DNA from: Methylotenera sp.
Lineage (GTDB): Bacteria > Pseudomonadota > Gammaproteobacteria > Burkholderiales > Methylophilaceae
DNA: 64,000 nt
NCBI GenBank assembly: GCA_035460465.1
Contig: DATHWQ010000032.1
Location: 33,427-97,426 of the forward strand
Direction of reading: 5' to 3'
Part shown: positions 1-64,000 of the stretch, in pieces
How the letters are laid out: each line of letters opens with the position of its first letter
Numbering within the stretch: position 1 is the first letter of the stretch
Program-made: the position numbers and the translations under genes
The notes under the pieces: model-generated
The model's database searches: none
Seen by the model: the letters and a program-made list of their open reading frames with translations, nothing else
Told to the model about the DNA's origin: nothing

Positions 1-2059
1 GATGCATCGGATCGGTATCATTGCGACTTTGCACGTATACCTCAAAGCCACCTGAGCTACCTAAACCACGGATTGCGGGAGGATTAAAGGCAATCGCTAA
101 ACCATCGGGTTGTTGCATACCGATACCAAATATCTTACCAACAATATCATCGGCGGTAGATTCGCGTTCAGCCCAATCTTTTAAACGCACAAACATGGTT
201 GCCGCACTGGTTTTATTACCGCCACCAATTAAGTCAAAACCATAGACCGAAAACTCAAACGCCACGGCAGGATCTTTTGCAATCGCTTCACGCACGGCTT
301 CAGTCGTCTTAGTCGTGCGGCTCAAGGTTGCGCCATCCGGCATGATGACCGCAGTGACGACATAACCCTGGTCTTCCGCAGGTACAAAACTGCCCGGTAC
401 TGTTCTTAACAACACGATAACGAAAATAATAATCGTACCGAACACCACAGTACCGATGATTCTATGATGCAGCGTCAAATTCACTACGCGGGAATAGAAA
501 TTGGTCAAACGGCTAAAGTTGCGGTTAAACGGCCTAAAGAATGCTGAGTCACCATGTACTGATTTCAACAGGATTGCACACAGAGCGGGGGTCAGCGTTA
601 AAGCCACCACACCAGAAATCACCACAGCTACAGCCACAGTCACGGCGAATTGACGGTACATCTCACCGGCAATACCGCCCAAGAACGCAACCGGAATGAA
701 CACTGCACATAGCACCAACACAATCGCCACTACAGCGGCAGACACCTGCTCCATTGATTTAACCGCGGCCTTGATAGGCGACAGCTTCTCTTCCGTCATT
801 AACCGCTCGACGTTCTCCAGCACCACAATCGCATCATCCACCACAATACCGATGGATAAGACCATGGCGAACAACGTTAGAGTGTTGATGGAGAAACCGA
901 ATATCCACAAACCTGCGAACGTACCAATCAACGAAATCGGCACTGCAATCAGTGGAATCAAAGTAGCGCGCCAGCTTTGCAGGAATACGAATACCACCAA
1001 CACCACCAAAATCATGGCTTCGCCCAATGTCTTCACAACTTCCCAAATAGAAGCTTTAACGAAGTCACTAGTATCGTATGGCACTTCCCAATCTACACCC
1101 TCTGGGAATCTTTGTTTTAACTCCGCCATTTTCGTTTTAATGGCATCTGCAGTATCCAGTGCATTAGCACCGGTTTGCAAGAAGATAGGAATACCCACAC
1201 CAGGCAAACCATCCAAGGCGGTACGTACGTTATAGCTTTGTGAGCCTAACTCGATACGTGCCACATCTTTTAGATAGAGCACACCACGTGGACCATCTGC
1301 ACGGATTATGATATTACCAAATTCTGAAGGCTCAATCAGACGACCTTTAGCGGTCACAGTGTAAACAAGCTGCTGGCTGGAAGGAGATGGCTCTTGGCCG
1401 ATCTTACCTGCCGCGTATTGCGCGTTCTGCGCTTGAATAGCGTTAGAAATATCGGTAGTTGTAATGCCTAATTGCGCCATGCGATCTGGTTTTAACCAAA
1501 TACGCATCGAGTAATCTTGCGCACCAAAGATAATGGCATCACCAACACCTTTGATACGTTTCAACTCATCCAACACGTTAAGCGTCGCGTAATTACTTAG
1601 GTATAAAGGATCATATTTTTTCAGCTTATCGGTCAACATCACAACCAATAAGATGTCATTAGAACGTTTTTGTACGACTAAACCAGTACGACGTACTTCA
1701 TCCGGCAGACGCGGCAAAGCAATATTGACGCGGTTACTTACGTTAAAGGTAGCCTGATTAATATCTGTACCAACTTCAAACGTCGCAGTAATGGTCAAGG
1801 TGCCGCTAGAGTCAGCACTTGAGTTGAAGTAAAGCAGCCCTTCAACGCCGCTTAGTTGCTCTTCAATCGGCGCTGCAACTGTTTTAGATAGTGTATCTGC
1901 ACTCGCACCTGGGTACGTTGCTGTAATCAATACGGTTGGCGGCGCAATCTGCGGATACTGCGCAATCGGCAACTTCAGCGCAGCAGCTAAACCTGCCAAT
2001 ATAATAATGATTGATAATACAGAGGCAAAGATAGGCCTCGTAATAAAGAATTTAGACAT
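1..2059 (-). CDS. RND multidrug efflux permease (AcrB/MexB family), truncated by window edge
   Basis: Reverse strand from ATG at 2059 reads MSKFFITRPIFASVLSIIIILAGLAAALKLPIAQYPQIAPP, a typical HAE1 N-terminus; it also contains IGIVVDDAIVVLENVER. Lies directly downstream of the MFP gene. Confidence 0.95.
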   Translation of the reverse strand, partial: MSKFFITRPIFASVLSIIIILAGLAAALKLPIAQYPQIAPPTVLITATYPGASADTLSKTVAAPIEEQLSGVEGLLYFNSSADSSGTLTITATFEVGTDINQATFNVSNRVNIALPRLPDEVRRTGLVVQKRSNDILLVVMLTDKLKKYDPLYLSNYATLNVLDELKRIKGVGDAIIFGAQDYSMRIWLKPDRMAQLGITTTDISNAIQAQNAQYAAGKIGQEPSPSSQQLVYTVTAKGRLIEPSEFGNIIIRADGPRGVLYLKDVARIELGSQSYNVRTALDGLPGVGIPIFLQTGANALDTADAIKTKMAELKQRFPEGVDWEVPYDTSDFVKASIWEVVKTLGEAMILVVLVVFVFLQSWRATLIPLIAVPISLIGTFAGLWIFGFSINTLTLFAMVLSIGIVVDDAIVVLENVERLMTEEKLSPIKAAVKSMEQVSAAVVAIVLVLCAVFIPVAFLGGIAGEMYRQFAVTVAVAVVISGVVALTLTPALCAILLKSVHGDSAFFRPFNRNFSRLTNFYSRVVNLTLHHRIIGTVVFGTIIIFVIVLLRTVPGSFVPAEDQGYVVTAVIMPDGATLSRTTKTTEAVREAIAKDPAVAFEFSVYGFDLIGGGNKTSAATMFVRLKDWAERESTADDIVGKIFGIGMQQPDGLAIAFNPPAIRGLGSSGGFEVYVQSRNDTDPMH

Positions 2060-2070
2060 ATTATTCTCGC

Positions 2071-3264
2071 TTAGGCTTTTTTAGCAGGCTTGGTTGCTGC
2101 ATGTGGCGCTGATGGCATCTCACCCTGTGCATGTGGTGATACAGGTGCACCAGGACGTAACTTGATAATATTATCGACAATGACTTTTTCGCCTAAATTA
2201 AGACCGCTCAAAACTACCCAGTCTTGCCCTACCCAGTTACCCACTGCGATTTGTTTAACTGTAGCCTCATTTTTTTCGTTTGCGACATAAACAAATTTGC
2301 CTAGGTCATTCGTTAACACCGCAGTTTGCGGCACAACAAACACACCATCTTGCTGACCAGTTGTTACGCGAATGCGTACAAACTGACCTGGTAATAAACT
2401 TTTATCATTATTCTCAAATGCAGCGCGCAGTTGCTGTGTGCCCAATTGTGGGTCTATGCTGCTGGAAGCAAAATTCAACTTACCTTTTTTGGCATACTCT
2501 TTGCCATTCGGCAATATCAATTTCACTTCTTTCACATTCGCTTGTGTTAAACGACCACCAAGCGCAGCAAACTCATTATCAGACAAGCTAAAGCGCACCC
2601 AGATTGGGGTGATTTGGCTGACAGTAGTCAATAAACTTGAATTCGGACTTACCAATGCACCCTCAGAAAACTCGAAACGGCCAGCTACACCTGATAGCGG
2701 TGATGTCACTGTGGTGTAAGACAGATTCAATTCGGCTTCACGTACACTAGCCTCATATTGTGCAAGCGCTGCACGGGCTAAAGAATTATCAGAGCCTGCA
2801 TTATCAGCCTCACGCTGACTGATTGATTGCGTCGCCAACAAGCCCTGTAAACGTTGTGCTTCACGCTGTGTTTGCTCAACACGTGCTCTTTGCTGGGCTA
2901 ATTGTGCTTTTGCGTTGGAGAGTGCGATTTGAAATGGCACAGGGTCAATTAAGAACATCGCCTGCCCTGCCTGAATTGTAGAGCCTTCTTCAAACAGTTT
3001 TTTAAGTAAGATACCACCAACACGCGGGCGAATCTCAACTTCTTTTGCACCCTCGGTTTGAGCAACGGCCTCAGCACTGATAGGCACACTTGTGGGTTGC
3101 ATCTCGATCACACTCACTGGCATGGCTGGCATTTGCCCACCGCCCTGTGATGCAGCATCACCTTTTTTTCCACATCCAAACAATACCAAGCTAGAAATTA
3201 AAATAACTATGGCAGCTTGAGAAACCGTTCTTTGTTGATATTGTTTAGTTGATTCGAATTCCAT
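2071..3264 (-). CDS. RND efflux periplasmic adaptor (AcrA/MexA family lipoprotein)
   Basis: Lipobox LFGC; EIRPRVGG and LLPGQFVR motifs; in an operon with the RND permease. Confidence 0.95.
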   Translation of the reverse strand: MEFESTKQYQQRTVSQAAIVILISSLVLFGCGKKGDAASQGGGQMPAMPVSVIEMQPTSVPISAEAVAQTEGAKEVEIRPRVGGILLKKLFEEGSTIQAGQAMFLIDPVPFQIALSNAKAQLAQQRARVEQTQREAQRLQGLLATQSISQREADNAGSDNSLARAALAQYEASVREAELNLSYTTVTSPLSGVAGRFEFSEGALVSPNSSLLTTVSQITPIWVRFSLSDNEFAALGGRLTQANVKEVKLILPNGKEYAKKGKLNFASSSIDPQLGTQQLRAAFENNDKSLLPGQFVRIRVTTGQQDGVFVVPQTAVLTNDLGKFVYVANEKNEATVKQIAVGNWVGQDWVVLSGLNLGEKVIVDNIIKLRPGAPVSPHAQGEMPSAPHAATKPAKKA

Positions 3265-3339
3265 TCATTACTCCATGTCTCTAATTACATTATGTTTATT
3301 ATGCGCCTGTTACATTAACCGTAGTCAAAAACGCTTGCT

Positions 3340-3386
3340 TACATTCAAGTTTGTATGTATATTATATACAAACAAGAATGTATGTA
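3340..3386. promoter_or_regulatory. Tandem AcrR/TtgR-type operators
   Basis: TACATTCAAGTTTGTATGTA (3340-3359) and TACAAACAAGAATGTATGTA (3367-3386) lie between the divergent acrA-like and acrR-like genes and resemble the TACATACA..TGTATGTA AcrR operator. Confidence 0.75.
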
Positions 3387-3444
3387 AATAACTTTTTGTT
3401 AAAATATGTTTGATATTTATTAGTAATACGGCGGGAAAAGCTAT

Positions 3445-4062
3445 ATGGTAAGAAAGACTAAAGAGGACGCAGAACTTACTCGACAACAAATTATTGATGC
3501 CGCTCGTGAGGTATTTTTAGTTCGTGGCGTCAGTCGTTCCACGCTGGAACATATTGCTGCACAAGCTAATGTCACACGCGGCGCGGTGTATTGGCATTTT
3601 AAAAACAAAACCGAGATTTTTCATGCCCTCCGCGATCAGGTCTTTTTACCACTCATCGACCGCATGGATGATACTTTAGCAGTCGAAAGCGATGTAGACC
3701 CGCTGACTCAAATTGAAAACAGCCTATGCGAGACTATCCATGAGCTTAATGAAAACATGGAAATGCGTCAAACTTATGAAATCATGATGATTAAATGCGA
3801 GTATGTTGATGAATTTGCATCTGTGCTGCAACAGATTCTTAACAACTGCTCAAACATCACAGAAAAGATGCAACTTGCCTACGAGCGCGCTCAATCACTC
3901 AACATGTTAGTTAGTACACATACTCCACGCGCCCTAGCGCTGGATACACATCTATTTTTTGGTGGTTTGCTACATATGTGGGTAAAGGATTTTGACGGCA
4001 GTAGATTCCGCTTTCAAGCGACAGAACTGATTAAATCGCACATCAATCTACGTAGAAAATAA
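3445..4062 (+). CDS. acrR: TetR/AcrR family repressor of the efflux operon
   Basis: MVRKTKEDAELTRQQIIDAA...TRGAVYWHFKNK helix-turn-helix; divergent from the efflux genes. Confidence 0.85.
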   Translation: MVRKTKEDAELTRQQIIDAAREVFLVRGVSRSTLEHIAAQANVTRGAVYWHFKNKTEIFHALRDQVFLPLIDRMDDTLAVESDVDPLTQIENSLCETIHELNENMEMRQTYEIMMIKCEYVDEFASVLQQILNNCSNITEKMQLAYERAQSLNMLVSTHTPRALALDTHLFFGGLLHMWVKDFDGSRFRFQATELIKSHINLRRK

Positions 4063-4863
4063 CTAAGCTGTCTTATTTCTCTTTAAGCTTTTAATGAGTA
4101 GATCGGTTAAATCGACTACATTTGATGTTTCCTCTTCTTTGCTAAAAGCCTCCAAAGGCTCAACTTTTTCCGTTTCACCTAATTCAACTTTACGACTGAC
4201 TAGTTTAAGTATGGTGTCGCTAAACTTATCTTTAAAGTTGCTGGCTTTCCAAGGGAAGGTCATCTCCTTGATTAGTTGATTAGCCATTTTTAGTTCATCC
4301 GCTTTCAAGTCTGTTTTGCCTTTAGGCGGTAGCTTTAAATCAGACATTGTTTTCATTTGTCTTTCCCAGCGGATCGTGTTTAACATCAAGGCTGATTCAA
4401 ATGGGATAAGGGCAGCCAGATGTTGTTTAGTGTGCAACACAACGCGAGAAATCCCAACGACATCCGCTTCAATCATTGCTTCTCGCAGTAACGTATACAC
4501 TTTTTCCCCTTTGCCTGTAGGTTCGAGAAAATAAGGTTGTTCTAATAGAAAAAAAGAAATCTCACGGGCTTTTACAAAAGTTTCGATTTCAATGGTTTGA
4601 GTAGATTTAGGAAAAGCCGCCTTAATTTCATCATCACTTAAAATGACATACTCGCCGTCATCCTGTTTAATCCCTTTCACAATATTTTCTTTTTCAATCT
4701 CTTTACCGGTGCGTTTGTTGATCCGTTTGTAACCCACAGGATCCATAGACCGCTTATCTAACCAGTCAAAATCAATGCCAACATCATGCGCAGCACTATA
4801 GAGTGCAACTGGAACATGCACCAGACCAAAACTGATTGCGCCCTTCCAAATTGCGTGTGCCAT
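4063..4863 (-). CDS. ku: Ku protein, non-homologous end joining
   Basis: MAHAIWKGAISFGLVHVPV N-terminus and VVDLTDLL C-terminus; start chosen at ATG 4863; downstream of ligD. Confidence 0.95.
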   Translation of the reverse strand: MAHAIWKGAISFGLVHVPVALYSAAHDVGIDFDWLDKRSMDPVGYKRINKRTGKEIEKENIVKGIKQDDGEYVILSDDEIKAAFPKSTQTIEIETFVKAREISFFLLEQPYFLEPTGKGEKVYTLLREAMIEADVVGISRVVLHTKQHLAALIPFESALMLNTIRWERQMKTMSDLKLPPKGKTDLKADELKMANQLIKEMTFPWKASNFKDKFSDTILKLVSRKVELGETEKVEPLEAFSKEEETSNVVDLTDLLIKSLKRNKTA

Positions 4864-4889
4864 CAATATTTCCAGTGTTAAAAGCAAGC

Positions 4890-7415
4890 TTACTTAAATA
4901 ATTTAATCGCGGCAGTGATGTCTACTGCGGCATGATTGTATTCTTTCCACGGTTTATTCCCTTTTTCCAACCGAGCGTGAATGGTCTTTATGTTCCAATG
5001 GTTACCACCATCAATGGAGGCCAGTTCATCCCAATTGATAGGAACCGAAACTCCTAGGCCAGGACGTGCTCGCGCCGACCATGCACAGACCGTAGTAGCG
5101 CTCTCACCATTACGAAGATAATCAATATAAATTTTTCCAATACGATTTTTAGGGCCACTTTTTGCGACAAATCTAGCGGGTATTGTTTTCGCAATATGAT
5201 TAACGATGGCTTCTGACAAGCCTTTTACTTGCTCCCAGTTGTATTTCATTTTGAGTGGAACGACAATATGCAAGCCTTTCCCACCACTTGTTTTTAGGAA
5301 TGTGGGTAATGGAATTTCAGCTAAAAAAGCTTGTACCATCTGCGCTGCTTCTTGTACCTGCTGCCACTGCACTCCTTCGCCAGGGTCCAAGTCAAAAACT
5401 ATTCTATTCGGTTGATTAGGATGGTTATTGAAGTTATTCCCCGTGTGGAATTCAATAACATTCCATTGCGCAGAGGTGAGCAGGCCTTGTTCGCTGGCAA
5501 TTTCCAAAAATGGCTCATGCTCCTTATCAAGGTTAACTTGAATCACACCTTCTAATTTTTCAACTTCTGCATGTTTCTGAAAGAAAAGCTCACCTTGTAT
5601 ACCTTGAGGCGCGCGGAGCAGAGCAACAGGCCGATGCGCTAAATGCTCCAGCATTAAATGCTTAACTAGGTCGTAATATTTAACGAGATCAATTTTAGTA
5701 GTTCCCGCATCAATTAAACGATTAGGGTGAGTAACCCTTAAATGACTAGACAAGGTAGACGGTGTTAAATCTTCAGAGGAACCAATAGATGCCATAGGCT
5801 TAATGACTTCACGCGTGATTTGATCGGCAGGTTTATCGGTTCTTAATCCATGAAATACAGGATGACGTAAGCGCCCTTCTTCGGTCCATTCCCGATAAGA
5901 AACTTCTGCTAATAATTTTGCCTTCGCCCAATGAGGTTTACCCATCAAGATTTTTGGCGGTTTTGGAAAAGGAGAAGCTTTAGAAGCCAGCGCATCAAGT
6001 TTAGACTTGATATCAATTAAAGATTTCTGATCAAATCCAGTACCTACATTGCCGGCATAGGTAAGCTCACCATGTTCGTTATGCACACCTAGCAACAAGG
6101 CTCCAAACCCTTGCCGCGAACCTTTTGGCTCGGTATAGCCTGCAATCACAAACTCTTGCCTGTAGCTGCATTTAATCTTAACCCAGCTAGAAGTTCTTCT
6201 CGGTAAATAATGAGAGTTACGATGTTTGGCAATGATTCCTTCTAAGCCAAGTTTACAGACTGAAGCAATCAGGTTTTTAGCTGATGTTTCAAAAACCTCG
6301 CTAAGCCGCACTGTTCCAGATGTCTTTTTTTCCAGAGTATGTTTTAACAGGGCTTTACGCATCATCAATGGCACATACTCCAAATTCATTCCATTGAAAT
6401 ATGGAAGGTCAAATAAATATAGAATGATGTTATTAGAGTTATCAGTATCCATGGCCCGCTGTAGCAGGCCGAAGTCGGGAATATCATTGTCATCCAACAC
6501 GACTATTTCGCCGTCATACCACCCTGAGGGTAATTTCAATTTCGAAATTTCTGCGTGTAGGCTTTTTAGTTTAGACGTCCAGTCATTACCGTTTCGACTG
6601 AATAGTTTGATGTCATTATCTTCAATACGCATCAGAAGACGATAACCGTCAAACTTTATTTCATAGATCCACTCATCATTGTTTTTAGGCGGACTATCAG
6701 TGAGTACCGCTAATTGAGGTGCCAATTTCGTTGGTAATTTTCCTTTGCTGGCGCCAGCTTTTAATAGCAAACTATCACTACTTAAATCTTCCGGTTTTAG
6801 TTCCCTGGTTTCATTAGTGGTTTCTTTAGAGGCAGGCGTTACAGATGTATTTCTTTTAAAGGATTTTAAAGATGAAACGCTCTCTGGCAATTCATCCACA
6901 ACACTGTAGTCCTGTGCTGCTTTAGCGAACTCATCTTTTTCTTTTATTAACAGCCAAGGTTCCTGCTTAACGCTTTTACCTTTCATTCGCACCAGAGCCC
7001 AATTGCCCTGTAGTTTTTGACCGTTCAACTGAAACTTAAGATTGCCTTCTTTATAACCTTCTTCGGGATTACCTACCGGCACCCAATATCCTTTATCCCA
7101 CACAATGACTTTGCCCGCGCCATATTGTTTGGCGGGAATAGTACCTTCAAAACTTGCATAGGAAATTGGATGATCTTCGACATGAACAGCCAGTCGCTTA
7201 TCTTTAGGGTCATAACTGGGGCCTTTAGGAACCGCCCAGCTTTTTAACGTGCCATTTAGTTCAAGTCGAAAATCATAATGCAGCCTGCTTGCCCAATGCT
7301 TCTGTATCACAAATGAAAGCGCGTTTTTATTCGCCACGCCTTTATCAACGGGTTCAGGCGTTATTGAAAAGTTTCGTTTGGCTTTGTATTTCGCCAATAA
7401 ATCGTAAGCATTCAT
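4890..7415 (-). CDS. ligD: DNA ligase D (phosphoesterase-ligase-polymerase), NHEJ
   Basis: FVIQKHWASRLHYDFRLE (phosphoesterase), EIKFDGYR (ligase KxDG), VFDLDP and KTSGGKGLH (primase-polymerase). Confidence 0.97.
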   Translation of the reverse strand: MNAYDLLAKYKAKRNFSITPEPVDKGVANKNALSFVIQKHWASRLHYDFRLELNGTLKSWAVPKGPSYDPKDKRLAVHVEDHPISYASFEGTIPAKQYGAGKVIVWDKGYWVPVGNPEEGYKEGNLKFQLNGQKLQGNWALVRMKGKSVKQEPWLLIKEKDEFAKAAQDYSVVDELPESVSSLKSFKRNTSVTPASKETTNETRELKPEDLSSDSLLLKAGASKGKLPTKLAPQLAVLTDSPPKNNDEWIYEIKFDGYRLLMRIEDNDIKLFSRNGNDWTSKLKSLHAEISKLKLPSGWYDGEIVVLDDNDIPDFGLLQRAMDTDNSNNIILYLFDLPYFNGMNLEYVPLMMRKALLKHTLEKKTSGTVRLSEVFETSAKNLIASVCKLGLEGIIAKHRNSHYLPRRTSSWVKIKCSYRQEFVIAGYTEPKGSRQGFGALLLGVHNEHGELTYAGNVGTGFDQKSLIDIKSKLDALASKASPFPKPPKILMGKPHWAKAKLLAEVSYREWTEEGRLRHPVFHGLRTDKPADQITREVIKPMASIGSSEDLTPSTLSSHLRVTHPNRLIDAGTTKIDLVKYYDLVKHLMLEHLAHRPVALLRAPQGIQGELFFQKHAEVEKLEGVIQVNLDKEHEPFLEIASEQGLLTSAQWNVIEFHTGNNFNNHPNQPNRIVFDLDPGEGVQWQQVQEAAQMVQAFLAEIPLPTFLKTSGGKGLHIVVPLKMKYNWEQVKGLSEAIVNHIAKTIPARFVAKSGPKNRIGKIYIDYLRNGESATTVCAWSARARPGLGVSVPINWDELASIDGGNHWNIKTIHARLEKGNKPWKEYNHAAVDITAAIKLFK

Positions 7416-7517
7416 GATGTTTTAAAAGTACATCCCCAAACATTTAATTGATTCAAGCCCCTGCTGGTTAGTATCACATCTCTCGTGATGAGTTCCTTGA
7501 ACTCATCCGATTAGAAA

Positions 7518-7562
7518 ATTATCACTTACGCTTTAAAAATACTCTGTCTGTTATCGAACATA
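7518..7562 (-). promoter_or_regulatory. Putative CRP/FNR-like activator box plus -10 element facing ligD-ku
   Basis: Minus strand reads TA-TGTTCG-ATAA-CAGACA-GAG (core 7560-7545), then GATAAT (7523-7518) 21 nt after the core. Confidence 0.7.
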
Positions 7563-7637
7563 GAGCTAAAAATCATGTTTTACAGACATACTCATTTGAA
7601 CCAAGCGTTCGTAAGACTCATATCAATTTATTAGAGT

Positions 7638-7682
7638 TATGTGCGCTATCGTACTGACGATAATTAGAGTGATATTTAAGAT
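7638..7682 (+). promoter_or_regulatory. Putative CRP/FNR-like activator box plus -10 element facing asmA
   Basis: TA-TGTGCG-CTAT-CGTACT-GAC (core 7640-7655), then TAAGAT (7677-7682) 21 nt after the core. Confidence 0.7.
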
Positions 7683-7873
7683 TTAAATCTAAGTAATAAT
7701 TAGTTATTGAGATAGATAGTTTTACTTACTATGCAGGAAAGCGCCTACAAATTAATCAGCAATTATCCTATTTGTTACTTGGCCTTCTACATTCAATATT
7801 GAGAGCCATGATTATTATCTTTAATCATATTTAATTAGCATTAAAAAGAAGTATTTCAAGCTAAGGATTTCCA

Positions 7874-9946
7874 ATGCTGACATTCAAAAAGATAGCTAAT
7901 AAACCGCTATTTTTTTCAGTTTCAATAATCTTGGTTTTGATATCAATGATTGTTGTTTTTGAAATGCTTGGCTGGCCGTTTCTCAAAGAACCCTTAGAGA
8001 AATTTATGGCACAGAATCTAGAGCGTTCTATCAAAATAGACAGACCATTTAAACTTAAATTAATAGGTGGTTTGCAAATCAATGCGGCTGGGTTCTGGAT
8101 ATCTGCCCCTGCCGAATTTAAAGTCCCTCACCTAGCCAATGCAAAGGGACTTGAGCTCCAATTACGCTACAGCGATTTATGGAACATCAAAGATGGTGAT
8201 CCATATGTCATTAAATCAATTAAAGCCGAACAAGTGGATGCAAATTTAGTCCGGCTTTTAAATGGTAAATCCACATGGCAATTCAATAAAGATGAGAATG
8301 ACCCTATTCGACCTTTTCCAGTGATTCAAACACTGGTGATTCGCAAAGGCCAAGCCAATGTAAATGATAGCCTTACCAAGGCAAACCTCGTCGTCAGCTT
8401 TGACACCAACGAAGGGAAAAGTAATACAGCTTCAATCTCAAAAGTTGCTATTAAAGGTGATTTCCGTGAACGTAAATTAAAAAGCGAATTAATCACGCAC
8501 GGTTTTCTGCCAATTGCTTCTCAAGATAAAAATTCACCACCTGTGTCGTCAAAAGGTTGGCTGGAATATGGGAATGTCCATATGGATTTTGATGGCTTTG
8601 TTTACGACCTATTTGGTGAACAAACTGTTAAAGGAAAATTGGCCGTAAATGGTTCATCTTTAGGGGAGTTGGGCGATTTACTTAGCATCACACTCCCGCG
8701 TACTACAGCATTTAAGATTATGAGTAGTGTAGAGAGAAATCAGGAAGGCTGGCTCATTGATATTGCGTCAGCACGTGTTGGACAAAGCGATTTGTACGGT
8801 AAATTTAAATATGACACGCGTCCTGAAAAGTCTATCCTACAAGGAGAGCTTAAAGGTAAGCGCTTTGTGTTGGCAGATTTAGCGCCTGCATTTGGTAGCG
8901 CAGATGTAGAGCCAGGCAAAAGAGAGCGTATATTTCCTGATAAACCTTTGGATTTTGCTACCTATAACCGTATGAATGCAGATATCAGTGTAGATATTGA
9001 TTATGTAGATCTAGGCAAAGCTTTTCGTGAGCCAATCAAACCATTCAAAGCAAGTTTAGACCTTAATAAAAATAAATTATCTCTCGCCAAAATTGATGCG
9101 AGAACTGCTCAGGGTAGTATTTCAGGAGATATCTATATTGATGCGCATGAGCAGAAAAAGGTAGCAAATCCTCAGCAAGAAAGAAACCTGGAACAGATAA
9201 AACCTGATTGGAATATCAATTTAGCAGTTAAGGATATCAATCTGGAAAAATGGTTACAAATCTCTGCTGCTCGTAAAAAAAATGCTAAAGAAGCGAATAA
9301 AAGTGAAGCCTCCCAAGCCTATGTAACAGGATTTTTAAATGGCAAAGCTAAACTCGAGGGCAAAGGTAACTCTACCGCCCAGTTATTACAATCCCTTAAT
9401 GGCGACCTCTCGCTCTATGTACGTAACGGAAAAATTTCTCACTTGATAGTAGAAGCGGTCGGATTAGATATAGCGCAAGCCATCGGAGTTTTAATCGAAG
9501 GCGACAAACCTATCATCATGGAATGCGCGGTCATGGATTTTAAAGCTAAGCAAGGCATCTTAAAATCTAATGTAGCCTTAATTGATACACCTGTTACCAC
9601 AATTGTGTTAGATGGAAATATCGATATGGGTGAAGAGAAATATGATCTACGAATGATGGCAGAGCCTAAAAACTTCTCCCCATTTACGATTCGATCCCCT
9701 ATTCATTTAACAGGCACTTTTCTTAATCCAGATGTTGCACCAGATGCTGCGCCAATAGGAGCACGCGTTGCGGGCGGGATTCTGCTAGCTTTAATAAATC
9801 CGCTTGCTGCCATTCTTCCATTTCTTGACCCAGGTAAAATCAGCAGCAACACCAATGATGTGACATGCAATAACACCTTGACCTATATGAAAAAGAATAA
9901 CAAACAAGGAGTTGAGAAGAACAAGCTAAGCTCAGTAAGCAGATGA
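7874..9946 (+). CDS. AsmA family protein (YhjG-like)
   Basis: 690 aa with an N-terminal TM followed by GWPFLKEP, beta-rich body, and C-terminal LALINPLAAILPFLD typical of AsmA/YhjG. Confidence 0.85.
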   Translation: MLTFKKIANKPLFFSVSIILVLISMIVVFEMLGWPFLKEPLEKFMAQNLERSIKIDRPFKLKLIGGLQINAAGFWISAPAEFKVPHLANAKGLELQLRYSDLWNIKDGDPYVIKSIKAEQVDANLVRLLNGKSTWQFNKDENDPIRPFPVIQTLVIRKGQANVNDSLTKANLVVSFDTNEGKSNTASISKVAIKGDFRERKLKSELITHGFLPIASQDKNSPPVSSKGWLEYGNVHMDFDGFVYDLFGEQTVKGKLAVNGSSLGELGDLLSITLPRTTAFKIMSSVERNQEGWLIDIASARVGQSDLYGKFKYDTRPEKSILQGELKGKRFVLADLAPAFGSADVEPGKRERIFPDKPLDFATYNRMNADISVDIDYVDLGKAFREPIKPFKASLDLNKNKLSLAKIDARTAQGSISGDIYIDAHEQKKVANPQQERNLEQIKPDWNINLAVKDINLEKWLQISAARKKNAKEANKSEASQAYVTGFLNGKAKLEGKGNSTAQLLQSLNGDLSLYVRNGKISHLIVEAVGLDIAQAIGVLIEGDKPIIMECAVMDFKAKQGILKSNVALIDTPVTTIVLDGNIDMGEEKYDLRMMAEPKNFSPFTIRSPIHLTGTFLNPDVAPDAAPIGARVAGGILLALINPLAAILPFLDPGKISSNTNDVTCNNTLTYMKKNNKQGVEKNKLSSVSR

Positions 9947-9966
9947 GTGAGTATCAATAAATTTAG

Positions 9967-10011
9967 TATGTACGTTAACGCACAGAGCCATTAATGGTTT
10001 AAGAATATGCT
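9967..10011 (+). promoter_or_regulatory. Putative CRP/FNR-like activator box plus -10 element
   Basis: TA-TGTACG-TTAA-CGCACA-GAG (core 9969-9984), then TATGCT (10006-10011) 21 nt after the core. Confidence 0.75.
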
Positions 10012-10083
10012 GCAATTTTTGTACGAGATTTAGAGCAACTGCTTTAAATACTTGTGCTCTTTTTTATTTATATAAAGGAATTT

Positions 10084-10362
10084 ATGATGAATCATTCAAA
10101 ATTAACATTAACACTATTTACTGCGCTTAGTATTACTGCTTTAGGTCTTACTGCTTGCGATAAACCGACTGTAGTCAATGTTCCCGCAGATACTGTTGTT
10201 GTGCCAGGGCCTCCAGGGCCTGCAGGTGCACCGGGCGAACCAGGTAAAACTGGAGATGCTGGCGAAACCGGCAACACTGGTGACAAAGGAGTCCAAGGTG
10301 AAACTGGCGATAGCACTACTGTCATTATTACGCCGCCCGCTGAACCTACAACAACCAACTAA
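10084..10362 (+). CDS. Small collagen-like lipoprotein
   Basis: RBS AAGGAA before ATG 10084; lipobox LTAC; 12 consecutive Gly-X-Y triplets (GPP GPA GAP ... GET GDS). Confidence 0.85.
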   Translation: MMNHSKLTLTLFTALSITALGLTACDKPTVVNVPADTVVVPGPPGPAGAPGEPGKTGDAGETGNTGDKGVQGETGDSTTVIITPPAEPTTTN

Positions 10363-10441
10363 AGTATGTATCAAAAAAGTTAGCCATTTTCAATTGTTAT
10401 ATTTATTCAATTGTAAGGTTTAACTAATTAAGGAGAGTGTC

Positions 10442-10600
10442 ATGAGCTTAGGCACAATATTATTGATTATTTTAGTTCTACTATTAGTCGGGGCAATTCC
10501 CACCTGGCCTCATAGTAGAAGCTGGGGTTATGGGCCAAGTGGTGGTTTGGGGCTCATCTTAATTGTGATAATCGTTTTGTTATTACTTGGACGAATTTAA
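10442..10600 (+). CDS. DUF3309 family small membrane protein (52 aa, absent from ORF track)
   Basis: RBS AGGAG; [52 protein letters not shown]; the [16 protein letters not shown] signature; TAATG coupling to the next gene. Confidence 0.9.
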
Positions 10601-11952
10601 TGCGTCTTTGCAGTTCTGCAACCCAAGATATTCCTCATCGTTTAGTTGCAATGGCAATCAGCGCCATGTTATTGACGCTGATTGCGTGTACCCAAGAAAC
10701 CAAGCACACGCCTATTCCCGGGGTAGGTATTGGACCAAATCCAGTTTTACCGCAACCCAAAAAGTCTTTCATGCCAGTACTGAACATCGCACCCGCAATA
10801 GGCTGGCCTGCCAATGCTAAGCCCATTGCTGCAACATATCTAACCGTGGCAGCATTCAAGCGAAAACTCAACCATCCGCGCTGGCTTTACGTACTTCCCA
10901 ATGGCGATGTACTTGTTGCAGAAACCAATGCGCCGCCAAGGCCGGATGACCGTAAGGGTGTAAAAGGCTGGGTGATGGGTTTAATGATGAAAAAAGCAGG
11001 CGCCACTGTACCGAGTGCTAATCGCATCACACTACTACGTGATACCGATAAAGACGGTATTGCCGATGTAAATTCAGTGCTATTGCAAAACCTCAACTCT
11101 CCGTTCGGTATGACGCTAGTTGGTAATGATTTGTACGTAGCCAACGCTGATGCTGTGGTGAAGTTTCCCTATGCTAGCGGTGATTTAAAAATTACTGCAC
11201 CAAGCGTTAAAGTCGTCGATTTACCCGGTGGGCCACTTAATCATCATTGGACGAAAAATATTATTGCTAATCCAGACGGCACCAAGTTATATGTGACGGT
11301 TGGCTCAAATAGTAACGTGGCTGAACGCGGCATGGCGGCAGAAGAAGGTCGCGCGGCGATTTGGGAAGTGGATATTAAAAGCGGCGCGCACCGTATATTC
11401 TCTTCCGGCTTACGTAACCCGAATGGTCTGGCTTGGGAGCCAGAAACCGGTTCTTTATGGACAGTAGTGAATGAACGTGATGAAATCGGTAATGACTTGG
11501 TACCCGATTATTTAACTTCAGTTCAAGATGGCGGCTTTTATGGTTGGCCATATAGTTATTATGGTCAAAATGTAGATGTTCGAGTACAACCGCCTAACCC
11601 AGAGTTGGTGGCTAAAGCGATATCGCCAGATTACGCATTAGGATCACATACAGCCTCGTTAGGATTAGCCTCATCTGCTAACGCCAATTTGCCAGCACCT
11701 TATACAAAAGGCATGTTTATCGGTCAGCATGGTTCGTGGAATCGCAAGCCGCATAGTGGCTACAAGGTGATTTTTATACCCTTTGCAAATGGTAAACCTG
11801 ACGGTATGCCAATTGATGTGCTTTCAGGGTTTCTTAGCCCAGAAAGTAAGGCTTACGGCCGGCCGGTAGGCGTAGCACTTGATAAGCAGGGTGCATTGTT
11901 AGTAGCAGATGATGTAGGCAATGTAATCTGGCGTGTCACCGCGAATAAGTAA
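10600..11952 (+). CDS. Glucose/L-sorbosone dehydrogenase family (PQQ-dependent beta-propeller) lipoprotein
   Basis: [35 protein letters not shown] and GRPVGV motifs. Confidence 0.9.
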
Positions 11953-12070
11953 TATCTAACACAACACTACGTGAGAAAAACATACAGCCAATAAAATAAA
12001 CTAGGTACAAAGGCTTGTAGCTGCGTTATTCTGCAGCTATCATGCGCGTAAGTTGTGACGGGGAGTTGTT

Positions 12071-12418
12071 ATGGATATTCATACTGGTGAAATTTACGGT
12101 AAACAAACCGCTAGCAAATTCGTGATGTACAACGTACTTAAAGTCAGCAAAGCGACTAAAACCAGCAACGAAATAGTCACACTGCAAAATATCGACAATC
12201 CACTCAGCCTGTTCGAGACAACCGCTCAAAAACTGGCTGCTTCAGGCTACATACGTATCAGCCAAACACCTTACATCGATTTAGAAGCTGCCACACCCAA
12301 ACGCCGCAAAGCCGCTAAAAAACCTACACGCTGCCCACTAACTTTTGATTTTTTAGAAGACCGTGCAGATAGCGAAAGACCCGCGCCGATTATTCCAGAC
12401 CTATTTAGTCCTGCCTAG
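12071..12418 (+). CDS. Hypothetical protein
   Basis: 115-aa ORF with GGGAG RBS and host-like codon usage; no family recognised. Confidence 0.65.
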   Translation: MDIHTGEIYGKQTASKFVMYNVLKVSKATKTSNEIVTLQNIDNPLSLFETTAQKLAASGYIRISQTPYIDLEAATPKRRKAAKKPTRCPLTFDFLEDRADSERPAPIIPDLFSPA

Positions 12419-12426
12419 GTTAGATA

Positions 12427-13248
12427 TCACTTCCACGGACAAGCCTCGGATTTGACGAAGTCTGGATCAGCTGGGCCCAACACTACGAGGTACTCTGGGG
12501 CGCTGAACTGAGCAAACAAACGAAGAATGACGTGAATTTCTGACCCATTGGCGCGAACTTGCATCGAGTGAAGCCCCTTCGTTTCATTCATGGGTTCACC
12601 AGTCCATGACCCAACCCAGCGCCCAATACACGGATCTTCGCCAAGGATGACGCGGCGAATCGGCGTATTCGTGAACGGCGCAATGCCAAGTACGTAGATA
12701 GCAGCGCTGAATGCGATCTTTGCTAAAGTTCGGGCAAATTGCTCGGGTGAGAAAGTCAATCGTGCACCGACGAAGTCAACGCCATGGATAAGGCTGACTT
12801 CCTCGAATGACGGTCCAGCGATGTGAGTGAAATTTAGTTGGTTGGATAATCTTAGATCCAACGGCATCCCAGTTAGAATACTTGGCAGTGGAAATACAGG
12901 TGTCGGCAGGTACAACGGAAACTCGGTAGGCGAGACATGAATTGTTCTCTGAAATCCATCTGACTCTAGCACCAAAGGGATGCTCAACGACCTTTTCTCG
13001 GGTCGCCGAGTCTGCATCGAAAGAACTGCGCGAATTACTGGCAGGAGACCTTGAAGAGTGTCCCGCTCGAAACGATGTGTGATATCAGCGCATTGAGAGC
13101 AACTCGCTCGCAACAATGTCCACGGCCCATTTAATCCGTACGGGATAGCGTGCTCTTTTCCAAGATCGTTACCAACGGAACCGCAGTAGATACACTCACC
13201 TATGTCACGTGCGTTGCTTGGTATTGGGAGAGATGTCACAGCTTCCAT
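12427..13248 (-). CDS. HNH endonuclease-like protein (HNH_5 type), probable gene cassette
   Basis: CIYC...EHAIPYGLNG...CSQC zinc/HNH pattern; visibly more GC-rich than its flanks; bracketed by GTTAAGT and ATCTAAC. Confidence 0.75.
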   Translation of the reverse strand: MEAVTSLPIPSNARDIGECIYCGSVGNDLGKEHAIPYGLNGPWTLLRASCSQCADITHRFERDTLQGLLPVIRAVLSMQTRRPEKRSLSIPLVLESDGFQRTIHVSPTEFPLYLPTPVFPLPSILTGMPLDLRLSNQLNFTHIAGPSFEEVSLIHGVDFVGARLTFSPEQFARTLAKIAFSAAIYVLGIAPFTNTPIRRVILGEDPCIGRWVGSWTGEPMNETKGLHSMQVRANGSEIHVILRLFAQFSAPEYLVVLGPADPDFVKSEACPWK

Positions 13249-13317
13249 TTCTGTTACTTAACGTGAATACACCCTCATTGATGCAATTAATTACATCAAC
13301 TCTCTCAAAACCATCAC

Positions 13318-14655
13318 TTAATCCCTTGGTGGCCCACCCCATAAGTCATGACCATCTGCGCTGTAAATCTCAACCTCTACAAAATCGCCGGGTGTTAAAC
13401 CTTCTGCATCTTCAAGATACACTACACCATCAATTTCCGGCGCATCTGCTTTAGTACGGCCAATTGCTTGGAAACTACCGTCTTCCAGCTCGTTAATCTC
13501 ATCAACTAACACGGTTTGCATGCTACCGATCTTAGTCTGTAGCTTTACTGCACTGATGCGCTCTTGCACTTCCATAAACCTTGCGAGACGCTCTTGCTTA
13601 ACTTCTTCTGGCACTTGGTCTGGTAGTTCGTTGGCTTTTGCACCATCTACTGCGGAGTAAGCAAAGCAACCTACTCTATCCAACTGCGCTTCCTCCAAGA
13701 AGTCGAGCAGCATTTTGAAGTCGTCTTCCGTCTCACCCGGGAAGCCTGCGATAAAGGTACTTCTAACCGTAATATCTGGACAGATTTCGCGCCATGCTTT
13801 AATGCGTGCCAAGTTATTTTCTGCGTGTGCTGGGCGTTTCATGGCTTTCAGAATACGCGGGCTAGCATGCTGAAACGGTACATCCAAATACGGTAGAATC
13901 AAACCATCAGCCATCAATGGCACCACGTCATCTACGTGTGGATAAGGGTACACATAATGCAAACGCACCCATACGCCTAACTCACTTAGCGCTTTACTCA
14001 AATTCGTCATATGCGTTTTGACTGGGCGACCATTCCAGAAACCTGGGCGGAATTTCATATCAACGCCGTAGGCCGAGGTGTCTTGTGAGATGACTAAAAT
14101 CTCTGAAACCCCCGCATTTACTAGATTCTCTGCTTCATTCATCACTTCGCCGATTGGGCGACTCACTAAATCACCACGCATGCTTGGAATGATGCAGAAG
14201 CTGCAACGATGGTTACAACCTTCTGAAATCTTAAGGTAAGCATAATGACTAGGTGTTAAACGTACGCCTTGTGGTGGCACTAAGTCAGTGTAAGGGTCAT
14301 GCAGTTTTGGCAGGTTGGCGTGCACGTGCGTCATCACTTCTTCCAGCGCATGTGGGCCGGTGACAGCCAATACACTTGGGTGCGCGGCTTCTACCACGCC
14401 AGCTTTGGCACCTAAACAGCCAGTGACAATCACTTTTCCGTTTTTATTGATGGCTTCACCAATTGCATCCAGCGATTCCTGTACTGCAGAATCAATAAAG
14501 CCGCAGGTATTGACGACAACCAAATCAGAGTCTTCATAGCTACCTGATATTTCATAGCCTTCTGCACGCAATTGGGTGAGAATACGCTCTGCGTCTGAAC
14601 CTGCTTTAGGGCAACCTAGGGATACGAAACCAACTTTTGGATTTGCTAAACTCAT
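13318..14655 (-). CDS. rimO: Ribosomal protein S12 methylthiotransferase RimO
   Basis: VSLGCPK, NTCGFI, radical [12 protein letters not shown]-terminal TRAM domain (DAPEIDG). Confidence 0.97.
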
Positions 14656-14696
14656 TAATCAAACTCACATGTTTACTTTAAAATTAAGGGTGAAAC

Positions 14697-14817
14697 TAAA
14701 AATTAAAATGTCTAGGCTAGACAAGGCTCGCGAAAAATTTGATTGCGACGCATATGTTTTATATGTGAGCGATTAAATTTTCTAAGTACGCCGTATAGCG
14801 ACGAAATTTTAATTTTA
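14697..14817. repeat. Intergenic palindromic element (family shared with 50209-50291)
   Basis: Nested inverted repeats AAAATTAAAAT/ATTTTAATTTT, GAAAAATTTGATTGC/GCGATTAAATTTTC and CGCATAT/ATATGTG; internal ACAAGGC...ACGCCGT core. Confidence 0.6.
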
Positions 14818-14826
14818 AGAATCTAT

Positions 14827-15066
14827 ATGTACATTATTGCAATTGCTTGGTTGTATGTCACCGTCCTGATGGCAGCCACCGAAAAGACCGTCACTGCTGG
14901 CATACTCACCTTTGTATTCTATGGCTTGTTGCCTTGCGCTTTATTGTTATGGATTCTTGGGGTAAATCACCGTCGTCGTAAAAAGTACCTCAAAGAACTA
15001 GGCAACGATCTAGGCAATGACGACGTGCGCGATCCAGATAGTACCCACGCCGAAACCGATGAGTAG
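14827..15066 (+). CDS. Small conserved membrane protein
   Basis: MYIIAIAWLYVTVLMAATE, two TM segments followed by a basic stretch; start taken at ATG 14827. Confidence 0.7.
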   Translation: MYIIAIAWLYVTVLMAATEKTVTAGILTFVFYGLLPCALLLWILGVNHRRRKKYLKELGNDLGNDDVRDPDSTHAETDE

Positions 15067-15918
15067 CACTTGGCTAATCGTTGCTTTTAATTCAGTACGT
15101 TTATGTAAACCCGGTATCAAATCTGCCACTGCCACATAAAGCAAACTAGAAGCCGCTAAACCTAAAATAATCGGTATCCAGCTTTGTACAAACTGCAAAG
15201 CGAAATAAGCAATTAAACCGCCTACTAAAGTCGCCAAGCTCGAAACCAGATTGAATATCAATGCTTGTTTCTTGCTATAACCTGAATGCAACAGAATCAA
15301 GAAATCACCGACTTCTTGTGGAATCTCATGCGCAATAATCGCTAAAGCTGTGACCATGCCTAGTTTTACATCCACCATAAAAGCGGCAGCAATCAAAATG
15401 CCGTCGATAAAATTATGGAAAGTATCACCTATCATAATCATGAGGCCACTACGCCCACTATCGTGGTGGTGAGCATGTGAATGACTATGCGCATGTAATA
15501 TTGAAGGCGCTACCGCAGCCACTGCTTTATATTTGGTTTCTACAGGAGTAGCATCAGGATGCGTCTCCGGGCAATCCTCTTCGGTATGGAGCGCATGCAC
15601 TTCACAGTGGTCACCATGACAGTGTCGCCAAATCACTAACTTTTCTAATACAAAGAACAAAAACAAACCTAACAGCACCGTAATGGAAACGCTCTCCACA
15701 CTGCTCGCCACTTGGAATGCATGTGGCAGTATCTCCAAGAATACTGCACCCAACATCGCGCCAATGGCATAGCTGACCAGCATAGGTACCCAAGTTGTAC
15801 GCAAATTCAATGCAAACAACGCTGCTAATGATACGCTCAACACGCCCCCAAACAGACTCACCATCACAATCCAAGTGAGGGTGGAAATTTGCGCTGTAGC
15901 GATTGAGAAATTCAACAT
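15010..15918 (-). CDS. ZIP family metal (zinc) transporter
   Basis: HNFIDG and HEIPQE motifs; His-rich loop HAHSHSHAHHH. Confidence 0.92.
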   Translation of the reverse strand: MLNFSIATAQISTLTWIVMVSLFGGVLSVSLAALFALNLRTTWVPMLVSYAIGAMLGAVFLEILPHAFQVASSVESVSITVLLGLFLFFVLEKLVIWRHCHGDHCEVHALHTEEDCPETHPDATPVETKYKAVAAVAPSILHAHSHSHAHHHDSGRSGLMIMIGDTFHNFIDGILIAAAFMVDVKLGMVTALAIIAHEIPQEVGDFLILLHSGYSKKQALIFNLVSSLATLVGGLIAYFALQFVQSWIPIILGLAASSLLYVAVADLIPGLHKRTELKATISQVLLIGFGVGTIWIAHVVIA

Positions 15919-16042
15919 AGGTCTTTCAAGTATTGCATCAATGAGACTAAACTAATTCAAACAAAGTGAGCATTATAAACGAGCAATCAGATTGTCGTGC
16001 TTTATGACTTGTTAAAAGCTCAACCAACTCAATATAAACACC

Positions 16043-16834
16043 ATGAATCATCAAAAAGAAGTGCTCACAAACCGCATGCCAGCCATATTTATTGGGCATG
16101 GCAATCCTATGAATGCAATTACGGATAATCCGTACAAAGATGTATGGGTAGCGCTGGGTAAAACATTACCGCGACCAAATGCAATCTTATGTATTTCCGC
16201 ACACTGGCAAACACATGGCACACAAGTATGCGTGGCAGAAAAACCAAGAACAATTCACGACTTTGGCGGTTTCCCGGCAGAGTTATTCGCACAGCAATAC
16301 CCTGCTCCTGGCGCCCCTGATTATGCTGAAATGACCCGCGACTTATTGCCAGCTGGAACGATTACTGCTACTGATAATTGGGGGTTAGATCATGGCGCTT
16401 GGAGCGTTTTGCAATCGCTGTTCCCCACCGCTGATGTGCCAGTATTTCAATTAAGCCTAGATATTAATCTAGACTTTGCAGCGCATCATGCACTTGCCCG
16501 ACAACTTGCGAGCTTACGTGAGCACGGGGTCATGGTGATTGGCAGCGGTAATATCGTGCATAACCTGCGCCTACTGAATCCACAAGGTGAAACGCCTCAA
16601 TGGACAATTGACTTTGATAACTACATTAAAACAGCACTGGAAACTGGTGATGACGATGCATTGATTCATATTGAACGTACCGGTGAATCAGCAAAACTCG
16701 CTGTACCTTCAGATGAACATTACCTGCCTTTGCTGTACGTTACAGCAATGCGACATACAACTGACAATATGCGCTTTTTGACAGAAGACTTTGACTTAGG
16801 CTCAATCAGTATGCGTAGTGTGATTTATCAGTAA
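16043..16834 (+). CDS. ygiD: 4,5-DOPA dioxygenase extradiol (LigB family)
   Basis: MPAIFIGHGNPMN, ISAHW, GLDHGAW, SGNIVHNL and EHYLPLLY motifs. Confidence 0.9.
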   Translation: MNHQKEVLTNRMPAIFIGHGNPMNAITDNPYKDVWVALGKTLPRPNAILCISAHWQTHGTQVCVAEKPRTIHDFGGFPAELFAQQYPAPGAPDYAEMTRDLLPAGTITATDNWGLDHGAWSVLQSLFPTADVPVFQLSLDINLDFAAHHALARQLASLREHGVMVIGSGNIVHNLRLLNPQGETPQWTIDFDNYIKTALETGDDDALIHIERTGESAKLAVPSDEHYLPLLYVTAMRHTTDNMRFLTEDFDLGSISMRSVIYQ

Positions 16835-16835
16835 A

Positions 16836-17582
16836 CTACTTAGGCTCCAGCCAGATCATACTCGCCATGCGCCCGGTGACATTGTCACGCCTAAACGAGA
16901 AGAGTCGTGCTTCATCCGTATAGGTACAAAAATCTTCGTTCACACTACCACCATAAATTTGTGTCACACCCAATTGATGCAATCGCTGCTTTGCAATCAA
17001 ATACATATCGCATAACCATTTATCACCGTGAGGTTTAAAGCCTGCTTCAGCTTGCGTATCTTTCTGCATAAACTGTTCGCGCACATCATCACCCACTTCA
17101 AATGCATTGGGACCAATCGCGGGGCCCAGCCAAGCTAAAATCTCGCTGGCAGGTACAGCCATTTTTTTGACGGCTGCTTCAATCGCACCATCACATAAAC
17201 CACGCCAGCCCGCATGCACAGCTGCCACAACCGTACCGGCAGCATCACATAACAACACTGGCATGCAATCTGCGGTCATAGTCACGCACACAACATTTAA
17301 TTTTGTCGTAAACGAAGCATCCGCTTCTTGTACACAATCGCTCGTTGCCGCATCAATCACTTCTGTACCATGCACTTGGTGAATCCACACTGGCTCACTA
17401 GGCAAATAAGGGCTTAATAATTGGCGATTTGCTGCAACCGCAATCGGGTCGTCATTTACGCGTGTCCCTAAATTCAGGCTTGCGTAAGGTACTTGGCTAA
17501 CGCCGCCAACACGCGTAGTCTGCAATGCCTTCACATTGGCTGGTGCAGGCCAATTAGGTGTAATGAATTTTAGACTCGCCAT
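16836..17582 (-). CDS. pgeF: Peptidoglycan editing factor / purine nucleoside phosphorylase YfiH
   Basis: QVHGT, TADCMPV and HAGWRG motifs; downstream of rluD. Confidence 0.93.
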   Translation of the reverse strand: MASLKFITPNWPAPANVKALQTTRVGGVSQVPYASLNLGTRVNDDPIAVAANRQLLSPYLPSEPVWIHQVHGTEVIDAATSDCVQEADASFTTKLNVVCVTMTADCMPVLLCDAAGTVVAAVHAGWRGLCDGAIEAAVKKMAVPASEILAWLGPAIGPNAFEVGDDVREQFMQKDTQAEAGFKPHGDKWLCDMYLIAKQRLHQLGVTQIYGGSVNEDFCTYTDEARLFSFRRDNVTGRMASMIWLEPK

Positions 17583-17590
17583 GACACACC

Positions 17591-18721
17591 CTACTCTTCT
17601 AACTCTAAATCATCATCGTCGTCAAACTCACCATCATCCTCTAGATCGTCCTCGTAATCTTCATCAGAGAGATATGGCTCCATACTTAGTTCAAAGTCTT
17701 CGTCATCATCACGCACATCTTCATGGCGCATCGCTTCCAGCAAGGCTTTCATGTCATCTGCTAGCTCGATTTGCCATTCCATGAACTCATCGGTTTCCGG
17801 ATGCAGCAAACCTAGCTTAATCGCATGCAAGGCTTGTCTATGGAATTGGCTCACTTCGTCGCGCAAAGTTTGTGTCATCGCACGAATCGGCACAATACCG
17901 CGGAACCCATACACCGGATCACCCACAATAGGCGCTTTTAAGAATTGCATATGCACACGAATCTGATGTGTACGTCCGGTTTCTAAGTTGCAACGCATAT
18001 AGGTTTGCACTGAAAAGCGTTCAAGTACTTCATAGCGTGTAATCGCGGGCTTACCCATGCGATTAACGGCCATTTTGGTACGAGACCTTGGATCACGACC
18101 TATCGGCTGATCAATCACGCCGTTACGCCAAATCTGTCCCCAAACAATTGCGCGATACTCTCTTTTCACGGTACGTGCTTGCAGTTGGCGCACCAGATTA
18201 GTTTGCGCGGCCAGTGTTTTTGCAACGACCAGCAAACCGCTGGTCTCTTTGTCTAAGCGATGCACGATGCCAGCACGTGGCACATCTTTTAATTGTGGCG
18301 AATGAAACAACAAAGCATTCAGGAGCGTACCTTCCCAATTACCAGCCGCTGGATGCACTACCATGCCGGCTGGTTTGTTAATCACTAGAATATGATCATC
18401 TTCAAATACGATATCAAGCGGTATGTCCTGCGCAGTAAACGCATAAGTCTCAGGTTTAGCCTGAACCTGCACAACAACCTGCTCGCCTCCCCATACTTTG
18501 GTTTTGGAGGTACTTGGTTTTGAGTCAACCGTTATTAGCCCCTCCTTTATCCAAGCTTGTAAACGTGAGCGGGAATGGTCTGGTAATAGACGTTGCAGTG
18601 CAACATCCAGGCGTAAACCGCCTAAATCATGTGGAATAGCGAGCGTAATAGTGTTTCCCTGATTAAGTTTACTATCAGGTGTAAGTGTATTGCCAAGAGA
18701 TGGTTCAGTAGCGTCAGTCAT
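17591..18721 (-). CDS. rluD: 23S rRNA pseudouridine(1911/1915/1917) synthase
   Basis: GIVHRLDKETSG and LETGRTHQIRVH motifs; S4 domain; divergent from bamD. Confidence 0.95.
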   Translation of the reverse strand: MTDATEPSLGNTLTPDSKLNQGNTITLAIPHDLGGLRLDVALQRLLPDHSRSRLQAWIKEGLITVDSKPSTSKTKVWGGEQVVVQVQAKPETYAFTAQDIPLDIVFEDDHILVINKPAGMVVHPAAGNWEGTLLNALLFHSPQLKDVPRAGIVHRLDKETSGLLVVAKTLAAQTNLVRQLQARTVKREYRAIVWGQIWRNGVIDQPIGRDPRSRTKMAVNRMGKPAITRYEVLERFSVQTYMRCNLETGRTHQIRVHMQFLKAPIVGDPVYGFRGIVPIRAMTQTLRDEVSQFHRQALHAIKLGLLHPETDEFMEWQIELADDMKALLEAMRHEDVRDDDEDFELSMEPYLSDEDYEDDLEDDGEFDDDDDLELEE

Positions 18722-18759
18722 CGGTTATAATAATTGCTAATTCTTTAGTGGGTTTTGGC

Positions 18760-19563
18760 ATGAAGTATATCTTAATTTTAATGTTTGCCTTGTTACTCAA
18801 TGGTTGCGCTATTTTTGGTGCGCCAACAGAGCTTGATGACACCAAAGGTTGGTCTGCAGAGCGTATCTATCAAGAAGGTGAAACCAAGATGCGCGACAGA
18901 GATTATGAAAAAGCCATAGGCTATTTTCAAAAACTGGAATCACGTTATCCGCATGGCCGTTATGCCACTCAAGCACAACTCGAAACTGCCTACGCCTATT
19001 ACAAGAAACAAGAACCTATTTTGGCAGTTGCAGCGGCTGATCGTTTCATTAAGTTGCATCCTAACCACCCAAATGTTGACTACGCCTACTATTTAAAAGG
19101 CTTAGCGGTTTTCAATGAACGCGGCATTATAGAGAAACTCAGCAAACAACAAGTCAGTGATCGTGACCCTCGCTCACTACGCGATTCTTTTGCTACATTC
19201 AAAGAACTCGTCACACGCTATCCGAATAGCCGCTACGCAAAAGATTCGACTCAACGCATGATCTATTTGTCTAACAGTTTGGCTGAGCACGAGCTACACG
19301 TGGCTAGGTATTACATGAAACGTCAGGCCTATATTGCAGCTGTGAATCGTACCAAATACGTGATCGAGTATTATCCGCAATCACCTAGTGTTGAAGAAGC
19401 ATTGGTCATTATGATTAGTGCTTACGACTTATTGGCTCTAGAAGATCTTAAAACCGACACTCTACGTATCTTAAAGACCAACTATCCTGATAGCGCCATG
19501 CTGGGCAAAAGTGCGCCTACCGATGAGCGTATCTGGTGGAAGTTCTGGGAAAGTTTGTACTAG
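18760..19563 (+). CDS. bamD: Outer membrane protein assembly factor BamD
   Basis: Lipobox LNGC; RFIKLHPNHPNVDYAYYLKG; conserved rluD/bamD synteny. Confidence 0.95.
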   Translation: MKYILILMFALLLNGCAIFGAPTELDDTKGWSAERIYQEGETKMRDRDYEKAIGYFQKLESRYPHGRYATQAQLETAYAYYKKQEPILAVAAADRFIKLHPNHPNVDYAYYLKGLAVFNERGIIEKLSKQQVSDRDPRSLRDSFATFKELVTRYPNSRYAKDSTQRMIYLSNSLAEHELHVARYYMKRQAYIAAVNRTKYVIEYYPQSPSVEEALVIMISAYDLLALEDLKTDTLRILKTNYPDSAMLGKSAPTDERIWWKFWESLY

Positions 19564-19572
19564 GGATTTGGG

Positions 19573-19612
19573 ATTAGCGCGCTTAATCAACATAAGGCGC
19601 GCTAATTTTTTA
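19573..19612 (+). terminator. Rho-independent terminator between bamD and der
   Basis: ATTAGCGCGC...GCGCGCTAAT stem followed by a T-tract. Confidence 0.7.
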
Positions 19613-19647
19613 ACATATATGTAGCAAAAACCAGTGCTTTCAAAAAC

Positions 19648-21102
19648 TTAATGCTTTTTAGCGCGCCGACCTTTATCTTCAACTTCTTTTTTAGCTTTTA
19701 ATTCAGCACGGTGCGCAGTTTTACGACGGCGCATACTTACAATGCCTTCGCCCGGTTTACGTTTGTCTTCATCTTCAGCAAACGGGTTAGCACCTTGCTT
19801 ATATTGCACACGCAATGGTGTACCTGACAACTGGAAAGTTCTGCGGAAGGTCTTTTCTAAGAAGCGCGTATAAGCATCCTTAACGCCATCCACATGGTTA
19901 CCGTGAATCACTACAATCGGGGGATTGCTACCGCCCTGATGTGCATAACGCAATTTAGGGCGTATGCCTTTGCTAATCGGCGGTTGGTGTTGCTGCAATG
20001 CATCAATCAGTACACGAGTAAGCTGTGGTGTAGAAAGTTTGGCAAACGCTGCCTTGTAAGCGACATCTACAGAACCAAATAACTCGGGCAAGCCTTTTTT
20101 ACGCAACGCCGAGATGTAATGGAATTCAGCAAAGTCCAAGAACATCAATTTACGATCAATCTCGCGTTTGATCCAATCGCGCTCTTCTTCTTTCAAACCA
20201 TCCCATTTGTTAATCGCTACGACTAATGCACGTCCCGCATCCAATATATATGCGGCTACGTGAGCATCTTGCTCGGTAATACCTTCTTGAGCATCGACCA
20301 CCAGAATCACCACATTCGCCTCTTCAATGGCTTGAATGGTCTTGATGACGGAGAATTTTTCAATCGCCTCTAGAACGCGGCCACGTTTACGCACACCTGC
20401 GGTGTCTATCAGTGTATATTTCTTGCCGTTCTTTTCCAGGTCAATATGAATCGAGTCACGTGTAGTACCTGGTTCATCAAAGGCAATGACGCGATCTTCA
20501 CCCAATAACGCATTTACTAGTGTTGACTTACCTACATTCGGACGACCAACAATAGCTACTTTAGGAATTCTGTCACCGCTATAGTCAGTGATCTCTTCTT
20601 CCTCAACCACCTGGAAGTTCTCAAGTGCCAAATCGACGATGTCGCGCACACCTTCGCCGTGAGCTGATGAAATTGACAACGGGTCACCTAAGCCTAATTC
20701 ATGGAAGTCCGCACTGACTACCGCTTTTTGCATGCCTTCGGTTTTATTCACCGCAAGCAATACAGGACATTGGCTCTTGCGTAAACGGTTTGCAATTTCC
20801 ATATCTTGTGGCGTCACGCCTTGGCGCCCATCTACCAAGAAAATAATGACATCTGCCTCATCAATCGCCAGCAAGGTTTGTTTTGCCATCGCTTTAAGAA
20901 TACCGCTATCAGTATTTGGCTCAAAACCACCGGTATCCACTACCAAATAAGGTTGACTCGCACCAACGCCGCGGCCGTAATGACGGTCGCGTGTTAAGCC
21001 AGGCAAGTCTGCAACCAGCGCATCACGACTTTTGGTGAGGCGGTTAAATAAGGTGGATTTGCCGACATTAGGCCGGCCAACCAAAACAATGGTAGGTATC
21101 AT
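19648..21102 (-). CDS. der: Ribosome biogenesis GTPase Der
   Basis: Two GRPNVGKS P-loops, DTGG/DTAG motifs and a KH-like C-terminus. Confidence 0.98.
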
Positions 21103-21119
21103 ACGAACTCTCTAAACAA

Positions 21120-21242
21120 TTCTTAAGCTAAATGGTTCTTCAACTAAATGACTCTTGAATTAGTGATTCTAAAGCTAACTAACTTTGGAGCTAAATAACT
21201 TTAGAAATAGTCACTATATACAACTGCGTGAATATAGTGACT
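21120..21242. repeat. Degenerate ~16-bp tandem repeats plus hairpin in the bamB-der spacer
   Basis: Six units resembling YTYTWRAGCTAAATRA, then an 11-bp stem AGTCACTATAT/ATATAGTGACT (21209-21242). Confidence 0.45.
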
Positions 21243-21248
21243 TATTGA

Positions 21249-22442
21249 TTATTTGACTTGGATAGCATAAACACCGCCATTGCGTGCTTGTGCCAAGACA
21301 GTATTGTTATTTATCAGTGCCATCTGCGGCATAATTGGGCTGTCGCCAGTTTTAATTCTAGAGGCCAAAGCGCCATCTTCTCTATTCAAAAAGTGAACGT
21401 AGCCTTCAACGTCACCTACTGCAATCAAACTGCCCATAGGGGTTGGTGTACTTAACTGGCGATTTTTAAGCGCGGCTTGGCGCCAAAAAGTCTTGCCACT
21501 CGTGTAATCGAGTGCATAGACTGAGCCTAACGCATGCGATACAAAAATCCGCCCATCCTCTGCACTCAACCCGGCCAAACTCGAAATATCACGGTTCCAC
21601 ACCACACGACCTGAAACCCTATCGATTGCTGCAACTCTGCCTTGATAGGCAACTGCATAAATTAACGGACCATCGACCACTGGCAAACTTGTAATGTCGG
21701 CAATACGCTCAATCTCGGTCACGCCTTTAGGCTGCGCGACTGAAGCTTCCCATAACACTTTACCATTATCAGCGCGCACAGAAATTAACTTACCACCGGC
21801 AAACCCAGCATATACAGCTCCGCCATCTACAACGAGCCCAGCAGCACTGCGCAAAGTCAATGAAGGACTAGTGCGGGCATAGACCCATTTGCGGCTACCA
21901 TCATTGGCATTGATACCAAAAATGCGGCTGTCACCTGTACGTACAATTACGGTACCGTCGTAGTATTTTGGCGCACTCAATACTTCGCTACTTAATTTAG
22001 ACTTCCATTGCAGTTTACCTGCAAGGTCGTAAGCATAAATAGCGCCCTTTTGCGTGCCAACTAATACAAGGCTACCACCCACTCCGACTCCACCAGACAG
22101 GGCCTCACCAGTATTCACGCGCCAGAGTTGATTGCCATTGGTAGCATCTAACTTAACCACTTCACCATCGGCGCTTGCGGCATACGCAACCCCGGCCTCA
22201 ACCACTGGAGTAAACTCAAAGTCTTTAGCTTCATCTAGTTTAGCCTGCCAAACTATTTTAGAAACTGCCGTTTCCTTAAGCTCAGCAAGCGGCTCTGGCG
22301 GTTCAGCAGCTTCGCGACCAAAGATACGTTCGGATACATCAGTTTTGATATCTGTAATAGTGCTGCAGGCAGTGACTAACATTACGCTAGACAATGCAAG
22401 CAAGCTCAATATTGCTTTTATGGATTTAAGAGACGACAACAC
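21249..22442 (-). CDS. bamB: Outer membrane protein assembly factor BamB
   Basis: Lipoprotein with PQQ-like beta-propeller repeats; lies between yfgM and der. Confidence 0.93.
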   Translation of the reverse strand: MLSSLKSIKAILSLLALSSVMLVTACSTITDIKTDVSERIFGREAAEPPEPLAELKETAVSKIVWQAKLDEAKDFEFTPVVEAGVAYAASADGEVVKLDATNGNQLWRVNTGEALSGGVGVGGSLVLVGTQKGAIYAYDLAGKLQWKSKLSSEVLSAPKYYDGTVIVRTGDSRIFGINANDGSRKWVYARTSPSLTLRSAAGLVVDGGAVYAGFAGGKLISVRADNGKVLWEASVAQPKGVTEIERIADITSLPVVDGPLIYAVAYQGRVAAIDRVSGRVVWNRDISSLAGLSAEDGRIFVSHALGSVYALDYTSGKTFWRQAALKNRQLSTPTPMGSLIAVGDVEGYVHFLNREDGALASRIKTGDSPIMPQMALINNNTVLAQARNGGVYAIQVK

Positions 22443-22505
22443 TATGCTCCAGCCCGATTAAATAATGCCGATGAATGATTTAAGTGATTAACCAAAGAAA
22501 TTAAA

Positions 22506-23129
22506 TTAACCAAGTGCATCAAGTTTTTGTTGTGTAAGAGTGCGATATTTACCCTCTGCATCTAGCTTGGTCAACGCTTGTTGATAAGCTGCTTTAGCTT
22601 CTGTAGTTTTACCTTGGCTCACCAAAATATCACCTTTTAAATCTGCGAAAAGACCATCAAAACCTGCATCATGCTTGGCATCAAGCAGTTTCAACGCAGC
22701 ATCAAAATCTTTCTCTTCTGCCAAAATATTTGCCAATTGCAAACTTGCAATCGCAACTGCAGAGCTTTCTTTTGCATTTTTAACAGCCCAATCTAGCTGC
22801 GCTTTTGCACTTTTAACTTCATTCGCTTGATAATTAGCTCTAGCTGCAAACAATGCAGCACGACCTGCATAAGGTGTACCGCTAAACTTCTCCATCAAGA
22901 CTGCAGACTTAGCTTGAGTGCTTTTTAAGTCTTTTGCATCAGACACCGTCAACTCTTGGTACTGTGCTGACGCAGTAACCGCTTGTTTGTTTTGATAGTA
23001 ATGCCAGCCTTGGTATGCTGCGTACCCTACCAATACGGCCAGCACGAGGTTGGTCACCATGCTGCCATTGCGTTTCCACCACGCTTTGAATTCGTCTAAC
23101 TGCTCTTGTTCTTCTAAATCATATGCCAT
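22506..23129 (-). CDS. yfgM: Ancillary SecYEG translocon subunit YfgM (TPR)
   Basis: MAYDLEEQEQLDEFKAWW N-terminus; synteny with bamB. Confidence 0.92.
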   Translation of the reverse strand: MAYDLEEQEQLDEFKAWWKRNGSMVTNLVLAVLVGYAAYQGWHYYQNKQAVTASAQYQELTVSDAKDLKSTQAKSAVLMEKFSGTPYAGRAALFAARANYQANEVKSAKAQLDWAVKNAKESSAVAIASLQLANILAEEKDFDAALKLLDAKHDAGFDGLFADLKGDILVSQGKTTEAKAAYQQALTKLDAEGKYRTLTQQKLDALG

Positions 23130-23189
23130 TTTATTTCCTAATCTATTCTTAAATCCAAACTGTTTATTTAACTAATATTTTAACTAGCT

Positions 23190-23993
23190 TTATGCATTTA
23201 CAACTTTTTTACCAGGTATCGCTGCAAGTAAATTTTGCGTATATTCGTGTTGCGGCTGCTGATAAATATCAACCACCGACCCCTGCTCAACTACTTTGCC
23301 CTTATGCATGACGACAATATCATCCGCGATATGGCGCACAACGCGCAAATCATGACTAATAAACAAGTAACTTAACGCCATCTCTTGTTGCAAGTCTTTG
23401 AGTAACAACAATATCTGTGCCTGTATCGATACATCAAGTGCAGACACCGGTTCATCACACACTACTACTTTAGGCTTTAATACCAAAGCCCTTGCGATAC
23501 CAATACGCTGCCTTTGCCCGCCTGAAAATTCATGCGGATATTTTTGCATGTCGGCTTCAGTCAAGCCTACACGCTTTAACATGGCAATTACTTTTTTCTG
23601 CTGCTCGGCACTGCTGCCTAAACCATGAATCAGCAAACCTTCACTTACAATTTCACCCACACGCATGCGCGGGTTAAGCGAGGCAAAAGGATCCTGAAAC
23701 ACCATTTGCAAATCTTTACGTACAGTCCTAAGCGCGGCACCACTGATTTTTGACAAATCTTGGCCTGCAAATAGAACTTCACCGCTATCCAAGGGCTGCA
23801 ATTGTAACAGACAACGTGCCAACGTGGATTTACCGCTACCAGATTCACCTACCACTGCCAGGGTGCTACCTGCACGCAAACTCACGCTGACATCATCCAA
23901 AGCCTTAATCAGAGTAGTGCCAAAGCCAAACTTGCCACTGCGCTGTGTATAAGTTTTGACCAAATGATTGGCGACTAAAATAGGCTCACTCAT
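23190..23993 (-). CDS. Peptide/nickel-type ABC transporter ATP-binding protein (OppF/DppF-like)
   Basis: GESGSGKS, FSGGQRQR and CDEPVSALDVSIQAQ motifs. Confidence 0.9.
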   Translation of the reverse strand: MSEPILVANHLVKTYTQRSGKFGFGTTLIKALDDVSVSLRAGSTLAVVGESGSGKSTLARCLLQLQPLDSGEVLFAGQDLSKISGAALRTVRKDLQMVFQDPFASLNPRMRVGEIVSEGLLIHGLGSSAEQQKKVIAMLKRVGLTEADMQKYPHEFSGGQRQRIGIARALVLKPKVVVCDEPVSALDVSIQAQILLLLKDLQQEMALSYLFISHDLRVVRHIADDIVVMHKGKVVEQGSVVDIYQQPQHEYTQNLLAAIPGKKVVNA

Positions 23994-24877
23994 GTCGCCA
24001 CCTCAGTTGTATTCTGATTCTCTGGCAGCCATGCGTAATCAATCGGTTTCAGTGGTTTTTTACCTTCAGCGTCCGGCACACAAGCTAACAAGGCTTGCGT
24101 GTAAGGATGTTGCGGATTGCCTAACACTTCATCTTTAGTGCCTGATTCTACAATCTCGCCCCTAAACATAACGACTACGTTATCTGCAATATCTGCCACC
24201 ACACCAAAATCATGGGTAATAAACAGCATGCCCATATTCATGTGGATTTTCAGCTCGTCAAGCAACTTAAGTATTTGTGCCTGCACTGTCACGTCTAAAG
24301 CCGTAGTCGGCTCGTCCGCAATCAACAACAGCGGTTCACAAGCAATACTCATTGCAATCATCACGCGCTGACGCTGACCGCCAGATAATTCGTCCGGATA
24401 ACTATTGGCACGGCTTGTCGGGATGCCTACCATCTCTAACAAACTAGCGATTTTAGTTTTTAGTTTGTCGCCTTTAAGACCCAAATGCGTAGTTAAACTT
24501 TCGCCGATTTGATAACCGACAGTAAGCACTGGGTTAAGCGACGTCATTGGTTCTTGGAATATCATGGCGATTTTTCTACCGCGGATTTTTCTCAAGCTTT
24601 CAGCATCAAGCAAGGTTAAGTCTTGTACGCCATTTTCCGAATCATGAAACAGCACGCTACCCGCGTTTAATTGCAATTGTTTAGATAACAAACCCATCAC
24701 CGACAATGCTGTCAGACTTTTACCGCTACCTGACTCACCCACTACACAGGTGGTTTTTCCTGCTTCAATCGTAAAGCTCACATCGTTCACCAATAAACGC
24801 GTTGGCATTTTTTTCGGCACTATACTAATGTGCTCAAGCTGTAATAACGGTACGGTTTTATTGGTAGCTACCATCAT
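23990..24877 (-). CDS. Peptide/nickel-type ABC transporter ATP-binding protein (OppD/DppD-like)
   Basis: GESGSGKS, FQEPMTSLNP, LSGGQRQR and ADEPTTALDV motifs. Confidence 0.9.
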   Translation of the reverse strand: MMVATNKTVPLLQLEHISIVPKKMPTRLLVNDVSFTIEAGKTTCVVGESGSGKSLTALSVMGLLSKQLQLNAGSVLFHDSENGVQDLTLLDAESLRKIRGRKIAMIFQEPMTSLNPVLTVGYQIGESLTTHLGLKGDKLKTKIASLLEMVGIPTSRANSYPDELSGGQRQRVMIAMSIACEPLLLIADEPTTALDVTVQAQILKLLDELKIHMNMGMLFITHDFGVVADIADNVVVMFRGEIVESGTKDEVLGNPQHPYTQALLACVPDAEGKKPLKPIDYAWLPENQNTTEVAT

Positions 24878-25630
24878 TTACTCAATGTTATAAACAATCG
24901 TCACAACAACACGGGCAATTTTGTCGATAGTCGATTTATCGTAAACGCCACCGTAACTATCATCACCTGCGTCACCACCTACAGGCAGTATGTAAAATGC
25001 GCCTTGTGAGGCTGATTTCATCACGCCTACGTTTACGCCATCTTGTTTCACAAACTCAGTTGCACGCGTACGCGCATTTTTTGTGGCGTCAGCAATCAGT
25101 GACATTTTGATGTTCTCTAAATCACCTACCAGATATGAAGGAGGAGAAGCATTGACTGGATGGTTTGCTGCTCTTAATTGCAATAGCGCCTTATTTGCAG
25201 TTGTAATTTTGCTCAAGTCTTTTGAAGTCACGCGTATATTTTGGTAAGCATCGAAACCGTTTTGTACCTGACGCGGCACATCTTTGATAAACACTTCATC
25301 ATAATGTGGATTTAAGGTTTCCACATCTGCAGCCCAGGCATCTGTAGCAAAACCTTGTTTTACCAAAAACGCTTCAACCACCTTACGTTCAACTGCTAAT
25401 CGCTCTAACACTGCCGCTTGAGTTGGCTGCGTAACACTCACAGTCAAAGTCCATTCTGCGCTGTCTGCCTTGATTGGCTTCTCGGCCAAACCTTTAACCG
25501 TGATAGATTGTTGCCCAGACACTGCGCGCTTACCTTGCACGCCTAAAATGAAAGCGGCGGCCGACATGCCGATAGCTAGCAGAATACCCAACACCGCCAT
25601 GGCTTTGAATAGATTATTTTGTTCAGTCAT
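24878..25630 (-). CDS. SIMPL (DUF541) domain protein
   Basis: N-terminal TM; ITVKGLAEK...A; C-terminal DKSTIDKIARVVV. Confidence 0.75.
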   Translation of the reverse strand: MTEQNNLFKAMAVLGILLAIGMSAAAFILGVQGKRAVSGQQSITVKGLAEKPIKADSAEWTLTVSVTQPTQAAVLERLAVERKVVEAFLVKQGFATDAWAADVETLNPHYDEVFIKDVPRQVQNGFDAYQNIRVTSKDLSKITTANKALLQLRAANHPVNASPPSYLVGDLENIKMSLIADATKNARTRATEFVKQDGVNVGVMKSASQGAFYILPVGGDAGDDSYGGVYDKSTIDKIARVVVTIVYNIE

Positions 25631-25665
25631 TTCGCATCCCCTTTCGTCTATTCAATTTGCACTAT

Positions 25666-26991
25666 TTAAGGTTTACTTGCCTTCAAATGCTGAATTGCGG
25701 CTTCCAAAGTGCATTGTATCTGATCACTTTTAACCTCAGCCAACATCGGTTTTAACGTCACTTGATTATTGGAAACTTCATCATCACCCAATATCAAGGC
25801 AAATCTTGCCATACTTCTATCGGCCTTTTTCATTTGTGATTTGAAGCTGCCACCGCCTGCATGCAACACAACTTGAATATTCGCGTTTCTTAACTGTTCG
25901 GCGATACCAAATGCAGCTTTTTCAGCTTGCTCACCCACATTCACCAGATATACATCCGGTGCATCATCAGCGGTAACTCCATACTCCTGCATCAACAAAA
26001 ACACTCGTTCCAAGCCAATCCCGAAACCACAGGCAGGGGTAGATTCGCCACCTAACCTCTCAACCAATGAGTCGTAGCGACCACCACCAGCAATCGTACC
26101 TTGAGCGCCTAGTTTAGTTGTCACCCATTCAAACACTGTGCGGTTATAGTAATCCAAACCACGTACCAAGCGCGCATTAATCTCATAAGCTACACCAGCC
26201 GCATCCAGCAATCTACAGAGACCGCCGAAATGGGCGCGGGTTGCATCGCCTAAGCAATCTATCAATTTGGGTGCCGCTTCACACATGGCTTGCATACGTG
26301 GGTTCTTGGTATCTAAGATGCGCAATGGGTTAGTGTGCAAGCGACGTTTCGCATCTTCATCCAGTAAATCTGCATGCCGCTCAAAGTATGCAATCAAAGT
26401 GTTGCGATAAGCCAAACGTTCATGTGCATCACCAATACTATTAATTTGCAGCGCTACATCTTGAATACCCAGTTCGCGCCAAAGTCTTGCCAGCAATACA
26501 ATTTGCTCAGCATCCACTTCCGGTGTATCAAACCCGAACGCCTCCACGCCGATTTGGTGAAACTGACGTTGACGGCCTTTTTGTACGTTTTCATGACGGA
26601 ACATGGCACCGGTGTACCAAAGGCGTTGCGGACCATTGTAAGTGAGGTTGTGTTCTACCACCGCGCGCACACAACCTGCCGTGCCTTCAGGGCGTAAGGT
26701 CAGTTTGTCACCATTAAGCTCATCCGTCCAGGCGTACATTTCTTTTTCGACAATATCGGTATGCTCGCCTACTGAGCGTACAAATAAATCCGTTGGCTCT
26801 ACGAGAGGCATGCGAATATTTTTATAGCCATATTGTGCAAGGACGCGGCGAGCCGTGTCTTCCAGCTTAAACCAGAGCGGTGTCGCTTCAGGCAGAATAT
26901 CGTAGAAGCCCTTGATACTTTGGAATTTTGTTGCTTTGGTTTTTGTAGCTGAGTTTTTTGTTGTTTCAGCTTGATTAACTTGTTCTACCAT
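25666..26991 (-). CDS. hisS: Histidine--tRNA ligase
   Basis: LRPEGTAG, GRQRQFHQ, VRGLDYY and GGRYD motifs. Confidence 0.98.
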   Translation of the reverse strand: MVEQVNQAETTKNSATKTKATKFQSIKGFYDILPEATPLWFKLEDTARRVLAQYGYKNIRMPLVEPTDLFVRSVGEHTDIVEKEMYAWTDELNGDKLTLRPEGTAGCVRAVVEHNLTYNGPQRLWYTGAMFRHENVQKGRQRQFHQIGVEAFGFDTPEVDAEQIVLLARLWRELGIQDVALQINSIGDAHERLAYRNTLIAYFERHADLLDEDAKRRLHTNPLRILDTKNPRMQAMCEAAPKLIDCLGDATRAHFGGLCRLLDAAGVAYEINARLVRGLDYYNRTVFEWVTTKLGAQGTIAGGGRYDSLVERLGGESTPACGFGIGLERVFLLMQEYGVTADDAPDVYLVNVGEQAEKAAFGIAEQLRNANIQVVLHAGGGSFKSQMKKADRSMARFALILGDDEVSNNQVTLKPMLAEVKSDQIQCTLEAAIQHLKASKP

Positions 26992-28322
26992 TATGCGATT
27001 GCTTTAATTGGAATTGTTTTATTGACCGAATTTGTTAGATTTGATGGTTCTGACGGAATTGAGCGATGCAGCTTGCCGCCTTCTGCATAATTTTCTTGCA
27101 CATAGGTTTCTACAATCGCCTGGAATTCTTGCGCGATATTGTCACCCTTCAGCGTAACTGTTTTCTCACCATCAACAAACACTGGCGCTACAGGTGTTTC
27201 ACCCGTACCAGGTAAACTGATACCAATATTAGCGAGTTTTGATTCACCCGGACCATTCACCACGCATCCCATGACCGCCACGTTCATATTCTCAACGCCT
27301 GCATATTGGCTACGCCATATAGGCATTTGGTTGCGCAAATAACTCTGTATCTGCATGGCGAGCTCTTGAAAATACGTTGAAGTGGTGCGGCCACAACCGG
27401 GGCAAGCCGTGACTAAGGGCGTAAACGAACGAATGCCCATGGTTTGCAGAATTTCTTGCGCAACAATGACCTCTTTGGTGCGTGACTCATTCGGTTCAGG
27501 CGTGAGTGACACGCGAATGGTATTGCCGATACCCTGTTGCAAAAGCAGTGCCAGCGCAGCAGTTGAAGCAACGATGCCTTTAGAGCCCATACCGGCTTCG
27601 GTTAAACCAAGATGCAGCGGGTAATCGCTGCGGGTTGCTAGCTCGGTATACACTTTAACCAAATCTTGCACATTGCTCACCTTGCAAGAAATGATGATTT
27701 GATTGGGTGACAAACCAATTTCAACGGCTTGTTGAGCACTCTCTAGTGCAGACTGAATCAATGCCTCGCGCATCAATGCATCTGAAGACAATGGCTCTGC
27801 AAGTTTGGCGTTATCATCCATCATCTGCGCCATTTTGGCTTGATCCAAACTACCCCAGTTCACACCAATACGTACTGCTTTTTTATACTGGATTGCGGCT
27901 TCAATCATGTAAGCAAACTGTTCGTCACGCTTAGAGCCTTTGCCTACATTACCAGGATTAATTCGGTATTTAGCGAGAGACTCTGCACAATCAGGATATT
28001 GAGCTAATAACTTGTGACCGTTGTAATGAAAATCGCCTACCAGCGGCACATTGCAGCCAAGTGCATCTAAACCACGGCGAATATTACCGACTTGTGCAGC
28101 AGCTTCAGGCGAATTAACGGTAATACGTACCACCTCACTGCCAGCTTGCCATAACTCGTAGACTTGTTTAATAGTCGATTGCGCATCTGCAGTATCCGTA
28201 TTGGTCATACTCTGCACTACGACCGGAGAAGCGACTGTGCCGTTTAAGCCACCTCCAACAGGCACGTGACCTATCATCACCTGCAAAGTGTTACGTGGCA
28301 AATTAGGTAAAAATAAACTCAA
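26991..28322 (-). CDS. ispG: 4-hydroxy-3-methylbut-2-en-1-yl diphosphate synthase
   Basis: [27 protein letters not shown] and [10 protein letters not shown] motifs. Confidence 0.97.
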
Positions 28323-28325
28323 CGA

Positions 28326-29372
28326 CTACTCCAGTTTAATTCGTGCGACATTGTTTTCCGTAGTGCCAGTAACCAAATCCACTGCTTGGCCTTTGTAAGA
28401 AAGCGTAGTCGCTTTTGCATTGCCTACCACCACATTGAATGGCGGCTCGCCATTCAAGCTATCGCTACCACCTGCCGGCAGAATTCTTTCATACACAACC
28501 TTGCCAGATTTATCGGTAATATTGATCCAAGTTTTCTCATTAACGGAAAAACTTAAAGCTTTGCTTGAGGTGACTGCAGGCGCAGCTGGGGTGGCGGTCA
28601 AAGGCGTCATTGTATTAGTGTTGTTCGTAGCGGCAGGGTTGACTAGCGTTGTAGCTGGGCTAACCACTGCTGGTTTAACACCTACAGGATTCGCTGTTAC
28701 CGGACTTATAATCGCTGGAGGGTTCGTTTGGGTGCTGTTTGCTTCTGCCGGGCTGGCTGGAGTCACATTAAGCGGCGGCGTGGGTTCAGTGGCAGCGAGA
28801 GCGGCGGGGTCTGTCACTACAGGGGTATCCGTACCTGCCTGACGCTCAGCGGCAGGCAATGCAATTTCTGGCAATGGCATCTCTGTTGAAGGTGGCGTTG
28901 CATCTACCACTTCAGAAGGTTTACCCACAGAAGGTTTTACCGGTTTTGGCATGTAATCAATATAAAATATCCATGCCAATAAAAATAACAGCACCAAAAT
29001 ACTACCCAGTATGTATTTGAGCCAAGGCTGACTGTCTTTACCTGACATCACCTGATACATTGAAGATTGCACACTTAATGCACTGGGAGACTTACCCGGA
29101 ACACGTGCACGATAACTATCCAACAGCGGATCAGCGTCTAAATCCAATAGTCGCGCATAATTACGAATAAAGCCGCGTGTAATCATGGCCTCCGGCAAAG
29201 CAGAGAAATCGTTATTTTCTAAGGCGCTGATTTGTTTAATACTGATACGCAAATTATTCGACACATCTTTTTGCGTAAGCTTTTTAACATTTCTTGCAGC
29301 CAACAACATCTCACCTAATGGCGCAAAAGCCACTGGTTGCGATGAGGAATCAATTGTAGCTTCATCAGTCAT
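28326..29372 (-). CDS. rodZ: Cytoskeleton protein RodZ (HTH + TM + DUF4115)
   Basis: RGFIRNYARLL helix-turn-helix, single TM, Pro/Thr-rich linker; conserved synteny. Confidence 0.9.
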   Translation of the reverse strand: MTDEATIDSSSQPVAFAPLGEMLLAARNVKKLTQKDVSNNLRISIKQISALENNDFSALPEAMITRGFIRNYARLLDLDADPLLDSYRARVPGKSPSALSVQSSMYQVMSGKDSQPWLKYILGSILVLLFLLAWIFYIDYMPKPVKPSVGKPSEVVDATPPSTEMPLPEIALPAAERQAGTDTPVVTDPAALAATEPTPPLNVTPASPAEANSTQTNPPAIISPVTANPVGVKPAVVSPATTLVNPAATNNTNTMTPLTATPAAPAVTSSKALSFSVNEKTWINITDKSGKVVYERILPAGGSDSLNGEPPFNVVVGNAKATTLSYKGQAVDLVTGTTENNVARIKLE

Positions 29373-29374
29373 TA

Positions 29375-30157
29375 TTATTTTTCGCTCTGTAATAATTTAG
29401 CTTGTTCAGAATCAGGATATTGACGTCGTAATTGCAAAGCATAACTCGCTTCCGCATCCCTTGCGCCTACAGCCCGCTCTATTTGTATCGCTAACCACAA
29501 CATCTCAGGCGTAGGCTGAGTCAGCATCGCGTTCTGCAAACTTGCCTTGGCAGCAATCGCGTCTTTTTTATTAAATTGTAAAAGTGCGAGTTGATATGCG
29601 GCACTATTCATCAATGGATCTATTTGTAGGGCCTTCTTCAAATACGCCTCACCATTAACAGTATCTTTTTTGCGCATTGAACAAATGCCTGCATTCGCGT
29701 AGGCAAGGGCGGGAGTCCCATATAATGGATTTCTTACTGCCGCTAAAAATTCTTTTATAGAATCATCGTAACGACCTTTAGAGCATAAAAAACTACCATA
29801 GTTATTATGCGACTCTGAATTATTAGGTTCTAGTTGTATAGATTTTCTGAAATTAGCATCTGCGATGTCATTTTGACCAAGTGCAGAATGCACTAAACCT
29901 AATCCGTTATAAGCCGTGGCAAAGCTCGGGTCGATACGTGAAGCTTCCGTGAACTCCTCCAGTGCGATTTCCAACTTTCTTTGCTGATAATATACCGCAC
30001 CTAAATCAGTATGCGCGCGGGCGCGGGCTTTAAGGTTCTCGGTATCTTTCTCCTGCTGTTGCTGGCTCACACAACCAGTGCTAAACAAACCCAATAAACT
30101 CAGCAATAAAACTGTTTTGTACGTTCTGACTAAACACACATTCAAACTCATCTTCAT
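29375..30157 (-). CDS. pilW: Type IV pilus biogenesis/stability TPR lipoprotein PilW (PilF)
   Basis: Lipobox, [11 protein letters not shown] repeats; lies between rlmN and rodZ. Confidence 0.9.
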
Positions 30158-31272
30158 TCAACCGCCTCAATTGGAATTCTTTTGGAAGTACGTTTTGTTT
30201 TGTCTAATACTTTACCAGCTAATTGACCGCAGGCTGCATCAATGTCGTCACCGCGCGTTTTACGCACAGTGACCACGTAGCCGGCTTGCATCAGAATATC
30301 TCGGAACACACGGATATGGCTAGGCTTAGAAGTTTCATAACCACTATCCGGGAACGGATTGAATGGTATCAAATTGAATTTACAAGGTACGTTTCTTACT
30401 ACATTTAATAGCTGATGCGCGTGCTCAACGGTATCATTCACGCCATCCAGCATCACATACTCGAAGGTCACAAAATCACGCGGCGCTTTAACTAAATAGC
30501 GCTCACAAGCTGCCATTAACTCTTTGATTGGGTATTTTTTATTGATAGGCACAATCACATCGCGAAGTGCGTCATTCGGCGCATGCAAACTAACTGCCAA
30601 TGCCACAGGACAATCTTCTTTGAGCCTATCCATCGCTGGTACCATGCCACTGGTTGAAAGCGTCACGCGACGGCGACTTAGGCCATACGCACTGTCATCC
30701 AGCATAATTTGCATAGCAGTGACTACATTATCGTAATTGGCGAGCGGCTCACCCATACCCATCATGACTACATTACTGATGATACGATCCGACAATGGCA
30801 ACATATCGTAGCCAGCTTCTGCACGTAAGGATTTGTTAGCGATTGCCAATTGGCCAATGATTTCCGCCACACTGAGGTTACGGTTAAACCCTTGGCGGCC
30901 AGTCGAGCAGAATGTACATTCCAGTGCGCAACCGACTTGCGATGAAATACACAAAGTACCGCGATCATCCTCAGGGATAAACACGGTCTCAATACTATTG
31001 GCAGAACCTGTTTTAACATCGTCAGTGCCTATCAGCCATTTGCGTGTACCATCATTTGATACTTGTTCTAGTTGCACCATAGGCAGAGTAATCTCTGCCT
31101 CAGTGGCTAACTTCTCGCGTAATACTTTAGCAATATCAGTCATCTGCTCAAAATCATGCACCCCGAAGTGATGCATCCAGCGCATCAATTGTTTGGCGCG
31201 AAAAGGTTTCTCACCTTTCTCGGCGAACCATTGTGCTAATTGCGGTTGATTGTAGTTGAGCAGATTGACCAA
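30154..31272 (-). CDS. rlmN: 23S rRNA (adenine2503-C2)-methyltransferase
   Basis: [21 protein letters not shown] and DAACGQL motifs. Confidence 0.97.
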
Positions 31273-31290
31273 AATTGTTTTACCTATTAA

Positions 31291-31698
31291 TTACTTACCG
31301 AAGAAGTAAGCGATTTCAATCGCTGCGTTCTCAGCAGAATCTGAACCGTGAACTGCATTAGCGTCGATGCTCTCAGCAAAGTCAGCACGGATTGTGCCAG
31401 CAGCCGCTTCTTTAGGGTTTGTAGCGCCCATTAAATCACGGTTTACTTGAACTGCATTTTCGCCTTCTAATGCTTGAATCATCACTGGACCAGAAATCAT
31501 GAACTTTACCAAGTCATTGAAAAAAGGACGTGCTGCGTGCACTGCGTAGAAACCTTCAGCATCAGCTTGTGTTAATTGCGCCATTTTGGCTTCAACTATT
31601 TTTAAACCTGCGTTTTCAAAACGAGTGTAGATTTTACCGATTACATTTTTTGCAACTGCATCAGGTTTGATGATAGAAAGCGTGCGTTGAACAGCCAT
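31291..31698 (-). CDS. ndk: Nucleoside diphosphate kinase
   Basis: [10 protein letters not shown] and NAVHGSDS motifs. Confidence 0.98.
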
Positions 31699-31814
31699 AA
31701 CAACTCCATTAAATTAACTTATTGAAAAGAACGATAAAATACCATTTTTGGCGCCTAAAATAAACCTTCATTTTGTGATAAGTATTATAGATGACGTGCT
31801 AAAAACCACTGTTT

Positions 31815-33068
31815 ATGTGGCAGAATTCTAAGCAAATGAAAACTTCTGCCAACTTTAACCAAAGTTCCACTGAATCAACAATGGTCACCTGCCCTGCCTG
31901 CGGCTTACTTTGTGATGATGTAGTGCTAAGTTCAACATCACCAATCAAGGTGAAAACCAGCTGCGTTAAAAGCATTGATTTTTTTGAACAAACTTATTCC
32001 CGAGTAACACCTAGCATTGCTGGTAAAGCTACCGATTTAGAAACTGCCATTAAAACTGCTGCTCAGATTTTGGACAAAAGTAATCAACCATTGTTCGCGG
32101 GTTTGGGCACAGAAGTACAAGGTATGCGGGCATTACTCCGATTAGCTGAAAAAACCAGCGCAACCTTAGATCACATGTATTCTGAATCTACAGTGCGCAA
32201 TACCCTAGCATTGCAAAATAGCGGCTGGCAGACTACTACACTAACAGAAGTCAAAAACCGCGCTGATGTGATTTTAGCAATTGGTACTAATATCGTGAGC
32301 AGCCATCCACGCTTTTTTGAGAAACTGGTGTGGAACAAAGATAGCTTGTTCAATAAAAGCGCTCCTAATAAATCTGAACCGGAAGTCGTATATTTAGGCA
32401 ATGCTACAGATACATCAACCTTACCTGAATTGATGAATGCATTAAATGCCTTGGCTAACGGCAAAAAATTACATACTGACGCTGTTGCCGGCGTTAAAGT
32501 TGAATCACTCACGGCAATTTTAGATAAATTAAAAGCCGCCCAATATGCTGTAGTTGTCTGGTCTGCGAGTAATTTAAACTTTGCACATGCTGAATTAACG
32601 ATACAAAGCATTACGCGACTCATCGCCAAGCTCAATGAAACGACACGAGTAGCCGGACTACCACTTAACTCCGGCGACGGCGACACCTCAATCAATAACA
32701 CCAACACGTGGCTGAGCGGCTACGCAACCAGAAGTCGCCTCGCTAATGGTCAAGCCGAATATGACACATATCGGTTTTCAACTAAACAGCAAATTAAGCA
32801 GTGTGATGCCTTACTTTGGGTAAGCACTTTCAATGCTTATGCACCGCCGCAAATTGATGCGCCTACTATCGTGATTGGCCATCCGAATACGCAATTTGCT
32901 AAAGTGCCTGATGTATTCATCCCGGTTGGCCTGCCGGGCTTAGATCACACGGGCACCATGTTCCGCATGGATAGCGCTGTTGCCTTACCGCTTAAAAAAG
33001 TACGTGATAATAATTTAGCAACTTTGGCGCAAGTCATGCAAAAACTATTGGATGCGCTGCCATGCTGA
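31815..33068 (+). CDS. fhcB: Formyltransferase/hydrolase complex subunit B (FwdB-like); true start may be slightly downstream
   Basis: TCPACGLLCDD, TTLTEVKNRADV and MFRMDSAVALPL motifs; first gene of the fhc cluster. Confidence 0.9.
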   Translation: MWQNSKQMKTSANFNQSSTESTMVTCPACGLLCDDVVLSSTSPIKVKTSCVKSIDFFEQTYSRVTPSIAGKATDLETAIKTAAQILDKSNQPLFAGLGTEVQGMRALLRLAEKTSATLDHMYSESTVRNTLALQNSGWQTTTLTEVKNRADVILAIGTNIVSSHPRFFEKLVWNKDSLFNKSAPNKSEPEVVYLGNATDTSTLPELMNALNALANGKKLHTDAVAGVKVESLTAILDKLKAAQYAVVVWSASNLNFAHAELTIQSITRLIAKLNETTRVAGLPLNSGDGDTSINNTNTWLSGYATRSRLANGQAEYDTYRFSTKQQIKQCDALLWVSTFNAYAPPQIDAPTIVIGHPNTQFAKVPDVFIPVGLPGLDHTGTMFRMDSAVALPLKKVRDNNLATLAQVMQKLLDALPC

Positions 33069-34747
33069 TACATCTTAAAAATGGCAGAATCTACGACCCT
33101 GCCCATGGTGCAGATGGCGTTGTGCAGGATATTTACATCCGTGACGGTCTTATTATTGCAAAACCTACATCAAATGAAACCATCCATCACAGCTATGATT
33201 TAACCGGAAAAATCGTGATGGCGGGCGCAATAGATATGCACAGCCACATTGGCGGCGGCAAAGTAAATATTGCACGTATGATGTTGCCCGAATATCAGGA
33301 AACCAAGCACTACACTGAGCCGGAAGCACACATCTGCACACCAAACTGTAGCCATAACGCTACACCGAACACGAGTGACACTGGTTTTAGATACATTGAG
33401 ATGGGTTACACCGCCGCTTTTGAGCCGGCTATTTTGCCTATCAATGCCCGTCAAGCACATCTGGAAATGGCTGATACGCCGATGATAGACAAAGGCGGCT
33501 ACGCTATGCTGGGCAATGATGATTACTTTTTGCGACTTTTAAGTAGCAAAGCGGACCAAAAGACCATTAACGACTACGTGGCTTGGACGCTGCATGCGAC
33601 ACAAGCGATTGGCATCAAGGTAGTGAATCCGGGCGGCATTTCAGCCTTTAAATTCAATCAACGCCGGTTGAATTTAGACGAGAACCACAGCTACTATCAA
33701 GTCTCTCCGCGTGAGATATTAAAAAGCCTGAGTACCGCCGTTCATCAACTCGGTATCGCTAAACCCTTGCATGTGCACTGCAACAACTTGGGCGCAGCAG
33801 GTAACTTTGAAACTACCTTAAACACTATGGGCGCTTCCGATGGTGTGCCTATGCATTTGACGCATATTCAGTTCCATAGCTACGGCACAGAAGGCGACAA
33901 AAAATTCTCATCCGCTGCTGCACAAATCTCTGAAGCGCTGAATAAAAACAAGCACATTACCGCCGATGTCGGGCAAATTCTATTCGGCCAAACTGTCACC
34001 GCATCCGGTGACAGCATGATGCAACACTTGAACGCCAAGCATGCCAACCCGAAAAAATCCGTCATTATGGATATTGAATGCGATGCCGGTTGCGGCGTGG
34101 TGCCATTCAAATATCGTGACCAGAATTATGTAAATGCGTTGCAATGGGCGATAGGCTTGGAGATATTCCTATCGGTTGAAGACCCGTGGCGTATTTTCTT
34201 GACCACTGACCATCCCAATGGCGCGCCGTTTACCAGTTACCCACACCTGATTCGCTTGCTAATGGATAAGAGCTTCCGCAACGAAGCCTTTGCTAAATTG
34301 AATCTAGATGCACAGGCCATGAGCAACTTAACCAGCCTAAATCGCGAATATAGCTTATATGAAATTGCGGTGATGACCCGTGCTGGCGCGGCCAAATTGA
34401 TAGGTTTAAACGACCGTGGCCATTTGGGCGTTGGCGCGCCGGCGGATATCACCATTTACACTGACCAGCCAGACCGTGAAGCCATGTTTGCTAAGCCAGA
34501 CTATGTATTCAAAGATGGTGAACTGGTGGTAAAGGATGGAAAAGTCGTCAAAGTGGTATGGGGTAAAACGCATACCGCCAAGCCAGCTTTTGATATTGGC
34601 GTAGAACAAGGATTAAAAGAGTATTTTGATAAATACCATACGATTCAGTTAGATAACTTCAAAATATCGAATGATGAAATTGCTGAAGATGGCCGCGGCG
34701 GGGTCATTATTCATGAAGTTAAACAAACCCCACATGCATCAAATTAA
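33062..34747 (+). CDS. fhcA: Formyltransferase/hydrolase complex subunit A (amidohydrolase)
   Basis: IDMHSHIGGGKVN, KVVNPGG, HVHCNNLG and TTDHPNG motifs. Confidence 0.95.
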   Translation: MLIHLKNGRIYDPAHGADGVVQDIYIRDGLIIAKPTSNETIHHSYDLTGKIVMAGAIDMHSHIGGGKVNIARMMLPEYQETKHYTEPEAHICTPNCSHNATPNTSDTGFRYIEMGYTAAFEPAILPINARQAHLEMADTPMIDKGGYAMLGNDDYFLRLLSSKADQKTINDYVAWTLHATQAIGIKVVNPGGISAFKFNQRRLNLDENHSYYQVSPREILKSLSTAVHQLGIAKPLHVHCNNLGAAGNFETTLNTMGASDGVPMHLTHIQFHSYGTEGDKKFSSAAAQISEALNKNKHITADVGQILFGQTVTASGDSMMQHLNAKHANPKKSVIMDIECDAGCGVVPFKYRDQNYVNALQWAIGLEIFLSVEDPWRIFLTTDHPNGAPFTSYPHLIRLLMDKSFRNEAFAKLNLDAQAMSNLTSLNREYSLYEIAVMTRAGAAKLIGLNDRGHLGVGAPADITIYTDQPDREAMFAKPDYVFKDGELVVKDGKVVKVVWGKTHTAKPAFDIGVEQGLKEYFDKYHTIQLDNFKISNDEIAEDGRGGVIIHEVKQTPHASN

Positions 34748-34756
34748 GGAGTAACC

Positions 34757-35416
34757 ATGAGTAGATTATATGGAGAGCAGCACCGTAAACTTCAGGATGA
34801 ATTTGGCACTAGAGGCATGGCCGATCGTGTAGAAGAACTGGTTTGCAGGACTGAGTTTGATGATGGCGCTAAAGGTTTTATTTCAAGCGCAAACATGTTT
34901 TTTTTATCGTCTGTTGACCATCAAGGCCGCCCCACCACTTCTTATAAAGGCGGCGACCCAGGCTTTGTCAAAGTACTAGACGATACCACATTGATATTTC
35001 CAAGCTATGACGGTAACGGTATGTTCTTTTCTATGGGGAATATCAGTGCCAATCCTAATGTTGGCCTATTATTCATTTCCTTTGAAACACCTAATCGCCT
35101 GCGCGTACAAGGCACTGCAACCATTTCAAGAGACCCGGAATTGCTAGCTCATTACAAAGAAGCGGATTTCGTCGTTGTATTAAAACTATCTGAGTTCTGG
35201 CAAAACTGTCCGCGCTATATTCCTAAATATGAAAAAGTACGTGACTCGCGCTATGTACCGCGCGAACATTGCGAAACACCCTTAGCTGGCTGGAAACAAC
35301 TGGATCTGGTACAAGATATCCTGCCAAAAGCGGACGCGAAAAAAGCACAAGAAGTCGGCATCATCCCTATCGAAGAATGGGTAGGCAAAATTGTCTCTGG
35401 CGATGAAACTGCTTAA
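34757..35416 (+). CDS. Pyridoxamine 5'-phosphate oxidase-like FMN-binding protein
   Basis: SYKGGDPGFV, YDGNGMFFSMGNI, VGLLFISF and NCPRYI motifs; AGGAG RBS. Confidence 0.85.
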   Translation: MSRLYGEQHRKLQDEFGTRGMADRVEELVCRTEFDDGAKGFISSANMFFLSSVDHQGRPTTSYKGGDPGFVKVLDDTTLIFPSYDGNGMFFSMGNISANPNVGLLFISFETPNRLRVQGTATISRDPELLAHYKEADFVVVLKLSEFWQNCPRYIPKYEKVRDSRYVPREHCETPLAGWKQLDLVQDILPKADAKKAQEVGIIPIEEWVGKIVSGDETA

Positions 35417-35436
35417 TCAATATTTTAGAAAAACCA

Positions 35437-36348
35437 ATGTTAATTAATGGCGTAAAAATTGATAACACCTTTGCCGAAGCATTCAATATGCGTGGCACAC
35501 GGGTGACTATTACCGCACAAAACCACAAATGGGCTTACCACGCTGCAAACGCCATGACTGGCTTTGCTACCAGTGTGATTGGTTGCGGCGTTGAAGCCGG
35601 TATTGAGCGCGAACTCACTGCCGATGAAACTCCCGATGGCAGATCCGGCGTCAGCATCCTGATGTTCGCCATGGGCAGCAAAGTACTCATGCAGCAGCTG
35701 GAAACCCGCATGGGGCAATGTATCCTCACCTGCCCTACTGCCGCAGCATTTGCGGGTATAGCAAGCGAAGACCAAATCAGCTTGGGTAAGCATCTACGCT
35801 TTTTTGGTGACGGTTACCAGACTTCAAAGCTTATAGACGGCAAACGGTACTGGCGCATTCCAGTGATGGATGGTGAATTCCTCACAGAAGAAACCACTGG
35901 CATGGTGCGTGCTATTGGCGGTGGTAATTTCCTGATTCTAGCTACCTCACAACCCGAAGCATTGCATGCAGCCGAAACAGCGGTTGAGGCCATGAAACAA
36001 GTACCAAACGTCATCATGCCCTTCCCTGGCGGCGTGGTGCGTTCAGGCTCTAAGGTCGGTAGTAAATACCCCAAAATGTTCGCATCTACTAACGATGCAT
36101 TCTGCCCTACTCTCAAGGGCGTGACCAATACGGAGCTTTCAGCTGATATTGAAAGCGTTATGGAAATCGTGATTGATGGTCTGACCTTTGAAGATATTGC
36201 AGAGTCGATGCGCGTAGGGATACAAGCCATTTGCGATTTAGGTGCCGATAGTGGTGTGAAGCGTATCTCAGCCGGCAACTACGGCGGAAAACTAGGCCCG
36301 CATCATTTCAAACTGCATGAAATTATGGGCAAGACAGCAGCATCATGA
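35437..36348 (+). CDS. fhcD: Formylmethanofuran--tetrahydromethanopterin formyltransferase
   Basis: NTFAEAF, TGFATSVIGC, RSGSKVGS and SAGNYGGKLG motifs. Confidence 0.96.
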   Translation: MLINGVKIDNTFAEAFNMRGTRVTITAQNHKWAYHAANAMTGFATSVIGCGVEAGIERELTADETPDGRSGVSILMFAMGSKVLMQQLETRMGQCILTCPTAAAFAGIASEDQISLGKHLRFFGDGYQTSKLIDGKRYWRIPVMDGEFLTEETTGMVRAIGGGNFLILATSQPEALHAAETAVEAMKQVPNVIMPFPGGVVRSGSKVGSKYPKMFASTNDAFCPTLKGVTNTELSADIESVMEIVIDGLTFEDIAESMRVGIQAICDLGADSGVKRISAGNYGGKLGPHHFKLHEIMGKTAAS

Positions 36349-37154
36349 GCGCGCTCACTTTTACCCTCAAAAAAATGCTACAGCACTCAATTAATTGTGC
36401 AGCGCTGACGCCAAACAATCTGGCGAATAAATCAGCCGCTGAAATCGCCGGTACCCTACTTCAATATGGCAAAAACCAAATACGCACAGTTGAAGTGTTT
36501 GAGATTACTGGCGATGATACACAGAACATCTGCTTCAAAAATAGTACGAACGAACTAGATTATCTAGGTGCAAACATGAGCTCCGGCAACATCACAATCT
36601 ATGGTGATGCCGGTGCGTATTTGGGCTATGGTTTAAGCAAAGGTGAGATTCATTGCCACGGCAATACAGAAGCTTTCGCCGCTTGCAATATGGCGGGCGG
36701 TTTGTTAAAGATTGATGGCAATACTGGCGACTTTCTAGGTGGGGCCTCTGCAGGCTTACGCAAAGGGATGCGTGGCGGTACTGTGATTGTAAAAGGCAAT
36801 GCGGCAGACCGCGTAGGCGACCAGATGCGACGCGGCCTGATTTTGATAGAAGGTAACACTGGCGACTACTGCGGCAGCCGCATGATTGCTGGCACCATAG
36901 GCGTGCTGGGCAATGTAGGTCAATATGCAGGCTTTAATATGCAGCGTGGCACGTTATTATTCAAAAGCACACCTAAACTGCATACCACCATTCAAGATTG
37001 CGGCATGCATACCTTGCCATTTTTAAGCTTGATGTTTAAATCTTTTGAGAAGTACGATACAAAATTTAGTAGTATCAATACGCAACGTGTACAGCGCTGT
37101 GTTGGCGATGTAGCCTGCAATGGCAACGGTGAGATTCTGCTACTAAATATTTAA
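36345..37154 (+). CDS. fhcC: Formyltransferase/hydrolase complex subunit C
   Basis: GXGXG beta-helix repeats (GMRGGTVIVKGN, MRRGLILIEGN). Confidence 0.93.
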   Translation: MSALTFTLKKMLQHSINCAALTPNNLANKSAAEIAGTLLQYGKNQIRTVEVFEITGDDTQNICFKNSTNELDYLGANMSSGNITIYGDAGAYLGYGLSKGEIHCHGNTEAFAACNMAGGLLKIDGNTGDFLGGASAGLRKGMRGGTVIVKGNAADRVGDQMRRGLILIEGNTGDYCGSRMIAGTIGVLGNVGQYAGFNMQRGTLLFKSTPKLHTTIQDCGMHTLPFLSLMFKSFEKYDTKFSSINTQRVQRCVGDVACNGNGEILLLNI

Positions 37155-37205
37155 TTTTAGAAGTCTTTAACGTTTATTACCTGAATATCAACTAGAGGAT
37201 ATGTT

Positions 37206-37733
37206 ATGGAAAATTTACTCAAAAAATTAAAAGGTGACCATGCTGCGTTACCTCCTGCTTTCACTAGCAAAGCTGTTTTTTTCGCTTGGCTTGGTGCCTT
37301 TACTGCCTTTACCGCCATTACTTTATTAAGCGAACAGCTTTCCTATTTGCTGATTCTTGGCTCTTTCGGCGCGTCCTGTGTAATTTTATTTGCTTATCCT
37401 GATGCACCTTTCGCACAGCCTCGTAATACGATAGGCGGACATTTTCTTAGCTCGCTAGTTGGCTTGGTTTTCGTAAGCTTGCTGGGCGTTTCTTGGTGGG
37501 TACTTGCAGCGGCAGTAGGCACTGCAATCGCAGTCATGATGCTCACAAGAACTGTACATCCTCCTGCAGGTTCTAACCCTGTGATTATTTGGCTAATGGC
37601 TGCTTCACATGGTGTTTTGAGTTGGGATTTTCTGTTATTCCCAACGCTGGTTGGCGCAATTATCATCACCTTAGTTGCCTTAATTTATAACAACCTGACG
37701 CGTGAAGGCAATTACCCCAAATACTGGTTCTAA
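37206..37733 (+). CDS. HPP family membrane protein
   Basis: GSFGAS, AQPRN and VHPPAG motifs. Confidence 0.92.
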   Translation: MENLLKKLKGDHAALPPAFTSKAVFFAWLGAFTAFTAITLLSEQLSYLLILGSFGASCVILFAYPDAPFAQPRNTIGGHFLSSLVGLVFVSLLGVSWWVLAAAVGTAIAVMMLTRTVHPPAGSNPVIIWLMAASHGVLSWDFLLFPTLVGAIIITLVALIYNNLTREGNYPKYWF

Positions 37734-37773
37734 AAATGTTAAAATAGGCTTTTCGTTTTAATCGCATTGAAGT

Positions 37774-38736
37774 ATGTCAAAGTATTTAACCGCCGCGTTG
37801 TATAAGTTCGTAAGCTTGCCAGATTACAAACAGTTGCAGGCTCCCATTCAGGCTGCCTGCGAAAGTCACAACATCAAAGGCACGCTTTTGCTAGCTGAAG
37901 AAGGCATCAATGGCACTATTGCAGGTTTGCCCGCAGATATTCACAGAACACTGGATTATTTACGTCAAGACCCGCGCCTAGCGGATTTAGAGCATAAAGA
38001 ATCTTACGCAGACGAGCATCCTTTCTACCGCATGAAAGTGCGCCTCAAAAAAGAAATCGTTACATTAGGTGTACCAGGCGTCAGCCCAACCAAAAAAGTC
38101 GGCACTTATGTGAAACCGGAAGACTGGAACGCGCTGATTTCTGATCCTGATGTGATTTTGATTGATACTCGCAATGATTACGAGGTCGATATCGGCACCT
38201 TCAAAGGTGCGCTAGACCCCAAAACCACAACATTCCGCGAGTTCCCTGAATACGTTGCTCATAACCTCGATAAGACTAAACATAAAAAGGTTGCGATGTT
38301 CTGCACCGGTGGTATTCGTTGTGAAAAAGCATCTTCCTACATGATGGATCAAGGATTTGAAGAGGTTTACCATCTGCAAGGCGGTATCTTGAAATACCTA
38401 GAAACTGTGCCAGAAGAAAAAAGCCTGTGGGAAGGCGAATGCTTTGTGTTCGACCAACGTGTAGCAGTTAGACACAATCTTGAAGTTGGGGAATACGACC
38501 AATGCTACGCCTGCCGTCACCCACTTTCACCGGAAGAGATGCAGAGCGAGCAATATGCGGCAGGTATTTCATGCCCCTATTGCTACGACAAACTTTCAGA
38601 AGAGAAGCGTGCCAGCTTAAGCGAACGACAAAAACAGGTGGCTCTCGCAAAAAAACGTGGTGAAGCACATATTGGCACTACGCAAAAACGCGATACACTC
38701 AATAAACATCACAAACCTGCTGAAAAGCTCAAGTAA
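37774..38736 (+). CDS. trhO: Oxygen-dependent tRNA uridine(34) hydroxylase (rhodanese-like, YceA)
   Basis: [25 protein letters not shown] and GECFVFD motifs. Confidence 0.92.
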
Positions 38737-38753
38737 CGCGAATTGAAAATCCT

Positions 38754-39380
38754 ATGTGCGACTATGCCACTTTAGTAAATACACTCAACCAATTCGCGGA
38801 ACAGTCTAAACATAAACCACTTAAGATAGGCGAAGCGCTTGATTCATTGGATGAGGCAGGTTACGCCTTTATTGCAATTATCCTTGTGCTGCCCTTTCTG
38901 CAGCCTCTGCCACTAGGCCCTATTACAGTGATTGGCGGTGTTGCCTTTGCTACACTCGGTTGGCAACTTTTTCATGGGCATGGGTCGCCGGTGCTGCCAC
39001 AAAAATTGAACAATATAGAATTCTCTGAAAACACTTGGCGGATACTAGTCAATGTTTGTCTCAAAATTCTCGGCTTTTGTAGAAAATTCACCAAGCCACG
39101 TTATCAGACACTGGTAAATGGCAAAAAAGGTCAAAAAATAGGTGGGTTTATATTATTGGCTGCCGGTGGCTTAATGGCGATTCCGTTTGGTGTGCTACCG
39201 CTTAATAATCTGCTGCCCGGCCTAGCGATTTTATTTTATTGCATTGGTGAGCTTGAAAGCGATGGACTGATGTACTTCATCGCATTCTTTTGGCTAATAG
39301 TCACCGTGATTTATTTCATCGCATTCTTTTTAGCTTTATGGTTTTTTGGACAAGAAACATTGGCATTCTTTAACTCATAA
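38754..39380 (+). CDS. Exopolysaccharide synthesis ExoD family membrane protein
   Basis: Four hydrophobic segments; N.LPG.AI...GELESDG pattern typical of ExoD. Confidence 0.75.
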   Translation: MCDYATLVNTLNQFAEQSKHKPLKIGEALDSLDEAGYAFIAIILVLPFLQPLPLGPITVIGGVAFATLGWQLFHGHGSPVLPQKLNNIEFSENTWRILVNVCLKILGFCRKFTKPRYQTLVNGKKGQKIGGFILLAAGGLMAIPFGVLPLNNLLPGLAILFYCIGELESDGLMYFIAFFWLIVTVIYFIAFFLALWFFGQETLAFFNS

Positions 39381-39420
39381 AATCAATCTGTTATCGCACG
39401 AGAGCTATACAAAAAGTACA

Positions 39421-39454
39421 AAATAAAATGCACCCAATTGGGTGCATTTTATTT
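39421..39454. terminator. Bidirectional terminator (perfect 34-bp palindrome)
   Basis: AAATAAAATGCACCCAA/TTGGGTGCATTTTATTT between the convergent exoD-like and argG genes. Confidence 0.8.
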
Positions 39455-39496
39455 AAGCAATTATCCAAATTTACTTCTTGAGCTTACTTTTTGGAC

Positions 39497-40729
39497 TTAT
39501 TTTTTGTTTCGGAGATTCGCCGCGATACGCATTCTTAAAGCATTCAATTTGATAAAGCCACCTGCGTCTTTTTGATCGTAAGCGCCTTCGTCATCTTCAA
39601 ACGTAGCAATGGTTGAATCGAATAATGAGTTCGTTTTGCTATCACGACCTGTGATAATCACGTTACCTTTGTAAAGCTTCACGCGTACCCAGCCATTGAC
39701 TGAAGTTTGTGTGTGGTCAATCAATGTTTGCAATGCAATGCGCTCGGGGCTCCACCAGTAGCCGTTGTAAATCATGCTGGCATAGCGCGGCATTAAATCA
39801 TCTTTCAAGTGCGCTACTTCGCGGTCTAACGTAATGCTTTCAATGGCTCGGTGTGCCTTCAGCATAATCGTACCGCCTGGTGTTTCGTAACAACCGCGAG
39901 ACTTCATACCCACGTAGCGGTTTTCAACTAAATCTAAACGGCCAATACCGTGTTTGCCGCCAATTTTATTCAGATGTGCCAACAACTCATGCGGTTTCAT
40001 GGCCTCGCCATTCAAACTTACCGGGTCGCCGTTCACGTATTCAATATCTAGATACTCAGCGGCATCTGGTGCTTTTTCTGGGCTTACAGACCAACGCCAC
40101 ATTGACTCTTCAGCCTCTGCGGCTGGATTCTCAAGGTGACGACCTTCATAAGAGATATGCAGTAAGTTAGCATCCATACTGTATGGACTGCCGCCTTGTT
40201 TGTGTTTCATATCCACTGGAATACCGTGTTTTTCCGCGTATGCCATCAATTTTTCACGGCTCAACAAATCCCACTCACGCCAAGGTGCGATGATTTGAAT
40301 GTTCGGATTTAACGCATAAGCGCCCAACTCAAAACGCACTTGGTCGTTACCTTTACCGGTTGCGCCGTGAGAAATCGCATCGGCATTCGTTTCAGCAGCA
40401 ATCTCAATCAAACGTTTTGCAATGAGCGGACGTGCAATTGAAGTACCTAATAAGTACTCACCTTCGTAAACCGTATTCGCACGGAACATCGGGAATACGA
40501 AATCACGCACGAACTCTTCACGCACATCATCAATGTAAATCTCTTTTACACCTGCCGCTTTCGCTTTGGCGCGCGCTGGTTCTAGTTCTTCACCTTGACC
40601 CAAGTCAGCAGTAAAAGTCACAACTTCACATTTATACTCGTCTTGCAGCCATTTCAAAATGACTGACGTATCTAAGCCGCCTGAATAGGCCAGCACGACT
40701 TTTTTAATCTCTTTTTTTACATTACTCAT
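39497..40729 (-). CDS. argG: Argininosuccinate synthase
   Basis: [22 protein letters not shown] and KSRGCYETP motifs. Confidence 0.98.
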
Positions 40730-40759
40730 TACTTAACATTCCCAATAAAACTAATTTAG

Positions 40760-41062
40760 CTAATTTAAAAACAAATCAAAAGCGATTAACACGCTGACAA
40801 AACCCATGATGCTCAAACCACTTAAAAACAACCAATCTGCTACACGTTCATATTTATCAGCATTGTCTTGATGCCGTAATGCCCAGAACGACGACCATGC
40901 ACTCACTAAAAAAATGAGTGCATTTATTGCTAATAACTCATCGGCCCATGCAGATATAGCACTTTTAGGTACCAGTTGCACCAGTGATATCACTGTCATG
41001 CATACACCCACCATGGTGGCGGCTACTGGTAGAATATGATAACTGATCTTTTTAGAAGCCAC
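40760..41062 (-). CDS. Small three-TM membrane protein
   Basis: HILPVAATMVGVCMTVI N-terminus, three hydrophobic segments; lies inside the arg operon; GTG start. Confidence 0.75.
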   Translation of the reverse strand: MASKKISYHILPVAATMVGVCMTVISLVQLVPKSAISAWADELLAINALIFLVSAWSSFWALRHQDNADKYERVADWLFLSGLSIMGFVSVLIAFDLFLN

Positions 41063-41082
41063 ACCGACCCAAACTCAACTTA

Positions 41083-41997
41083 TTAAACTCGACCTAATAA
41101 CAGATATTCCATCAGTGCTTTTTGCACATGCAGACGATTTTCTGCTTCATCCCATACCACGCTTTGATTGCCGTCAATGACATCTGCTGCGACTTCTTCA
41201 CCACGATGCGCAGGCAAACAATGCATAAACAATGCATCTTTAGCCGCAACGCGCATCATATCGCTATCCACTTGCCAGTCAGCAAAGTCGCGCATGCGTT
41301 CTTCATTTTCCGCTTCAAAACCCATTGAAGTCCAGACATCAGTCGTAACCAGATCAGCACCTCTAGCAGCTTCCATCGGATCTGAAAACACTTCAAAATG
41401 GTCATTGCCATACAAGTTTGCACGCTCTGGCTCTACTTCATAGCCAGGCGGGGTTGAAACATGCACGTTAAAATCCAGCACTTCAGCCGCTTGCAGCCAT
41501 GTATTGCAGACATTATTACTATCGCCAATCCACGCCACGGTTTTACCTTGGATAGACCCGCGGTGTTCAATGAACGTAAAAATGTCCGCCAAAATCTGGC
41601 ATGGGTGATATTCATTGGTCAAACCATTGATCACTGGCACGCGAGAATTGGCGGCAAAGCGCTCAATAATCTCTTGCTCAAAGGTACGAATCATCACCAA
41701 GTCGCTCATACGTGAAATCACTTGCGCTGCATCTTCTACCGGCTCACCGCGACCTAATTGTGAATCACGTGTATTCAAGTAAATCGCTGAGCCGCCCAAT
41801 TGCTGCATACCCGCTTCAAACGATAGGCGAGTACGTGTACTGGCTTTTTCAAAAATCATCACCAAGGTGCGGTCAGTCAACGGCCAATATTGTTGATAGG
41901 CTTTAAATTGACTTTTTATCCATCGTGTACGCTCGAACACATGCTCGAGTTCACCACGATTTAAGTCATTGAATTGTAAGAAATGTTTGATTTCCAT
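41083..41997 (-). CDS. argF: Ornithine carbamoyltransferase
   Basis: STRTR, HPCQ, HCLP and EAENR motifs. Confidence 0.98.
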   Translation of the reverse strand: MEIKHFLQFNDLNRGELEHVFERTRWIKSQFKAYQQYWPLTDRTLVMIFEKASTRTRLSFEAGMQQLGGSAIYLNTRDSQLGRGEPVEDAAQVISRMSDLVMIRTFEQEIIERFAANSRVPVINGLTNEYHPCQILADIFTFIEHRGSIQGKTVAWIGDSNNVCNTWLQAAEVLDFNVHVSTPPGYEVEPERANLYGNDHFEVFSDPMEAARGADLVTTDVWTSMGFEAENEERMRDFADWQVDSDMMRVAAKDALFMHCLPAHRGEEVAADVIDGNQSVVWDEAENRLHVQKALMEYLLLGRV

Positions 41998-42045
41998 AAT
42001 CTGTTTTTACTGCTTTTTTTGTTCTGGGTCTAATTAACTATTAGT

Positions 42046-43272
42046 TTAATCAACTACTGGTTGAACTAACTGTTTGGTTAAATTAACTATATTAGCGCTT
42101 AAAAAAGTTTTGATGATGGCAGACAAACGTTGTACTAATATTTTAGCCTCATCTTCGCTCATGACTAATGGCGGCAATAAACGCACTACAGAATCAGCCG
42201 TAACGTTAATCAACAGCTTATCTTCTAGCGCCATTTTCACTAGGTCACCACACGGGCGGTCTAGCTCAATACCAATCATCAAGCCTGCATTACGCACGGT
42301 GACAATGCCTTTGATACCTTTGAATTCGGCATTGAAACCTTCACGAATCAAATTACCAATTTTCTCAGCATTTTCCCGCAAGCCTTCTTCTTCCACGATA
42401 TTTAAGGTCGCCAAACCTGCAGCCGATGCCAATGGATTACCACCAAAGGTAGAGCCATGCTTGCCATAGGTAAACACTTCCGCGGCTTTACCACTGGCCA
42501 GACAGGCGCCAATCGGCACACCTGACCCTAAGCCCTTAGCCAAGCTCATGACATCTGGTTTAATCGCTGTATGCTGAAAACCGAACCAAGTACCAGTGCG
42601 ACCGATGCCAGTTTGCACTTCATCCAGCATCAATAACCAATCATGTGCATCACAAATCTCACGCAGAGTTTCCAGGTAACCACTCGCATCTTTTGGAATG
42701 TTGATACCGCCCTCGCCTTGCACAGGCTCCACCAAGACAGCCACTACATTTGGATTACGTGAAGCGATGTGTTTAACTGCTTCGATATCATCGTAAGGCA
42801 CACGAATAAAACCACTCACCAATGGCTCAAAACCGGCTTGAACCTTGCGGTTACCTGTCGCTGAAAGTGTTGCCATGGTACGTCCATGAAATGACTTGTC
42901 CATGACAATGATTTCAGGCGTTTCAATGCCCTTATTGTGTCCGTATAGTCTTGCTAGCTTGATGCTGGCCTCATTGGCCTCACATCCAGAATTACAGAAA
43001 AACACTTTATCCATGCCTGAAATTTCGCACAATTTATCAGCCAAGGCGCTTTGTTCAGCTATGTTGTAAACGTTGGAGACGTGAATCAGCTTGGCGGCTT
43101 GCTCGCTAATTGCTTTTACCAATTTAGGATGTGCATGACCCAAGCCATTCACCGCGACACCGGCAAGTGCGTCTAAGTATTTATTACCTTTTTCATCCCA
43201 TAGCCACACGCCTTCACCCTTTGTGAAGGTCACTGGTTGGCGCATATAGGTATTCATTAAATGATCTGACAT
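42046..43272 (-). CDS. argD: Acetylornithine aminotransferase
   Basis: SFHGRT, DEVQTG, LAKGLG and HGSTFGGNP motifs; precedes argF. Confidence 0.95.
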   Translation of the reverse strand: MSDHLMNTYMRQPVTFTKGEGVWLWDEKGNKYLDALAGVAVNGLGHAHPKLVKAISEQAAKLIHVSNVYNIAEQSALADKLCEISGMDKVFFCNSGCEANEASIKLARLYGHNKGIETPEIIVMDKSFHGRTMATLSATGNRKVQAGFEPLVSGFIRVPYDDIEAVKHIASRNPNVVAVLVEPVQGEGGINIPKDASGYLETLREICDAHDWLLMLDEVQTGIGRTGTWFGFQHTAIKPDVMSLAKGLGSGVPIGACLASGKAAEVFTYGKHGSTFGGNPLASAAGLATLNIVEEEGLRENAEKIGNLIREGFNAEFKGIKGIVTVRNAGLMIGIELDRPCGDLVKMALEDKLLINVTADSVVRLLPPLVMSEDEAKILVQRLSAIIKTFLSANIVNLTKQLVQPVVD

Positions 43273-43348
43273 AAATAACTTTTTTCTAACTTAAACTAAA
43301 ATGATTAAAACTAAATTAACTGACCAAATATTGGCTCAATAAAACGCA

Positions 43349-43370
43349 AACGGCGGCTAATGCCGCCGTT
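43349..43370 (-). terminator. Rho-independent terminator
   Basis: AACGGCGGC/GCCGCCGTT stem just after the 43387 stop codon. Confidence 0.7.
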
Positions 43371-43386
43371 ATATGCATTAACTTAT

Positions 43387-43878
43387 TTAGATTCCGTAGA
43401 CTACTTGATGTGACAACCCGTTGGTCATAAAGAATAACATCGGGATTGAAAGCATCATGTTAGTACGCGATGCTAAAAACGCCACTCGTCGGGCTTTCGC
43501 TTTTTCTTCGTCGCTGGCAGGTTTCATACCCAATATCTTTTTCTGGTTTGGCCAAATCAGCGCCCAAACGTTGATCAGCATGATGGTACCTAACCAAGCG
43601 CCAATACCGATTGCAGCATAGCCGTTACGCAACAAGAGTGCATCAACTAAACCGCCACCAATCAACCATACCCCTGCTAGCCATGTTGCAACTGCCGACC
43701 AACGAAACCATAACAGCGCGCGTGGCGCAACGTGCTTGGTAATACCTGCACCCGTACCATCTGCTGCGGCATCTTTTAATGCCGGCACTTGTACAAGGTT
43801 AAAATAGTAGAGCAGACCAATCCATGTAACGCCTGCAACAACATGAGCCCAACGCGCAATTCCTGGTAAGAATTCCAT
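43387..43878 (-). CDS. Urate_ox_N / PuuD-like membrane protein (no cytochrome c domain)
   Basis: RWAHVVAGVTWIGLLYYFN, LWFRWSA, NVWALIWPNQKK and SRTN motifs. Confidence 0.8.
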   Translation of the reverse strand: MEFLPGIARWAHVVAGVTWIGLLYYFNLVQVPALKDAAADGTGAGITKHVAPRALLWFRWSAVATWLAGVWLIGGGLVDALLLRNGYAAIGIGAWLGTIMLINVWALIWPNQKKILGMKPASDEEKAKARRVAFLASRTNMMLSIPMLFFMTNGLSHQVVYGI

Positions 43879-43881
43879 GAT

Positions 43882-43983
43882 TTATGCTCCCATTAACACG
43901 TTTTTGACAATTAAAAACAATACCAGCGTAAGCACTAAGCCCGCGATAATTGTTCCAGAAATCGAATCTAACGGATTTTTCAT
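43882..43983 (-). CDS. 33-aa single-TM peptide (absent from ORF track)
   Basis: RBS TAAGGAG; MKNPLDSISGTIIAGLVLTLVLFLIVKNVLMGA*; its end contains the GGAG RBS for the PuuD-like gene, which starts 3 nt downstream. Confidence 0.75.
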   Translation of the reverse strand: MKNPLDSISGTIIAGLVLTLVLFLIVKNVLMGA

Positions 43984-44192
43984 GTTGCTGATCTCCTTAT
44001 TTCTAATTTTTATGAGGTTTTTTTAATCAACTACTGTGCGTGAGATTAGCCGAAAACCACAACATTAGCAAGTTTAGACCACCATAAATATTGCTTTATA
44101 GATTCAAGTGCCACTCAAATTAGTACTTGAAAAAATTAGCAATTTAGGCAAAAATCGCCATCCTTCGTAATTTTAATTGCCACTCATTCTTT

Positions 44193-45293
44193 ATGGCATC
44201 TTTAGCATCCATTCGCCCGCTCACAACACAACCTCAATTGCCTGTTGCCTGGTACGTTGATCCGCAAATTTACGTCCTTGAACAAAAACATTTGTTTCCC
44301 AATGCACCCAATTATCTTGGGCACGCGCTTATGGTGCCCAATGTAGGTGATTATCACGTCTTGGACTGGAGTGGCGAGGCTAAAAGCCTGATTCATAATA
44401 AAGACGGCTTATGTGTGATGAGCAATGTGTGTCGACACCGGCAAGCCATCATGCTTAAAGGCAGTGGACACACTAACAACATCGTTTGCCCGTTGCATCG
44501 CTGGACCTACGACCTAGATGGCAAGCTATTAGGTGCGCCACACTTTGATGAAAATCCTTGCCTGCATCTGGATCAAAAACCTTTGCAGAACTGGCAAGGC
44601 TTATTGTTTGATGGCAAGCGCGACATTGCTAAAGACTTAGCCAAACTTGGCTGCACACAGGACTTTGATTTTACCAATTACGTATTTGATAGTGCCAAAA
44701 TTGAGCATTACAACTTCAACTGGAAGACTTTTATTGAAGCGTATTTGGAAGACTACCATGTTGGTCCATTTCACCCTGGCTTGAATCAGTTTGTAGATTG
44801 TGGCGACTTGCATTGGGATTTTGGCGAGCACTTTAGCGCGCAAACAGTAGGATTTAAACCAGAAACCTTGAAAAACAACACGCCTATCTATGAAAAGTGG
44901 CACAAAACCGCCATTGAGTACAGCGGCAAGCAAACACCTAAACATGGCGCTATCTGGTTCGCTTACTACCCATTCCTGATGGTGGAATGGTATCCGCATG
45001 TGCTGGTTGTATCGCACCTCATCCCAAACGGGATTGACCATTGCACTAACGTGACTGAGTTTTATTATCCTGAAGATATCGCTTTATTCGAGCGTGAGTT
45101 TGTAGCAGCGCATCAAGCGGCTTATTTTGAGACTGCGGTTGAAGATAAAGAAATCTGTCAGCGCATGCACGATGGCCGTCGTGCCTTATTCTCACAAGGT
45201 ATTGACGAGCGTGGCCCATATCAGCACCCAATGGAAACTGGCTTAGAACATTTTCATCGTTGGTATCGCCATCAACTTGAAGCCTTTATCTAA
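44193..45293 (+). CDS. Rieske aromatic ring-hydroxylating oxygenase alpha subunit (choline monooxygenase-like)
   Basis: CRHR...CPLHRW Rieske motif; NWK...EDYH..PFH mononuclear iron motif. Confidence 0.9.
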   Translation: MASLASIRPLTTQPQLPVAWYVDPQIYVLEQKHLFPNAPNYLGHALMVPNVGDYHVLDWSGEAKSLIHNKDGLCVMSNVCRHRQAIMLKGSGHTNNIVCPLHRWTYDLDGKLLGAPHFDENPCLHLDQKPLQNWQGLLFDGKRDIAKDLAKLGCTQDFDFTNYVFDSAKIEHYNFNWKTFIEAYLEDYHVGPFHPGLNQFVDCGDLHWDFGEHFSAQTVGFKPETLKNNTPIYEKWHKTAIEYSGKQTPKHGAIWFAYYPFLMVEWYPHVLVVSHLIPNGIDHCTNVTEFYYPEDIALFEREFVAAHQAAYFETAVEDKEICQRMHDGRRALFSQGIDERGPYQHPMETGLEHFHRWYRHQLEAFI

Positions 45294-45317
45294 AGTGAAT
45301 TTCCTGCAGAGTCAAGC

Positions 45318-46247
45318 ATGAAATATCTCCTGAGATTAATAGCGTTCAGGCCTACTTATTCTTTACCCAATTTAGGCAGCTTATGGATGCTAGTTGCTGC
45401 TCTTGGCTTCGCCATTATGGGTGCACTGGTTAAAGTGGGTGCGCAAAAATTCAGCAGTGGTGAATTGGTTTTTTACCGTTCCCTATTCGGTTTGGTTGCT
45501 ATCTGGTGGTATATCCATGCAAGACGACTACCACTCGCTACACCTGTGATGTATAAGCAAATGTCACGCGCTGTAGTAGGTTTTGTCTCACTTGCACTAT
45601 TCTTTTATGCAATCGCGCATCTACCTTTGGCCACAGCCATCACCCTCAATTACACCTCGCCCCTTTTTTTGGCAGTGATTACACCTATTTTCTTACATGA
45701 AAAACCAAAGAAGACCTTATTTATCGCCCTAGCTATCGGCTTTATGGGCGTTGCGGTATTGCTTAAACCTACTTTTAACCAAGCAGATTGGCTTGCTGGC
45801 AGCCTAGGTTTATTGTCCGGTGTGGGCGCCGCATTTGCCTATATGCACGTCAAGCAACTTGGTAAAGTGAATGAACCGGATTGGCGCACAGTTTATTACT
45901 TCACCTTGATATCGACGATTGGTGCTGGCTTGTGGATGTTTTATGACAGATTTCACGCCCTTGCCTGGCAAGATCTGCCGGTATTATTGGGCTTAGGGAT
46001 TTCTGCCACCATTGCCCAGTTAGCCATGACACGCGCTTACCGCACCGGCGACACACTGGTTGTTGCAGGTTTGGCCTACGTAACGGTGGTAGTCGCCAGC
46101 TTATTTGGCGTACTGTGGTGGAATGAACACTTAACGTTGAGCGACTGGTCTGCTATCGGCCTGATTATATTAAGCGGCGTCATCAGCATGCGTACCACTC
46201 AATCACTTCCTATCCAGCCACCGCCTGCTCCCGTAGCCATTAAATAG
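45318..46247 (+). CDS. DMT/EamA family transporter
   Basis: About 10 TM segments; VFYRS, ITLNYTSP and FLHEK motifs. Confidence 0.9.
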   Translation: MKYLLRLIAFRPTYSLPNLGSLWMLVAALGFAIMGALVKVGAQKFSSGELVFYRSLFGLVAIWWYIHARRLPLATPVMYKQMSRAVVGFVSLALFFYAIAHLPLATAITLNYTSPLFLAVITPIFLHEKPKKTLFIALAIGFMGVAVLLKPTFNQADWLAGSLGLLSGVGAAFAYMHVKQLGKVNEPDWRTVYYFTLISTIGAGLWMFYDRFHALAWQDLPVLLGLGISATIAQLAMTRAYRTGDTLVVAGLAYVTVVVASLFGVLWWNEHLTLSDWSAIGLIILSGVISMRTTQSLPIQPPPAPVAIK

Positions 46248-46379
46248 CATTTATTTCTTAGTTAAATCTTGATATCCACCATCAATACAAGCACTTAGGC
46301 ATATAAATGACTAGACAATTGATTTATTCAGCAGTAATCTAACCCTCCCGCGTTAAAAACATAATCACAATAAGTCTTT

Positions 46380-46973
46380 ATGACGCTAAATCAAACAGTT
46401 AAATGGTTGGCGATAGGATTAGTGTCCTCTGCACTTTGTGCTTGTATGGGCGGCACAGTTGCACAGCAATTGGTTCGCTCTATATTGATGCATGGCGCGG
46501 ACAAAGTGACTACAGCAGCCATAGAGGCGAGTGAACGTAACGATAAATTAGCCGCACAGAAAATGCCGCTTAAGGACACTCCACCAGATGAGTACAAATT
46601 AGCATTTATTAACTCAGGTTTTGAAAAAGTGACGCTACAAGTCGAACCATTGCCTGAAGCAAAAGTTGAAGAAGAAAAATCCATCGAGGTTATGCAAGAA
46701 ACGCCACTGGTGCAAGTGGAGGTATGGAACCTACTAATAGGTGATGAAAAACAACGTATCCTTGAAAAAGCAAGACTTCAGGGTTCCATCAGCGTGCCAC
46801 CGCAAAATGAATGGCAACGATGGCAGGTTGCGACAGGAGAGTCTGTAGGTAATCAACAAACAATTACGTTTTTGATTCCTCCAGAAATCGGCAAGTTGCA
46901 TAGCGGCGCTATAGCACTGGTGGAATTATCCAGCACAGGTGAACTAAGCGTGGCCCGCTATGCAACAAACTAA
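46380..46973 (+). CDS. Hypothetical lipoprotein
   Basis: 197-aa ORF with a signal peptide ending LCAC; no family recognised. Confidence 0.65.
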   Translation: MTLNQTVKWLAIGLVSSALCACMGGTVAQQLVRSILMHGADKVTTAAIEASERNDKLAAQKMPLKDTPPDEYKLAFINSGFEKVTLQVEPLPEAKVEEEKSIEVMQETPLVQVEVWNLLIGDEKQRILEKARLQGSISVPPQNEWQRWQVATGESVGNQQTITFLIPPEIGKLHSGAIALVELSSTGELSVARYATN

Positions 46974-47000
46974 CAATTAATCCAAATTAGCCTATAAAAA

Positions 47001-47639
47001 TCAAGGGTCTATTAACCCACTGCGCATCGCAATTAGTGCAATTTCTGCCGAATTATTCGCATTAAGTTTTTGCTTGATATTGTAAAGATGCGTGCCCACA
47101 GTACGCGGGCTTAAAAACAAGGTTTCAGCAATTTCATTGGTAGTCTTACCTTTTGCTAACGCCATAAATACCTCAAATTCACGTGCCGATAACACATCCA
47201 CCGGATTTTGGTCACCAGAGAGCTGCTGAATCGCCATCTGTTGAGCAACACTTGCCTCGAGATATTTTTTACCCGTAGCCACGGTGCGAATCGCTTTAAT
47301 CAACTCTTCTGCGGCAGATCTTTTAGTCAAATATCCCATCGCACCTGCGTTCAATACACGTTTAGGATGCACCGAATCCTCATGCGCGGACAACACTAAA
47401 ATCTTTGCTGAGCTGTCTTTGGCAAGAATGCGCTCAATTGCCTCCAAACCGCCAATACCCGGCATCGTGATATCCATCACCACCACATCTGGTTTATGTT
47501 CCATATAGCGCTGAATGCTCAGCTCACCGCTCTCAGCTTCTGCCACAACTTTAATGTCGTTATCTATCTCTAGCAACATTTTAAATCCCATGCGCACCAC
47601 GGCGTGGTCATCCACTAGCATGACGTTAATTTGACTCAT
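47001..47639 (-). CDS. NarL/LuxR-family response regulator
   Basis: LVDDHAVVR, MDITMPG and LSAREFEV...LSPRTV motifs; GGAG RBS before ATG 47639. Confidence 0.93.
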   Translation of the reverse strand: MSQINVMLVDDHAVVRMGFKMLLEIDNDIKVVAEAESGELSIQRYMEHKPDVVVMDITMPGIGGLEAIERILAKDSSAKILVLSAHEDSVHPKRVLNAGAMGYLTKRSAAEELIKAIRTVATGKKYLEASVAQQMAIQQLSGDQNPVDVLSAREFEVFMALAKGKTTNEIAETLFLSPRTVGTHLYNIKQKLNANNSAEIALIAMRSGLIDP

Positions 47640-47705
47640 GTTGCACTTCTCCAAGGATTATTCAGTAGCATTTTTCGGTAAATTATAAACATTAAATTTA
47701 ATAAG

Positions 47706-49442
47706 TTATTGATTTTGTTGATGGTTAGGGATGTTGATATAAATAGTGGTGCCTAGGTTAGCCGCCGCATCGACATTAAAAGTACCATGTAAGGCTTGTG
47801 CACGCTCACGCATACCAAGCAAACCAAAATGCCTGGTCTGGTCAACCGCTTCAACGTCCATACCTATACCGTTATCCTTAATATTCAGCTGCAATGCACC
47901 AGTTTTTGTTTTGGTTAAATTGATATCAATGGCACTCGCTTCGGCATATTTTAGAGCGTTATTCAATGACTCCTGAACAATTCGATACAAATTGATGCTG
48001 ACAGTTTCACCCAGGCCTTGTAAATCACCTTCTAATTGCAGATTAATTTTGATATTAGGATTTTGAGCTTGATAACTACTCACGAAATCTTGCAAAGTTT
48101 CCGCTAAGCCTAGGTTATCCAAAGCACCGGGCCGCAACTGGCGAATGATGTTATGCATGCCGTCATAAATTTGATTGGCCGCGGATACGATTACCCCGGC
48201 GTGAGATTCGATATCTGACATACCTGGACTAGCGTTATTGGCTTTGGTTTTGTTAGCGATAGCCACTGCAAACGTTTTGATGGCAGTCACATACTGACCC
48301 AACTCATCATGCAACTCACGCGCTAAGCTGCGCCGTTCATCTTCAATATGCTTTTGAATCACATGGGTAAGTTGTCGATTTTCTTCCAACTTACGCATCG
48401 CTTCTTCAGCTCGTTTACGTTCGGTAATATCACGCATACTACAAATATCGCCAATCACTTGATTGGTTTTAGGCTCAACCAATGGCGCCGCTGAGATAGA
48501 CACATCAATGACCTTGCCAGCTTTACTAATGCGCTGCGTGATGTGGTTATCGATACTTTGGCCTGCGGTAATTACCTGCAGATTCTGCGCCAGATCGTCT
48601 TCCCACTCTTTAGGGCTCAATAAATTTGCAGATTGCCCAATAATTTCTTCTGGTGTATAGCCAAACATGCGCTGCGCTGCAAGGTTCCAAAATGAAATAT
48701 TGCCATCAAGATCATGAATCATAATGGCATCTGCCGTTTGCTGTGCTATCAGTGCCAAACGTTGATTCTCTGCGGTGCTGGCTTGTAATGAAGCTGCCAT
48801 CGCATTGAAATTGTGAGCAATACGTGAAAATTCCGGTAAAGAAAATTCAGGCAGCCGTGTTGCCAAATCACCCTGCTCCACACGGTTAATAGCTCTTAAC
48901 ATGGAACCCAAAGGCTTGAGTGAGCGCCCCAGCATCCAATACACCATGCCGTTTAACAAAACAAAGAAGCTAAGGCCAATCCAGAATAAATTGATCACTC
49001 GGCTCCAAGCCTCACGGATTGCCCCTGCTGGGTTAGGAATAATCTCTAAACGCCCAAAGCGAATCAAACGTGTCACGGGCTTTTCATTCGGGGTTAACAG
49101 CTTTACAAACCATTGTGGTGGCTTTTCATCTGCACGATATTTGGAAGGTGGAGACTGATACAACTGTGCACCACTTATACTGAAAAGCTTGATTTCATTG
49201 CTACGCACATGCCCTAAAGATTCCAAAAAGCGCCGCATCACATCATGCGTGTAGCCCCAATCTGGATTCTGCACCGAACTGATGATCACAGTATCCAATA
49301 GCTGCGTCGTCACGCGCGTGGCTGCTTCGACGCCTTCTTGTATCGAAGTTCTCATGCCCTTAATAATCACATAGCCGACCGCTATCATAAATACCATGAG
49401 CAGCGTAGTAATCAATAGATTCAAGCGAAAACGTAAACTCAT
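47706..49442 (-). CDS. HAMP-PAS HisKA_3 sensor histidine kinase (MxaY/MxcQ-like)
   Basis: ERRSLARELHDELGQ H-box, QESLNN, DNGIG and GLLGMRER motifs; two TMs, HAMP and PAS. The link to methanol control is inferred. Confidence 0.88.
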   Translation of the reverse strand: MSLRFRLNLLITTLLMVFMIAVGYVIIKGMRTSIQEGVEAATRVTTQLLDTVIISSVQNPDWGYTHDVMRRFLESLGHVRSNEIKLFSISGAQLYQSPPSKYRADEKPPQWFVKLLTPNEKPVTRLIRFGRLEIIPNPAGAIREAWSRVINLFWIGLSFFVLLNGMVYWMLGRSLKPLGSMLRAINRVEQGDLATRLPEFSLPEFSRIAHNFNAMAASLQASTAENQRLALIAQQTADAIMIHDLDGNISFWNLAAQRMFGYTPEEIIGQSANLLSPKEWEDDLAQNLQVITAGQSIDNHITQRISKAGKVIDVSISAAPLVEPKTNQVIGDICSMRDITERKRAEEAMRKLEENRQLTHVIQKHIEDERRSLARELHDELGQYVTAIKTFAVAIANKTKANNASPGMSDIESHAGVIVSAANQIYDGMHNIIRQLRPGALDNLGLAETLQDFVSSYQAQNPNIKINLQLEGDLQGLGETVSINLYRIVQESLNNALKYAEASAIDINLTKTKTGALQLNIKDNGIGMDVEAVDQTRHFGLLGMRERAQALHGTFNVDAAANLGTTIYINIPNHQQNQ

Positions 49443-49547
49443 GAGTTGAAATGACCAGTTGAGATGTGTAGAGTTTAACAACTTTAATCAAATGACAATA
49501 TAGTGTTAATCACTAGATTGATACGTATAAAGATTGGCAATATACAA

Positions 49548-50195
49548 ATGAGTCTTCTCACAACAGAATTTATTCTAAGTGCTGCCCAAACAATCCAGCA
49601 GACCATTGTGGCTAATGAGCAAACCCTGGAATCACTAGACCGCGAAATTGGTGATGGCGACCATTACATCAATATGAAACGCGGCGCATCGGTCATTGCA
49701 GAGATGCAGACAGAGTTACAAGCGCTTACGCCAGATGCGGCACTGCATAAAATCGGTATGAAGTTACTGAGTACGATTGGCGGCGCTTCTGGCCCATTAC
49801 TCGCCAGCTTTTTTATGAGCATGGCAAAGGTATTAAAAGAGAATGGTGACGATTCACACCTTAAAATCGCCGCCGCATTTGCTGCGGGTGTTGAAGCGAT
49901 TCGCCAGCGCGGCAAAGCGGATATTGGTGAAAAGACGATGCTGGATGTACTGATTCCTGTATCACATCAATTCACATTATTGGCAGCGCAAAATTGTGAT
50001 GTTAAATTAATATGTGCCACACTCATCAATACCGCGGAGCAAGGCATGCTGGCAACCAAGGATTTAATCGCTACCAAAGGCCGCGCTGCTGGTCTGGGTG
50101 AACGTGCTATTGGGCATATAGACCCTGGTGCCAAAAGTTGTCAATTAATGATAGAAACCGTATGTAATTTGGTACTTAAAGAAAGTAATCTTTAA
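49548..50195 (+). CDS. dhaL: Dihydroxyacetone kinase ADP-binding subunit
   Basis: LDREIGDGDH, GGASGPL, GEKTMLD, KGRA and DPGA motifs. Confidence 0.93.
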   Translation: MSLLTTEFILSAAQTIQQTIVANEQTLESLDREIGDGDHYINMKRGASVIAEMQTELQALTPDAALHKIGMKLLSTIGGASGPLLASFFMSMAKVLKENGDDSHLKIAAAFAAGVEAIRQRGKADIGEKTMLDVLIPVSHQFTLLAAQNCDVKLICATLINTAEQGMLATKDLIATKGRAAGLGERAIGHIDPGAKSCQLMIETVCNLVLKESNL

Positions 50196-50208
50196 ACTTT
50201 GAAGCGAA

Positions 50209-50291
50209 GTTAGCACAAGGCGCAAAAAGCCAACGTTTACTAATGTACTTTTACTAAATATAAATGCGGTCTTTTGCAACGCCGTGATAAC
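50209..50291. repeat. Intergenic palindromic element (family shared with 14697-14817)
   Basis: GTTAGCAC-AAGGCG-CAAAAAGCC ... GGTCTTTTG-CAA-CGCC-GTGATAAC folds back on itself; ACAAGGC...ACGCCGT core. Confidence 0.55.
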
Positions 50292-50306
50292 GAGCCAGGA
50301 TAAAAA

Positions 50307-51311
50307 ATGAAGAAATTTATTAATAATGTGGATGATATTCTCGTTGAAAGCCTGAGCGGTTTCGCCAGTGCACATGCTGATTTAGTGAGCCTGCATTTAG
50401 AACCTAACTTTTTAACACGCAAGAACAAAGCACCTAACAAGGTCGCCATCATCTCTGGCGGTGGCTCTGGGCACGAACCTTTGCATTCGGGGTACATAGG
50501 TTATGGCATGCTGGATGCTGTCTGCCCTGGCCATGTATTCACCTCGCCCACACCAGACCAAATGCTAGCCGCAGCAGAAGCCGTGCATGAGGACAAGGGC
50601 ATACTTTTCATCGTTAAAAACTATTCGGGCGATGTGATGAACTTTGAAATGGCGGCAGAAATGCTACCGTTTGAATCTGCCACCGTGCTTACCAGTGATG
50701 ACGTCGCCGTCATGAACTCCACCTATACAACCGGTCGCCGTGGCGTAGCGGGTACAGTGATTGTAGAAAAATGTGTAGGCAGCTTGGCAGAAACCAGCGC
50801 CAGCCTACAAGACTGTAAAACATTGGGTGACAAAGTCAATAATCGTATCGCAAGCATGGGGGTGGCACTCACTAGCTGCACCGTCCCCGCTGCGGGACGC
50901 CCTACTTTTGACATTCACCATACCGAACTGGAAATGGGTGTCGGCATTCACGGTGAGCCAGGTCGCAGGCGCGAAGCCATGCGCGATGCAGATTTAATAG
51001 TGAAAGACTTAGTGAATGCAATCATTGAAGACTTTAATGCAAGAGGTTTGAACCATGCAAAGAACAGCGAAGCATTGTTACTTGTGAACGGGTTTGCCGG
51101 CACACCGCTCATGGAGCTATATCTACTTTACAACACGGCAGCTCGGTTGTTTAACGCGCATGGCATCAAGATTGCGCGCTCATTAGTAGGCAACTATACA
51201 ACTGCTCTGGACATGGCAGGCGCATCCATTACGCTTTGCTTACTTGATGATGAAATCAAACAACATTGGGATAGCCCAGTGCATACGCCTGCCCTAAGAT
51301 GGAAAATCTAA
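50307..51311 (+). CDS. dhaK: Dihydroxyacetone kinase substrate-binding subunit
   Basis: SGGGSGHEP, FTSP, KNYSGD, GRRGVAG and GIHGEPG motifs. Confidence 0.95.
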   Translation: MKKFINNVDDILVESLSGFASAHADLVSLHLEPNFLTRKNKAPNKVAIISGGGSGHEPLHSGYIGYGMLDAVCPGHVFTSPTPDQMLAAAEAVHEDKGILFIVKNYSGDVMNFEMAAEMLPFESATVLTSDDVAVMNSTYTTGRRGVAGTVIVEKCVGSLAETSASLQDCKTLGDKVNNRIASMGVALTSCTVPAAGRPTFDIHHTELEMGVGIHGEPGRRREAMRDADLIVKDLVNAIIEDFNARGLNHAKNSEALLLVNGFAGTPLMELYLLYNTAARLFNAHGIKIARSLVGNYTTALDMAGASITLCLLDDEIKQHWDSPVHTPALRWKI

Positions 51312-51344
51312 TTAAGGGATTTTTGATTGATGGATGAGTTAGGG
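51312..51344 (-). mobile_element. Truncated attC of cassette 2
   Basis: Minus strand CCCTAAC-TCATCCATCAA lies 3 nt after the stop; CCCTAAC is complementary to the cassette's 5' core GTTAGGG; no intact R' end. Confidence 0.7.
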
Positions 51345-51347
51345 TAA

Positions 51348-51773
51348 TTATTCAATATAAAGGTCAATAATCGCATGCTTTTTCTCATTATTAGTAATTA
51401 CTCTCACAAAACCACCGTATTTAAAATCAGATGGTTGAACGCTATATTCAATATTTACCGCAAATTCAGAGCCTACTTTTGGCAGGCCCAGTGTATGACT
51501 GGTAGCGTTAATAGCTATTTTTTCGAAGTTGTAACCTACCAATAATTGTGGAAATTCATTTTGAGATATTTCAACAGAACAAGTCGTTAACACATCTGTT
51601 GTAATTGGTGACTCACATTCGATAACTCGTAACGATTTTGGTGGTGTTTTAATATTAAGAATATTCGCCACCATTTGCGGTTGTTGTAAATAATAGACTA
51701 ACCACAAAATCATTATTGCAAGATATAGGGCAACAAAAAACCATATAAATGCTTTTCCAATTTTGTGCCACAT
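51348..51773 (-). CDS. Gene cassette 2: hypothetical membrane-anchored protein
   Basis: AT-rich; N-terminal TM; ATG lies 7 nt after the attC core GTTAGGG. Confidence 0.75.
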   Translation of the reverse strand: MWHKIGKAFIWFFVALYLAIMILWLVYYLQQPQMVANILNIKTPPKSLRVIECESPITTDVLTTCSVEISQNEFPQLLVGYNFEKIAINATSHTLGLPKVGSEFAVNIEYSVQPSDFKYGGFVRVITNNEKKHAIIDLYIE

Positions 51774-51780
51774 TATTAAG

Positions 51781-51840
51781 CCCTAACGTTTGAATTAAGG
51801 GGCTGGCTTTAGCCAGTCCCGCTTGAATGATTGGTTAGGT
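51781..51840 (-). mobile_element. Integron attC site (60 bp)
   Basis: Minus strand ACCTAAC-CAATCATTCAAGCGGGACTGGCTAAAGCCAGCCCCTTAATTCAAAC-GTTAGGG: RYYYAAC...GTTRRR ends, central imperfect palindrome, and overlap with the upstream stop codon. Confidence 0.92.
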
Positions 51841-52134
51841 TTTGTCATTACTTACAACCATGTAATTGGCAAAGTTAGTAATGTAGTCACTTAAGTTTTC
51901 ATCAAGCATTTTGCGATACTCATTCACAAAATACTCTATTGTTTCAGCTTTTGCAGAGGTCATTTCTTCTGAGTTAGTAAAACCAGAAGCACTTACCCAA
52001 GCATTAAATCTAGCAACAGAGTACATCATAGATGCACTAACCTTACCGCGACTAATATCAGCCAGCTGTTCATTTGATAGGTGAATATGAGCGTCTGCTC
52101 TTTCGTAAAATTTATCGTCAACTTCTTCTGCCAT
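51835..52134 (-). CDS. Gene cassette 1: DUF3144 family protein
   Basis: DDKFYERADAHIHLSNEQ...GKVSASMMYSVARFNAW; preceded by core GTTAGGT, with its stop inside ACCTAAC. Confidence 0.85.
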   Translation of the reverse strand: MAEEVDDKFYERADAHIHLSNEQLADISRGKVSASMMYSVARFNAWVSASGFTNSEEMTSAKAETIEYFVNEYRKMLDENLSDYITNFANYMVVSNDKT

Positions 52135-52135
52135 T

Positions 52136-52275
52136 TTAAAACCTAACAGTAATTATAGAGACCCATGGGTCTCTTATTAATAAATAGATGATTGAGATGC
52201 ATGGCTGGAATCCCTTGTCCTTTCTTGCTTTTATTGTTTCTGTGTCTCTATATTCAATTATTAAATATAGAGACC
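52136..52275. other. Cassette attachment region: dif/attI-like site with four AGAGAC arms
   Basis: Minus strand GGTCTCTATAA-TTACTG-TTAGGTTTTAA; palindrome AGAGACCCATGGGTCTCT (52157-52174); inverted repeat GTCTCTATATT/AATATAGAGAC (52244-52274). Confidence 0.5.
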
Positions 52276-52434
52276 GGGTGTCCGTGCAAAAACATTCTAG
52301 ACGAAGTTGCTTTAAATAGGAAATTGGTGATTATTGAATGATCCCTTTGTGCCGCTTATCGTCAACTCTCAATAAGCAGAACTAACTCTCCCCCTAGATA
52401 TTCCAACACATATATTGATTAAGAAAATCATTGT

Positions 52435-52479
52435 TATGTTTGCTATCGAACAGACTGCTCATGCGCGGTAATTTAGTAT
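52435..52479 (+). promoter_or_regulatory. Putative CRP/FNR-like activator box plus -10 element
   Basis: TA-TGTTTG-CTAT-CGAACA-GAC (core 52437-52452), then TAGTAT (52474-52479) 21 nt after the core. Confidence 0.7.
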
Positions 52480-52577
52480 CTAGCAGTTATGTAGATGTAG
52501 TTCAAATTTCGCTGGCTTGTTGGGGCGTATAGCTAGTGATCATAGATTTGATGTCTCGCCCAGTTAGGAGTAATCAA

Positions 52578-52904
52578 ATGTATAGGATGCTAATTGTTAT
52601 ACCATTTACAGCTCTTCTGCTAAGCGCGTGCATCGTAGCGCCCCCGGACAGAGTGGTTGTGGCACCGGCACTGCCAGTGATTGTGGAATTTGACACAGAG
52701 CCATATTACTATCAACAAGGATATTACTATTATTACCACGATAACTACTGGCGCTACTCACAATCAAGATCAGGGCCTTGGGTAGAACTTCCTCGGAGCC
52801 ACTATCCTAAAGAGATCCGTTACAAAGGTCGCGGCGATGGGCGTGGTAGAGACAGAGATAGGGACAGAGATCATGATCGTGACCACCGTGATCGGAGATA
52901 TTAA
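52578..52904 (+). CDS. Small Tyr-rich lipoprotein with C-terminal Arg/Asp repeats
   Basis: AGGAG RBS; lipobox LSAC; YYYQQGYYYYYH; RDRDRDRDHDRDHRDRR tail. Confidence 0.8.
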   Translation: MYRMLIVIPFTALLLSACIVAPPDRVVVAPALPVIVEFDTEPYYYQQGYYYYYHDNYWRYSQSRSGPWVELPRSHYPKEIRYKGRGDGRGRDRDRDRDHDRDHRDRRY

Positions 52905-52963
52905 TACTATCGTTTTTGCCTAACGATGCTTTAGAAATGCCAGCGCAAACTGAAGTGTAATTT

Positions 52964-53002
52964 CAACTCAGGTCAAGGTCTCTATGACTTTGATCTGAGT
53001 TG
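52964..53002. terminator. Long hairpin, probable terminator
   Basis: CAACTCAGGTCAAGGTC-TCTAT-GACTTTGATCTGAGTTG. Confidence 0.55.
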
Positions 53003-53189
53003 GTCTTAATGCGCCCCAAAGTAGACACTGAAAATCTCATATTTTCGATGTCAGTCTAATCTTACAAAATAATCATTGGTAGTCTGACATTCATAACGAT
53101 GTATTTTTTCTATAGTGTCTAATATCTAGCTATAGCTTAGGCAATAATTGCTCGCTTGGGATATTTATTATCCAACCAGGAGATATATT

Positions 53190-53678
53190 ATGGAAACCCA
53201 CCCTATCAAATCAACATTACTCGCCTTGTGCACCCCACTGCTATTTTCAAGTAGCTTTGCATTCGCTGACCAAAGTTTTGTTGACACTAAGACTGGTCAG
53301 CCAATGAAAATTGATTCGGGGCTTTTTAATACCGAACAGTCCAAGAAATTCCTAAGCACTGGTGTAAACCCCTACAACGGTAACGCGGAAGCCATTGCCA
53401 GCGGTAAAAAGCATTATCAAACCTACTCCTGTGCTCAATGTCATGGTGCCCAAGCTCAGGGTCAAACTGCCGGTGGCCTGACAGGCCCTAGATATAATCA
53501 TTCTAAAAGCACTACGGATAAGGGAATGTTCGAAATCATCTGGGCAGGGACAAATGGCGGGATGAGTGGTAAAGGTCAAGGTGTAATGGACCCCGGTAAT
53601 CTCAGTAACGGGTTATCCCCTGATGACACCTTAAGGCTAATGGCGTGGGTCAGAAGTCAGGGCGGGACCACGAAGTAG
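53190..53678 (+). CDS. Periplasmic c-type cytochrome, cytochrome cL (MxaG/XoxG)-like
   Basis: AGGAG RBS; signal peptide; FLSTGVNPY...CAQCHG...TDKGMFEIIWAG pattern. Confidence 0.8.
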   Translation: METHPIKSTLLALCTPLLFSSSFAFADQSFVDTKTGQPMKIDSGLFNTEQSKKFLSTGVNPYNGNAEAIASGKKHYQTYSCAQCHGAQAQGQTAGGLTGPRYNHSKSTTDKGMFEIIWAGTNGGMSGKGQGVMDPGNLSNGLSPDDTLRLMAWVRSQGGTTK

Positions 53679-53699
53679 AGAAATCTAATATCTAGTCAC

Positions 53700-53729
53700 T
53701 ATAACCGGGGTGCAATTACCCCGGTTATA
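53700..53729. terminator. Bidirectional terminator
   Basis: TATAACCGGGGT...ACCCCGGTTATA between convergent genes. Confidence 0.75.
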
Positions 53730-53761
53730 TATCGCTTAAATATTACCTTCAATTAAAGTAA

Positions 53762-54673
53762 TTAATGACTTAAAAAATAGTTAGCGCTATTAACGAATGA
53801 ATCGTGATATTGAAAAATAGAACCATGGTTAGAGTCAGGATAAAGTACCAGTTGTGCATTTTTAAGTAGTTTGTACATGGTAATAGAACCTTCTGTCGCT
53901 AACATCGTGTCATTACTGCCAGTGACAACCAATACTGGCTGGCGTATAGATTTCAGCGTTTTGTGTTCAGGATCAGGCGTGCTTGTCCAGACAATCAGTG
54001 CTTTGCCGTGCGCATCTGCGATTTCTTTACCACTCTCAGGGTCACGATCTTTCGTTCTTGCATACACTCTTGCCAAAAATTCACCAGCAGCTTTTTTACC
54101 TGCATCTGTTTGAGAAAAGAATAAATAATCACGTGGATCAGGCGCATTCTCTCTTGAAAATGCTTCACCAAGTACCTTCATCAAGTTATTACCACCACCT
54201 TGATATGTAGTCCCGGCAAGAATTACTTTATGTACTAATTCAGGATATTGAGCAGCTAATTCCTGAGCAATAAAGCCGCCCATAGAAAAACCGAGTAAAT
54301 CAACTTGTTTGTACCCTAGTGCTTGAATAAATGCATAGGCATCTGTCGTCATTTGCTCAATGTTATCTGCTACTGCGCCATTCGTAGCTCCGACGCCTCT
54401 ATTGTTAAAAACAACAACGGGACGCGTTTTTGCTAAAGCATTAACAACGGCTGGATCCCAGGAATCTATGGTGCCTGTGAAGTGCTGAAGAAATACTAAT
54501 GGCGTACCAGACTTAGGTCCCATAGCACGATATGAAAATTTAACTCCATTTGCTTCGATATATTTGGTCGGCGCAGTTTCAAGAGTGTCTTGTCCAGCGC
54601 TTGCTACGCTAGCCTCAACCATCGAGAAGGTAGCGGTGATAAATAATAGTGATTTTAAAATCTTGCTCATCAT
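53762..54673 (-). CDS. Alpha/beta hydrolase
   Basis: GFSMGG nucleophile elbow, GSND and HG motifs. Confidence 0.9.
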   Translation of the reverse strand: MMSKILKSLLFITATFSMVEASVASAGQDTLETAPTKYIEANGVKFSYRAMGPKSGTPLVFLQHFTGTIDSWDPAVVNALAKTRPVVVFNNRGVGATNGAVADNIEQMTTDAYAFIQALGYKQVDLLGFSMGGFIAQELAAQYPELVHKVILAGTTYQGGGNNLMKVLGEAFSRENAPDPRDYLFFSQTDAGKKAAGEFLARVYARTKDRDPESGKEIADAHGKALIVWTSTPDPEHKTLKSIRQPVLVVTGSNDTMLATEGSITMYKLLKNAQLVLYPDSNHGSIFQYHDSFVNSANYFLSH

Positions 54674-54704
54674 AATTCCTTATTAATGTGTAAATGTGTA
54701 TTTA

Positions 54705-54776
54705 TGTACTACTAAGTACAATATATTAGGAGCAAGAAGGCATGTCAACAATTATTTGTACTTTAAAGTACAAATA
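54705..54776. promoter_or_regulatory. Two TetR operators
   Basis: TGTACTACTAAGTACA (54705-54720) and the perfect 24-bp palindrome TATTTGTACTTTAAAGTACAAATA (54753-54776), between the divergent hydrolase and TetR genes. Confidence 0.8.
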
Positions 54777-54806
54777 TATTAGACAAGGAATTAAAAACGA
54801 CATAAG

Positions 54807-55427
54807 ATGCAAGCTATGAAAACTGTAGCTCCCACAAAAACACTAGGCAGACCCAGAAAGTTCGATAAAGACCTTGCGTTAGATGCCGCCCTGCAAGTAT
54901 TTATGCAAAAGGGTTATGAAGCCACTTCGCTTACTGACATTACTGAGGCATTAGGTATTAATCGGCCAAGTGTCTATGCCGCTTTTGGAAATAAAGAAGA
55001 GTTATTCGCTCAAGCATTAGCAAAATATAACCAGGGCCCTATCGCTTATTTAAATGATGTTCTGTCAGAAAGAACAAGCAGGGATGTCGTTAAAGAAATG
55101 CTGATGAAATCTGTGGAGTTATTAACCTGCGCCGAACAACCAAGAGCATGTTTAGCAATTCAAAGTTCGATTAGTTCTGAGCTTGCAGCTGCTGGTATTC
55201 AACAAAATATTGTTGCTGGCTTACATCAAATAGAAATGAATATCAAAAATCGTTTTGATCAGGCGATTGCTGAAGGTGATTTACCTAAAGACACTGATTC
55301 ATGGTTACTTACTAAATACGTGACAACCATTCATAAGGGACTTTCAATTCAGGCTTCTAACGGAACCAGTGCGGAAGAGCTTTATGGCATTGTAGAAATC
55401 ACCCTGAAAAGCTGGCCAGGAAAATAA
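54807..55427 (+). CDS. TetR family regulator (ComR-like)
   Basis: GRPRKFD...KGYEATS...GINRPSVYAAFGNKEELF. Confidence 0.92.
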   Translation: MQAMKTVAPTKTLGRPRKFDKDLALDAALQVFMQKGYEATSLTDITEALGINRPSVYAAFGNKEELFAQALAKYNQGPIAYLNDVLSERTSRDVVKEMLMKSVELLTCAEQPRACLAIQSSISSELAAAGIQQNIVAGLHQIEMNIKNRFDQAIAEGDLPKDTDSWLLTKYVTTIHKGLSIQASNGTSAEELYGIVEITLKSWPGK

Positions 55428-55552
55428 CTTAATTTAAAGTTCTTAGTTGTTATTAACCATGAATGCTTTAACGAAACCCATAAATTGATAAAATTTAAAG
55501 GTTAGTATCTATAATTACCAACCTGTAAAACAATTTCAAACTTAGGCACCCC

Positions 55553-57334
55553 ATGGGCTCATCTGATTTTCTTGTTCAAGCCACGATATATCTTTCCTCC
55601 GCCATATTTTTAGTCCCTTTGTTTAAAAGACTGGGCTTAGGCTCAGTACTCGGTTATTTGCTGGCAGGTATATTAATTGGGCCTTATGCACTAAAGCTTA
55701 TTGCAGACCCTGTGCAAGTGCTTCACTTTGCTGAATTCGGTGTGGTGCTGATGCTTTTCCTCGTGGGCTTGGAGCTTGAATCTCAGAAGGTTTGGGAGTT
55801 GCGCAAGACCTTATTTGGATTAGGTGGCTTGCAAGTACTCAGCACGATTGGGCTAGTGACGTTTGCTGCTCACATGATGAATTTTACTTGGCCAGTAGCC
55901 ATCGTTATCGGCATGGGGGTGGCAATGTCCTCAACCGCTATTGGGCTCACTTCACTCACAGAAAAGAAACAGCTAAGCACCCCTGGCGGACAAGCCTCAT
56001 TTGCCACACTTCTTTTTCAGGATCTATCAGTCATTCCGTTATTCATGTTGCTGGCGCTTCTCGCGCCGAATAGCGCTGAATCTGGTTTTGATGTGTCGGC
56101 AGTAGCCAAAGCAATCGCTGTCATCGTAGCACTCATCTTTGCTAGTCGAATCCTGCTACGGCCGATTATGCGAATGATCGCTCAAACTGGAATACGTGAG
56201 ATTTTTGTCGCCTTTTCATTGTTATTAGTCATCAGTGTATCGCTAGCCATGCAGTCTGTTGGCTTATCCATGGCGCTCGGCACATTTCTAGCCGGCGTAC
56301 TATTGGCAGATTCAGAATATCGATATGAGCTTAGATTAGATATCGAACCAGTTAAAGGTTTGCTTTTAGGTTTATTCTTTATTGCAGTTGGCATGTCTGT
56401 AGATTTATCGTTATTAGCAAATTCGCCGTTGATGATTTTTGGTTTGGCTTTGCTCATAGTGTTGACCAAAATGGCGATTTTGATGGGTCTCGGACGGCTA
56501 TTTAAGTATTCTTTTCGCGACACTCTGCTATATGGCGTAGCACTTTCTCAAATTGGTGAGTTTGCCTTTGTAATCTTTGGCGTGGCGTTAACGCAAGATA
56601 CTATTCCGCGTGAAACCTATAATATTCTCAATGCGATTGTTGCCGTATCCATGCTCATTACACCGGTACTGTTACTGCTTTACGACAAGTTTTTAACACT
56701 GGATTGTGGTGAGCGACCAAAAGATTCAATCGAAGAAAATAATTCAGTCATCATTGCCGGGTTTGGTCGTTTCGGGCAAATTGTTGGTCGGGTATTGCTG
56801 GCGAAAGGAATCAACGCAACGCTGATAGATAATGATCCGAATCAGGTTGATCTGATGCGTGAGTTTGGCTGGCGTTGTTATTATGGCGACGCATCAAGAT
56901 TAGATTTATTAGAAGAAGCTGGAATCGCGACAGCTAAGCTATTTGTTATTTCAGTGAATGACCCTGTTGCAGCATTAGATATGGCCAAACTTGTGAAAGA
57001 ACGATGGCCTAGTGTCGCAATCGTGGTTAGAGCTAGAAGCCGGACAGATGCATTTGATTTGCGTGATATTGATCTAGACCCTATACGAGAAACATTCTAT
57101 TCGTCATTAGTCGCTGCCAAGCAGGCATTATTAGCAATTGGGGAATCGCCAAGCGCTGCAACTAAAATCATTAAGCATTTTGAGCGTCACGACTTAGAAC
57201 AACTTGAGGCAACCCGTAGTATCAGACACGACAAGACTGCTTTGCTAGGCATGGCCGAAAAAGGACGCCAGGATCTCAAAGATTTGTTTGCGCTAGAACA
57301 AGCAGAAATTGAAAATCAAAAAACTATTACTTAA
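55553..57334 (+). CDS. kefC: Glutathione-regulated K+ efflux antiporter (KefC/KefB, CPA2)
   Basis: AEFGVVLMLF, LLFQDL, GFGRFGQ (KTN) and YGDASR motifs. Confidence 0.88.
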   Translation: MGSSDFLVQATIYLSSAIFLVPLFKRLGLGSVLGYLLAGILIGPYALKLIADPVQVLHFAEFGVVLMLFLVGLELESQKVWELRKTLFGLGGLQVLSTIGLVTFAAHMMNFTWPVAIVIGMGVAMSSTAIGLTSLTEKKQLSTPGGQASFATLLFQDLSVIPLFMLLALLAPNSAESGFDVSAVAKAIAVIVALIFASRILLRPIMRMIAQTGIREIFVAFSLLLVISVSLAMQSVGLSMALGTFLAGVLLADSEYRYELRLDIEPVKGLLLGLFFIAVGMSVDLSLLANSPLMIFGLALLIVLTKMAILMGLGRLFKYSFRDTLLYGVALSQIGEFAFVIFGVALTQDTIPRETYNILNAIVAVSMLITPVLLLLYDKFLTLDCGERPKDSIEENNSVIIAGFGRFGQIVGRVLLAKGINATLIDNDPNQVDLMREFGWRCYYGDASRLDLLEEAGIATAKLFVISVNDPVAALDMAKLVKERWPSVAIVVRARSRTDAFDLRDIDLDPIRETFYSSLVAAKQALLAIGESPSAATKIIKHFERHDLEQLEATRSIRHDKTALLGMAEKGRQDLKDLFALEQAEIENQKTIT

Positions 57335-57355
57335 ATTTTTTATGGATTTATTGCA

Positions 57356-60118
57356 TCAGCTGTTAAGGAACACCTCTCGCCACAAAGCCATTACTGGCTC
57401 TACATATTGCGTCACTAGCGAAGTCTCAACCTTGTTATTGGTGATGCCCTGCAACTTGAGCATATGTTGCATTTGACGGTATTCACGATAAGCGATAACA
57501 ACCTGCTCAGCTAAATCGGCAGAGATGATTTCAAGCGAAGCAAGCAACCTTAATAAAGCGATATTACCAATATTGCCAGTAAGTTGCGGGTGCTGTTTGG
57601 CGTGAGATAAGACTAGATATTGCACTAGAAATTCGACATCGATAATGCCACCAATACTTTGCTTGATATCAAACATTCCAACCGTATGAGTTTGTGCTGC
57701 GCGCATCTTTTCACGCATATTCAACACTTCCGTTTTCAGCTCAGCACTATTTCTAGATTGAGCGAGCACCTCAACACGAATCTGCTCAAAGGTTTGACCA
57801 ATTTTAGCGTCACCCGCTACATACCTCGCTCTGGTCAGCGCCTGATGTTCCCACACCCAGGCTTTTTCTAGTTGATATGTTCTAAATGCACTCACATCGC
57901 TAACCAATAAGCCGCTATTACCATCGGGCCGCAAGGCTAAATCCGTTTCGTATAACAGTCCTGCCGAAGTCATGCTATTGAACCAATTGTTAATGCGTTG
58001 CGCAAAGCGTGCATAGATTTCAGATATGTCTTCACCAGCTGCTGGAGCGCTGTCATCGTAAAGAAAGATGATGTCTAAGTCTGAGGCGTAGCCCAATTCC
58101 CTACCACCCAGCTTGCCATAACCAATCACTGCAAATTTTGGCACTTCAATATGTTTGCCCCGTACGTTTGGCCAAATAACTTCTAGACTCACGCTTAGTA
58201 TCAAATCAGCAAGCGCGCTTAAATAATCGGACAGCGTTTCTAATGCTAACTCACCATTGATATCCTGTACGGCAAACCGAAACACACTGGCATGCTTAAA
58301 ATGGCGCATCACGTCCATTTGCCGCTCAATATCACCATCTGCTTCTGCCATACGTTTCAGTAAATCTGCACGCATCGCCGCAAAATCCGGCTCCGCATAC
58401 AAGGTACGTGTATCCAACAGCTCATCTAATAAAATAGGATGTTGGGCCAAATAGTTGGCCAACCATGGGCTGCTACTGCACAGTTTTACCAATAAATGCA
58501 TTGCTTCAGAATGCTCGGCAAGGAGCGCCAGATAGCTTGCGCGGCGGCAAATACTCTCTAATAAATCTGTGATGCGCAGCAACGTTGTTTCGGGGTTCTG
58601 CATGGTGGCAGATAACGAGAGCACATGCGGCATCAGCGCATCAAAACGCTGGCGACTTAATTCGGGCAACTTTGCATAGCGTGCACCTTGGTGCAAAGCA
58701 TTCAAACGTCGCAAGGTTTCTTGCGCATCGTCATACCCAATTCGCTGTAAGGCCGATACCGCCTCTTGCTCGATTAACTCGCCATTCCAGATAGATTTTT
58801 CAGTCTTTAGTTCATCCTGATGCAGGCCATCATCACTAAAAGTAGCGTCAAAATGCTGTTGCACCAGCTTGCGATAAATCTTTAATTGGGCGGCGCAGGC
58901 GGCCCAATCATCAAAATTCATGGCTTTGGCTATGCGCGCTTTACCTTCGTCGGCTCTTGGTAACTCCTGCGTCTGTGCGTCTTCCACGTACATCAACCTA
59001 TGCTCTAAGTTGCGAAGAAAAACATAAGCCTCCGTGAGCTCATTCACAGCTTGTTCTGGCAATAGCCCTTTGTCTTTCAATAATGCCAGCACTGTAAGCG
59101 TAGGTTTAACCTGCAAACTAGCGTCCTGCCCGCCACGAATCAATTGGAACACTTGTGCAACAAACTCTATCTCACGTATGCCGCCACGACCCAATTTGAT
59201 GTTGTCATGAATGCCTTTGCTATTTACATCACGATGAATTTGAATCTTTAAGTCACGCATGGATGCAAAAGCACCAAAATCCAGATATTTACGGAACACA
59301 AACGGTTTGAGTAATCGTGTCAGTTTGTCACTACTACCCGCAATCACGCGGCCTTTGATCCAGGCATAGCGCTCCCACTCACGGCCATTATTTTGATAGT
59401 AATCTTCCAGCGCATCCAAACTACTCACCAAGGCACCTTCACTGCCAAATGGACGTAGCCGCATATCAACGCGAAACACAAAACCATCTTCTGTAATCTC
59501 ATCAATCGCGCTGATGAGCTTCTTACTTAGGCGAGTGAAAAAATCCTGGTTACTAATGGAAGTAGCGCCATTAAATCCTGATACCGAAGTCTCGCCTTCG
59601 TCCTCATAAGCAAAAATTAAATCAATATCCGATGACACATTCAACTCGCCACCACCTAATTTACCCATGCCGACCACAATTAACGACTGTGGCTCCCCCC
59701 GTGGGTTAGTGGGTATACCGTACTGCAAATTTAACCAACCGGACAAAAACTTGATGGCAGTTTGCACAGTCACTTCTGCTAACAAAGAGATCGTCCGTAC
59801 CACCTCTTGCAAATCAGCTAAACCATTCAAATCTCTCACAATAATTCGCGCCATTACTTGGCTGCGTAAAAGACGCAAAGCACGTTTTAAACTAGCCTCG
59901 TCAATAATATTTTGTTGGCTATTTTGTTGCGATAGGAAGTTTTGCATGTCACTTAACTGATACTCTTGATGCAGTTTTTCTAGCAAATCATTCAGCAACT
60001 CAGCATCTTTTGTGAGCAATCTGGCAATAAACGGACTACATGAAACTGCGTGACGCACACAAGCCTCATCACTATGCTGGGCGCGGTTTTCTGATAGAAT
60101 CATGTCAAGTGTTAGCAT
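57356..60118 (-). CDS. glnE: Glutamine synthetase adenylyltransferase/adenylyl-removing enzyme
   Basis: MGKLGGGELNVSSDIDL, YGKLGGRELGYASDLD and RVDMRLRP motifs. Confidence 0.96.
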   Translation of the reverse strand: MLTLDMILSENRAQHSDEACVRHAVSCSPFIARLLTKDAELLNDLLEKLHQEYQLSDMQNFLSQQNSQQNIIDEASLKRALRLLRSQVMARIIVRDLNGLADLQEVVRTISLLAEVTVQTAIKFLSGWLNLQYGIPTNPRGEPQSLIVVGMGKLGGGELNVSSDIDLIFAYEDEGETSVSGFNGATSISNQDFFTRLSKKLISAIDEITEDGFVFRVDMRLRPFGSEGALVSSLDALEDYYQNNGREWERYAWIKGRVIAGSSDKLTRLLKPFVFRKYLDFGAFASMRDLKIQIHRDVNSKGIHDNIKLGRGGIREIEFVAQVFQLIRGGQDASLQVKPTLTVLALLKDKGLLPEQAVNELTEAYVFLRNLEHRLMYVEDAQTQELPRADEGKARIAKAMNFDDWAACAAQLKIYRKLVQQHFDATFSDDGLHQDELKTEKSIWNGELIEQEAVSALQRIGYDDAQETLRRLNALHQGARYAKLPELSRQRFDALMPHVLSLSATMQNPETTLLRITDLLESICRRASYLALLAEHSEAMHLLVKLCSSSPWLANYLAQHPILLDELLDTRTLYAEPDFAAMRADLLKRMAEADGDIERQMDVMRHFKHASVFRFAVQDINGELALETLSDYLSALADLILSVSLEVIWPNVRGKHIEVPKFAVIGYGKLGGRELGYASDLDIIFLYDDSAPAAGEDISEIYARFAQRINNWFNSMTSAGLLYETDLALRPDGNSGLLVSDVSAFRTYQLEKAWVWEHQALTRARYVAGDAKIGQTFEQIRVEVLAQSRNSAELKTEVLNMREKMRAAQTHTVGMFDIKQSIGGIIDVEFLVQYLVLSHAKQHPQLTGNIGNIALLRLLASLEIISADLAEQVVIAYREYRQMQHMLKLQGITNNKVETSLVTQYVEPVMALWREVFLNS

Positions 60119-60230
60119 CGATTTTTTAAGTTAGTTTTAAGGTAATATGACAGTTTAAGTGAACCAGTAAATTGACTATTTGAATAGCCAATTTAATTAT
60201 AAGTGCGTTAAGCATCATTAGGGGAGTTGC

Positions 60231-62207
60231 ATGTCGATTGAATCAGTTTTAACCGAAACACGCGTTTTTGAACCTAGTGCAGAGTTTGTAAAATCTGCCA
60301 ATGTCTCTGGCATGCAAGCTTACCGAAAGTTATGCGCCGAAGCTGAAGCTGACTACGAAGGCTTTTGGGCGAAATTAGCACGTGAGTTATTGGTGTGGCA
60401 TAAACCATTCACTAAAACTTTAAATGAATCCAATGCACCATTCTACAAATGGTTTGAAGATGGCGAGCTCAACGTATCCGCCAACTGCCTAGACAAACAC
60501 CTGACAACCATCCCCAATAAAGTCGCCATTATCTTTGAAGGCGACGATGGCAGCACGATTAATGTTACCTACAAAGAACTTTATCATCGCGTTTGCCAAT
60601 TCGCCAATGGCTTAAAAAAACTCAATCTAGAAGTTGGCGCGCGCGTCATCATCTATTTGCCGATGGGCATCGAAGCGGTTGTTGCCATGCAAGCCTGCGC
60701 ACGTTTGGGCTTAATTCATTCCGTGGTATTTGGTGGCTTTTCTGCCAAAAGTTTAAATGAACGTATCATTGACGCCGGCGCCACCGCGGTTATTACATCT
60801 GATGGTCAATACCGCGGCGGTAAAACTTTGCCACTTAAATCTGCCGTAGATGAAGGCATCGCAATGGGTGGATGTGAAAGTATCAAACAAGTCGTGGTGC
60901 TGAAAAAGACCGGGCAAGAAGTCACTTGGAATAAAAACGATATCTGGTGGAGTGACCTGATAGCAGGCGTTGCAAATACGTGTGAACCAGTCATGGTGAA
61001 TGCAGAACATCCGCTATTCTTGCTTTACACCTCAGGCTCTACAGGCAAACCAAAAGGTGTACAACATAGTTCCGCAGGCTACTTGCTTCATGCAATGAAC
61101 ACCATGCGTTGGACATTTGATGTCAAAGATAGCGATGTGTTTTGGTGTACGGCCGACGTAGGTTGGATTACAGGTCACAGCTATGTGGCCTATGGCCCAT
61201 TAGCGATGGGCGCGACCCAAGTTGTGTTTGAAGGTATCCCAACTTATCCGGATGCTGGTCGATTTTGGCAGATGATAGAGAAACATAAAGTTTCAATTTT
61301 CTATACCGCACCTACTGCGATTCGCTCGCTGATTAAAGCGGCTGAGACTACACCAAGTACACATCCTAAAAACTACAACCTATCTAGCTTGCGTCTATTA
61401 GGTTCGGTAGGTGAGCCTATCAATCCTGAAGCTTGGATGTGGTATTTTGAGAATGTAGGCTCTGGCAGATGCCCGATTGCCGATACATTCTGGCAGACGG
61501 AAACCGGCGGCCATGTAATTACGCCGCTTCCTGGTGTTACGCCATTGGTTCCAGGCTCATGCACCCTTCCCTTCCCTGGTATTGCCATTGACGTAGTTGA
61601 TGAAACAGGCAAAAACGTACCGTGGGGGACTGGCGGATTATTGGTCATCAAAAAACCATGGCCATCCATGATTCGTACCATTTATAACGACCCTGAAAGA
61701 TATAAAACCAGTTACTACCCATTAGATTTAGGTGGGCAAATCTACCTTGCCGGCGATGGTGCCGTTCGTGATGCAAAAACAGGTAACTTCACTATCATGG
61801 GTCGTATTGACGATGTGTTGAACGTATCCGGACACCGCTTGGGTACCATGGAGATTGAATCTGCTTTAGTTTCAAATCCATTGGTAGCAGAGGCAGCTGT
61901 AGTAGGCAAACCACATGACATAAAAGGTGAGTCTGTCGTTGCTTATGTAGTACTGAAAGGCAAACGCCCGGAAGGTGAAGAAGCGAAGAAAATCGTCGCT
62001 AATCTGCGCGAATGGGTTGGTAAAGAAATTGGCCCGATCGCCAAACCAGATGAAATTCGCTTCGGTGATAACCTGCCAAAAACCCGCTCCGGCAAAATTA
62101 TGCGCAGGCTGTTACGTTCATTGGCGAAAGGTGAAGAAATCACGTCAGATATTTCAACGCTGGATAATCCAGCGATTCTGGAACAGCTGAAACAAGCCAT
62201 TATCTAA
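60231..62207 (+). CDS. acs: Acetyl-CoA synthetase
   Basis: [18 protein letters not shown] and [11 protein letters not shown] motifs. Confidence 0.97.
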
Positions 62208-62230
62208 CATTCTCATCGCCTGAAAAAACT

Positions 62231-62263
62231 CATGGCAGCCCACTTCATCAGTGAGCTGCCATG
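62231..62263. terminator. Terminator between acs and hsp20
   Basis: CATGGCAGCCCACT...AGTGAGCTGCCATG stem. Confidence 0.65.
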
Positions 62264-62305
62264 TTTGGTGCTCTTGAATCTACAAGATATTAAGTCTGTA
62301 AGATA

Positions 62306-62812
62306 TTACTCAACAGTAATATTGTACCGTTTGGATGTCTCTACCTTAGGCATGGTGATCTCAAGAATCCCATTCTTCAAATTCGCAACGGTTTGTGAAG
62401 CGTCTACGGTGCCTGGTAAAGTTAAAGAGCGGGAAAATGAACAGCTTGCAATTTCATGCCTGAAATAATCACCGCTCTCATCTTTCTTCTCGCTTTTTGA
62501 CTGCCCTTTGATAGTGAGCAGGTTATCTGCAAGAGAAACGTTGATATCCTTTTTATCAATACCTGGCATTTCAGCGCGTATCAACAACTCTGAATCGCGA
62601 TTAATTACATCCAAACTAGGCAGACGCTGTCCTTCAAATTCAAACAAGCTATCTAGCACTGGAGTTTCGTCCCACCGCCATGGCAGACCATGTCCAAAAA
62701 AGCGATCAAACGCTCTTTCCACATCATGAATAGGGTCCATGACTGACCATTGAGTTTTGGCATGATCCTTATTGGTAGTCACAGGAACATTGCCTTTGTT
62801 ATCTGTGTCCAT
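62306..62812 (-). CDS. Hsp20/alpha-crystallin small heat shock protein
   Basis: AEMPGIDK, FSRSLTLP and NGILEITMPK motifs; AGGAG RBS before ATG 62812. Confidence 0.92.
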   Translation of the reverse strand: MDTDNKGNVPVTTNKDHAKTQWSVMDPIHDVERAFDRFFGHGLPWRWDETPVLDSLFEFEGQRLPSLDVINRDSELLIRAEMPGIDKKDINVSLADNLLTIKGQSKSEKKDESGDYFRHEIASCSFSRSLTLPGTVDASQTVANLKNGILEITMPKVETSKRYNITVE

Positions 62813-62893
62813 AATTGCTTCTCCTATCAAAATCAAATCAACTAAATCAACTAGTTGATCTAATTTAGACAGTTAATTCATAAAATTAATTCA

Positions 62894-63331
62894 TCAAGAT
62901 AGTGCTGTTGCCGGTCCAATTGGCTGGATGATGATCCTTAAACAATGTGGGCTTTGGCTTTCAGCTTCATTAAAGAATAATTGGCTTGTGAAATGTGCGC
63001 CACTCATACCTATCAACTCAAACTGGTGACCTACGCGTGATAGAAAACGTAAATAGGGATTGACTCTTTCGCCCTTCAATAACGCCACTTCACCCAGTCG
63101 TGGCAAAAATGTGGATATGTTCAACCAAGTCACTTTATTAGGCGCGCAACCCAATAAATCAGCACCGGCTTTATTGCACTCTCTGATCATGCCGTTTTCA
63201 TCAAGTGTCAATACAGCCAAATCATTCACGGTATCTGTGTAGTTTGTTGTCCTATCAGTGGCTGTAGCTTGCACAGCATTATCAAAATGTTGCCTAGTGG
63301 TTTCAGGCTGAGTCCTCTTTGAAAGTTCCAT
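62894..63331 (-). CDS. Stand-alone PAS domain protein
   Basis: LTLDENGMIRECNKAGADLLG PAS signature; GGAG RBS before ATG 63331. Confidence 0.7.
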   Translation of the reverse strand: MELSKRTQPETTRQHFDNAVQATATDRTTNYTDTVNDLAVLTLDENGMIRECNKAGADLLGCAPNKVTWLNISTFLPRLGEVALLKGERVNPYLRFLSRVGHQFELIGMSGAHFTSQLFFNEAESQSPHCLRIIIQPIGPATALS

Positions 63332-63458
63332 TATGACTCCTCTAAAATAAGTAATAAAATATTTGGTGCAAGCTATATTCGCGTTAATTTTTGAGAGCGC
63401 ACCACTGGGTCGACCAATATAATAGATGGGACGAGTAGCGTAAATTAGTGCAAGCACG

Positions 63459-63474
63459 TAAGGGTTAACCCTTA
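63459..63474. promoter_or_regulatory. Perfect 16-bp palindrome, probable regulator site
   Basis: TAAGGGTTAACCCTTA between the divergent PAS genes. Confidence 0.55.
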
Positions 63475-63560
63475 TATGCGTGGAGACTAATAGACATAAG
63501 GTAATCTTTTATCGTAGACTGAAAACTTCAGTGCATCGTTCTACTCAATAAGGAGACTTG

Positions 63561-64000
63561 TTGAACCTAGTCAATAAAGTGGACAAGCATCCCATCACAG
63601 GTTTGGGTTTTCAGACACTATTTGATGCCGCAATAGATGCCATGCTGCTAATTGACGATAGTGGTCATGTCACTCATGCCAATGCATCCTCAAAACAGTT
63701 ACTTGCTTACACTGAAGAGGCATTATGCGGTCTTTCAATAGACACGCTGTTGCCACTGCAATATCGTAATCATCACCGTAATTACCGAAACGCCTTTTAC
63801 AAAAAACCTAAAAAATACCCCGTAAGTGAAGGTAAAGCATTAATTGCCTTGCGTAGTGATGGCAAGAAGCTTGCCGTTGATATCAGCCTGAGCCCAATAG
63901 AAATACAAGGACAACTTTATAGCTTCCTAACCTTGTATGTTGCTGATCGCCGTCATCAAGCTGAGGAAGCATTGAGAATCAGCGAAGAGCGCTTACGCTT
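63561..64000 (+). CDS. PAS-domain sensor (FixL-like N-terminus), truncated by window edge
   Basis: AGGAG RBS and TTG start; open to the window end: FQTLFDAAIDAMLLIDDSG...LRSDGKKLAVDISLSP...AEEALRISEERLR. Confidence 0.8.
   Translation, partial: MNLVNKVDKHPITGLGFQTLFDAAIDAMLLIDDSGHVTHANASSKQLLAYTEEALCGLSIDTLLPLQYRNHHRNYRNAFYKKPKKYPVSEGKALIALRSDGKKLAVDISLSPIEIQGQLYSFLTLYVADRRHQAEEALRISEERLR

Follow-up and report, generated by a model that had tools for sequence, protein, structure and literature searches.

The analysed window, a stretch of 64,000 nt from a Methylotenera genome, contains a ligD-ku operon, an asmA-family gene facing the other way and, behind the latter, a lipoprotein operon; a gene for a Tyr-rich lipoprotein lies much further downstream (Table 1). 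The gene adjoining ku encodes a TetR-family protein with a MAATS/AcrR-type C-terminal domain and itself adjoins an HlyD-type membrane-fusion gene. In place of the 8.9-kb segment that holds the TetR gene, ku, ligD, asmA and the lipoprotein operon, a complete genome of the same genus has only ∼290 bp.

Table 1. Coordinates of genes, boxes and -10-like hexamers in the window, and of the two candidate regulator genes on contig C35 (locus L001).
Feature	Position	Strand	Description and basis
Accessory segment, 8.9 kb	3133..12071		TetR gene, ku, ligD, asmA, lipoprotein operon
TetR-family regulator gene	3445-4062		adjoins ku; Pfam
ku	4063..4887	-	274 aa, second gene of ligD-ku operon; Pfam PF02735
ligD	4890..7415	-	841 aa; phosphoesterase, ATP-dependent ligase and primase-polymerase domains; Pfam
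-10-like hexamer GATAAT	7518..7523	-	ligD-ku promoter; read from sequence
Box 1, 21-mer TATGTTCGATAACAGACAGAG	7542..7562 (core 7560-7545)	-	faces ligD-ku; 25.7-27.7 bits
Box 2, TATGTGCGCTATCGTACTGAC	7638..7658 (core 7640-7655)	+	faces asmA; divergent from box 1
-10-like hexamer TAAGAT	7677..7682	+	asmA promoter; read from sequence
asmA-family gene	7874..9946	+	690 aa; Pfam PF05170
Box 3, TATGTACGTTAACGCACAGAG	9967..9987 (core 9969-9984)	+	ahead of lipoprotein operon
-10-like hexamer TATGCT	10006..10011	+	box 3; read from sequence
Lipoprotein operon	10084..11952	+	behind box 3
Lipoprotein gene, first in operon	10084-10362	+	92 aa; collagen-like repeat, LTAC lipobox
DUF3309 membrane peptide gene	10442-10600	+	Pfam
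GSDH/NHL beta-propeller protein gene	10600-11952	+	Pfam
Box 4, TATGTTTGCTATCGAACAGAC	52435..52455 (core 52437-52452)	+	ahead of Tyr-rich lipoprotein gene
-10-like hexamer TAGTAT	52474..52479	+	box 4; read from sequence
Tyr-rich, RD-repeat lipoprotein gene	52536..52904	+	LSAC lipobox; without Pfam family; real start likely Met at 52578
A-type Crp/Fnr gene	C35:16340-17050 (L001:8340-9050)		recognition helix GVRRVGVT
B-type Crp/Fnr gene	L001:5510-6235		near A; recognition helix GVRREGVT

Four copies of a 16-bp palindrome with the core TGTnCG-N4-CGnACA are present in the window, and the sequences and positions claimed for them in the first-pass annotation were all reproduced. A search of the window for TGTNYGNTAWCRNACWG, with at most one mismatch allowed, yielded these four sites (six strand-wise matches), compared to 0.33 expected by chance, and none of 100 shuffled controls contained six or more matches. 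The hexamers that the annotation had described as -10-like were also found at all four sites; they start exactly 21 nt after the core and fit TAnnnT. With the hexamer taken as positions -12 to -7 of a sigma-70-type promoter, the box would be centred at about -41.5. A search for RNA sequencing runs that contain positions 4000-12000 of the window returned none.

The genome, of which 1.48 Mb was available (71% complete, which makes the regulon list partial), was scanned with a position weight matrix (PWM). Thirteen sites scored at least 24 bits, including the four in the window, and the other matches of at least 16 bits were only the reverse strands of the same 13 palindromes; in a shuffled genome, a single match reached 16 bits. 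All 13 sites are intergenic and oriented toward the next gene, their -10 hexamers are fairly good, and nearly all of the nine sites outside the window keep the 21-nt spacing to TAnnnT. These nine precede two BON genes, genes for a ferritin-like protein, an entericidin, a PLD-like protein, an M48 peptidase and an FAD/Rieske oxidoreductase, a giant cyclic-glucan-synthase-like gene and a Crp/Fnr gene. The first-pass annotation had thus correctly anticipated matches ahead of BON, ferritin-like and Crp/Fnr genes. The stretch behind the site at L001:3309, which seemed free of genes and gave no match in an Rfam search, is the 5′ end of a gene of 2,929 aa that extends past the end of the locus. The target list also bears on whether the box could be an SOS-type (LexA-like) DNA-damage operator, as its CTGT/ACAG-like arms resemble the LexA box of Gammaproteobacteria and one of the operons behind it serves DNA repair. 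However, ligD-ku is the only repair unit among the 13 targets, the other 12 being envelope or general-stress units, none of the boxes is followed by recA, lexA, uvr or a gene for a translesion polymerase, and the geometry fits activation, so that the chance of a LexA-like operator is negligible.

The first-pass annotation had ascribed the boxes to a single Crp-family regulator encoded outside the window. Crp/Fnr genes were indeed located on contig C35, where they sit within a cluster of boxes, but there are two of them, the paralogs A and B, of which B is 43% identical to A. The A gene has its own gene-oriented box (30 bits); the B gene in the same genome has none. The Crp-type helix-turn-helix profile HTH_Crp_2 (Pfam PF13545) matched the regulator with 45.7 bits (cut-off 27), and the cNMP-binding profile PF00027 scored 26.9 bits, just below its cut-off of 27.5; most homologs have no PF00027 match on record. 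An AF2 model of the regulator (pLDDT 85.8) has a beta-roll at residues 30-108, a long helix at 120-146, helices at 173-180 and 184-196, and a wing, and in Foldseek it aligned with GlxR and M. tuberculosis CRP at TM scores of 0.70-0.77 over ∼224 columns. With a Crp-type helix-turn-helix, a modelled beta-roll and a predicted dimerisation helix, the regulators are assigned to the Crp/Fnr superfamily. Three cysteines are invariant in the family, one where the dimer helix ends, in the motif CNRFH, and two in a C-terminal SCxCY. These cysteines and the weak match to the cNMP profile suggest that a redox or metal signal is more likely than cAMP.

Homologs of the regulator form more than 2,500 clusters. 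Methylotrophs, methanotrophs, nitrifiers and Accumulibacter are among the carriers, and homologs at a greater distance lie on replicons of Burkholderia, Cupriavidus and Ralstonia. The ESM Atlas offers only generic Crp/Fnr names. A search of openly accessible full-text literature found no description of the regulator or the box; two surveys of Crp/Fnr proteins work with no motifs other than the established ones of CRP, FNR, DNR, NnrR and MalR (PMC3590769, PMC8510549), and the Bcam1349 paper gives no binding site. The subfamily is widespread but apparently unstudied.

The conservation of the box was analyzed in 80 loci (1.29 Mb), each with an A ortholog at its centre, from other Proteobacteria, mainly Beta- and Gammaproteobacteria, among them Methylotenera, Methylomonas, Nitrosomonas, Rhodocyclaceae and Accumulibacter. 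These loci contain 458 matches of at least 16 bits, and around the 80 orthologous regulator genes the box is ∼300-fold above background. A gene-oriented box was found within 350 nt upstream of 77 out of 103 A-type genes; B-type genes rarely have one (8 out of 65). Among 498 core sites in other genomes, TAnnnT follows at exactly 21 nt in 208, compared to ∼10 at each other offset, without a second peak. Box and spacing are therefore kept around the orthologous regulator genes, which bears out the class II CRP/FNR spacing that had been claimed from the window. Among 149 genes behind boxes elsewhere, the regulator itself occurs 35 times, BON 17 times and CsbD 8 times, followed by squalene-hopene cyclase, cyclopropane-fatty-acid synthase, PLD, DUF3309 and GGDEF with three each. 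B occurs without A in other genomes that retain the box, and strong boxes of up to 32.6 bits adjoin B in such B-only genomes. The A helix has Val in place of CRP Glu181, and this exchange was considered as the cause of the unspecified base after TGT; it was rejected, because the B-only genomes, in which the Glu is kept, share the box.

Crp/Fnr genes are at the heart of the box cluster on contig C35 and of the 80 ortholog loci, and this also argues against a different DNA-binding protein as the reader of the box, with the Crp/Fnr genes as mere targets. One candidate would be the TetR protein encoded next to ku, within the same 8.9-kb island, and TetR operators are likewise short palindromes. 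TetR genes, however, are not among the recurrent neighbours, the TGT-N10-ACA outer arms and the -41.5 geometry are hallmarks of Crp/Fnr proteins, and the MAATS/AcrR-type domain together with the HlyD-type neighbour suggests a local control of efflux. Such an assignment is considered very unlikely.

A logo of the flanks, built without using the flanks for selection, showed G-A-C on the promoter side only; the extended consensus is TA-TGTnCGnTAnCGnACA-GAC. This GAC corresponds to positions 3-5 of a -35 element with a 17-bp spacer to TAnnnT, and the promoter-proximal arm of the box would thereby be fused to a partial -35. An oriented element with a fixed spacing to a -10-like hexamer might also be a promoter recognised by an alternative sigma factor, with the box as its -35 region and no separate transcription factor; such sigma factors often read stress genes, and in Sinorhizobium meliloti ku and ligD are RpoE2-dependent (PMC6379672). 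Yet conservation is equally strong in both halves of the box, and the promoter-distal half, the reverse complement of the proximal one, would be useless to a sigma factor; moreover, the -10 is a plain TAnnnT and no sigma gene recurs in the clusters, which makes a sigma-factor promoter highly improbable.

The overlap of the box with the -35 region raises another possibility, namely that the same Crp/Fnr proteins act as repressors, which occupy the -35 and obstruct RNA polymerase for as long as no stress signal releases them. The promoter-side GAC is part of TTGACA and, combined with the quality of the -10, makes a basal activity without activator conceivable. On the other hand, only three of the six -35 positions match, and ∼200 sites from 80 genomes share a -10 spacing that is precise to a single base; such precision is typical of class II activation, while operator positions usually vary. 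Most A genes are boxed, which fits positive feedback. To our knowledge, every well-studied Crp/Fnr protein that binds at -41.5 activates from there (CRP at galP1, FNR, NtcA). Repression is therefore regarded as unlikely. The boxes are best explained as predicted sites of a dimeric Crp/Fnr activator, A and/or B, at class II promoters, and based on the sequence evidence the probability of this reading is estimated at about 75%.

The proposed arrangement was compared with known systems. The class II site of E. coli cAMP-CRP is TGTGA-N6-TCACA centred at -41.5, as at galP1. The system described here resembles it in the fold of the regulator (Foldseek TM 0.6-0.8), in the symmetric 16-bp box with TGT...ACA outer arms and in a box centre that lies 29.5 bp ahead of the first -10 base and overlaps a weak -35. 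It differs from CRP in that the box has nCG in place of GA as its inner arm and TA at its centre, that the regulator is less than 20% identical to any solved Crp/Fnr protein and has three invariant cysteines that are absent from CRP, and that the targets are stress and envelope genes rather than catabolic ones. Cyanobacterial NtcA binds GTA-N8-TAC at -41.5, ahead of a TAN3T -10 box, and was among the best PDB sequence matches of the regulator (E 6e-7). The palindrome at -41.5, the TAnnnT, the poor -35 and the recognition helix (R-V-x-V-T) are similar, whereas effector and regulon differ and no nitrogen genes are found here; the regulator is not NtcA itself, as TIGR03697 gave 17.5 bits compared to a cut-off of 244.95. 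The best NCBIfam match was YeiL, a cysteine-rich third Crp/Fnr member of E. coli that is linked to stationary-phase survival. Both are Crp/Fnr proteins with conserved cysteines, but with 25 bits for NF007707 (cut-off 180) the regulator is not YeiL, for which we know of no binding site that could be compared. Members of the FNR/FixK/Dnr branch recognize TTGAT-N4-ATCAA by an E--SR helix; with the box TGTnCG-N4-CGnACA and the helix RRVGVT or RREGVT, the present proteins fall outside this branch.

General stress regulons depend on RpoS in Gammaproteobacteria and on EcfG/RpoE2 in Alphaproteobacteria. The target kinds found here overlap with these regulons and include BON/OsmY-like, CsbD, katE, cyclopropane-fatty-acid synthase, cardiolipin-synthase-like, Dps/ferritin-like, Ku and LigD; unlike in those regulons, a predicted activator box is combined with a sigma-70-type -10 and not with a sigma-factor promoter. 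In 41 genomes of the family, 39 of which have a completeness of 90% or more and a contamination of 5% or less, the RpoS profile TIGR02394 gave no match above its cut-off, which E. coli passed as a control, and the best matches were RpoD-, RpoH- and FliA-like. The search of the organism's own genome gave no RpoS match and no RpoD match either, a negative that is uninformative at 71% completeness. The regulator is present in only 17 of the 41 family genomes. The exact pattern was matched in 11 out of 16 family genomes with the regulator and in 5 out of 24 without it; the co-occurrence of regulator and box within the family is imperfect, and 0-3 matches per genome make for a weak test of it. All box-bearing segments that were compared are absent from the complete genome of the same genus, and therefore the regulon is regarded as an accessory module. 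Of the general-stress regulon proposed in the first-pass annotation, the stress and envelope targets stand, but it is carried on islands and is not the universal stress response of the organism.

The predicted control of NHEJ is lineage-specific, as the box of ligD-ku is common only to close Methylotenera relatives. Among the metagenome-assembled genomes of these relatives, one (L085) has this divergent box pair as well, in another (L084) the box leads an operon of katE, an iron-permease gene, ligD and ku, and in a third (L122) boxes lie ahead of katE and ahead of ligD. Scanning of the ku loci in six further genomes of the family revealed no box; one of these loci ends at a contig edge. In five such genomes, in which ligD comes after ku, the 8 kb upstream are free of boxes, and the control of NHEJ is thus not a conserved feature. 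The earlier assignment of NHEJ to the regulon holds for this lineage and its close relatives, but as a lineage-specific addition and not as a core member.

Under activation by A and/or B, the regulon could work as a two-tier switch, in which B would sense the signal, bind the box and turn on A, with positive feedback, together with the 12 other promoters found so far. The envelope would be remodelled through AsmA, lipoproteins, BON proteins, entericidin and the M48 protease, as well as through the PLD/cardiolipin-synthase-like and cyclic beta-1,2-glucan-synthase-like enzymes. The ferritin-like product may handle iron or oxidants, and in this lineage LigD-Ku would repair double-strand breaks. 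A further-reaching and tentative reading, which we consider possible but rather less probable than its opposite, is that of a mobile, self-contained stress module, in which B as a Cys-triad sensor acts on the amplifier A, and which is carried on islands and plasmids, serves lineages that lack RpoS and has recruited NHEJ and katE.

If this is true, Methylotenera-like bacteria without RpoS would obtain from it a stationary-phase or desiccation programme that is elsewhere provided by sigma factors, the two regulators and their box-tagged targets would travel through Proteobacteria together, and NHEJ would have been recruited here and katE in a sister lineage. How the general stress response is organised in bacteria without RpoS or EcfG is poorly understood. 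The box is a testable cis-element that links a Crp/Fnr subfamily to classic stress genes (BON/OsmY-like, CsbD, katE, cfa, cls-like, Dps-like and Ku-LigD), and experiments can build on a defined operator together with the predicted promoters and both candidate proteins. The system would predict when mutagenic end-joining is turned on in these bacteria, and may serve as an example of how a regulon and its regulator are passed on together as an accessory module.

In the window sequence, the four boxes of the first-pass annotation were read directly as described. When one mismatch was allowed, the degenerate pattern occurred at exactly four places in 64 kb compared with 0.33 expected, and none of 100 shuffles of the window equalled this number. 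The fixed distance claimed between box and -10 region was likewise observed, with a TAnnnT-like hexamer 21 nt after the core in all four cases, and the names given to ligD, ku, asmA and the lipoprotein operon with its DUF3309 gene stood.

Coordinates of promoter elements, regulon genes and regulators (window positions unless a locus or contig is named; L001 is a locus on contig C35 of the source genome G000, L084 a locus of a Methylotenera MAG)
Feature	Position	Strand	Remark
-10-like hexamer GATAAT	7523-7518	minus	21 nt after core of ligD-ku box
-10-like hexamer TAAGAT	7677-7682		21 nt after core
-10-like hexamer TATGCT	10006-10011		21 nt after core
-10-like hexamer TAGTAT	52474-52479		21 nt after core
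ligD	4890-7415	minus	
ku	4063-4887	minus	
asmA	7874-9946		
Collagen-repeat lipoprotein	10084-10362		92 aa; third unit
DUF3309 peptide	10442-10600		third unit
GSDH/NHL beta-propeller protein	10600-11952		third unit
Tyr-rich, RD-repeat lipoprotein	52536-52904		behind fourth box
Regulator A	L001:8340-9050		helix GVRRVGVT; 30-bit gene-oriented box ~150 nt before start
Regulator B	L001:5510-6235		helix GVRREGVT; 43% identical to A
GH94 plus glucoamylase-domain gene	G000:C35:2375-11164 (L174:375-9164)	minus	2,929 aa; 26.7-bit box upstream
katE-type catalase/iron permease/ligD/ku operon	L084:1245-7430		with box

A matrix built from the four window sites identified nine further strong sites in the source genome (assembly of 1.48 Mb, 46 contigs, 70.7% complete), in which the window is G000:C32:33427-97426. 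With a matrix from all 13, these sites scored 24-31 bits, the only other matches above 16 bits were their own reverse strands, and a single match was obtained in a shuffled genome. Every site is intergenic and oriented toward the next gene; eight of the nine new ones lie within a 14-kb stretch of C35 and one on contig C34. Targets are a GH94 cyclic beta-1,2-glucan-synthase-like gene, which is the largest regulon member, a FAD/Rieske oxidoreductase, the first gene, phospholipase-D/cardiolipin-synthase-like, of a three-gene unit, an entericidin, an M48 peptidase, a BON plus EF-hand gene and, as had been anticipated for such a scan, BON, ferritin-like and Crp/Fnr-family genes. A gene for a GAF-GGDEF-EAL protein (L001:16895-18994, minus strand) adjoins the C35 cluster, and GGDEF genes stand behind boxes in three other genomes; both observations hint that c-di-GMP signalling might be involved.

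Conservation was analyzed in 80 loci (1.29 Mb) centred on orthologs of regulator A, taken from assemblies of Methylotenera, other Methylophilaceae, Methylomonas, Crenothrix, Nitrosomonas, Nitrosospira, Rhodocyclaceae, Accumulibacter, Thiobacillus, Iodobacter and others. The matrix gave 458 matches of at least 16 bits, compared with about one expected. TAnnnT was found at the same offset in 93 of 163 strong sites and at any other offset in at most 10. In a second set of 498 sites, defined by the symmetric core with the flanks ignored, the offsets of TAnnnT formed a single peak at 21 nt (208 sites) with a shoulder at 22 (34) over a background of ~10, and no peak was present at class I distances. 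The fifth base of the hexamer was C in 110 of 190 box-promoter sites (L004-L083), and the resulting TAnnCT resembles TATACT, the sigma-S-preferred hexamer. Behind the strong boxes (n = 149), the regulator itself was found 35 times, BON 17 and CsbD eight times, and squalene-hopene cyclase, cyclopropane-fatty-acid synthase, PLD, DUF3309, GGDEF and Ysc84 three times each.

When sites were oriented by the -10 alone, the logo showed T-A before and G-A-C after the core. A at +18 is the symmetric counterpart of T at -1; G at +17 and C at +19 depart from the symmetry. With a spacer of 17 bp, G-A-C falls on -35 positions 3-5. The promoter-proximal arm is thus fused to a partial -35, which accounts for the directionality of the box. 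The best-supported reading, with a probability of roughly 75%, is that Crp/Fnr paralogs bound at the box would activate class II promoters, as CRP, FNR or NtcA do. That the element is instead an alternative-sigma promoter fits the data poorly and is very improbable; an SOS box, also a poor fit, can practically be disregarded.

The first-pass annotation had proposed one Crp-family activator encoded outside the window. The regulator genes are indeed located outside, on C35, but they are two paralogs, A and B. In regulator A, the Crp-type HTH scores 45.7 bits and the match to the cNMP-binding domain is borderline (26.9 bits against a cut-off of 27.5); the AF2 model of A (pLDDT 85.8) contains the beta-roll, long helix and winged HTH of the Crp/Fnr family. 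In Foldseek, GlxR and M. tuberculosis CRP were nearest to this model (TM 0.70-0.77, <20% identity), and by sequence the best solved relative reached only E ~1e-7. No NCBIfam model fits A (YeiL 25/180 bits, NtcA 17.5/245 bits). The regulator belongs to the Crp/Fnr superfamily, outside all its named branches. The protein family is large, with matches to 2,589 clusters, and more distant homologs (38-48% identity) occur on plasmids and secondary replicons of Burkholderia, Cupriavidus, Ralstonia and Variovorax; that of B. cenocepacia, the only one of this set inspected, has a B-like helix. In open-access literature no description of the subfamily, box or regulon was found.

Among 22 A orthologs, C143, C220 and C222 are invariant and C29 nearly so. 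In A and B, CNR(F/H)H closes the dimer helix and SCxCY precedes the last helix, and B also retains the cysteines of CNR(H)H and SCxCY. These cysteines may form a sensing site. The cysteine triad, together with the weakness of the cNMP signature, would fit redox or metal sensing better than cAMP, although this is a guess.

Of the 103 A-type genes in the 80 loci, 77 have a box that lies in the upstream 350 nt and is oriented to the gene, compared with only eight of 65 neighbouring B-type genes; 29 of the latter have a box pointing away. Among 41 sampled genomes of the window's family, A is present in eight, all with a second, lower-scoring copy, which is B or B-like in the six whose helix type was checked. 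B alone occurs in at least six genomes. Since these still have strong boxes beside B, which score up to 32.6 bits and have -10-like hexamers at the offset seen elsewhere, both types go with the same box. The main rival, repression by the same proteins through the same site, is unlikely given the base-precise spacing to the -10, the weak -35 and the boxes carried by A genes. The simplest reading is that B would be the primary factor and A, driven by its own box, an amplifier.

The nearest LigD relatives are from Methylotenera MAGs, with 94% and 86% identity; taken with the regulator matches, this puts the source organism in or near Methylotenera. In the first (L085), asmA and ligD are again separated by the divergent pair of boxes; there a TetR gene directly follows ligD (L085:6538-6633) and ku, located between them in the window, is absent from this place. 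In the second, one box precedes a four-gene operon of katE-type large-subunit catalase, low-affinity iron permease, ligD and ku, which would put the genes of oxidant defence and of end-joining on one predicted transcript. In a third Methylotenera MAG (L122), katE and a gene preceding ligD-ku have boxes in front of them. Boxes are missing from most other LigD loci (Massilia, Telluria and others). Ku occurs in seven of the 41 family genomes, all with the regulator. The claim that NHEJ belongs to the stress regulon is consistent with the ligD boxes of this and closely related Methylotenera, but does not extend to five readable distant Ku genomes (ku then ligD), which have no box within 8 kb upstream. 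Box-based control of NHEJ therefore looks like a recent, lineage-specific recruitment. It would parallel Sinorhizobium meliloti, in which ku and ligD are RpoE2-dependent (PMC6379672).

In the complete same-genus genome G028, window 3133-12071, containing a TetR gene, ku, ligD, asmA and the lipoprotein operon, is replaced by ~290 bp. Binding of the box by another factor such as this island's TetR fits the data poorly and is improbable; the Crp/Fnr paralogs remain the preferred candidates. The ligD-ku stretch has a G+C content of 39.9% compared with ~44.5%. Beside the 8.9-kb island, positions 12408-13327 (0.9 kb) have no G028 counterpart and, since both flanks align there, represent a separate small insertion; the 273-aa gene within (12427-13248), earlier named HNH nuclease, matches no Pfam family. 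Neither window 51288-57524, which includes the fourth box, nor the whole 19-kb C35 locus has a DNA match in G028, from which regulator, box pattern and Ku are all absent. The former lies at a synteny break (left flank near G028:785 kb, right near 665 kb) and carries genes for a cytochrome c, an alpha/beta hydrolase and a TetR protein in addition to small cassette-like genes and the lipoprotein gene behind the fourth box.

No rpoS match exceeded the cut-off in the 41 family genomes (39 of them with completeness of ≥90% and contamination of ≤5%; the E. coli control passed), where only RpoD-, RpoH- and FliA-like matches were obtained. The regulator itself was found in no more than 17 of these 41 genomes. 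Given this distribution, the regulator system appears to be an optional stress module of a family that lacks RpoS, and not the family's universal response.
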